Of a stretch of 40,269 nt of DNA, positions 1 to 40,269 are shown piece after piece (positions within the stretch are counted from its first letter, which is position 1; each line of letters begins with the position of its first letter). The notes below the pieces were generated by a model. That model saw nothing but the letters and a program-made list of their open reading frames with translations. It was not told the origin of the DNA and did no database searches. The position numbers and the translations under genes were made by a program. This DNA is from Myxococcota bacterium (lineage in GTDB: Bacteria; Myxococcota; UBA4151). The stretch spans positions 1 through 40,269 of the forward strand of contig JAYZBQ010000057.1 in assembly GCA_036338695.1 (NCBI GenBank), written 5' to 3'.

Positions 1-218
1 CCCGCCGCGGCGCCCCCGCCCCCCCCCCCCTTCTCGATCGGCCCTGCGTCACGGAAGCCGTGCCGCTGAGGACCGCGGCACACGGACTTCAAGTTCGCCA
101 GCGCCTCGAGCTGGCGCGCCCCGTCCTTGACCAATAGCTGCCTCGCCGCCTGGGCGATGCTCTGCGGTTTCGGCAGGGCGCCGGCGAGCAGCGCAGCGGT
201 CAAGAACAGCTGGACCAT
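1..218 (-). CDS. Hypothetical secreted protein, partial (runs off the window start)
   Basis: ATG at 218 overlaps the TGA of the upstream gene (TGATG). My translation, MVQLFLTAALLAGALPKPQSIAQAARQLL..., begins like a signal peptide and stays open to the window edge. The terminal poly-C tract is suspect. Confidence 0.55.
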   Translation of the reverse strand, partial: MVQLFLTAALLAGALPKPQSIAQAARQLLVKDGARQLEALANLKSVCRGPQRHGFRDAGPIEKGGGGGGAAA

Positions 219-1279
219 CAGATCTCGTCAAACATGTACGGCCAGATGGCGTCGATCCGGTCCTGGAACCCTTCGGGGTAGAGGTACCAAAGCGCCGCCG
301 CCACCGAGCTCACCAATGAGTTCCCGTCTTGGGGCGTAAAGCAGAACCCGACAACCTCGCGCTTATTCCGAACCGCTACGGTCGAGGTCGGCACGACGCT
401 CTGGTTCAGAATGCGCCCGTAGAAGCCGTGGTCGCGCCCAAAGCTGAACACCGAGTTCGAGCTCTTGCGGTCGGTCATGGCGATCCAGTCGTCAGCCTGC
501 AGGCGACCGATCACCTCTTCGACCGTCGTGTCTCGGGTCATCTCGAGCGCAAAGTGCATCTGGTGCATGTACTGCGTGTTCAACTTGACCGCCGACGAGA
601 AGATGTCGGGGTCATGACCGAGCGTCTGCAGCAGGTGCCAGGCGTCGCGTGCATGGTGCGTCCCAAAGCGCTCATCGCTGTGATCGCCCACTTGCGGGCT
701 CGGGATGAACGAGGAGTCCTGGCTGATGTCGTTGGCGCGCCGCATCAACAAGAACCGACCCGACTTGAGGTCCAAGCCACCTTGCGTGTTGCCGGTGATG
801 CATTTGACCATGCGGCTCAGGTTATGCGTGTTGCAGCTCACGACCTGCAAGAACCGGTCTTCACCGGGGACGAGCGACTCATCGTTGATCCCCCGTGCGT
901 ACATCTTGCCAAAGCCGAACTCGGAACCCTGAGCGATGAACCCGCGCGGACCGTCGACCTTTTTGTACAGTCGCTCTTTGTTGGCGTTGCCCGCTGGGGT
1001 GCAATCGATCACGACCGATGCGCGCGCCAGCGCCTCGTCGTGCGTGAACGCCGGCTTGTGCCCAAGCGCCTCGAAGTCGGCGCGTACGTCTGAATCGACG
1101 ACGAGCTTGGCGCCGCGACGCACCAGCGCCTCGACCTTAGCTCGCTCACGTGCGATCGGCGTGCGCTTGTGAAAGGTCACCTCATCAATGCCGAACTCCT
1201 TGCGAAACCGGCACAACAACCCGATCAGCGGCTCACCGATGGTGCCCGTACCGACCACATGAACATGACGTCGCGTCAT
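218..1279 (-). CDS. Archaeal-type (class II) glyceraldehyde-3-phosphate dehydrogenase-like protein
   Basis: Rossmann motif VVGTGTIG, VVIDCTP, FIAQGSE, catalytic-type VVSCNTH, RRAND, THHARD and MHQMH correspond to class II GAPDH motifs (GYGTIG, DxTP, FQGGE, VVSCNTT, RRxxD, SHHxxD, MHxH). GGGGAG SD upstream. Confidence 0.75.
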   Translation of the reverse strand: MTRRHVHVVGTGTIGEPLIGLLCRFRKEFGIDEVTFHKRTPIARERAKVEALVRRGAKLVVDSDVRADFEALGHKPAFTHDEALARASVVIDCTPAGNANKERLYKKVDGPRGFIAQGSEFGFGKMYARGINDESLVPGEDRFLQVVSCNTHNLSRMVKCITGNTQGGLDLKSGRFLLMRRANDISQDSSFIPSPQVGDHSDERFGTHHARDAWHLLQTLGHDPDIFSSAVKLNTQYMHQMHFALEMTRDTTVEEVIGRLQADDWIAMTDRKSSNSVFSFGRDHGFYGRILNQSVVPTSTVAVRNKREVVGFCFTPQDGNSLVSSVAAALWYLYPEGFQDRIDAIWPYMFDEI

Positions 1280-1422
1280 CGCTTCTCCCCCTGAGGGTTA
1301 GTAGGTGGCGCCGCTCTCACCTAACGACCTGCTCGGGTCAACCGAAGTTTTTGCTTCTCCCGCCCTCCTGCGCGAAGCTCGCGTGCGCGCCACCCTCACG
1401 GGCGCTTCAGAGAGTACGCTGT

Positions 1423-3096
1423 ATGTCCGAGCTTTTCGCTGGAAAATACCTGCTCAAAGAGCGCCTCGGTGTGGGCGGGATGGCCGAGGTCTGGCTTGCG
1501 GAGCTCAAGGGCCCCCAGGGGTTCTCAAGACAGCTCGTGATCAAGCGCATCCTCCCCCACTTAGCTGATGACGACAACTTCATCACGATGTTCGAGGACG
1601 AGGCGCGCCTAGCGGCTCGGCTCAACCACCCACACGCCGTGCGCGTCGAGGAATTCGGTCAGTCTGGGGACGTCTGGTACCTCGCGATGGAGTACCTCGA
1701 CGGCGGCGACCTGCGCCGCCTCACCCGCGCAGCGCTGACCCGCAACGAATCCGTGCCCCTTGAGGTCCTGCTCCAAATGGGCGGCGACGTCGCCGCTGCG
1801 CTCCATCATGCGCACACGCTCGCAGGGGCTGACGGTCAGCCGCTGAACATGATCCACCGCGACGTCAGCCCGCACAACATCCTCGTGACCACGCAAGGTC
1901 AAGCCAAGCTCGTCGACTTCGGGATTGCCCGAGCCGAGTCCAACCAGGTCAAGACACGCACCGGCATGGTCAAAGGCAAAAGCGGCTACATGAGCCCCGA
2001 GCAGGCGCTGGGTCGCACCTTAGACGGTCGCTCAGACCAGTTCGCCTTAGCCATCGTTTTTTACGAGACCGCAGCGCAGGCGCGGATCTTCCAAGGCGAG
2101 AACGACCTTGCGATCATGCGCAAGGTCGTTGCCTGTGAGATCCCGCCGCTGATCAGCGTCGACCCCAACACATCGCTCGAGTTCTCTGAGGTGCTCGAGC
2201 AGGCGCTGCAGCGCAGCGCTGAGGACCGCTTCCCGGACTGCGACGCCTTCGCCCAAGCCCTCTATGGCTGCTTGGACTCGGCGGGTTATCGAGGCGGTCA
2301 CCAACCCGTCGCCAGCTGGGTCACGCAGATGCGTGGCGTGGAGGGTAAGCTGACGAAGCTCCCCAGTCTGGATCAGCGACGAGACCTCAGCGGCGTGCGC
2401 GAGGAGATCACCAAGATCAGCCGCAGCCGCAGCGCCATGCAGCGAGCCTCAACACCTCAAAAGAGCCAAGCCGCTGCGGGGCGCCTCGGCGGCACGCAGA
2501 CGGCGCCACCACCGGCGGCGGCGGCGAGTTCGTGGCTCCCGCTGGTGCTCGCAGGTGGCTTGTTGTTACTCGGTGGCGTGGCGTATTTTGCGACCAGCCA
2601 GACGAGCCAGGACGCGCCCGATGCAGCGAGCGCGCCGAGCGCCCAACCAGCTCCTGAGCCAATGCCCCGCGAGCCGCGCATCGTGGTCGAGGAACCTGCA
2701 GCACCGAGCAAGGAGCCCAAAGTTCAAGCTGCGCCATCCACGCTGCCTCCTGCGAAAGCGCCCGCAGCGCAACCTGCCCCCAAGGTGAAAGCCAAGCGTC
2801 GCGTCAACAAGCCACGGCGTGCCAGCCCCCCGGCGCCGGCTCAGACTGCGAATTTGAAGGTGACGATCCGAGCCGGCAGCGACCCTCGGAGCCGAGGGTT
2901 GATCTACATCAACGGGCGGCGCGCCCGCGGCGCAACCGAACGCAACGCGACGGTCACGCTCCCGGTCGGCCGACACGAGGTGTGCGTCGTCAACCAAGAG
3001 TTTGGCATCGCCAAAAGGGAGACGGTGACGCTCCCGCCAGCTGGGCGGCGCATCTACATCAAAATGACCGACGCCCCATCGGGGTCCTGCCCCTAA
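1423..3096 (+). CDS. Hanks-type Ser/Thr protein kinase with TM helix, Pro/Ala-rich linker and C-terminal PEGA-like domain
   Basis: LGVGGMAEV, VIKRIL, HRDVSPHN, DFGIA, YMSPEQ, RSDQFAL; TM segment WLPLVLAGGLLLLGGVAYF. Start moved from the ORF-track 1150 to ATG 1423 (MSELFAGKY). Confidence 0.93.
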   Translation: MSELFAGKYLLKERLGVGGMAEVWLAELKGPQGFSRQLVIKRILPHLADDDNFITMFEDEARLAARLNHPHAVRVEEFGQSGDVWYLAMEYLDGGDLRRLTRAALTRNESVPLEVLLQMGGDVAAALHHAHTLAGADGQPLNMIHRDVSPHNILVTTQGQAKLVDFGIARAESNQVKTRTGMVKGKSGYMSPEQALGRTLDGRSDQFALAIVFYETAAQARIFQGENDLAIMRKVVACEIPPLISVDPNTSLEFSEVLEQALQRSAEDRFPDCDAFAQALYGCLDSAGYRGGHQPVASWVTQMRGVEGKLTKLPSLDQRRDLSGVREEITKISRSRSAMQRASTPQKSQAAAGRLGGTQTAPPPAAAASSWLPLVLAGGLLLLGGVAYFATSQTSQDAPDAASAPSAQPAPEPMPREPRIVVEEPAAPSKEPKVQAAPSTLPPAKAPAAQPAPKVKAKRRVNKPRRASPPAPAQTANLKVTIRAGSDPRSRGLIYINGRRARGATERNATVTLPVGRHEVCVVNQEFGIAKRETVTLPPAGRRIYIKMTDAPSGSCP

Positions 3097-3572
3097 TCGC
3101 TCGGCGGCTGCTCAAGCCCTAGCCGCATACGCGGGTTCTCGGCCCCGCGCAGCGCCTCGATCTGTCGCTCGATCACGTCCGTCAGGTCAAAGAAGAGCTC
3201 ACCGCGCCAGCGCTCGCCGCACGAGATGCGCACACGATCGAGCCAGCGCTCGCCCCCAACTAACTCCAAACTTTTCACCTCAACCGGCTGACCACACGGT
3301 GGATGATCCACCCAGGTCCGAGCGAAGCCCAACTCGGCGATGCTGGCGGGGCCGTCTTTGACCACCACCGGAGCCTCCTCGGTGCCCATGCCGGCCTTCA
3401 CCCAGAGCCCTTGCGGCGTCTCAACCAGTTGATCGGGCGGCGCCTTGATCGTCAGGGTCACGTCTCGCGGCCCGCTCGGTGTTGGAGCAGCCGGTGGACT
3501 CGCCGGCGGCGCAGGCTCGGAGGCCGGGCAACCGCCCACAAGGCAGCCGATCAGCGCCGCAGCGAACCTCAT
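3093..3572 (-). CDS. Hypothetical lipoprotein
   Basis: Lipobox-like LVGGC and Pro-rich tether. ATGA overlap with the tyrS stop implies translational coupling. Confidence 0.7.
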
Positions 3573-4813
3573 GCACCGATCATTCGAAAAAATCGGCGCT
3601 TGCCCACGCGCAAGACCCAGTCACCGCTCGGGATCTCTTGAAAGGGGTCCTCGGCAACCTCACCGTCGATACGCACGCCACGCCCTTGCACAAGGCGCCT
3701 CGCCTCGCCGCGCGACTTCGCAACCCCTGCTGCGACGAGACAGCCGAGGTAATCGGTCTGCGCAGCGAGCTGCACCTCGGGCAGGTCATCAGGCAGAGCG
3801 TCTTTGTCGTGTGAGATCCGCTCGAACTCTGCGCGCTCATGCGCGCCCGCTTGCGCTCCGGAGAATCGAGCGGTGATCTCTTGAGCGAGGTCAAGCTTCG
3901 CCTGCTTTGGGTGCACAGAGCCGTCGGCGACCTGGGCCTTCAGCTGCTCGATCTCCGCAAGGCTTCGATCGCTGAGGAGCTCGTAGTAGCGCCACATCAG
4001 CGGGTCGCAGATGCGCATCATTTTGCCGAACTGATCGCGTGCGGGCTCGTCGACCCCAATCGCGTTGCCCAAGGACTTACTCATCTTGGCGCCACTCACG
4101 CCCTCACCGTCTGCCTGGGCGTCGATCCCCTCGAGCAAAGGATTGGTCATGACGATCTGCGGGGGCAGCTTGCTGCCGCGCTCCATCTCCTGCTTCATCA
4201 GCGTTCGGCCAAGGAGGAGATTGAAGAGTTGATCATCGCCGCCGAGCTCGACATCTGCTTTGAGCATCACCGAATCCCAGGCTTGGACCAGCGGGTACAA
4301 GAACTCATGGATGGCGATGCTCTGCCCCGCCTTGTAGCGCTTATCAAAATCGTCGCGTTCGAGCATACGCGCCACCGGGTATCGGCTGGCGAGGGCGATT
4401 AATTCAGAGGCGGGCATGTCGCCAAACCACTCGGAGTTAAAGCGGACCTCCGTCTTCTCTGGGTCCAGGATTTTGAAGACCTGGGCTTTGTAGGTCTCGG
4501 CGTTGCGCTTGACGTCGTCGAGCGTTAGCGGCGGGCGCGTCTTCGAGCGGCCGGTCGGGTCACCGATCATCGCCGTAAAATCGCCGATCAAGAAGATCGC
4601 GGTGTGACCGAGATCTTGAAAGCGCTTCATCCGCTGCAGCAAGACCGTATGCCCCAAGTGGAGGTCAGGCGCGGTCGGATCAAAACCCGCCTTGACCCGG
4701 AGCGGTTGTCCGGTTTCTTGGCTGCGCTCAAGCCGTTTGAGCAGCTCCTCCTCGCTGTGGAGGCTGACGCAGCCGCGGCTGAGTTCTGCTACCTGTTCTT
4801 CCAAGCCGAGCAT
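3569..4813 (-). CDS. tyrS: Tyrosine--tRNA ligase
   Basis: [13 protein letters not shown] (HIGH), [24 protein letters not shown]-terminal S4-like domain (RVGKRRF). ATG 4813 is preceded by AGGGAG. Confidence 0.97.
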
Positions 4814-4827
4814 GACACCCAAACTCC

Positions 4828-6354
4828 CTACATCGCCGTTTCGCTGATGCGCGTCTCTCGCACCACGTGCACGCGCACCTCGCCCATCGTGTCGGATTGC
4901 TCCTCGATCCGTCGCGCCAAGCGCTGCGCCAACGCCAGCAAGCGCCCCTCGGCGACGCGGTCTGGATCGACGAGCACGCGGATCTCTCGCCCAGCCTGGA
5001 CGGCATGCGCGCTGCGCACACCCTCTTCACTGGCTGCCAGATTCTCCAAATGCGTCAAGCGCTCGACGGCCTTGCCCAGCTGCTCCTGACGGGCGCCGGG
5101 GCGGTTCTCTGCCAGCTTGAGCGCCGACGAGACGATCATCCCCGCAACCGTCGCCGGGTCTCCATCACTCGCCAGGTCCTGAAGCGCAGCCACCACCAAC
5201 TTGCTCTCGCCATGCTTCGCCGCCAGATCGGCGGTCACCTTTGCGACGCTGCCTTCAAAGTGATGATCAGCGGCCCGACCCACCAACGACAAGAGGCCGG
5301 CGCGCCGAACGACCTTCGGCGACTGCCCCAGGCTCTCCGCGATCAGCTCGGACAGGTGCGCCACGTTGATCGCAAGCATCAGCTGATCCTGACCGAGGAC
5401 TTGGTGGAACTGCAGCTTACCCAAGAGCAAGAGCAGCGCCGGGTTGACGCCGTGCACCCCGAGCTCAGCGGCGGCGTCCTCGCCCCGCTGCCGACAGACC
5501 TTGTCCAGGTTCGAGCCCGCCTTTTTCACCGACTCCTCGATGCGAGACGGGTGAATGCGCCCATCTTCGATCAGCCGCTCAAGCGCCATACGCGCAACCT
5601 CTCGACGGACCGGGTTAAAGCAGCTCAACGTAATCAACTCAGGGGTGTCATCGATGATGACGTCCACCCCGGTCGCTTGCTCGAAGGCTTGAATGTTGCG
5701 CCCCTCACGACCGATGATCCTGCCTTTGGACTCGTCGCTCGGGAGGTTGACCGCCGTGGTTGTGATCTCAGCGACCGTCTCCGAACCATAGCGAAAGACC
5801 GCCTTGGCGAGCAGCTTGGTCGACTCCTCCCTGAGGTTGTCGGTCACTTGCTGCTGAAGCCGTCGAATCTCGCCTGCGGCGCGCTGCTCTGCATCACTCA
5901 TCAGCTGCGCCTCTAGGCGAGCCAAAGCCTCTTCTTGGGTCAGGTTCGCGACCCGCTCGAGCGCCGAGTTCAGCTCGCCCTCCTGATCAGCGAGTCGCTC
6001 TTGAAGCGTCGTCAGACGCGCCTCCTTCTTGTCCAGCGACCTCTCGTCTTGCGCCAGCTTCTGCCGGTCCGTGTCCAACTTGGCGCGCTGCGACTTGAGC
6101 TGCTTTTCTTGCTCTTGAAGCTCTGCCCGCTCAGCCCGAGCTTCTTGAATGCTCTGCTTGAGCTCATCCTCGCTGGCCTGTTGCTCCGAGGTGAGCTCTT
6201 CTTTGAGCTGCTCGAGGCGTTGTTCTTGATCCGCCTTGAGGCGTTCAAGACGGCGTTGTGCGCCGTCGAGCTGCGTCTTCGCGCGCCGTGAAGCGACGAA
6301 GAGCCCGAGCCCGATACCCAGCATCAGCGCTCCGATTGCTACGACCATCTCCAT
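4828..6354 (-). CDS. rny: Ribonuclease Y homolog with degenerate (probably inactive) HD domain
   Basis: N-terminal TM helix, long coiled coil, KH motif [50 protein letters not shown] and [10 protein letters not shown] are all present. The HD motif position reads [15 protein letters not shown] before ATG 6354. Confidence 0.92.
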
Positions 6355-6922
6355 GGTCTTGCTCCTTCTTCTTGGCGACGTAGACATGACGCTCTGTCAC
6401 GACGACGTCCACCGTGTAATCGAAGGATGCTAAGGGGACATCAGGGTAGAGCCCTGCTTCATCGGTCAACCCGATGGTCAACGCAGCATGAGTCCGCAGG
6501 TAGCGATCGTAAAATCCCTTCCCACGACCCAGCCGAGCACCGTTCGGGCTAAACGCCAACCCCGGCACCAAGATCACATCGGGTCGCCTCACTGGCGCCT
6601 CCGTGGGCGGCTCGAGGATCGAGCGCCAACCCGGCACCAGCTCACCCCGTGCGCACACGTGAAACACGAGGTCCTCACCCGCCACACGAGGCCAGGCTTG
6701 AACCCCTGGCGCTCGCTGAAGGATCGGCTCTCCGTCGATCGCCGCAAAGCAACCGACGACCAACGGCCGCGCCTCAAGGGGCGGCAGGCACTCGCCGAGG
6801 ACCTGGTCGATCGCCTCGCCGATGCGCCTCCAATAACCGCTGTCTCGCTGGGCTCGACGCGCCCTCTCGAGCGCTCGAAGCGCCCGCTTCTGTGCGCTCA
6901 CTGGCGTATCCAACGTGCTCAC
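6245..6922 (-). CDS. ygfA: 5-formyltetrahydrofolate cyclo-ligase
   Basis: ILEP, DVILVPGLAF, RLGRGKGFYDRYL and VDVVVTE motifs; canonical position downstream of 6S RNA. The C-terminal tail overlaps the rny start. Confidence 0.9.
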   Translation of the reverse strand: MSTLDTPVSAQKRALRALERARRAQRDSGYWRRIGEAIDQVLGECLPPLEARPLVVGCFAAIDGEPILQRAPGVQAWPRVAGEDLVFHVCARGELVPGWRSILEPPTEAPVRRPDVILVPGLAFSPNGARLGRGKGFYDRYLRTHAALTIGLTDEAGLYPDVPLASFDYTVDVVVTERHVYVAKKKEQDHGDGRSNRSADAGYRARALRRFTAREDAARRRTTPS

Positions 6923-6970
6923 ACGTGCCGCTGCGAGACGGACGGTTGACGGGCCAACCGAAGGGACCCA

Positions 6971-7140
6971 ACTGCTCGACGCATCACCTGGTGCTCTCGA
7001 CCTGCTGCAGCAGGTGGGTGTTGGAGGAGGCGCTTCTGGTACGTTTCCCGCAGAAAACCATTCACTCCACGCCTTTCAAACCAACTCCCAGAAAGGAAAT
7101 GCGGCCGGAACCACTCTGTGTGGTCATGCGCCGACGCAGT
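6971..7140 (-). ncRNA. ssrS: 6S RNA
   Basis: Lies between zapA and ygfA, the established ssrS synteny. About 170 nt. The ends pair (ACUGC-g-UCGGCGCAU-g-ACC with GGU-g-AUGCGUCGA-GCAGU), there is an inner stem (UGGGAGUUGG...AGGCG with CGCCU...CCAACACCCA), and a CCCACCUG...CAGGU 3' bubble hairpin of the type seen in 6S RNAs. Ends are approximate. Confidence 0.85.
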
Positions 7141-7141
7141 C

Positions 7142-7456
7142 TTAGATGGGCCCTCCAGAATCTGTGATCAACTCTTCTAGTTGCCGGCGAACCACACCGA
7201 GCTCGCCAGATGTCTCCTCAATCATCCTCCGCGCCTCCGTCCGATGGTTCTCGTACGTAAGGCAGATGGTGAAGAGGGCTTGGACCAACTGCGTGCTGGT
7301 CGGGCCCCCATCAGTACTTCCTTTATTCGCAGCAAGGAGTCGACCGAGTACCTCATTGGCTCGATCTGCAGCAGCGACCAGAGCCTCCTCGGAATGACTC
7401 CCGACTTGGACTCTCAGGCGGCGACTTCCTACTTTGACCTCGAGCTTCTGACCCAT
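7142..7456 (-). CDS. zapA: Cell division protein ZapA family
   Basis: 104 aa with N-terminal beta hairpin (LEVKVGSRRLRV), EEALVAAA helix and C-terminal coiled coil; immediately upstream of 6S RNA; AGGAG SD. Confidence 0.75.
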   Translation of the reverse strand: MGQKLEVKVGSRRLRVQVGSHSEEALVAAADRANEVLGRLLAANKGSTDGGPTSTQLVQALFTICLTYENHRTEARRMIEETSGELGVVRRQLEELITDSGGPI

Positions 7457-7481
7457 CGATCAACTCCTACTGCCGGTGCTC

Positions 7482-7511
7482 ACTCTAGCGCCCTGTTTCT
7501 TCACGGGTCAA
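7482..7511 (-). promoter_or_regulatory. Putative sigma70-type promoter for the zapA-ssrS-ygfA-rny-tyrS unit
   Basis: Minus strand reads TTGACC-N18-TAGAGT, 25 nt upstream of the zapA ATG. Confidence 0.55.
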
Positions 7512-7546
7512 CCAGTCAGGGCGTATGTTTTCATAACCCCGAGCGT

Positions 7547-8986
7547 TTACGTTTGTTCGCCAAACGACTCGAACAAAGCCGCTACGAACTCGTCAGGGTC
7601 AAAGGCGCGCAGGTCCTCAACCGCCTCGCCCACCCCGATGTAATACACTGGCAGCTTAAGCTCATCGCAGATGCCCGCAATCACGCCGCCGCGCGCCGTC
7701 CCATCAAGCTTGGTCAGGATGATCCCGTCGAGCGGGATCGCGTCGACGAAGGTGCGCGCTTGCGCGATCGCGTTCTGACCGATCGTCGCGTCCAGCACGA
7801 GGATCACCTGATGCGGCGCCCCCTCATGCGCTTTGCCCATCACGCGGTGCATCTTTTTGAGCTCATCCATGAGCTCTGCACGTGTATGGAGCCGACCTGC
7901 GGTGTCGCAGAGCACGAGGTCAAAGCCATCGCTCACGCCGCGCGACACGGTCTCGAACAACACCGAGCTCGGATCCGCCTGGTCGGCGCCCCGTACCAGC
8001 GGCGAGTCGGTTCGCTCGGCCCAGACCTGAAGTTGATCAACCGCAGCAGCGCGAAAGGTGTCGCCCGCACCGAGGAGGACCGAGTGCCCCCCTTGCTTGG
8101 CGCGATGGGCGAGCTTACCCATGCTCGTCGTCTTACCCACCCCATTGACGCCGACCAGCATGACCACCTTGGTCTCACCCGCCTTGAGGTCATCGAAGAG
8201 CGAGGGCGCTGGGAGGTTGACGATCGATGCGAGCTCCTCGCGCAGCGCCGCGAAGACAGCGTCTGCGTTTTTCAGGCGACCGCTGCCACGCCGCTGCTTG
8301 AGATCCTCAAGCAGACGATCGGCCGTGCGGGCGCCAATGTCCGAGGTGAACAAGATCGCCTCGAGGTCATCCATCACGGCGTCGTCGATCGCAGCACCGC
8401 CCGAGAGCAGGCTCCCGATCTTTCCAAGGAATCCACTGCGCGTCTTGCTCAGGCCGATGCGATACGCCGCGCGCCGGTCCGCCTCGAACTCGGCGCGCTG
8501 CGCCTCGAGCTCATCCGCACGGCGCTGCGCCGACTGCTCTGCCTCGAGCGCCCGCTGCGCTTTGCGCGCTTCACGCGCTCGAAGATCCGCCTCTTTCTTG
8601 GCGGCAAAAGCCTCTTTACGTTCAGCCTCGAGCGCCGCCTTCTCGCGCGCAACGACTTCGGGGTCTATGACCTCTTCGACGGCCTCGGGTTTGGGTTCCT
8701 CAGCCACCGCATCGACCGCTTCATCGGCAGGCGATGGCGCCTGCGCAGTCTCATCAGCTGCTTCCTGAGCCGCCGCCTCTGAACGCGCTCGAGCCCGCTC
8801 CGCGGCTGCGACCGGGTCGTAGGCGGCGTCTTCGTAGCGGGGTCCATCGTCCTCGGCGCCGCTGCGACGGAACACCAAGACGATGCCAGCGGCGGCGAGC
8901 ACCAAGATGGCTGCGACGGCATACCACATCGGGTCCGCCGTCGCCGAAGTCGCCGCAGCGTCTACCGTGCTCATCAAACGGGTCAT
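7547..8986 (-). CDS. ftsY: Signal recognition particle receptor FtsY with N-terminal TM helix
   Basis: GLSKTR, GVNGVGKTT, DTFRAAA, DTAGR, DATIGQN, TKLDGTARGG, GVGE. Confidence 0.97.
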   Translation of the reverse strand: MTRLMSTVDAAATSATADPMWYAVAAILVLAAAGIVLVFRRSGAEDDGPRYEDAAYDPVAAAERARARSEAAAQEAADETAQAPSPADEAVDAVAEEPKPEAVEEVIDPEVVAREKAALEAERKEAFAAKKEADLRAREARKAQRALEAEQSAQRRADELEAQRAEFEADRRAAYRIGLSKTRSGFLGKIGSLLSGGAAIDDAVMDDLEAILFTSDIGARTADRLLEDLKQRRGSGRLKNADAVFAALREELASIVNLPAPSLFDDLKAGETKVVMLVGVNGVGKTTSMGKLAHRAKQGGHSVLLGAGDTFRAAAVDQLQVWAERTDSPLVRGADQADPSSVLFETVSRGVSDGFDLVLCDTAGRLHTRAELMDELKKMHRVMGKAHEGAPHQVILVLDATIGQNAIAQARTFVDAIPLDGIILTKLDGTARGGVIAGICDELKLPVYYIGVGEAVEDLRAFDPDEFVAALFESFGEQT

Positions 8987-9861
8987 GAGATCGGTCCTTT
9001 CCGATCGTTGCGCGGCACAAAGCGGCGCAGGTTACTCTCTTGGGGCGGGCTGCCTTGAAGCTCAGCGAGCTCGGGTCGCTCCCGCAGGGCGTCAAAGAAT
9101 CGATCCGCCTGCAAAAGACGACGGATCCCATCATGACCGCTGTCCAGCGCCGCTCGGAGGTGATCGAGCGCTTGGGCGGTCTGCCCGCGCCCAGCGGCGA
9201 CAGCGGCTCGATAATAGGCAAAGCCCGGGTGGGCTGGCTCGAGCCGCTCACCTTGATCCAGAATCTTCTCCGCCTCATCGACGAAGCCTTGATGAAGATA
9301 GGCCGCGGCGAGATCGACGGCTAACTCGGCGTTAAGCCCTTCGAGCTCCATCGCCCGTCGCAAAGGGCGCACGGCAGCGGCCCAGTCGCCGAGCTCGATG
9401 TTGAGTCGCCCCATCTCCATCCACGCATCCCAGTAGTCGGGCTCGAGCTTGAGCGCACGCTCGACCTCGACCAGCGCCTCACGGAAACGCCCGAGGTCCG
9501 ACAGGGTCATGGCGCGCTCAAGGATGACGAGCGCAGGGTGCTCATGTTGCGCCTCACTGCGCTGAAACAGATCCATGGCGACGTGCAGGCCGTCGATCGC
9601 CAAGAACTGACCGAGCCGGAGCTTGAGGTCGGCGTGATCCGGGACGCGGCGGTGCGCATCCATCAGCACCTGCAGCGCCTCGACCATCTGCCCCTGACGG
9701 ACATAGGTCTCGGCGTTCAGCAGGGTCAGCTCGAGGACGTTCGGGTGCAGCGGACACGCTTGGTCGAGCACGCGCCGGGCTTCATCGAACCACTCGCGCT
9801 CCACGAGCTTTCGCACCGTGGCGATCGCTCGATCCGCTAGCTCGAGGGACTCATCAGCCAT
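8983..9861 (-). CDS. Tetratricopeptide repeat protein
   Basis: Repeated TPR patterns (EALVEVERALKLEPDY, AVRPLRRAMELE) and C-terminal DRFFDALR motif. GGAGG SD. Its stop overlaps the ftsY start (ATGA). Confidence 0.85.
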   Translation of the reverse strand: MADESLELADRAIATVRKLVEREWFDEARRVLDQACPLHPNVLELTLLNAETYVRQGQMVEALQVLMDAHRRVPDHADLKLRLGQFLAIDGLHVAMDLFQRSEAQHEHPALVILERAMTLSDLGRFREALVEVERALKLEPDYWDAWMEMGRLNIELGDWAAAVRPLRRAMELEGLNAELAVDLAAAYLHQGFVDEAEKILDQGERLEPAHPGFAYYRAAVAAGRGQTAQALDHLRAALDSGHDGIRRLLQADRFFDALRERPELAELQGSPPQESNLRRFVPRNDRKGPIS

Positions 9862-9999
9862 CCCACCTCCCATCGGCGGCGTCGGTACTCTGGGCGGCTC
9901 AGCGGCGCAATGATGGTTTTTGATGAACCTACGCGAAGTGGCGGATCGACGCGCTCGGTGTTTTCATGGCTGATAGGAGGGCGACGACCAGGAGACCAC

Positions 10000-11289
10000 A
10001 TGAAGCGCGTTTGGCCATGGTTGATCTTCGGGCTGCTCGGTTGTGGCGGCGAGGATCCTCCAGCTGCTCCGCAAGGGCAGGTCTATTGCATCGACCAATC
10101 CGACTGCGAATCCGGCTTCGCCTGTGATAGCTGGACCGGTCTTTGCGTCTGCGCTTCCTCCGGGGTCTGCCCTGATCAACAGCTGTGCAACCCCTACACG
10201 GGGCGCTGCGAGGTCCAGGAGGATCGCTGCGCGAGCGACACCGCCTGCTCCCCGAGCGAATACTGCGGACCCGATGGTCGCTGCGCCCAGCGAAAAAGCC
10301 TGTGTGAAGCCTGTGAGAGCTCCAGCGAATGCGGCGGCGCAGACGACCTGTGTCTCCCGGGCGGCGCCTGCGGCTTGGACTGCAGCGACGACGCCGACGC
10401 CTGCCCTCCCGGCTCGATCTGCTGGCCGTTCGAGAATGCGTCGCAATGCGTCCCGGCGCTTGGCGACTGCTCCGTCCCGCCGCGCTGTCGCGCCGCCTCG
10501 GATTGTCCGCCGGGCAACACCTGCGACGATGGCGTCTGCCAAGCCCGCTGCCAGAGCGACACCGACTGTCCGGCGCAGTGGCGCTGCCTCGATGGTCTTT
10601 GTCGCGCGCCCGCTCGCTGTGAGACCGACCAGGAGTGCCCCCAAGGGACGATCTGTCAGTCTGCGCGGTGCCTCCCCGGCTGCTCGGACAACAGCGGCTG
10701 TCCGCTGGGTGAGACCTGTCAATCAGGGCGCTGCGAACAAGGCTGCGACGAACACGCTGACTGCCCGCTCGATCGTGCTTGCCAAGCGGGTCAGTGCGTC
10801 GATGAGGTCTGCACCGGAAACGACTGCGCCCTGGCGTGTCAGGTGGACCTTTTCTGCGGCCCGGGACGGCACTGCGATCGCAGGCAAGGCCGCTGTCGCG
10901 ATGGTTTACCGGGGGGCTTGTGCGTCGCGTGCAACCAGATGGTGGCTGGGCAATGCGGCACCGGCTTGTGCCTCGGAACGCCCACTCGGCGTGCGTGCAC
11001 TGGCGACCGAGACTGCGCGGCAGCCGGAGAATACTGCGACCGTGCTTACGGCTGCTTCCGTGATCGTGAGTGCCCATCCGGACAGACCTGCACGGGCGCC
11101 AACATTGCGCAAAACCAAGCCGGTAGCTGCAGCGGCGGCACCTGCTCGAACTTCCGTTGTGCGTCGGCGTGCCAGCCCGAGGCCGGCAACTGCCCGGTCG
11201 GCTTCACCTGCGAAGAGGTGCGGCGAGCTGGCGGCGGCGCCGTGATCGGGACCTACTGCCAACCCGAAGATGGTCAAGCGTGTCCGTAG
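10000..11289 (+). CDS. Cysteine-rich repeat lipoprotein (CxxDxxCPxxxxC modules)
   Basis: AGGAG SD, signal MKRVWPWLIFGLLGC with lipobox, many CxxDxDCPxGxxCxxGxC repeats. Confidence 0.85.
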   Translation: MKRVWPWLIFGLLGCGGEDPPAAPQGQVYCIDQSDCESGFACDSWTGLCVCASSGVCPDQQLCNPYTGRCEVQEDRCASDTACSPSEYCGPDGRCAQRKSLCEACESSSECGGADDLCLPGGACGLDCSDDADACPPGSICWPFENASQCVPALGDCSVPPRCRAASDCPPGNTCDDGVCQARCQSDTDCPAQWRCLDGLCRAPARCETDQECPQGTICQSARCLPGCSDNSGCPLGETCQSGRCEQGCDEHADCPLDRACQAGQCVDEVCTGNDCALACQVDLFCGPGRHCDRRQGRCRDGLPGGLCVACNQMVAGQCGTGLCLGTPTRRACTGDRDCAAAGEYCDRAYGCFRDRECPSGQTCTGANIAQNQAGSCSGGTCSNFRCASACQPEAGNCPVGFTCEEVRRAGGGAVIGTYCQPEDGQACP

Positions 11290-12056
11290 CGCCGCTCCAT
11301 GTGGTCCGGCGAGGCGATGGTCCTCCGCTCATCCTGCTGCACGGATTCTTTAGCGACCATCGCTTATGGGCTCCGGTCGTCGATGCGCTGGCGGCCTCCC
11401 ACCACTGCGTCAGCGTCGACCTCCCCGGACACGGGCGATCGGCGACCTGGCGTGGGGCTTGGACCGACCTTCTCGATCAGCTCGACGCGCTCGTCGAGGC
11501 GTGCTCGGCGCCCGTCAGCGTGGTGGGCTATTCGCTCGGTGCGCGCGTCCTAGGACAACTCCTCCAGCGGCGCGGCGCGCCCATCGACGCCGCCGTGCTG
11601 ATCTCGGCGAACCCGGGCTTTGCCTCCTTTGCGGCGGAGCAACGGCGCCAACGAGATGAAGAACTGGGCGCTCGGATGCGCGCCTTTCCGCTCCAGCAAA
11701 CGGTCGATGAATGGGCCGCTCAGCCGATCTTTGAAGGGCAAGATCGCGCGCCCACCCCAGCGCTCGAGCGCCAGCGCGCGCTCCGCCTTGACCAGAGCCC
11801 TGATGGGCTCGCCTTTGCCCTCACGCGCTTTGGCGCAGGGACCGCATCCATCGAGCATGCACCGAGCCGAGGCCGTCGCATCGTTTTGATGAGCGGAGAC
11901 CGGCTCGAGATCGACCGAGCGCGCGCTCGGGCGCTCGCAAGCCGCTGGCCGGACGCCGAGCTCTCCTGGCTCGAGGGCTGCGGGCACAATCCGATCATCG
12001 AGGCACCGGAACGGCTAAACGCTCGCCTACGCCAACTGCTTCAAACGACCCATTAA
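11280..12056 (+). CDS. menH: Alpha/beta hydrolase, MenH (SHCHC synthase)-like
   Basis: LLHGF, VDLPGHG, GYSLGAR nucleophile elbow, RRQRDE, WAAQPIF and GHN (catalytic His) are MenH-type motifs; adjacent to a menC-like gene. GTG start at 11280 is inferred. Confidence 0.72.
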   Translation: MSVAPLHVVRRGDGPPLILLHGFFSDHRLWAPVVDALAASHHCVSVDLPGHGRSATWRGAWTDLLDQLDALVEACSAPVSVVGYSLGARVLGQLLQRRGAPIDAAVLISANPGFASFAAEQRRQRDEELGARMRAFPLQQTVDEWAAQPIFEGQDRAPTPALERQRALRLDQSPDGLAFALTRFGAGTASIEHAPSRGRRIVLMSGDRLEIDRARARALASRWPDAELSWLEGCGHNPIIEAPERLNARLRQLLQTTH

Positions 12057-12103
12057 TGCCCGGAAGACTTGGCAGATCGAAGCGAACCGACTAGCCACAC
12101 TCT

Positions 12104-13132
12104 ATGGCACCGCATCACCTGCTTGATCGATACGACGATGAAGACGCAGCCGAGCGCTACTACTCGATGCGTCTGCGCCATGCGCTGCCCACGGCGCAAG
12201 GCTTGTTCGAGACATTTGATGGCCGCTGGGTCTACGCCCTGGGCGCCGATCCACACGCACCCTTCGGCGTCGGTGATGCGCCGATTCTTCCAGGCTTTGA
12301 GTCGGCTCAGGATGCGATCGACGACTTCGCGTGCGAGGCGGCTGAATTCGTCAAGGCGGCGGAGGAAGCTGAGCTGCCTTTGTATGCCCACTTGGTGAAC
12401 CTGTTCGTGGGCGGCTCCATGCCTCCACCAATGCACAGCGTCCTTATTCACGAGACCTGCAGCATCGGTCAGAGCATGGCGGCGGCGGCGCGATCCCGCC
12501 TGCGCGGCGTGCACACCCTTAAAGTCAAGGTCGACCCTGACGCCGGTCTTGAGCAGAGCCTGCGAGCGCTAGAGCGGTTGCGCGAGACCTACCCCGACCT
12601 GACACTCCGGGTCGACCTAGGAGGCGCCATGACCGAGCTGCTCGAGCTCGGGCAAAATCCCCTGCCGTGGCTCGAGCGCTTCGCTGCGCTGAACGTGGAC
12701 TATCTCGAAGACCCGGTGCGCGCCGACCTGATCGATCTGCTCCCCGAAGGCGTGGCACCGATCGGGCTCGACCTTATCGACGCCAGCGTCGAGCGCGCCA
12801 AAGAGACCATCGAGCGCGGTCAGATCCAAACGCTCATCCTCAAACCGCACCTATGCGGCTCATTCGGCAGCGCCTTTGCTCTAGCGAGGACCGCCGCGGC
12901 GCGGCACGTTAGAGTGGTGCTCTCGAGCCTCTACGACTCACCGGTCGGCATCGCCACGCTCATTCATGTGGCGGTGGCGCTTGGCCTCAGCGCCACGGCG
13001 CACGGTCTCAACACCCTGAGCCTAACCTATCCTCACCCTTGCGCAGCGCTGCGTCCTGGGCGCGATGGACGCATCCTCGTCCCGCGCGGGCCGGGCCTTG
13101 GGCTGCCCTCCGGACCTTGGATACCCTCATGA
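12104..13132 (+). CDS. menC: Enolase superfamily protein, o-succinylbenzoate synthase-like
   Basis: GDAPILPGF, TLKVKV (KxK), LRVD, YLEDP, GLD, ILKP, VVLSS and HGLNT match OSBS layout; sequence is divergent. Confidence 0.7.
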   Translation: MAPHHLLDRYDDEDAAERYYSMRLRHALPTAQGLFETFDGRWVYALGADPHAPFGVGDAPILPGFESAQDAIDDFACEAAEFVKAAEEAELPLYAHLVNLFVGGSMPPPMHSVLIHETCSIGQSMAAAARSRLRGVHTLKVKVDPDAGLEQSLRALERLRETYPDLTLRVDLGGAMTELLELGQNPLPWLERFAALNVDYLEDPVRADLIDLLPEGVAPIGLDLIDASVERAKETIERGQIQTLILKPHLCGSFGSAFALARTAAARHVRVVLSSLYDSPVGIATLIHVAVALGLSATAHGLNTLSLTYPHPCAALRPGRDGRILVPRGPGLGLPSGPWIPS

Positions 13133-13902
13133 CGGATCATGTCCTGTGCACACGCCACGAAGGCTGCGCGCACGTGGCGTTAAATCGACCGCGCGCCAAC
13201 GCGATCGGCGCCGAGATGGTCGATGGGCTCCTCGCAACGCTGACCGAGCTCGAAGGGGACAACTCGATCCGTTGCGTCATCCTGACCGGCGCACCGGGCA
13301 TGTTCAGCGCCGGGCTCGACGTCCCGCAGTTGATCGAGTTTGACCGCGCTCAAATGACCTCATTCTGGCGAGCCTTCAACAGGCTCTGCTATCGACTCTA
13401 CACCTCCGACCTGATGATCGTCAGCGCCATCAGCGGTCACAGTCCGGCGGGCGGCTGCGTCCTTGCGATCATGACCGATTATCGGGTGATGGTCGAAGGG
13501 CGCTACAAGATCGGGCTCAACGAGGTCGCCGTCGGGATCCCGATTCCTGGTGGGATCACCGATATCTACGCCTCGCTGCTCGGGGCCGCAGCGGCGCAGG
13601 ATCTCGGCTGTCGCGGCGCCATGGTCAGCCCCGACGAGGCGCTCGCCCTCGGGCTGGTCGACCAGCTCGCCCCTGCGGACGACCTGATGACGGCGGCCTC
13701 CGCCAAAGTCGCCGATTGGCTCGCCTGCGATCGCCGCGCCCAGGTCACGACCAAGCGGCTCTTTCGTCGCCGGCTGGCGCAGACGCTTGAGGCCACCGCC
13801 GAGCGCGACCAAGAGGCCTTTCTCGACCTCTGGTTCAGCGACAGCGCACAGACCACCCTCAAAGCGCTCGTCGCCCGGCTGAGCGACCGCCAACCCCGCT
13901 GA
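13129..13902 (+). CDS. Enoyl-CoA hydratase/isomerase (delta3,delta2-enoyl-CoA isomerase-like)
   Basis: FSAGLD, AISGHSPAGGC, DYRVM, IGLNEVAVGI, EALALGLVD. ATGA overlap with the menC-like gene. Confidence 0.85.
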   Translation: MTDHVLCTRHEGCAHVALNRPRANAIGAEMVDGLLATLTELEGDNSIRCVILTGAPGMFSAGLDVPQLIEFDRAQMTSFWRAFNRLCYRLYTSDLMIVSAISGHSPAGGCVLAIMTDYRVMVEGRYKIGLNEVAVGIPIPGGITDIYASLLGAAAAQDLGCRGAMVSPDEALALGLVDQLAPADDLMTAASAKVADWLACDRRAQVTTKRLFRRRLAQTLEATAERDQEAFLDLWFSDSAQTTLKALVARLSDRQPR

Positions 13903-13937
13903 CCGTTTCGTCTCAAACGCCGTCGATCCGCCACGGC

Positions 13938-13952
13938 GTGACGTTCTGTTAC
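13938..13952. promoter_or_regulatory. Putative OmpR/CpxR-family binding site
   Basis: GTGAC-N5-GTTAC direct repeat with 10-bp period (reverse strand GTAAC-N5-GTCAC, resembling the CpxR box GTAAA-N5-GTAAA), upstream of the Spy/CpxP-like gene and its two-component system. Confidence 0.4.
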
Positions 13953-14024
13953 AATTCAGCCATCATCACGTGACCTGAGTCCGTCATAAACACGGTGCGG
14001 CAATCACGCTGCGTGGAGGTCATC

Positions 14025-14498
14025 ATGAAATCGATTCCATCCCTCTTTGCGATCGCTGGCGCCCTCGGGCTCATCCTCGTCGCCCAACCGGCTGATGCCT
14101 GTCAGCGCAAAGGCCACCATCGAGCGGGCAAAGCCCATCACCTGATCAAAATGATCGTACGATCGGCAGAGCTAACCCCTGACCAAAAGCGCCAGCTCAA
14201 GGCCATGCGCAAGCAGTTCAAGCAAGAGCGGCAAGGCGTCGATAAGAGCGCCTTTCGAGCGCAACGCCAGGCGATGAAGCAGAAGATGGCTGCGGCGATT
14301 GAGTCCGGAGACAGCGCCGAGCTCGAAGAATTGTTTGCGCTCAAAAGCGAGCTGCAAGCCAAGCACCAGCGCATGAAGCTCAAGAAGCTCAGTATGGTGC
14401 TCTCGATCCTGACCGACGAGCAGCGGGCGCGCGTCGCTCAAAAAATGCGTCGCAAACACGCTCGGCGTGGCAAATGGGGCGGCGGAGACGCTGATTGA
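14025..14498 (+). CDS. Spy/CpxP family periplasmic protein (LTXXQ motifs)
   Basis: Signal peptide ending ADA, motifs LTPDQ and LTDEQ, helical and basic; GGAGG SD. Confidence 0.85.
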   Translation: MKSIPSLFAIAGALGLILVAQPADACQRKGHHRAGKAHHLIKMIVRSAELTPDQKRQLKAMRKQFKQERQGVDKSAFRAQRQAMKQKMAAAIESGDSAELEELFALKSELQAKHQRMKLKKLSMVLSILTDEQRARVAQKMRRKHARRGKWGGGDAD

Positions 14499-15181
14499 GC
14501 CTCGGAAGCCAGCTCTTAGTCGAGGACGATAGGCGCCTCGCCGACTTGCTCGGGAGTTATCTCGAGCAAGCCGGTTTTTTTGTCGACCAGGAGGACAACG
14601 GCCTGCGCGCCTCAAGACGTATCGTCAGCGAACAGCCCGACGCCGTCGTCTTGGACGTCGGGCTACCCGGAATCGACGGGCTCGAGGTCTGCCGTCGCGT
14701 CCGTGAGGACTACGCCGGAGTGATCCTGATGCTTACGGCGCGCGGTGATGAGCTCGATCAGGTGCTCGGGCTTGAGCTCGGCGCTGACGCCTACGTCACC
14801 AAGCCGACAAGCCCGCGCGTCCTCGTCGCGCGCTTGAAGGCCCTGCTGCGGCGAGCTCAAGGTGAGTGGGGCGACCCTGAGCGGATTGAGGTGGGTCGCC
14901 TGACCCTTGAGCGTTCGTCGCTGCGAGCGCACCTCGACCGACAGCCTCTGGACTTGTCTGCCCGCGAGTTCGAGTTGCTTTGGTTGCTTGCGAGTAAGCC
15001 AGGAAAGGTGATCTCTCGAGAGTCAATACAGGATGCGCTTGAGCAAGATATCGACGTCAGCGGACGCGCCGTGGACATGATGATCTCCAGGCTCCGGCAA
15101 CGGCTCGGCGATGACCCACAGAGCCCTCGTTGGGTCCGGACCGTGCGCGGACGTGGCTACCTGTTCCAGCCGAGCGACTGA
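14495..15181 (+). CDS. OmpR/PhoB-family response regulator
   Basis: LVEDD, LDVGLPGIDG, LTARG, GADAYVTKP, winged helix ending RTVRGRGY. TTGA overlap with the upstream gene. Confidence 0.93.
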   Translation: MSLGSQLLVEDDRRLADLLGSYLEQAGFFVDQEDNGLRASRRIVSEQPDAVVLDVGLPGIDGLEVCRRVREDYAGVILMLTARGDELDQVLGLELGADAYVTKPTSPRVLVARLKALLRRAQGEWGDPERIEVGRLTLERSSLRAHLDRQPLDLSAREFELLWLLASKPGKVISRESIQDALEQDIDVSGRAVDMMISRLRQRLGDDPQSPRWVRTVRGRGYLFQPSD

Positions 15182-15183
15182 TC

Positions 15184-16446
15184 ATGACCACCCTGCTCCT
15201 GCGCGGATTTTTTGCCCTCATCCTCACCGTCGCAGGCTCCATCTGGATCGGTCAATTGATCGCCAAGTCCTCGGCTCGATCGGGCGGTGCCGCACAGCAC
15301 CTCGAGGCCATCGAGCAACTCAACCTTATCGAGCGCCGCCTCCTTGACGGGCGTGGACCGCTCAAGCGTCGCGTCCGCCGCCTCAAGGCGACGACGCCGA
15401 TCCCGTTTCAGATCTGTCCGGCGCGGCGAGGTCGCAGGATTCAGAGCTATCCCGAGCACGGGGTTGAGGTCGTCACCTTCGGTAAGGGGAAGGGGCTTTT
15501 TCTTCGGCGTCAGGCATCCGGACTCGCCCAACTCGAAGGGCAGCGACGCCGCGCCAAAGCGGTCTGTCTTCCGCTACCCGGGCACAAGCGGCGCCGGTTC
15601 GTGATCAGCATCGCCTTTGGTCTGCTGGGTATGCTGATCGGTCTTGCGATGCTCTTGCTCCCGCTCGTTCGGCGTCTGCGAGCGACTGAATCGGTCGTGC
15701 GACGACTCGCCGATGGTGACTACCAGGCTCGCGTGCGTGACGGTGGCGGCGACGCGGTGGGTCAGCTGGCGGACGGCGTCGATCGAATCGGTCAACGCGT
15801 CGAAGAGCTCCTCGCTGCGCAGCGCCATCTCCACGCCAGCGTGAGCCATGAGCTACGCACGCCGCTGGCGCGCCTTGCTGCGGCCATTGACCTTGCTGAG
15901 GACCACCCCAACGAAAAGCTCTTTGAGGGGATGCGCGCCGACGTCGACGAGCTCGACGGGATGGTCAATGAGCTCCTGACTCTTGCACGACTCCAGGACC
16001 CGCACGCGCGACGAGCGCATGATCAGGTGGACCTCGCAGCGCTGACCGCACAACGCGTCGGGGCTGCTCAACGCGGCGCCACAACCGAGCTACAGTGGAC
16101 CCTCACGCTGCCACACGCTGCGCCCTGCTTCGGTGACCGGCGGCTGCTCGCTCGGCTGCTCGACAACCTGATCAACAACGCCATGCGCCATGCCAACGGG
16201 CGGGTGGAGGTTGAGCTTCGTCGTGACAAGGAGAGTTGGACGCTAACGGTCAATGATGACGGCGAGGGGATCGCCGCCGACGAGGTCGAGCACCTTTTTA
16301 CGCCCTTTGTATCCGGCGAACACGGCGGCAGCGCAGGGTTGGGACTGGCCATTTGTCGCGAAATCGCTGACCGCCACGACGCCGCGCTGCGGGTCCGGCG
16401 GAGCGAATTGGGCGGCGCCCAATTTGAACTGTTGATGCCGGCTTGA
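15184..16446 (+). CDS. Sensor histidine kinase (2 TM, HAMP, HisKA, HATPase)
   Basis: VSHELRTPLARL, NLINNAMRH, DDGEGI, LFTPF, GLGLAI. Confidence 0.93.
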   Translation: MTTLLLRGFFALILTVAGSIWIGQLIAKSSARSGGAAQHLEAIEQLNLIERRLLDGRGPLKRRVRRLKATTPIPFQICPARRGRRIQSYPEHGVEVVTFGKGKGLFLRRQASGLAQLEGQRRRAKAVCLPLPGHKRRRFVISIAFGLLGMLIGLAMLLLPLVRRLRATESVVRRLADGDYQARVRDGGGDAVGQLADGVDRIGQRVEELLAAQRHLHASVSHELRTPLARLAAAIDLAEDHPNEKLFEGMRADVDELDGMVNELLTLARLQDPHARRAHDQVDLAALTAQRVGAAQRGATTELQWTLTLPHAAPCFGDRRLLARLLDNLINNAMRHANGRVEVELRRDKESWTLTVNDDGEGIAADEVEHLFTPFVSGEHGGSAGLGLAICREIADRHDAALRVRRSELGGAQFELLMPA

Positions 16447-16481
16447 CCTATCCCGCCAGTCGTCTCCACACTTCGAGTGAA

Positions 16482-17876
16482 ATGAGCTTATTCGCTGATC
16501 GCTTCGATATCATCAAACTGCTCGGGCGAGGCGGTATGGCCGAGGTTTGGCTCGCTGAGCAAAAGGGGATCCGCGGCTTCGCCCGCCGAGTGGTCATCAA
16601 GCAGATGCTGAGCCACCTTGCAGAGGACCGCGAATTCGTCCGGCGCTTTGAAGACGAGGCGCGTGTCGCTGCGCTCATGAAACACAGCAACGTCGTGCGG
16701 GTGGAAGACTTTGGTGAGGCGAGCGGCGTCCCGTACCTCGTCATGGAATACATCGAAGGAGAGGACCTTGTGGTGCTCGCCGAGCGCGCCCAAGAGCGCG
16801 GCGAGCGGCTCCCGCCACGGCTGGTCTTGCAGATCGGAATCGACATCGCGCGTGGACTGCACGCCGTTCACCATCTGACCAACTACGAGGGCGCTCCTCT
16901 CAACGTGGTGCACCGTGACGTCAGCCCGCAAAACATCATGGTGGACTTGGAAGGGCACGCGAAACTCCTTGACTTCGGCGTCGCGAGAGCTGCCACGAAC
17001 CAGGTCAAGACGCGCGTCGGGATCCTCAAAGGAAAAATCGCTTATTTTAGCCCAGAACAGAGTCGCGGCGAGCCCCTTGATGGGCGCTCCGACCAATTCG
17101 CGCTCGGCGTGGTGCTGTGGGAGCTGCTCACCGGGCACAGGCTCTTCTTAGCGCAGACAGACGTCGACACACTGCGACGCGTGCGGCGCGGAGAAATCCC
17201 GCCTCTTCGCGACTACCTCCCCGAAGCGAGTGATCTCCTCGTCGAGTGCGTTCAGAAGGTCCTGCACCCAAACCTGCTGCAACGATTCGCCGACGGGAAC
17301 GCGCTCGCAACCCACCTCGAGCGCTGCCTTCAGGAGCTTGGCGGACGCCTCCAAGGACCTGAACTTCAGTCCGTCCTTGAGCCGTTGCTCAAAGGGAAGC
17401 GCAGCTACCTCCCGTCGGCGCCGCTTCCCGGTGCGGAAGCCGAGACCGCTTTTACGCCCGCCTCGATCGTGGCGCCACACGATCCCGACGACGAGTCGAC
17501 CTCGAGGCTGACGCCCTTCGACGAAGACCCCCTGACGCTGGTGTCTCAGCCGGGGTTCCTGGCGAACTTTGAGGACGACGACACGCTCCTCTCGAACCCC
17601 TCTCTGCGGCAGCTTGACCCCAGCGTGTTGCGCTCCATCCCTGGTACGGCGGACGCGGACGCCAAGCCGGATCAAACCGCCCAAAAGCACCAAGATCGCG
17701 ACCCCACAGTCGTCCGCCCCGAGACCAGCGGGACGGCGCCCACCCACACCGTCGATGAGCTGGCGCTCGCCCCGGAGTACAGCGAAAATGCGAGCTTTGG
17801 CGGCCCCATCTTGAGCGTCGTGCTGATGACGGTGCTCGTGGCGCTAGCGATCGGCGCGTGGATCATCCTGACCTAA
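16482..17876 (+). CDS. Hanks-type Ser/Thr protein kinase with C-terminal TM anchor
   Basis: LGRGGMAEV, VIKQML, HRDVSPQN, DFGVA, YFSPEQ; acidic linker; hydrophobic C-terminus. Confidence 0.93.
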   Translation: MSLFADRFDIIKLLGRGGMAEVWLAEQKGIRGFARRVVIKQMLSHLAEDREFVRRFEDEARVAALMKHSNVVRVEDFGEASGVPYLVMEYIEGEDLVVLAERAQERGERLPPRLVLQIGIDIARGLHAVHHLTNYEGAPLNVVHRDVSPQNIMVDLEGHAKLLDFGVARAATNQVKTRVGILKGKIAYFSPEQSRGEPLDGRSDQFALGVVLWELLTGHRLFLAQTDVDTLRRVRRGEIPPLRDYLPEASDLLVECVQKVLHPNLLQRFADGNALATHLERCLQELGGRLQGPELQSVLEPLLKGKRSYLPSAPLPGAEAETAFTPASIVAPHDPDDESTSRLTPFDEDPLTLVSQPGFLANFEDDDTLLSNPSLRQLDPSVLRSIPGTADADAKPDQTAQKHQDRDPTVVRPETSGTAPTHTVDELALAPEYSENASFGGPILSVVLMTVLVALAIGAWIILT

Positions 17877-17897
17877 CCCCATGCTCTGGAGACCGCT

Positions 17898-18578
17898 ATG
17901 AGGCGCTACGCCGTCCTGATCTTTGCTGCGTCCCTCACCTTGACCGCCTGCGCTGAGGACCCCTCAAAGGCCGTCCCTGAGGCGAAGGTCCAAGCCGTCG
18001 AGCCAGCCGCCGATAAGACGCCGGCTCAGGCACCCCCAACCCAGGCCGTCCAAGTGCCCCCCTCGGGACCACAGAGCATCGCGCTCGAGGGACAGATCAG
18101 CTTTATCGGCAGTAAAGTGACCGGCTCCAACACCGGACGCTTCACCAACTGGATTGGCACCGCAAAGCTCTCTGAGACGGGCGAGCTGACCTCGATGAGC
18201 ATCGTCGTTCAGACCACAGACGTCGAGGCGAACTTCGAGGCGCCGACCAAGTGGTCCAAAAAGCTCGAGGCGCACCTACGAGACGACGACTTCTTCGCCA
18301 GCGAAAAACACCCGACGGCGACCTTCCAGCTCGATCAGGTGCGCGCAGCGCCCGATAAGGCGACCGGCGCAACCCACACCCTCGCCGGACGCTTCACGAT
18401 CCGCGGTGTCACCAAGTCGATCCGTTTTCCCGCGACCATCACCCAGACTCGGCCGTTCTCTGCGCGCGCCGAATTCAGCATTAATCGTAAAGACTTTGGG
18501 ATGATGTACGACGGCAAGGCGGACAACTTGATTCGAGATGGCGTGGTGATGAAGATCGACCTGCGAGCCAAGGGATGA
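17898..18578 (+). CDS. YceI family lipoprotein (polyisoprenoid-binding beta-barrel)
   Basis: Lipobox LTAC, HLRDDDFF...PTATF, GRFTIRGVTK, INRKDFG. Confidence 0.9.
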   Translation: MRRYAVLIFAASLTLTACAEDPSKAVPEAKVQAVEPAADKTPAQAPPTQAVQVPPSGPQSIALEGQISFIGSKVTGSNTGRFTNWIGTAKLSETGELTSMSIVVQTTDVEANFEAPTKWSKKLEAHLRDDDFFASEKHPTATFQLDQVRAAPDKATGATHTLAGRFTIRGVTKSIRFPATITQTRPFSARAEFSINRKDFGMMYDGKADNLIRDGVVMKIDLRAKG

Positions 18579-19000
18579 ACCAGGTCTACGTCTATCCTCA
18601 TAGGGGCCGGTTTCAAGACATTGACGCAGCCGGTATCCTCTTCTTTGCGCGCAACTTCGACTACTTCCACGACGCCTATCTTGCGTTCCTCGAGCACCTT
18701 GAGATGCCGCTTCATGAGCACCTCGACGACGCCGAGTTTGTGATCCCGTTGGTCCATGCGGAGGCAGACTTCGCCAAGCCCATCCGCTTTGGCACCCGCT
18801 GCGATGTCCACATCGAGGTCGCTCGACTCGGTACGAGCAGCTTCACGCTGGCGTACACACTCAGAGGGGACGGTGACCGCGTCCTAACCACCGGCCAGAC
18901 CGTTCACTGCTGCGTCGAGCGCGCAACGTTCGCGTCTAGGGCACTCCCCGAGCGGCTCTCGGCGGCGCTCAAACCCTATCAAGCGGCTACCAGCCCGTGA
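18575..19000 (+). CDS. Acyl-CoA thioesterase (4HBT hotdog fold)
   Basis: RFQDIDAAGILFF, PLVHAEADF, LGTSSF, TVH. ATGA overlap with the YceI gene. Confidence 0.85.
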   Translation: MNQVYVYPHRGRFQDIDAAGILFFARNFDYFHDAYLAFLEHLEMPLHEHLDDAEFVIPLVHAEADFAKPIRFGTRCDVHIEVARLGTSSFTLAYTLRGDGDRVLTTGQTVHCCVERATFASRALPERLSAALKPYQAATSP

Positions 19001-22000
19001 CCTCGGCGGGGGCTTGCCCCTCAGCCCAGCAGTGGACCGTCCAGTCGCTCTTGCTCACGCAGTAGCCGTTCTCACCGAACCGCGAGATGCTCTGAACATT
19101 GGGCAAGTTGGGGATCGGGTTCGCCTGGTGAGTGTACCCTGAGCCCCAACAGTGCACGTTGTTGTTCCCCATGATCACGCACCCGTTGTTGCGGTTGGTC
19201 GCAAGCGAGGTGCTGCCTAAGGTCCCGGTGATCTCGATCGGCCCGTAGACCGGGATCTCACCGGCGACACGGCCCGACTGTCCGTCACCGTTTGACCCCC
19301 AACATCGGGTCACGTCGTTGCTCATATTCAGACACATAAAGTTGTACCCTGGCGATGCGCTTCGCACACCGGCGACCCCTTCGAGCAGCAGCGGGGAGCT
19401 CGCCTCGCGCGGCCCGTCCGCTCCGGGGTAGTGCATCCCATAGGGTAGATTACCCCAGCACCACGAGAAGCCGGTCATACCCACAGCGCAGATGCTGTCG
19501 TTGTACAAGTGGACGCTGCGCACCCGGGTGATCCCCGGCACGGCCGTTGCGCGTCGCACCACGTGGCTTTGATCGTTGTTACCGATTCCGAGCATCCCTG
19601 AGTTGTTCCCACCCCAGCATGCGACGGTTTGGTTCTCCTGGCGTACGCAGGTGGTCTCCGCTCCCGCCGAGATCTGTGTAGCGCCTGCGACCCCTTGAAC
19701 CGCCACGGGGACCGAGCGGTGAAAAACGGTCCCGTCACCCACCTGCCCGGCGTAGTTTGCGCCCCAGCATCGCACGGCGCCGGACTCGAGCACGGCGCAG
19801 ACGTGGGCGTCGCCGACCGCTGCGTCCACCACACCGTTGAGCTCCGGAACAAGCACCGGGTTCTCGGTGTTTTGCGTCGTCCCGTTCCCTAGGACACCGT
19901 ATCCATTATCGGTCGCTTTGCAGCGCAGCTCAGCCCGCGCTGTGATCCCGCACAGGATGCCGCGCGCCCGCCCGCCGACCACCTTGACGATGCGGTGCGT
20001 CCTCAGATCGACGCAGCCGTTCGAGCATTCATCGTCGTCGACCTGGTTGCCGTCGTCGCAGTTCTCGTAGCCCTCTGCGCCAGGCGCTAGGTCCGTCCGA
20101 ACGACCTGATCGCCGCACACGGCGCGCACGCAGCTGTTTCGGCACGCGTCCGTGTCGATCTCGTTGCCGTCATCGCAGGCTTCATAACCGTCTTGCCCCT
20201 CGACCACGTCGGTTCGGACGATCTGATCACCACATCGCGCCGCCACACAGTCGTTACGACAGGCGTCCGAGTGGGTCAGGTTGCCGTCATCACAGGCCTC
20301 GCCTGGATCCACGCGGCCGTTTCCGCATTGCTCGTTCTGGCAGCTGGCGTTGCAGCCGTCACCGACTTCTTGGTTGCCGTCGTCACACTCCTCATAGCCC
20401 TCATCGCCGGCCTCGAGGTCACGGCGCAAAACGCCGTCCCCGCAGCGCGCCGGCTGGCAGTCGTTTTTGCACCCGTCGCTGTCCACACGGTTGCCATCGT
20501 CGCAGCTCTCTGCGCCCTCAACGCCGGCGAGCAAGTCATCACGTACGATCCCGTCGCCGCAACGCGCCACGACGCACTCGTCGGTGCAGCCGTCCGTGCG
20601 CACCTCATTGCCGTCATCACAGGCTTCGTAGCCCTCTTGGTCTTCGGCGCGATCGCCCCGGACCCGACCGTCACCGCAGGTCGCCTCGGTGCAGTCGTTG
20701 AGGCAGGCGTCGGTCTCAAAACCGTTGCCGTCGTCACAGGCTTCTTCGTCGGAGACGATCCCGTCACCGCAGCCTTCTACTCGGCAGCGTGCGTTGCAGC
20801 CATCGCCTGCTGCCAGGTTCCCATCATCGCAGACCTCACCGCGCTGCACCTCACCGTCACCGCAGACCGGCGCCGACGGGCAGCCCTCGACCGCCTCACC
20901 CGAGCGGGCGTGGCGCTTCGCCTGGCTCCAATCAACCAGCGGCCCTTCACCGGCCGTCATGTCGTAGCTCAAGACCGCGTCATCGTCGGGCGCTAAGGGG
21001 TACTCAGGCACGAACGCCCCGTCGTAGCGCTCGGTCATGGAGACGCGTAAGGCCCCGACCGTTGCGCTCACGCTCGGCGCTACCTCGAGGTCAGGGAAAA
21101 ACGCATTGTCGGGGAAGTCTTCGGCGAGCGGGGTCCCGTTGAGGAACATCCGGCGCCGGTTCACGTCGCGTCGGTAGCTCACCGCCCAGTGGTTCCAGCC
21201 TTCGGGCACCTGACCTACGGGGACGACCAGCCGGTCGTCACCCCAGCCAAAGCTTGCGTTGGCTCCGGTCACTGCAGACAGACCGTGCGCCGTCATCAGC
21301 CCCGTGTCACCGTCGGATTTCAGCCAGCCCTCAATCGTGAAGTCACCGCCAAAGTCAAAGGGCGGGAGCGCATCGATGCCCACGCGTGAGAAGCACTCGT
21401 TTCGGCACCCTGAGCTGCACCCATCACCGTCGGTCTGGTTGCCATCATCACAGGTCTCTGGCGCCACGACCTCGCCGTCACCACAGGTGGGGGCGCACGC
21501 CAAGGGGGGTTCGCCCCCCTGACCGCTGCTGGTAAAAAACCCGCCGGTCTGCACGCCCTCGAACTGCACCATCAGGTCAGGGCGCCCCAGCGCATACAGG
21601 TGCGCCGTGCCGCCGAGGGTAAAGCGCTCTGGGCCAAAGCAGGTCTCGCCGCCGCTCATACCTGGGACGTGCTCATCCACGCTGATCCAGGCGTCGCTTT
21701 GAGTCTGCCGAAGCCGCCAGACACCGCTCATCTCTGCCGGCCACCCAGGGCACGCGTCGCTGACGGTCAGGGTGGCGGTTTGGAGCTTAAAGCCCGTCTC
21801 AGACGCCTCATAAAACGCCACTAAACCGCACTGCCTGGCGACCTCAAAGCGCATCTGCACCATCCCGATGCAGCCATGACCGTCGGTCCCTGCAGCGAGT
21901 CGGTGCGCCATCCCGTGCCCCACGGCGGCGCGGTTCAGGTCGATATCGGGAAGGGGCTGATAGGCGCCACCGGCGCCCACCCCGATCCGGAGGCGTCCGC

Positions 22001-22427
22001 TCAGCGACGGCACCTCCGTGCAGCGCTCAGCCGGCTGAACGATCGTGCCGGCGTCTCCGAGGTATCCTGCGTCGAACCCGGCGTCGAAACCAGCGTCAAC
22101 GAGCCCCACGTCAGCGAGCGTGCCAACGTCGGCGGGGCCCGCTTCAGGGGCCGGACGCAGCGCCCGAATACGGCATTTGTGGTCGCAGCCGTCCCAGTCT
22201 TCTTCGTTTCCGTCGTCGCACTCTTCGGTCGCTTCGTCGACGCGGCCATCGCCGCAGCTTCTTAGGACACAGCGCCCGAGCCGACATCGGTAGCCGACAA
22301 AGTCGTCTCCGAGCTCACGGGTGTGACAGTCTGGGTCGGTCTCGCAGGGAGGGAACTTCGCCACAAAGGTGTCCGGACACCCCAGAAGGATGACGCTGAG
22401 GACAGCGACGACGCCTATGCGGACCAA
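18987..22427 (-). CDS. Large surface lipoprotein: myxobacterial Cys-rich (DUF4215-like) repeats, LamG-like domain, C-terminal RCC1-like repeats
   Basis: TTG 22427 after AGGGGG gives [17 protein letters not shown] (lipobox). Ten CDDGN repeats; DFTIEGW/GWNHWAV (LamG-like); repeated VxCWGxNxxGQ/M (RCC1/BLIP-II-like). Confidence 0.85.
20010..20870 (-). repeat. Eight tandem intragenic Cys-rich repeats (CG[DN]G...ExCDDGN...C...C)
   Basis: Counted directly in the translation; recurring gttgccgtcgtcgca-like DNA on the + strand. Boundaries approximate. Confidence 0.85.
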
Positions 22428-22520
22428 GGTGAACCCCCTGAGTGACTCCTGCGTCGCAAGCTTAGCAGAAACTGCCGCCTGAAACACAGCCCCTTTCACC
22501 GTTCGGTTCGGTGCGACCGC

Positions 22521-23951
<1,431 letters not shown>

Positions 23952-24025
23952 CGGCGATTTCTCCAGTCGATGCGAAAGTTGATAGCCCGGAGGCTCTAGC
24001 CGGCTCTAACAGCGCGCGCCAGCAC

Positions 24026-24433
24026 TTATTCCTCAGAATTATTTTTGCCAAAGGTCGCTGCGTTGACGCGCCGATCATCAGCGAGCTCTCGAGCCCAATC
24101 GCGCTTTCGCTTGGGCGCCGTCAGCAGCCCTCTCCAATGCTCAAATGCGATGGCGCGCAGGTCGGCACCAGGTGGCGCGACAGCGATGGCGACCTGCGCC
24201 TCGCTGAGGTCCCATTTGAGGGTCCACAGATCATCCGGTCGCAGCGCAAACTCCTCGAGCGATTGGCGAATGACCGCAGCACCCACGCCGAAGCGCTTGG
24301 CGACGTCATGGACGTTACCGAATCGATAGGTCCCGTCTTCTTGAATGCCCAGGTGGTACGCGCAGAAGAGCTCGAAGGCACTGATTTGGTGCGCCGCTGC
24401 GCACGCCGAGCGAGGGGTTCTAAGGTCAGTCAC
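24026..24433 (-). CDS. Hypothetical protein with possible helix-turn-helix
   Basis: Inferred GTG start at 24433 overlaps the upstream stop. FELFCAYHLGI followed by VHDVAKRFGVGAAVIRQSL (HTH-like). The ORF-track extension to 24724 overlaps the upstream gene and is unlikely. Confidence 0.7.
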   Translation of the reverse strand: MTDLRTPRSACAAAHQISAFELFCAYHLGIQEDGTYRFGNVHDVAKRFGVGAAVIRQSLEEFALRPDDLWTLKWDLSEAQVAIAVAPPGADLRAIAFEHWRGLLTAPKRKRDWARELADDRRVNAATFGKNNSEE

Positions 24434-24887
24434 GGCCGGGCTCGGCGCCGTAAAATTGCATCTCGAGCGGCTCAAGATAACTGAGCGCGTCGCGCGACAC
24501 CGGGATGCCAGACTCCGGGAGCTCGAAGCGCTCTCCACGATAGCCCGGGAGAAACAAGATGGGGTTGGCGCCGCCGTCGTACCCAAGCTGAACCAGCTCT
24601 CCAAACTTGAACTCACGACACTCTTTCGAGCAGCAGAAGAACTTCGCCTCGACCTTGTAGAACCCCTCCTTGGGCAACGCCTCAAGGCTCTGCGCGTAAT
24701 CGGCGCTCGGGACGGTATGCCCACGCCCAGCGAAGACGGCGCGGTTGTTCACCCAGCGCTCCGGATAGTAGACGCCTGGCCCTGGGTCACCGTGGTTGTG
24801 GTAATAAACGAGCCGGTCCGCCTGAATTCCGTCAAGCGTCGGCACGGTCGTTCGATACAGACCACATGGTCGTTGCTCGTCGCTCAT
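24426..24887 (-). CDS. Hypothetical protein with an internal ~70-aa duplication
   Basis: AGGAGG SD before ATG 24887; globular composition; YYHNHG and CCxxxC motifs. Confidence 0.8.
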   Translation of the reverse strand: MSDEQRPCGLYRTTVPTLDGIQADRLVYYHNHGDPGPGVYYPERWVNNRAVFAGRGHTVPSADYAQSLEALPKEGFYKVEAKFFCCSKECREFKFGELVQLGYDGGANPILFLPGYRGERFELPESGIPVSRDALSYLEPLEMQFYGAEPGRD

Positions 24888-24960
24888 CCCGTGTCCTCCT
24901 GTTGATTCCCCAATAAAGGCATCGTAGACCGCTGCCGCAACCATTAAGGTACGCCTCGCG

Positions 24961-27564
24961 ATGACCAAGCTGCTCGAGCTCTGGATTCACTTCATGCTGC
25001 GACATCGTCTCAAGACGCTGGGCTTGATGTTCAGCCTGACTGCGGCGGCGGCTGCGCTGGGCAGCCAGGTCGAGATCCGCACCGCGCTGCTCGACATGAT
25101 CAAGAAGAGCTCGCCGCGCGCCCAAGTCTACGACCAGATGCGAGAGATCTTTGGGTCAGACACGGCCATGTTGATCGGCATCGAAGACGCTCAACTCGCC
25201 ACCCCACAGGGCCTCGAGCGCCTCCGAGCGTTGCGAGCTATCGTCAAGGCGCAGCCGCTGGTCACCGACGTCACCAGCTTGGTCGATCTTCAGCGGATTG
25301 ATCCAGAAGCGGGCGGTCTGGAGGTGCGGCGCTTCGTTCCCGAGGGCGCCCTCTCGCAGGCTCAGATCGACGCCGCCGTGGCTCAGCTGCGTAAAGACGG
25401 GCTCTTCGTGCCAACCTTTCTGAGCGAAGATGGCGCCGCGACAGCGATCATCGCCGAGCTCAGCTCGTCGCTGGAGGACACACGAAAGCCGGAGGTCGAG
25501 CAGGCGATGCGCGCCTTCGCCAAGGGGATCCCGGGCGGATCGAAGCTGCTGACCACCGACGAAGGCAAGCTCTCCCTCCTCGAGGCAGCTCGAATGGACG
25601 CGGCGATGCAGGCCTATGAGTGGGCTGAACAGGCCGGCTACGACCGCGCCCAGATCTTCCCCACCGGCATGCCGGTCTCGGCTGGGTTTTTGCTGGAGGA
25701 GACTCGGCGGCACATGGGGCCGTTCTTCGGCGTGACCCTGTTGGTCATCTGCCTGCTCCTCGCCGTCCTGCTGCGTTCAGCGAAAGCCGTCATCTACTGC
25801 CTCTTGGTTGCGCTGCCAGCCGTGGTGTGGGCGGTCGGCTTTGGCGGGACGATCAACGGGAGGATCTCGATCGTGGCGGCGATGGCGCCGATGATCGTGC
25901 TGGTGCTGTCGGTGGCCAACGTGGTCCACCTCGTCGGTCAATACCGCTTCGAGCGTTCACGAAAAGACGCGAAAGAAGCGCTGCTCGCAGCGTTTCAAGA
26001 GGTCGGAATGGCTTGCTTTCTGACCAGCCTAACGACGCTCATCGGGTTCTCGAGTCTGCGCTTTATCCCGCTGGTGACGGCTCAAGAGCTCGGTGTCGTG
26101 TGTGCGGTCGGGGTAGTCGCCTCCTTCCTGCTCGCCTTTACGGTCGTCCCGATCCTGATCAGCTACTCAGACCTCGCCCCGCAGGTGGCGCGCCAGAGCA
26201 AGAAGACCTACGAGATCCTGAACTGGTGTCAAAACGTTGCGCGCTCAGCGCCCAAGCGTGTGATCGCTACGAGCCTCGGGCTCACGGCGCTGGCGATCGC
26301 AGGGCTCAACGCGCTCGTCATCGACACCAACCTCGACGCCAAATTCTATGACGACCACCCGGTCGCCCTCGCCGCCGACTTTTTCAGCGAGCGGCTCTCG
26401 GGTGGGCTCACTGCAGAGGTTCTGATCGACACCGGCCGAGCGGGCGGCGCGCTCGAGCGCGACGCGTTTATCCAGAGCGTTGAGAAGAAGGCGCCGACGA
26501 CGCCCATCCCAGACGCTTCCGACGGCGACGAGGTCATCGGTATCGAGGATGAGTTCGGTATTGAAGAGGACGCACCCGCTGCGGCAGCGCCCGCCGTCAC
26601 GGAGGTGATCGACGCGCAAGCGGGCGCCCTGCCCAACCGCTACCTTGCGGAGCTTGAAGCAGCCGCTGCCGAGCTCAAGGCCTTTCGAGACCCGAACATA
26701 CTGGACGGGAAACCGGTGGTCATCGGCGCCTTCTCCGTCGCAGACATCGCCCGGCGGACGCATCAAGCGATGGGCGGTGAGACGGCGCTTCCGTCGCGCG
26801 CTCAGTTCGCAGCGCAGCTCGCTCTGTTCGAGGACCAAGGCGGCGAAGGCCTGAACACCTTCGTGGACGACGACCGCCGCTACCTGCGGATGCAGCTGCG
26901 GATGCCGAGCCTGGGTACGCGCAACTCGGTCGCCTTTATGAAAGCGGTCGAGCCGCAGCTCCGGGAGCGTTTCCCGACGCCGCCTGGAGGGATCAAAACG
27001 CAGATCAACGGCATCGACATCCTGTTGAGCGATGTGATCGAGGCGCTGGGTATCCAGCTGTACATCGGCTTTGCCTTCGCAGCCCTCGTCATCACGCTCG
27101 TGATGAGCTTTGTCTACAACTCATGGCGAGTCGGCCTCGCGTCGATGATGCCCAATATCTTGCCCGTGATCTCAGGGATCGGGATCTTAGGTTTGATCGG
27201 TCTCAAGATCGACATCGACGCCCTCTTCATGGTCTCCATTGCGCTCGGCATTGCCGTCGACGACACGATCCACTTCCTGACGCGTTACAAGCTCGAGCGC
27301 ACAGCAGGGCTCGATAAGGACGAGGCGATCCGGTTATCGCTCCATGAGACCGGCGTGGGCATCGTGCGCACCTCCATCATCCTCGTGATGGGTTTTGGCG
27401 TGTTCCTGTTCAGCCCCTACCTGACCTTCAAGTACGTCGGCCTAATCCTGCCCACCACCATGCTCATGGCGGTGATCGCGGACATGCTCGTGATCCCTGC
27501 GATGGTCTACCTCAACTGGATCCCCGTGGTCTCTGAAGAAGGCCTGCGCGGCGCTCGAGCCTGA
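24961..27564 (+). CDS. MMPL/RND superfamily transporter (HAE3-like)
   Basis: Two repeats of one TM, large periplasmic loop and five TMs; LTSLTTLIGFSSL, SMMPNILP, GIAVDDTIHFL. Confidence 0.9.
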   Translation: MTKLLELWIHFMLRHRLKTLGLMFSLTAAAAALGSQVEIRTALLDMIKKSSPRAQVYDQMREIFGSDTAMLIGIEDAQLATPQGLERLRALRAIVKAQPLVTDVTSLVDLQRIDPEAGGLEVRRFVPEGALSQAQIDAAVAQLRKDGLFVPTFLSEDGAATAIIAELSSSLEDTRKPEVEQAMRAFAKGIPGGSKLLTTDEGKLSLLEAARMDAAMQAYEWAEQAGYDRAQIFPTGMPVSAGFLLEETRRHMGPFFGVTLLVICLLLAVLLRSAKAVIYCLLVALPAVVWAVGFGGTINGRISIVAAMAPMIVLVLSVANVVHLVGQYRFERSRKDAKEALLAAFQEVGMACFLTSLTTLIGFSSLRFIPLVTAQELGVVCAVGVVASFLLAFTVVPILISYSDLAPQVARQSKKTYEILNWCQNVARSAPKRVIATSLGLTALAIAGLNALVIDTNLDAKFYDDHPVALAADFFSERLSGGLTAEVLIDTGRAGGALERDAFIQSVEKKAPTTPIPDASDGDEVIGIEDEFGIEEDAPAAAAPAVTEVIDAQAGALPNRYLAELEAAAAELKAFRDPNILDGKPVVIGAFSVADIARRTHQAMGGETALPSRAQFAAQLALFEDQGGEGLNTFVDDDRRYLRMQLRMPSLGTRNSVAFMKAVEPQLRERFPTPPGGIKTQINGIDILLSDVIEALGIQLYIGFAFAALVITLVMSFVYNSWRVGLASMMPNILPVISGIGILGLIGLKIDIDALFMVSIALGIAVDDTIHFLTRYKLERTAGLDKDEAIRLSLHETGVGIVRTSIILVMGFGVFLFSPYLTFKYVGLILPTTMLMAVIADMLVIPAMVYLNWIPVVSEEGLRGARA

Positions 27565-27567
27565 CGG

Positions 27568-28200
27568 TTACTTCGTGGTCTCAAGCGGCTGACCGGGCTC
27601 GAGCGCCCAGGCTTTATCCAGCCGCTGATAGGAGCGGCTGTACCGGCTCGCACCGTCAACGACGTCGAGGATCAGACGCGCGCCGTCACGGCGCAGGTTC
27701 AGGCGCGCCTCCGATGAGACCCTCAACCCATCGTCGCTGCTCGCAGCGATCAGCTCCAGCGGCCCCGGCGGGTCTGCGATCGTCTCGAAGGTCGCCACTC
27801 GAAGCCGTCGCTGGCGCGTGTCCTGACGCTCGCCAAAGAGGATCACGGCGTCCAGTGCGCCCTGCGACGACCCTTCCGCCGCACCTTGGGCGTAGTGCGC
27901 CAGGTAGCCAATGATAAAACCCTTCGCCGCGTCGTGCTGGTCGATCTGCGCGTGAAACCGGCTGAGATTGGGCCACAGCGTGCGCGCCAGATGGAAGCCA
28001 TCAAAGCGGCGAAAGGCGCCAACAAGCGGGTTGACGATCCCTTGTGGATAGCGGGCACCCTCAGGGGGTAGCCGCTCCTTCAAGCCGGCGGGAGCGACGG
28101 GTTCAGCGCTCGCAGGCGCCGGCGCCTCAGCCCGGTTCGGAGCAGCCGATTCGGCGCAGGCGATGCAGGCGAGCAAGCACGCGCCGCGCAACGAACTCAA
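27568..28200 (-). CDS. Hypothetical lipoprotein
   Basis: Lipobox CIAC, Ala/Pro tether; TTGA overlap with the upstream gene. Confidence 0.7.
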   Translation of the reverse strand: MSSLRGACLLACIACAESAAPNRAEAPAPASAEPVAPAGLKERLPPEGARYPQGIVNPLVGAFRRFDGFHLARTLWPNLSRFHAQIDQHDAAKGFIIGYLAHYAQGAAEGSSQGALDAVILFGERQDTRQRRLRVATFETIADPPGPLELIAASSDDGLRVSSEARLNLRRDGARLILDVVDGASRYSRSYQRLDKAWALEPGQPLETTK

Positions 28201-30338
28201 GGCGCTCCCCGCAGCCAGCCGCGCGGGATCGGGAGGTCCCCGCCTTCGACAAACCGCACCGCGCCGCTCCCTTCGATGGTCACGCCCGACAAGGCGCCCA
28301 TCCGAAACGAATTATCAGGCCCTTCGATGCCCTGCGCACGCATCGAGGCATCCGTCACCAGATCGAGGCCGGCATAGTGCCCATCATCAAGCGCCGAGCG
28401 ATCGACCACGATGGCGTGATCGACAGGGTTGACCAGCGCGCTGACGTTGACCAACGAGACGGCGCGGTTATCAAGCAAGAGGAGCCCGATCTGAACTGCG
28501 CTGTCGGCGCCATCCATGAGATCATCGTAGGCGATGGCGGCGCGATCGATCTGCGGGGTCACCAACTCATCGATCTCGACGGCGCTGTTGTTCCCAATCG
28601 CAAGCAGCGATGCGCCCCCCGCTCGAATCAGCGCCGGGTTGGCGACGGTGATCGTGCCGCCATGATTCCGCTCAAGCCAGATGCCGACGCGTGCGCTCTC
28701 GACCCGGTCGCCGTCGAGCTGAACGTCACCCTTGACGTCGACGACCCCGATCCCCACCCGATGGGTTTCCGGATCGAGCGCCACGACGCCGTTGCCGCTA
28801 AAGGACAAGGTCGCGGCCTCGTCGTCACCTTCGCTGCCGCCGACCGCCGCGAAACCCCAGTCGCAGTTCGCAGCGGTGTTCGCCGTCAGGGTCCAGGTGC
28901 CCCCCCCCGCCGCGCGTAGGTAGAAACCCGACCGCAGCGCGCCACTGACCTGATTCTCGACCAAAGAGATCGTCGAATTTGGCGCCTTAGCTGGCCCTAA
29001 ATCGTAGCCGCGACCGCCCGGTCCCACGACCCCGTTTTTGGTCAAGCTGACGCCGCTTCCGGGGTAGCGCAACGCCACGCCGACGCCATCAGGCTCGACC
29101 ATGGCGTTCTCGCTGACGGTCATCCGGCCGGTGATGTGGTCGATCACCATCCCGCGCGCCACCCGCTCGATGGTGTTGCCGTCGACCACCCACTCGCCGG
29201 TGTCGTCACCCTCAGCCGAGGTGGAGACCTGCCGAAGCCAGATGCCGGCGTCTCGGAGATCCGAGATGGTGTTGTTGCGCAAGGTGATCCGATTGTCGGC
29301 GCTGAGACGAGGATAGCGTACGGCGACCCCCATCTGCGCCCCGTCGTCACGCTGGCGATTAATCGCCTCGTCGGGGAGTCCACGGATCGTGTTGTCACGG
29401 ATCGTAACCTCTCCTTGGAAGGTGTCGACCAGGTTCTCCCGTTCCTCGATGGTCGCACCGAGCCCCTGCGGCTTGCCGATGGCGACCACTGCGTCGGCGT
29501 CCTCACGGGTCGTGAGCAGGTTGTTGTTGATCAAAATCACGGCATCATCCGTGGTTTGATGGACCTCGACGGCGCCGGTACCCAGCTGCTCCATGCGCGA
29601 CCCCGAGATCTCCACCCGAGCGATCCCAATCGTCGCAAAGAGCGCCTGCGCCCAGTGCGAGACCTCAACATTCTGTGCCAGGAATTCGATGCCCTCGTCC
29701 TCCTCCGACCGGATCTCAATGCCAGGCTGACTGCGCTGCCCCGTCTCGGCTTTGGTCACCACCTGGTTCAACTGAAGACTGCGTAGATTGGAGGCCTTCA
29801 GGCCCATGTTAAGGCGCAAACCCGCAAGCCGCATCCGCGCGCTGGCGCCGAAGCCGTTCACGTTCCAACGGCCACCAACCTGGCCGCCGATCGTGCTGCC
29901 CGACGAACACCGACCGATCACCGTGACCGGCTCGGTCACGAGCGGTTGGGCGCCGACCGTAAAGGACCCATCGCCCAGCAGGATCAAGCCGCCGCGTTCT
30001 TGGAGTTGTTGCAACGCTTGACCTAGATCCCCCATCGGTTCCGCTTCGCTGCCGCTGCCGGTGCCACCTTCGGCTACGTAGACCACCGCAGCGCCCGATT
30101 CGAGCGCCTCAACCGCCCATGGGTGGGCGGTGTCGTACGACTGCCCTTCCGGGCACTTTCGAGATACGCCGCGCGACGGTACACAGCGTCCGCTGATCGG
30201 GTCGTTAACAAGCGCCCCCTCGCAGGAGGGCAGCACAGGACCCCCTGGGCCCGCATCAAAGATCAAGTCCGGCGACTCAGCCTCGCACTGGCAGCCCACA
30301 CCTGCCAGAGCGATCATCCATAGAATTTGTCGTGCCAT
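28197..30338 (-). CDS. Lipoprotein with right-handed parallel beta-helix repeats
   Basis: Signal ending GVGC; VYV...GSGSEAEP...QAL motif (DUF1565-like); repeated IxNNxI / GIxL strands; AAGGA SD. Confidence 0.8.
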   Translation of the reverse strand: MARQILWMIALAGVGCQCEAESPDLIFDAGPGGPVLPSCEGALVNDPISGRCVPSRGVSRKCPEGQSYDTAHPWAVEALESGAAVVYVAEGGTGSGSEAEPMGDLGQALQQLQERGGLILLGDGSFTVGAQPLVTEPVTVIGRCSSGSTIGGQVGGRWNVNGFGASARMRLAGLRLNMGLKASNLRSLQLNQVVTKAETGQRSQPGIEIRSEEDEGIEFLAQNVEVSHWAQALFATIGIARVEISGSRMEQLGTGAVEVHQTTDDAVILINNNLLTTREDADAVVAIGKPQGLGATIEERENLVDTFQGEVTIRDNTIRGLPDEAINRQRDDGAQMGVAVRYPRLSADNRITLRNNTISDLRDAGIWLRQVSTSAEGDDTGEWVVDGNTIERVARGMVIDHITGRMTVSENAMVEPDGVGVALRYPGSGVSLTKNGVVGPGGRGYDLGPAKAPNSTISLVENQVSGALRSGFYLRAAGGGTWTLTANTAANCDWGFAAVGGSEGDDEAATLSFSGNGVVALDPETHRVGIGVVDVKGDVQLDGDRVESARVGIWLERNHGGTITVANPALIRAGGASLLAIGNNSAVEIDELVTPQIDRAAIAYDDLMDGADSAVQIGLLLLDNRAVSLVNVSALVNPVDHAIVVDRSALDDGHYAGLDLVTDASMRAQGIEGPDNSFRMGALSGVTIEGSGAVRFVEGGDLPIPRGWLRGAP

Positions 30339-30411
30339 CACTGTTCCTTTGCCTCAATTCGATTTAGAGCCAGCCCGTTATGCCATACCCGACTTGCTAG
30401 GAGACCTTGCC

Positions 30412-30858
30412 CTGTTCAGTTGCACCCTGCTCGCCACGCTCACGCTACTCGCCTCTCCGGCGGCTGAGAAGATGCCTACCGCAATCCACTACGGCAAGCC
30501 GTTCGCTGTGGTTAATCCAATTGCGCTGAGTGAGTTGCCCAAGCTGGCGAAAGAGAAGATCGGCACCAAGGTGCAAGTGATCGGACCGGTCAACAAAGTC
30601 TGCAACAAAAAGGGCTGCTGGATGAGCCTCAAGGACGGGGACGCGCAGGTTCGCATCAGCTTCAAAGATTACACCTTCTTCATGCCGACCAGCTTGGCGT
30701 CGGGTACGATCGTCGTGCTCAAGGGTGTCCTCGAGAGCGTCAAGCTGAGTGAAGCTCAGGTCGCTCACCTCGAGAAAGAAGGCGCCAAAGTGCCGGCGAG
30801 CGGTGAAGAGCTCAAGCTCGTCGCTGACGGCGCTGAGGTCCGCTACACCGACCGCTAA
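30412..30858 (+). CDS. DUF4920 family exported protein
   Basis: VCNKKGCWM and RISFKDYTFFMP motifs, N-terminal signal peptide. Start uncertain: CTG 30412 after AGGAG, or TTG 30394. Confidence 0.8.
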   Translation: MFSCTLLATLTLLASPAAEKMPTAIHYGKPFAVVNPIALSELPKLAKEKIGTKVQVIGPVNKVCNKKGCWMSLKDGDAQVRISFKDYTFFMPTSLASGTIVVLKGVLESVKLSEAQVAHLEKEGAKVPASGEELKLVADGAEVRYTDR

Positions 30859-30864
30859 CGCTTG

Positions 30865-31608
30865 ATGATGAGCCGCTCAGGTCGACGGACCCAAGGCATC
30901 CTAGGCGTCTTGCTGGCGCTGACACTCGTCGTGTTTTTACTCGGCTTAGTGAGCACCGCAGGCGGCCTCCTGCGCGGGCAGTGGTACATCGCCCTAGGTA
31001 GCCTCGGGGTGACCATCTTGATCGGCGTGATGGCGGGGATGATCCGCTTGTGGATGCGCGCCGCTGCGCTGGCGAGCCAGCAGAATCTGCTCAAGCGATC
31101 GGAGGAGCTCTCGCTCTCCGATGTTTTTGCCAAAGCGCACAACGAGGAGCGTCAAGCGGAGCGCGGCAACCTCGAGCTGTGGATGGAGTCGCTGGCGCCC
31201 AAAAAGAGGCGCAAGCTGTTGGTCTCCAAACTAGAGGATACGACCCTTGCGGCGGAGGCGCTGCGCATCGCAACGGCGATTGGGATGACCGCCTATGTCG
31301 CTGAGCGAGCCGTGAAACAAGGGATCCTGTCGCTCGTCGCTGAGGCGCTCCGGGAGCAGCACGCCAACCCACACTGGGAGCATGCCTTCGATTTCGACGA
31401 GCTCTGCGCGCTGGCGCTGGCTCACGACGCGACCAATGAGGCCGAGCTCGCAGAGGCGATCCGCTTGTTCGTGGCCGACACCAAACCCGAGCACCGAGTC
31501 GACGTACTCGCAGCGACCCTTCCCGAGGACCTGCTTGCGGGGAGCATCGTCGCCTATGCGGCGCCGGGTGAACTGATCGAACTGCTCGAGCGCAGCAAAG
31601 TCAACTAA
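30865..31608 (+). CDS. Hypothetical membrane protein (two N-terminal TM helices, helical soluble domain)
   Basis: Two hydrophobic segments; tightly packed between flanking + strand genes. Confidence 0.7.
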   Translation: MMSRSGRRTQGILGVLLALTLVVFLLGLVSTAGGLLRGQWYIALGSLGVTILIGVMAGMIRLWMRAAALASQQNLLKRSEELSLSDVFAKAHNEERQAERGNLELWMESLAPKKRRKLLVSKLEDTTLAAEALRIATAIGMTAYVAERAVKQGILSLVAEALREQHANPHWEHAFDFDELCALALAHDATNEAELAEAIRLFVADTKPEHRVDVLAATLPEDLLAGSIVAYAAPGELIELLERSKVN

Positions 31609-31624
31609 GCGAAGGGGAGTCGTT

Positions 31625-32659
31625 GTGGACAACAGAGCGCGTCATCAAGCGGTCCTAATCACCGGCGCGAACGGCGAGATGGGCCATGGGCTCATCCAAG
31701 CGCTTGCGCGCCAGAACGTCGACCTCGTCGCTGTCGATCTACACCCCTTGGACCCGTCGCTGCGGTCGATGGTGCGAGCGCATCAAGCCGGCGATATCCT
31801 CGATACGCAGCTGATGCAGCGTCTGGTCAGTCAATATGAGGTGACGACCATCTTTCACTTGGCTGCGCTGCTGTCGACACGCGCCGAGTTTAGCCCAGAG
31901 ATCGCTCACCGAGTCAACGTGACGGGGACGCTCGAGCTCTTGCGCCTCGCACATCAGCAGAGCACCTGGTCGGGCGTGCGGACGAAGTTTATCTTCCCGT
32001 CGTCCATCGCAGCCTACGGCGTCGCCGGTAAGAAGGACTCGCTCGATGCCCTCAAAGAGCACGAGTACACACAGCCGACGACTATGTACGGCTGCAACAA
32101 AGTGTATTGTGAGCACCTAGGGCGCTACTTCGCCGAGTACTATCAGCAGCTCGCAGCCGAGCCGAGCAAGGGCGGCGTCGACTTTCGCTGTATTCGTTTC
32201 CCCGGGCTGATCTCGGCCGACACGGTACCTAGCGGTGGGACCTCTGACTTCGGACCTGAGATGATCCACGCGGCGGCGCAAGGGCAGCCCTATGCCTGCT
32301 TTGTGCGCCCAGACACGACCATCCCGTTTATGGCGATGCCCGACGGCGTCCAAGCGCTCCTTGACCTGTACGCTGCCCCCGAAGAGGCGCTGTCTCAACG
32401 CGTGTACAACATCAACGCCTTCTCGTGCTCTGCGCAGGACTTCTGCGATGAGGTGCACAAACATTTTGAGGCGCCGCAGGTCAGCTTTGTCCCGCACCTC
32501 AAACGCCAAGCCATCGTCGACTCGTGGCCGGCAGCGGTCAACGATGCGCCCGCCCGTCGAGACTGGGGATTTTCGCCCCAATACGACCTCCAGACCGCCT
32601 TCAATGACTACCTCGTTCCCAGGATCTCGGCTCGTTACCGCGCAGATGGGGGCAGATAG
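31625..32659 (+). CDS. tdh: NAD-dependent epimerase/dehydratase, SDR-type L-threonine 3-dehydrogenase-like
   Basis: ITGANGEMG, HLAALLS, PSSIAAYG, PTTMYGCNK (YxxxK), RFPGLIS, GGTSDF, RQAIVDSWP and ARRDWG are typical of the GalE-like ThrDH family. Confidence 0.75.
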   Translation: MDNRARHQAVLITGANGEMGHGLIQALARQNVDLVAVDLHPLDPSLRSMVRAHQAGDILDTQLMQRLVSQYEVTTIFHLAALLSTRAEFSPEIAHRVNVTGTLELLRLAHQQSTWSGVRTKFIFPSSIAAYGVAGKKDSLDALKEHEYTQPTTMYGCNKVYCEHLGRYFAEYYQQLAAEPSKGGVDFRCIRFPGLISADTVPSGGTSDFGPEMIHAAAQGQPYACFVRPDTTIPFMAMPDGVQALLDLYAAPEEALSQRVYNINAFSCSAQDFCDEVHKHFEAPQVSFVPHLKRQAIVDSWPAAVNDAPARRDWGFSPQYDLQTAFNDYLVPRISARYRADGGR

Positions 32660-32735
32660 CCCGCGACCGGTCTGGATCAATGATCGCCTTCTGACGTATC
32701 CCCTTCCGAGACCCCAGTGGGCTCCGGAGTACACG

Positions 32736-33845
32736 ATGCGCGCCAAAATCTCCTTCCTCACCTGCCTCGCCCTGATCGCCTGCGGGCCGCCCACGACACC
32801 GAGTGGCGGTGGTGGCGGCGGTGGAGGAGGAGGCGGGGCGGCGACGCTGGAAGGTGCCGTCGATCAAATCATGGAGGCGCGCTGCAACATCCCCCGAAAC
32901 TGCGACACGGCGAAGATGGCGCTGATGCGCCAATTCCTGTTTGAGCTCGCTGGTGATGAGTCGGTCTATCTATTCGGTGACCCCGCCGTCTGTCTGCAGC
33001 GCTCCGCAGCCTCCGCGCGCGCCGAGCTGCAGGCCCTGACCGACGCCGGGCGAGTGACCGTCGAGCTCAGTCGAGCAGGCGCCTGCGCACGCGCCATCGC
33101 CGCATCATGCGACCTCAGCAGCGACTACCCCGCCGAGTGTGACTCGTTCTTGGTACCCAATCAGGACGTCGGGCAGGCATGCGGCGCCGACCAAGAGTGC
33201 GTCACCGGCGCGTGCTCAGCAGAAGCTGGGCAGTGCGGCGAGTGCATCAACTTGAGCGGCTCCGGCGAGCCATGCAGCCGTCAGCAGCCCTGCGCCGAGG
33301 GCTTGCAGTGCGACGTCGAACTTGAAACTTGTCAGCAGGCGACGCCTGCGGTCGGGACAGGGCAAGCCTGCGAGTCGAGCTTTGACTCCGGTACCCTTGG
33401 AGGGAACTGCGCCAACCCGAATGACCTGTGCATCAACGAGGTCTGTACCACCGTCCAGCTCGCAGCCCCGGGGCAAGCCTGCGGCGAGACCAATCAAAAG
33501 CTCTGCGCGGTCGGCTCGGTCTGCATCAATGATCTGTGCGTGAGCGAAGCGGCCGAGGTGGGCGCAACGTGCGCGGTACCCGATGGTGACGATGAGATGC
33601 GGCGCAGCGCGCTCTGCCCGCTCGATGCGCGCTGTGACACGCTCACCGCAAGCTGTGTTGCGCTGAGCGCAGAGGGTGCGTCCTGTTCGGGCGACGCCCA
33701 GTGCACCAACGGGAGCTACTGCTCGGGTGGCGTCTGCTCGCCCAAAGAGGCGCTGGAGCAGGACTGTGACGAGGACTCCGAATGCGCCTCGGACACCTGC
33801 AGTGACGGGCTGTGCGTCGAGGCGGTCGCGCTCAGTTGCGATTGA
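32736..33845 (+). CDS. Cysteine-rich lipoprotein with poly-Gly tether
   Basis: GGAG SD, ATG 32736, LALIAC lipobox, ten-Gly run, GxxCxxDxxC repeats. Confidence 0.85.
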   Translation: MRAKISFLTCLALIACGPPTTPSGGGGGGGGGGGAATLEGAVDQIMEARCNIPRNCDTAKMALMRQFLFELAGDESVYLFGDPAVCLQRSAASARAELQALTDAGRVTVELSRAGACARAIAASCDLSSDYPAECDSFLVPNQDVGQACGADQECVTGACSAEAGQCGECINLSGSGEPCSRQQPCAEGLQCDVELETCQQATPAVGTGQACESSFDSGTLGGNCANPNDLCINEVCTTVQLAAPGQACGETNQKLCAVGSVCINDLCVSEAAEVGATCAVPDGDDEMRRSALCPLDARCDTLTASCVALSAEGASCSGDAQCTNGSYCSGGVCSPKEALEQDCDEDSECASDTCSDGLCVEAVALSCD

Positions 33846-33897
33846 GGTACCCCCGCTTCAGGATCAAACCGACCCTGTCGATGGTGCGCTCTGTGCG

Positions 33898-34515
33898 CTA
33901 GGGCATACACGTCCCACCGCCTGCGCAGTCTCGGGTGCACATCCAGCCACCTTCTGAGCAGCTGCAGCGGCTCGGACTGCATCCACCCTCCTGACGCACA
34001 CAGCGCTGACCCGCAGGGCAACCATACTGAGTGCACCCGCTCGGCGCCGCGACGCCATTGCACAGCGCGCCGCTTGCGACGCAGCGACCGCCGCTGCAGT
34101 CGCGCGTGCAGCCCCACTGGTTCTCGTCCGTACACTCGCATTGAGACGGTGCGCAGACCGTCCGGTCACACGTAAACCCATGCCCGCAGTCAACGTCTCT
34201 CATGCAGCCTTGAGGGTTTGGCGACAGACAACGACCGTCAGCCGCGTCCGGCGTCGGCGCCGATGCATCCAGCACAGCAGCCGCGTCAAGCACGCCGCCA
34301 GCGTCCCGTGGCGTGGCTGCCGCGTCCACACGCGCCGCTGCATCCCTTGGCGTCGTTGCGTCCGCTGCATGACCCGTATCCTGCGCCTCTTGAGCGCCTG
34401 AATCCATGCTCGAGTCCGGTGCGCTCGAGGCGTCGGACCACGCGCCGTCAACGGGCGCGGTCTGGCAACCGAGCGCCAGCGCCACAGCGAGGGTCAGCCC
34501 ACCGACCCTGGACAT
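33898..34515 (-). CDS. Cysteine-rich lipoprotein with DA-rich linker
   Basis: ATG 34515 overlaps the upstream TGA; ALALGC lipobox; two C-terminal repeats of PxGC...CxPSxCxC...WxCTRDC. Confidence 0.75.
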   Translation of the reverse strand: MSRVGGLTLAVALALGCQTAPVDGAWSDASSAPDSSMDSGAQEAQDTGHAADATTPRDAAARVDAAATPRDAGGVLDAAAVLDASAPTPDAADGRCLSPNPQGCMRDVDCGHGFTCDRTVCAPSQCECTDENQWGCTRDCSGGRCVASGALCNGVAAPSGCTQYGCPAGQRCVRQEGGCSPSRCSCSEGGWMCTRDCAGGGTCMP

Positions 34516-35393
34516 CAGTCGTCGACGCACCACGACTCGCGGCAGCGCTGCTCGCCTGGGCAGTGCCGATCGATCTGACATCGGTTCATGCAGCGCTCAA
34601 GCACCGGGTGGCACTGCTCACGCCCGCCGCACTCGTGATGGGTCTCGCACCAACCTGGCGCGGTGCAGCGGCGGTGAATGCGGTTGCAGATCAAGTCTTC
34701 GGGGCAATCGCGATCCGTACCGCATGAGTTCGCAGCGTCGTAGCAACGCCCTGTCGCCTGGTTACAGAGCTGCTCGGTCGAGCAGTCACGATCGGAGACA
34801 CAGGCGAACTCTTCCGCGCACAGACCGGTTTGAGGATCACAGCCCATACCGGCCGGGCAGGTACCGCCGGGTCCGCAGCGCAAGCCATCCTCGGCTGGAC
34901 CGCAGTACGGGAAATCCGAGATGCGCCGGTTCTGCTTACACACCGTACCGTTCGGGCAGACGCTGTCGTCTGAGTCCATTTGGCACTCAGCGAGGCACAG
35001 GCCGACATGCGCGCAACGGGTCTGCTCAGGGCAGTCTTGGTCACGCTCACAGGTCTCCACGCAGACACCGCTTTGGGTCGAGCAGACGGCGCCGTCATGG
35101 CAATCTGCCGAGGAGGCACAGCCGTGGAACAGCGCTCGGCACTCTCCGCTGCGGCAGACGTCGCCCTCGGGGCAGTCGTCGTTGTTCTCACAGTCGGGCG
35201 GATCGGACGGCGGCACTTGAGTCGGCCCGGCGTCTTGATCGACGACGCCACCGCCTGCGCCCGCATCCTGCGCCGCGCTCACCTCACCGGCGTCGTTACC
35301 CTGCCGCGGGGCCAGCCCGTCAGGTCCAAGCTCCGGTGAGTCCGGGTTGACCGCGCAACCAACCAACAACATGGCTAAAGCCAGAAATCGCAT
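34515..35393 (-). CDS. Cysteine-rich repeat lipoprotein
   Basis: MRFLALAMLLVGC lipobox, DAG linker, CxxDxDCPxxxxC repeats; GGGAG SD. Confidence 0.85.
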   Translation of the reverse strand: MRFLALAMLLVGCAVNPDSPELGPDGLAPRQGNDAGEVSAAQDAGAGGGVVDQDAGPTQVPPSDPPDCENNDDCPEGDVCRSGECRALFHGCASSADCHDGAVCSTQSGVCVETCERDQDCPEQTRCAHVGLCLAECQMDSDDSVCPNGTVCKQNRRISDFPYCGPAEDGLRCGPGGTCPAGMGCDPQTGLCAEEFACVSDRDCSTEQLCNQATGRCYDAANSCGTDRDCPEDLICNRIHRRCTAPGWCETHHECGGREQCHPVLERCMNRCQIDRHCPGEQRCRESWCVDD

Positions 35394-35463
35394 GGATCAA
35401 AGCTCCCTCGCCGCCATCATGCCAGGTCTTTGGTGATGCGCAATCGGTCGCGCCGAATTTCGG

Positions 35464-37539
35464 TCAGTACGCAACCACCCGACGGACCGCCTCAGCGATC
35501 TGCGCCTCGGAGAGCATCCGAGCGTTCTCGAGGATGCGGCTGAAGGCGACGGGCGCCTCTTTGGAGGTCACGCGCGTCACCGGCGCATCGAGCCAGTCAA
35601 AGCCTTGCTGTGCGACAAACGCTGCGATCTCGCCGGCGTAGGTCCCAAAGGGGCTGTCCTCGCTCGCCACAATCACGCGCCCGGTCTTGCGGACCGTTGC
35701 GAGCACCGCCTCCTCGTCGAAGGGCTTGAGCGAGCGCAGATCGAGCACCTCGACATCGATCCCCTCGTCGATCAACTTCTTCGCTGCCCTGAGCGCAAAG
35801 TGAACGGGGGTCCCATACGTGATGATCGAGACGTCCTTGCCCTCACGCCGCAGCCGCGCCTTGCCGAAGGGGATGGCGTAGCCGTCATCACAGCTCGGAC
35901 CTTGCGCAAAGAGCTGATTGTACAGAAATTTGGGCTCGAGGAAGAAGTTGAGTCCGCGGCTGCGCAGGCAGGTCCGCAGGAGACCTGCGGCGTCATCCGC
36001 AAAGGCGGGCATGACGATCCGCACGCCTGGCAGGGCCGAGAACAGCCCCTCGACGGTCTGGCTGTGATAGAGCCCGCCGCCAATGTAGGCGCACGATGCG
36101 AGACGACACGTGATCGCAGGCGACCACGCGCCGTTGGAGCGGTAGTAATCGTGGCTCGTCTCGACGATCTGCTCCATCGCAGGCCAGACGTAGTCAGCAA
36201 ACTGAGCCGCCTCGATGACGACATGAATGTCGTCCTTATAACGACAGATGCCGTTGGCTGTCCCGACGATAAAGTCCTCGGCGATCGGTGCGTTTCGGAC
36301 GCGGGCACCACCAAACTCTTGCAGCATCCCTTTGGTCACATTGAAGACGCCGCCCTTATCCTCGGAGGCGCAGTCTTGACCCCAGAGGAAGGTATCCGGG
36401 TTGCGGCGAAACTCGACCTTTAAGGTCTCGTTGATCGCCTCGCGCAGCTTCCACGTGTCATCACCGAGATGATCCGGGCTGTCGGACCCCGGCAGCCACA
36501 CCTGAGGCGGCGTCACAAAGTCGAGCACCGTCTCTGGATCAGGGGTGGCGGCTGCCTCGCCGCGCGTCTGCGCGTCCTTGAGCTCCTCCTCGACCTCCGC
36601 CTCGAGCGCCTTGAGGGTTCGCTCGGCGACGCCAGCGGCGCGCACCTGGGCGCGCAGCTTGGGCAGAGGATCTTGGCTGGCGAGCTCGTCGATCTCTTCG
36701 TCGCTGCGGTACAGCGTGTGCCGATCCGAGTTGGAGTGGGCGTGGATACGGACACACTCGCCCTCGATCAGCGCAGGCCCCGCGCCCGAGCGGATGTACT
36801 CAAGGCACTTGTTCACGCCGTGAAAGCAGGACTCAGCGTCCGTGCCATCCACGTGCTCAATGTGCAGATTCTTAATGCCGCTGAAGTTCTCGCTGATCCG
36901 CTCATGGTTCGCAGTCGAGCTGCTGAGCGGGACCGAGATCCCATAGTGGTTGTTCTGGATCACAAAGAGCACGGGCAGCTGCTCGTTGGCGGCGCCATTG
37001 ATCGCCTCAAAGACATAACCCTCTGAGGTGGCCGAATCGCCTGTGCTTGCGATCGCAATCGCCGTGTCCTCGACCGGCTCTCCCGCCTGCTCTCGGTAGT
37101 ATTTGATCGCACGTGCGACCCCAACGGCGTGCAGGTAGTGGTTCCCCGTGCACGAGCTGACGTTCTGGATCCCGATCTCCGGTTTGCCGAAGTGGTTCGA
37201 CATGTGCCGCCCGCCGCTGCAAGGGTCGTCCGCTCGGCTCAGACCGTTGAGCATCAGCTCGTAAAGGCTCATGCCCGCGGCGTAAGAGCTCAGCGTGTCG
37301 CGATAGTAACCAAACATGAAGTCTTTGTTCGGCCGAAAAGCCAGCCCGACCTGAAGCTGAATACCGTCATGCCCAGCGAAGGCGGCGTGATAGCCCCAGC
37401 CCATACCTTTGCGGATGTATTTGACCGCCTCGTCATCGAGCCTACGCGCCGCAAGCGTGGTGCGATACCAGTGTTTCCACTGGTCTTTCGTGATTGATGC
37501 GCGTTTGGCGCGACCTTTTGATTTTGCTTTGGTTGCCAT
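35464..37539 (-). CDS. 2-oxoacid (probably branched-chain) dehydrogenase E1, fused alpha+beta subunits
   Basis: YYRD, GGRHMSNH, TPP motif GDSATSEG...NN, HSNSD; beta half GQD...GGVF, PIAE, QFADY, GGLYHSQ, EPK, DLRSL. AAGGA SD before ATG 37539. Confidence 0.92.
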   Translation of the reverse strand: MATKAKSKGRAKRASITKDQWKHWYRTTLAARRLDDEAVKYIRKGMGWGYHAAFAGHDGIQLQVGLAFRPNKDFMFGYYRDTLSSYAAGMSLYELMLNGLSRADDPCSGGRHMSNHFGKPEIGIQNVSSCTGNHYLHAVGVARAIKYYREQAGEPVEDTAIAIASTGDSATSEGYVFEAINGAANEQLPVLFVIQNNHYGISVPLSSSTANHERISENFSGIKNLHIEHVDGTDAESCFHGVNKCLEYIRSGAGPALIEGECVRIHAHSNSDRHTLYRSDEEIDELASQDPLPKLRAQVRAAGVAERTLKALEAEVEEELKDAQTRGEAAATPDPETVLDFVTPPQVWLPGSDSPDHLGDDTWKLREAINETLKVEFRRNPDTFLWGQDCASEDKGGVFNVTKGMLQEFGGARVRNAPIAEDFIVGTANGICRYKDDIHVVIEAAQFADYVWPAMEQIVETSHDYYRSNGAWSPAITCRLASCAYIGGGLYHSQTVEGLFSALPGVRIVMPAFADDAAGLLRTCLRSRGLNFFLEPKFLYNQLFAQGPSCDDGYAIPFGKARLRREGKDVSIITYGTPVHFALRAAKKLIDEGIDVEVLDLRSLKPFDEEAVLATVRKTGRVIVASEDSPFGTYAGEIAAFVAQQGFDWLDAPVTRVTSKEAPVAFSRILENARMLSEAQIAEAVRRVVAY

Positions 37540-37692
37540 GGGCTGTCCTTGCGTTGTCGGGGGCCTCCTAACCGAAACATGACGAGGACTCAACGAGGCA
37601 AGCGCTTCCCGCTTGATGCGCCTCGTCGCGCAGCGCGCTACGCACCGCGAACAAATCATGGCGCCGTGTCGATTAAGCGCTCGGAGGAACCG

Positions 37693-38964
37693 TTGACCGT
37701 CACGCTGCACCTCGGCTCGTTTCTGCACGCGCCAAAGGGCCACTCGGAGGGAAAGAGCGACGCGGCGCTCGCCGTCAAGGCAGGCCGGATCCTCGCGTTT
37801 GACGACGCCTCGCGGCTACGACAGCGCTTTCCGCAAGCCAACGTGATCCAACACCCGGGCTTGATCGTGCCAGGGTTCGTCGACGCGCACGTGCATTTTC
37901 CTCAGCTCGCCATGGCGGGTGCGCACGGCGAGAGCCTCTTGGACTGGCTGGATCGCTACACCTTTCCCGCTGAGCTCGGTTACAGCGATGTATCCTACGC
38001 GACCGCACGCGCCGGTCAGTTCGTCAGCATGCTCCGGCGCGCAGGCACCACCAGCGCGCTCGTCTTTGGCGTCTCCTTCGAGCCCGCCGTGCGTGCGCTG
38101 TTCGAGGCGATGCGCCAAGAGCGTATGGCCGGCGCATCCGGGGTGGTCTGGATGGATCGCGAAGGGCCTGAGCCGCTCTTGCAAGGCGCGAGCGCATGCT
38201 ACGACTCGAGCCTTCGTTTATTAAATGAATTTGGTAACTCTGGCGCACTTCGCTACGCCGTGCTTCCTCGCTTTGCGCCGAGCTGTTCGGGCGAGATGCT
38301 CGAGGCTGCGGGCGCGCTCCTGCGCGACCACCCGGACACCCTCATGCAGACCCACCTGAGCGAGTCGCGCGACGAGGTCGAGTGGGTGCGCCGCCTGTTC
38401 CCCGAGCACGCAAGCTACACCGAGGTGTACCACCATTTTGGCTTGTGCACCGCCCAGAGCAGCTTTGCGCATGGGATCCACCTGAGCGCCGAAGAGCTCA
38501 AGCTGCTCAGCACCACGGGCTCGCGTCTCGTTCACTGCCCGAGCGCCAACCTTTTCCTCGGCAGCGGGCTGTTCAGCTACGACCGCGCACGCTCGAGCGG
38601 GGTCCCTACTGCGCTGGGCTCGGACGTAGGCGCCGGCACCTCGCTGTGCCTGCTCGACGTCATCCGCGACGTCTACAGCGTCCAGATGACCCAAGGCACC
38701 CGCCCCTCGGTCGGCGAGCTCCTCTACATGGCGACCCAGGCTGGAGCCGAGCTGTTAGGGCTCGGAGACGACGCAGGAAGTTTTGCGGTCGGCAAACGCG
38801 CTGACTTCGTGGTGTTGCGACCGATCTGGGATGACCTCTTCGCTGCGCGCTGGGCTCAGTGCGAGTCCATGGAGGACCAATTTTTCGCCGCCGCTCTGTT
38901 GGGGGGCACCAGCGCCATCGCCTCAACGACCATCGCTGGGCGCACCACAATTCACCCGGGCTAG
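37693..38964 (+). CDS. guaD: Guanine deaminase
   Basis: PGFVDAHVHFPQ, LLDWLDRYTFPAE, PRFAPSCS, QTHLSE, HCPSANLFLGSG, GSDVGAGT. GGAGG SD before TTG 37693. Confidence 0.93.
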   Translation: MTVTLHLGSFLHAPKGHSEGKSDAALAVKAGRILAFDDASRLRQRFPQANVIQHPGLIVPGFVDAHVHFPQLAMAGAHGESLLDWLDRYTFPAELGYSDVSYATARAGQFVSMLRRAGTTSALVFGVSFEPAVRALFEAMRQERMAGASGVVWMDREGPEPLLQGASACYDSSLRLLNEFGNSGALRYAVLPRFAPSCSGEMLEAAGALLRDHPDTLMQTHLSESRDEVEWVRRLFPEHASYTEVYHHFGLCTAQSSFAHGIHLSAEELKLLSTTGSRLVHCPSANLFLGSGLFSYDRARSSGVPTALGSDVGAGTSLCLLDVIRDVYSVQMTQGTRPSVGELLYMATQAGAELLGLGDDAGSFAVGKRADFVVLRPIWDDLFAARWAQCESMEDQFFAAALLGGTSAIASTTIAGRTTIHPG

Positions 38965-39001
38965 ATGGCAAGGTATCGTGAGGCAGTCTAAAGTGCGAAT
39001 C

Positions 39002-39502
39002 ATGAGACAGACCGACCGATTATCCCATAGACTGTGGGCGCCCCTTATGCTGGTGGCGCTCGCCGGCTGCGGCCCGCAGTCGAAGCACCCGAGCGGGACC
39101 TGCCGCGGCAGCGCTGGGATCCTCGAGCTAGACGCCGGGGTAACCTCAGGCAACGGCGAGCCCTCAGACGCAGGGTCTGCTCCAGCCACCACGATCTGTG
39201 ACCTCCACGAGCAGGGCGTATTCTCCATGTGCAGCAGCTGCCACGGTGACGCCGGCGGGCTGACGATCGATCACAGCTCAGCGCAATCCCTTTACGACTC
39301 CCTCGTCGGCGTCGCTGGGGCCTCGGGGATTGACCTGGTGACGTCAGGTGACAGCGCCTCGAGCTGGCTGTGGATTCGGCTCAAAGCGCTCCACGGCGAG
39401 CCACCGATGCCCCCCTCAGGCGTCCTGAGCGCCGAGACGCTGGCGCCTGTCGCCCAATGGATCGACGCAGACTCACTCGACGCTTGCCTTTCATCCGACT
39501 AA
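39002..39502 (+). CDS. Monoheme c-type cytochrome lipoprotein (copy 1)
   Basis: LAGC lipobox, CSSCH heme motif, distal MPP, late WI motif (planctomycete cytochrome C-like layout). Confidence 0.8.
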   Translation: MRQTDRLSHRLWAPLMLVALAGCGPQSKHPSGTCRGSAGILELDAGVTSGNGEPSDAGSAPATTICDLHEQGVFSMCSSCHGDAGGLTIDHSSAQSLYDSLVGVAGASGIDLVTSGDSASSWLWIRLKALHGEPPMPPSGVLSAETLAPVAQWIDADSLDACLSSD

Positions 39503-39524
39503 ACTAACCCGCACGGAGATCGTC

Positions 39525-39974
39525 ATGAAGTCCCTCATCACACCCATCCTTTGCCTGTTATCGATCGCCTGCGGTCCCCCCGCGCCCGCTGGCGGCGGTG
39601 GCGGAGGAGGCGGCTCAGCCTCGCAGGATGCGGGCACGCCGGCCGACGCCGGAGACACGACGCCGACGCCGACGATCTGTGATCTCCACGAACTCGGTGT
39701 CCTCGCCGGCTGCGTGGGTTGCCACGGTAACGGCGGCGGCGTGTCGATCGACCACAGCAGCCCCCAAGCGCTCTACGACTCGCTGGTGGGCGTGAGCGGC
39801 AACTCGGGCAACGAGTTGGTCGTCTCCGGCGACGCTGACGCAAGCTGGCTCTGGGTCCGTATGAGCGAGCTCAACGGCGAAAGCTCGATGCCGCCAACCG
39901 GCGCGCTCGATGAGACGGTGCGCAACCCGGTGCGCGACTGGATCAACGGCGGTTCACTCGACGAATGCCTGTAA
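39525..39974 (+). CDS. Monoheme c-type cytochrome lipoprotein (copy 2)
   Basis: SIAC lipobox, CVGCH, MPP, DWI; GGAG SD; clear paralog of the upstream gene. Confidence 0.85.
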   Translation: MKSLITPILCLLSIACGPPAPAGGGGGGGGSASQDAGTPADAGDTTPTPTICDLHELGVLAGCVGCHGNGGGVSIDHSSPQALYDSLVGVSGNSGNELVVSGDADASWLWVRMSELNGESSMPPTGALDETVRNPVRDWINGGSLDECL

Positions 39975-40119
39975 ATCTCGCCGCTTGGCGCAAAGCGAAA
40001 GCCGCCAAGGAGCGAACACACTCCATTGTTGCGCAGGCAGCAATTCAGGCCTAACCCCGTGCCGCTGCTCGCGCTCACGATTTGATGCTAGCGTACGGGA
40101 GACGACCGAGGAGGTTCCC

Positions 40120-40269
40120 GTGACGAGCCGTCAAACACACCTGCCCAAAGCGCTCCTGTTCATGGCGCTTTACGGCTGCAGTTCGACCAGTGAGAACACG
40201 CCGGTAGAGCATAGGGATGCCGGCACACAACAAGCCACGGACGCCGGTACGGAGCAGCGTGTGGTGGGC
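40120..40269 (+). CDS. Lipoprotein, partial (runs off the window end)
   Basis: GAGGAGG SD and GTG 40120. My translation MTSRQTHLPKALLFMALYGCSSTSE...DAGT...DAGT shows a lipobox and a DAG linker. Confidence 0.75.
   Translation, partial: MTSRQTHLPKALLFMALYGCSSTSENTPVEHRDAGTQQATDAGTEQRVVG

What the first reader, a model, noticed from the sequence alone, without database searches (positions are those of the whole stretch)
4828..6354. Full-length RNase Y with all HD-domain metal ligands replaced: a candidate membrane-anchored pseudo-nuclease
Seen in the translation (HD domain at about 5090-5400), compared with the RNase Y consensus as I recall it from B. subtilis: YGQNVLKHS becomes LGQDQLMLA (H to L), AGLLHDIGK becomes AGLLSLVGR (HD to SL, nt 5284-5289), EGSH becomes EGSV, ASHH becomes QDLA, and AADA becomes SALK (D to L). 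The hydrophobic scaffold of the domain remains. The TM anchor, coiled coil, KH motif with its GxxG loop ([12 protein letters not shown]), DGRIHP, RPGAR and QAGREIRV are near-canonical. The frame is intact and has a good SD. Established: the HD His-Asp pair is required for RNase Y cleavage. Inference: losing every ligand while keeping RNA-binding and oligomerisation parts suggests selection for a non-catalytic role, such as a membrane RNA tether, degradosome scaffold or inhibitor of an active paralog, rather than random decay.
Basis: partly seen in the sequence, partly recalled or inferred. Interest (0 to 1): 0.85.

Follow-up and report, generated by a model that had tools for sequence, protein, structure and literature searches.

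The report
RNase Y split into complementary halves
This gene encodes an RNase Y that keeps its RNA-binding domain but has lost all seven metal-binding residues, while a second copy in the same genome shows the opposite pattern, so the two likely work together as one two-part RNA-cutting enzyme.

Summary
Observation confirmed. The 508-aa protein passes the RNase Y HMM cut-off and keeps its anchor, coiled coil and KH loop, but has 0 of 7 HD-site His/Asp residues. It is not decaying: dN/dS is about 0.06, and nine close homologues share the loss.

This A/B pair occurs in 24 of 32 genomes of four Myxococcota classes. All 23 A copies keep KH and lose two pocket motifs; all 27 B copies do the reverse; 24 single-copy enzymes keep everything. 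Two genomes lost both genes cleanly from separate loci. A predicted A-B complex scored 0.80 (best control 0.00), with an asymmetric interface; paralogues of a homodimer may pass by likeness, and no homodimer control was run.

Best reading (0.7): an obligate heterodimer in which A binds RNA and B cuts. Against: 5 of 23 A copies keep all ligands, and nothing is shown biochemically. A B-type copy also occurs in Bdellovibrio bacteriovorus. Ten literature searches found no description; this scan noted the same pattern earlier on other DNA (unchecked notes).

The parts
4828..6354 (-). rny copy A: 508-aa RNase Y paralogue, KH intact, HD site dead
6362..6367 (-). Shine-Dalgarno-like AAGGAG, 7 nt before the ATG
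   Evidence: sequence
6289..6351 (-). N-terminal hydrophobic membrane anchor (about residues 2-22)
   Evidence: hydrophobic peak in 20 of 21 A copies
5770..6285 (-). coiled coil and long helix (residues 24-195; PF12072); main predicted interface with copy B
5569..5769 (-). KH domain (residues 196-262) with intact GxxG loop at 5727-5692
   Evidence: dN/dS about 0.011
5548..5565 (-). DGRIHP motif after KH: kept in 23/23 A copies, lost in 27/27 B copies
5092..5421 (-). pseudo-HD domain (residues 312-421): fold predicted kept; ligand positions L327 (5376-5374), S356-L357 (5289-5284), V370 (5247-5245), L394-A395 (5175-5170), L412 (5121-5119)
5389..5406 (-). residues 317-322, where single-copy and B enzymes have the R-x-S-Y-x-Q pocket motif; lost in 23/23 A copies; predicted to be covered by copy B
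4831..5091 (-). C-terminal domain (residues 422-508), predicted second dimer contact
6245..6922 (-). context: 5-formyltetrahydrofolate cyclo-ligase family gene, upstream marker of the ancestral rny locus
6965..7145 (-). context: 6S RNA-like gene (29.3 bits, below the gathering score of 46.4; the syntenic copy in G039 scores 91.9)
7142..7456 (-). context: zapA-like gene
3569..4813 (-). context: tyrS directly downstream. Partner copy B is outside the window, at G000:C48:181877-183397(-) (P0121)

Best explanation
The gene is an RNase Y paralogue (copy A) that has kept its KH RNA-binding domain and lost its metal site, and it likely works as the RNA-binding half of a heterodimer with a second paralogue (copy B) that kept the metal site and lost the KH loop. 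Shown: the reciprocal loss of motifs, purifying selection on both genes, their co-occurrence in four Myxococcota classes, and two clean joint deletions. [quoted passage not shown] Inferred: the ancestral RNase Y homodimer is functionally asymmetric, one subunit gripping RNA and the other cutting; once two copies existed, each lost the residues idle in its position, making the pair interdependent. Loss in A ran in steps: first the pocket motifs, then usually the last Asp, and in this family all seven ligands.
For: (1) Mirror paralogue in the same genome: HD 7/7, no GxxG, Pfam HD but no KH. (2) Tallies: KH loop and DGRIHP in A 23/23, B 0/27, single-copy 24/24; S-Y-x-Q and D-x-x-S-G motifs in A 0/23, B 27/27, single-copy 24/24. 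Of columns conserved in single-copy enzymes, 46 are kept in A and lost in B (27 KH, 12 linker) and 12 are kept in B and lost in A (7 HD, 4 C-terminal). (3) In 15 of 15 genome pairs compared, KH is more conserved in A than in B; HD is more conserved in B than in A in 14 of 15. (4) Both genes are under purifying selection: G000 vs G001 dN/dS is 0.056 for A (KH 0.011, HD 0.071) and 0.159 for B (KH 0.186, HD 0.033). (5) Both copies were found in 24 of 32 genomes of the four classes, and no intact single copy among them. In three of the four one-copy genomes the missing gene's neighbours are also missing or broken at a contig end. (6) Joint deletion: in G355 and G006 the flanking genes of both loci have closed up, with no remnant in the stretches tested. 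(7) Pairwise distances among A and among B copies correlate, r = 0.85, 0 of 2000 permutations (kin are not independent). (8) Predicted complex: score 0.80, best of 3 controls 0.00; the mark was reached by 116 of 157 solved complexes and 2 of 215 mismatched pairs; runs agree in at least 95% of contacts; partner pLDDT at least 79. No KH/HD position is in the interface on both chains. (9) B. subtilis RNase Y is a dimer whose models show one straight and one kinked helix, with doubled NMR peaks for residues 171-191 (PMC9775385, passages); H368A/D369A is inactive (PMC10303841, passages).
Against: Five of 23 A copies keep 7/7 ligands and nine lack only the last Asp, so A may not be dead everywhere. 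The complex was run with my own alignments and without A-A or B-B controls; close cousins of true partners passed in 10 of 12 calibration pairs, so paralogues of a homodimer can pass by likeness. Predicted interface positions are not more conserved than others (A KH 0.81 vs 0.81; B HD 0.72 vs 0.77). I had no coordinates, so the distance from A's KH loop to B's site is unmeasured. B's KH region keeps its fold and dN/dS below 0.35, so it may still do something. The genes are unlinked. Joint loss rests on two verified genomes in a phylum where 313 of 355 genomes have no rny match. A and B are not sisters in the best tree, though the AU test does not reject it (p = 0.35), and A is not one clade in the larger FastTree. 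Charge complementarity of the coiled coils is not significant at family level (r = -0.62, p = 0.14, n = 7).
Confidence: 0.7

Rival explanations
1. Independent careers: A is a stand-alone, homodimeric membrane RNA tether or scaffold (for example for the RNase E/G machinery), and B is a KH-independent HD phosphodiesterase acting on other substrates.
For: The genes are unlinked. The genome has two RNase E/G genes that could use a tether. B's coiled coil is strongly diverged, 18% identical to single-copy enzymes, and some B copies of family f19 show no hydrophobic anchor. Predicted interface residues show no extra conservation.
Against: Independent proteins need not be lost together from two separate loci (G355, G006) or show exactly reciprocal motif loss in 10 families. 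B keeps the whole RNase Y architecture.
Confidence: 0.15
2. A is a negative regulator: it binds B or competes for RNA and damps B's activity.
For: Overproduced HD-mutant RNase Y is dominant negative in B. subtilis (PMC10303841, passages). The predicted complex fits inhibition as well as activation.
Against: It does not explain why B lost its KH loop in 27 of 27 copies. No genome with both loci assembled was found to keep B without A (G002 not resolved). A holds the ancestral locus.
Confidence: 0.08
3. A still cuts RNA, using a rebuilt or residual metal site (for example D363-H364-H365 or D393).
For: His364 is invariant, and close relatives carry an Asp at 393. Five A copies elsewhere keep 7/7 ligands. 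HD sites are described as plastic (PMC8177086, passages).
Against: His364 is equally present in B and single-copy proteins, position 365 varies (H/Q/E), the substituting residues differ among relatives (L/M/K, S/A/C, V/S/T/I/A), and this loop is predicted to lie in the A-B interface.
Confidence: 0.04
4. Recent pseudogenisation of a redundant copy.
For: RNase E/G is present and rny is often lost in this phylum.
Against: Open frames in all family members with a full copy, synonymous sites near saturation with dN/dS about 0.06, and the loss shared down to 54% identity.
Confidence: 0.01

Closest known systems
RNase Y (Rny; TIGR03319) of Bacillus subtilis and Staphylococcus aureus
   Same: Anchor, coiled coil, KH, HD fold and C-terminal domain; score above the family cut-off; dimeric architecture (PMC9775385, passages).
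   Different: The known enzyme is one gene forming a homodimer with KH and HD both intact. Here the two functions sit on two unlinked genes, and this copy has 0 of 7 metal ligands.
RNase J1/J2 of Firmicutes
   Same: Paralogous bacterial RNases forming heteromers; inactivating the J2 site in S. aureus did not affect growth (PMC4419217 and PMC7864078, passages).
   Different: A different fold (recalled: metallo-beta-lactamase/beta-CASP). J2 keeps metal-dependent activity, and no reciprocal loss of an RNA-binding domain in J1 appears in the passages read.
Trypanosomatid prozymes (AdoMetDC/prozyme, deoxyhypusine synthase)
   Same: A catalytically dead paralogue needed in complex with an impaired partner (PMC5201418, PMC3663545; search listing and start of abstract only).
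   Different: Eukaryotic metabolic enzymes activated allosterically. Here the dead copy would supply substrate binding, and activation is untested.
'Ribonuclease Y 2' of Bdellovibrio bacteriovorus (P0291; CAE80003.1)
   Same: Falls in the same B clade (support 96), with HD motifs intact and no GxxG loop.
   Different: It is annotated by name only. I could not retrieve the other Bdellovibrio copy, so its HD state is untested here.
HD-fold domain of glycyl-tRNA synthetase beta chain
   Same: Top Foldseek match of the model (7eiv, E 1.6e-4, low TM-score). Recalled, not checked, as a non-catalytic HD fold.
   Different: Unrelated architecture and function; only a precedent for a metal-free HD fold.

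Membership tests
RNase Y (TIGR03319) | Whole-protein score above the curated cut-off | tested here: met
   470.5 vs 454.35 bits; the two most distant family members fall below it (417.7 and 422.9)
RNase Y (TIGR03319) | N-terminal membrane anchor and coiled coil (PF12072) | tested here: met
RNase Y (TIGR03319) | KH domain with GxxG loop | tested here: met
   PF00013 E 2.4e-7; motif in 23/23 A copies
RNase Y (TIGR03319) | HD domain with H...HD...H...HH...D metal ligands | tested here: not met
   0 of 7, no PF01966 hit; so a homologue by descent, not an active member by itself
RNase Y (TIGR03319) | Ancestral locus next to zapA, 6S RNA and 5-FCL | tested here: met
RNase Y (TIGR03319) | Endoribonuclease activity | not testable with these tools
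   needs purified protein
Pseudoenzyme-partner heteromers (prozyme or RNase J1/J2 type) | Paralogue of an intact-site enzyme in the same genome | tested here: met
Pseudoenzyme-partner heteromers (prozyme or RNase J1/J2 type) | Dead copy under purifying selection and co-inherited with the partner | tested here: met
   dN/dS about 0.06, mirror r = 0.85; joint deletions
Pseudoenzyme-partner heteromers (prozyme or RNase J1/J2 type) | Physical complex between the two paralogues | tested here: inconclusive
   model supports binding (0.80 vs control 0.00), but there was no homodimer control and cousins can pass
Pseudoenzyme-partner heteromers (prozyme or RNase J1/J2 type) | Dead copy raises the partner's activity | not testable with these tools
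   needs a biochemical assay

The most novel reading that the evidence does not exclude
RNase Y is an intrinsically asymmetric, half-of-sites dimer in which one subunit's KH domain holds the RNA and the other subunit's HD site cuts it. In many Myxococcota and in Bdellovibrionota this asymmetry has been frozen into an obligate two-gene enzyme, an RNA-binding pseudo-nuclease plus a KH-blind nuclease, whose reciprocal losses map the working residues of each position in all RNase Y enzymes.
Probability: 0.45. Interest if true: 0.88.

Novelty: new variant of a known kind. Interest (0 to 1): 0.75.

Why it matters
RNase Y starts mRNA decay in many bacteria, yet no solved chain matched this protein by sequence, and a 2024 review states that no structure of its KH domain with RNA had been reported (PMC11261784, passages). 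Why it must be a dimer and what KH contributes are open questions. A natural split pair makes both testable. It predicts that KH-dead and HD-dead mutants of B. subtilis RNase Y complement each other in trans, and it names the residues each subunit needs (46 for the RNA-binding position, 12 for the cutting position). It also means automatic annotation is backwards here: the dead copy passes the RNase Y cut-off, while the copy with the intact site fails it (232 bits) and one relative is labelled only 'HDIG domain protein'. A B-type copy in culturable Bdellovibrio offers a laboratory route.

Tried and rejected
Pseudogene decay: rejected (dS is near saturation, and three of seven pairs gave no finite dS for A, so the ratios are approximate). 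Rebuilt metal site from the DHH loop: not supported; not excluded, as I had no coordinates.

PDB sequence search: no hit. Foldseek gave KH (Dim2/exosome), HD (PgpH, GlyRS, PPX) and YiiP-like matches, all weak; only one had E below 0.001.

Expression: one 106-nt piece at 4915-5020, with no mismatch, in one seawater RNA run (share 0.05). This is too little to count as evidence.

Coiled-coil charge complementarity: r = -0.73 over 15 genome pairs but -0.62 (p = 0.14) over 7 families; two f19 pairs with uncertain starts and the partial copies were left out. A hint only. Interface conservation: no signal. Sister relation of A and B: unresolved. The genome-contig scan returned mostly ordinary Chloroflexota RNase Y. 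The Atlas search skipping HD clusters gave only shorter, probably truncated KH/N-terminal clusters below 0.9.

The Bdellovibrio A copy could not be reached: no second rny lay within the 17 B loci, and those records are not held as genomes. RNase J had no match in the own genome (93.6% complete).

Ten literature searches showed no paper on complementary RNase Y paralogues. Most subscription journals are not covered, and PMC6460267 (mentions 'rny1' and 'rny2') was not read.

Full report
1. Observation. The minus-strand frame 4828-6354 is open for 508 codons, with an AAGGAG 7 nt upstream. It scores above the RNase Y cut-off (470.5 vs 454.35). Pfam finds the N-terminal region and KH but no HD domain. 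Against 24 single-copy RNase Y proteins from the same phylum, the seven His/Asp positions of the H...HD...H...HH...D motif (motif as given in PMC8177086, passages) are L327, S356, L357, V370, L394, A395 and L412: 0 of 7. In B. subtilis the H368A/D369A mutant is inactive (PMC10303841, passages). The AlphaFold2 model (29-row alignment, mean pLDDT 80.7) keeps a helical HD-like bundle and a KH fold. The gene lies in ftsY-zapA-6S-5-FCL-rny-tyrS. The closest named record (82% identical) is a Myxococcota bacterium.

2. Not decay. The nine closest database proteins (54-85% identity) all lack the HD pair. Against G001, dN/dS is 0.056 overall, about 0.011 in KH and 0.071 in the dead HD domain (Nei-Gojobori, domain dN over gene-wide dS; dS is near saturation, so approximate).

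3. A mirror-image paralogue. The own genome has two TIGR03319 matches. The second, G000:C48:181877-183397(-) (P0121, 507 aa, 24% identical), has all seven ligands and a Pfam HD hit but no KH hit. Its model keeps the KH fold without the GxxG loop. I call the window type A and this type B. The genome also has two RNase E/G genes and no RNase J match.

4. The pair across the phylum. Of 355 genomes at 90% completeness or more, 42 have an rny match; a second sample of 401 gave 55. I read 76 sequences from 53 genomes, 74 of them over 300 aa. Four genomes with matches (G042, G045, G047, G051) were not read. The KH loop and DGRIHP are in 23/23 A, 0/27 B and 24/24 single-copy proteins. The S-Y-x-Q and D-x-x-S-G pocket motifs are in 0/23 A, 27/27 B and 24/24 single-copy proteins. 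A was defined as the KH-bearing copy in a genome with two copies (plus G366, whose lone copy groups with A), so the pocket-motif count is not circular; B was defined by the missing loop. Of columns conserved in single-copy enzymes, 46 are kept in A and lost in B (27 KH, 12 linker) and 12 are kept in B and lost in A (7 HD, 4 C-terminal, 1 coiled coil). Ligand loss in A is graded: 7/7 in 5 copies, 6/7 (last Asp to Asn) in 9, 5/7 in 2, 3/7 in 2, 1/7 in 1, and 0/7 in the 4 of this family. In the four classes that hold the pair (32 genomes, 10 families with pairs), 24 have both copies (two with A as a contig-end fragment), 3 have B only, 1 has A only and 4 have neither. None has an intact single copy.

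5. Exceptions and joint loss. B-only G016 also lacks relA, A's neighbour in that family, and in B-only G359 relA runs off a contig end. A-only G366 lacks both of B's tested neighbours. G002 (85% complete) was not resolved. In G355 (92%), 5-FCL lies about 300 nt from relA and the DHH gene about 700 nt from tldD, where relatives carry A and B. In G006 (100%), 5-FCL lies about 120 nt from relA, and the oxidoreductase gene abuts the homologue of B's downstream gene. No remnant was found in the four stretches tested (the fifth, L143, was read only as an ORF list). So two lineages deleted both genes from separate, assembled loci. G012 and G374 also lack both but were not verified this way, and loss of rny is common in the phylum.

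6. History. With the trait columns removed, A (support 97) and B (98) are each one group in a 48-row tree. A and B as sisters is neither recovered nor rejected (p-AU 0.35). In a larger FastTree A is not one clade, while B holds (96) and takes in 71 of 138 representatives at 50% identity plus Bdellovibrio proteins. B. bacteriovorus carries a B-type protein named 'Ribonuclease Y 2'; of 117 long Bdellovibrio-type hits, 0 have the loop and 115 have the HD motifs tested. Its other copy could not be retrieved. Distances among A and among B copies correlate over 22 genomes (r = 0.85), as expected for long co-inheritance, though this alone does not show interaction. Duplication versus transfer is open.

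7. Predicted complex. B(33-507) with A(24-508) scored 0.80; the best of 3 controls scored 0.00. The mark was reached by 116 of 157 solved complexes and 2 of 215 mismatched pairs (roughly applicable, since my own alignments were used). Runs agree in at least 95% of contacts and partner pLDDT is at least 79. The model supports binding but does not show it: cousins of true partners passed in 10 of 12 calibration pairs and no homodimer control was possible, although no solved RNase Y chain was found by sequence. [quoted passage not shown] In the KH/HD region they are wholly asymmetric: A contributes KH residues 225-250 and the rim of its dead pocket (317-320, 360-372), B contributes HD helices 325-338 and 395-413, and no position is used by both. 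A's GxxG loop and B's pocket rim are not listed as interface. B. subtilis dimer models also show one straight and one kinked helix, with doubled NMR peaks for residues 171-191 (PMC9775385, passages; its supplementary figures S13 and S16, not read, may bear on this). Interface positions are not more conserved than others, and the KH-to-site distance was not measured.

8. Mechanism. Shown: reciprocal motif loss, selection, co-occurrence, two joint deletions. Predicted: an asymmetric A-B dimer. Inferred: both chains anchor in the membrane, A's KH grips single-stranded RNA (the GxxG loop is the nucleic-acid-binding element of KH domains; PMC11261784, passages), and B's metal site cuts. The split could have arisen neutrally, since heteromers can replace homomers after duplication without benefit (PMC11066126, start of abstract only), so it need not imply a new function. 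Confidence 0.7. Rivals: independent roles 0.15, inhibitor 0.08 (HD-dead RNase Y is dominant negative in B. subtilis), residual activity 0.04, decay 0.01. The five A copies with 7/7 ligands and the persistence of B's KH fold are the main facts against a strict division.

9. Comparison and novelty. By descent this is RNase Y, but it fails the catalytic criterion. It works like the dead partner in RNase J1/J2 or prozyme pairs, with the added feature that the partner is itself crippled in RNA binding. Ten searches found no paper describing it, within a library that lacks most subscription journals. This scan's earlier notes report the same or a similar pattern in six other genomes, including a Bdellovibrio and a candidate-phyla bacterium. 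I saw them after forming my reading; they are unchecked and are not counted as support. Verdict: a real feature, a new variant of a known kind, interest 0.75.

Noticed in passing
window 6245-6354 (-): The 5-FCL reading frame runs 110 nt into the start of rny, about 48 codons beyond its domain match.
   Followed up: no
window 6965-7145 (-): A divergent 6S RNA: 29.3 bits, below Rfam's gathering score, but at the syntenic position where G039 has a 91.9-bit copy.
   Followed up: partly
window 218-1279 (-): A 353-aa ORF with no Pfam hit but weak matches to archaeal-type (type II) GAPDH models, E 2.6e-24, far below cut-off.
   Followed up: no
window 3093-3572 (-): A 159-aa ORF with no family hit, downstream of tyrS and conserved beside it in three relatives. 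In two of them (L043, L044) tyrS and this ORF are inverted relative to rny.
   Followed up: partly
L033:5878-11513 (G000:C48): Copy B's start overlaps the stop of a 1371-aa coiled-coil gene whose N-terminus looks receiver-like by eye. This neighbourhood, with an HD-GYP-type response regulator downstream, is conserved in the five family members tested. B's coiled coil has an arginine-rich segment in this family.
   Followed up: partly
L039, L076, L089, L091 (family f19 B copies): These B copies have short open frames (452-501 aa), and the two tested show no hydrophobic N-terminal peak, so they may lack the membrane anchor and rely on A for it.
   Followed up: no
P0011, P0016, P0017, P0021, P0027, P0033, P0046, P0091, P0111: A further RNase Y group with only the last Asp changed to Asn but the S-Y-x-Q motif kept (one is named Myxococcales). 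It may be an earlier stage, and the partner of the P0140-type B proteins; no genome context was available.
   Followed up: partly
P0188, P0213 and relatives (named Nitrospira/Nitrospiraceae): RNase Y proteins with Glu in place of the last Asp of the HD motif.
   Followed up: no
window 11157-13902 (+): menH-, menC- and menB-like genes in a row (menaquinone pathway; matches below NCBIfam cut-offs or Pfam only).
   Followed up: no
window 18987-22499 (-), 9910-11289, 32292-33845, 34515-35393: Large repeat-rich, probably surface proteins: DUF4215 plus RCC1 repeats, and three with weak DUF7107 hits.
   Followed up: no
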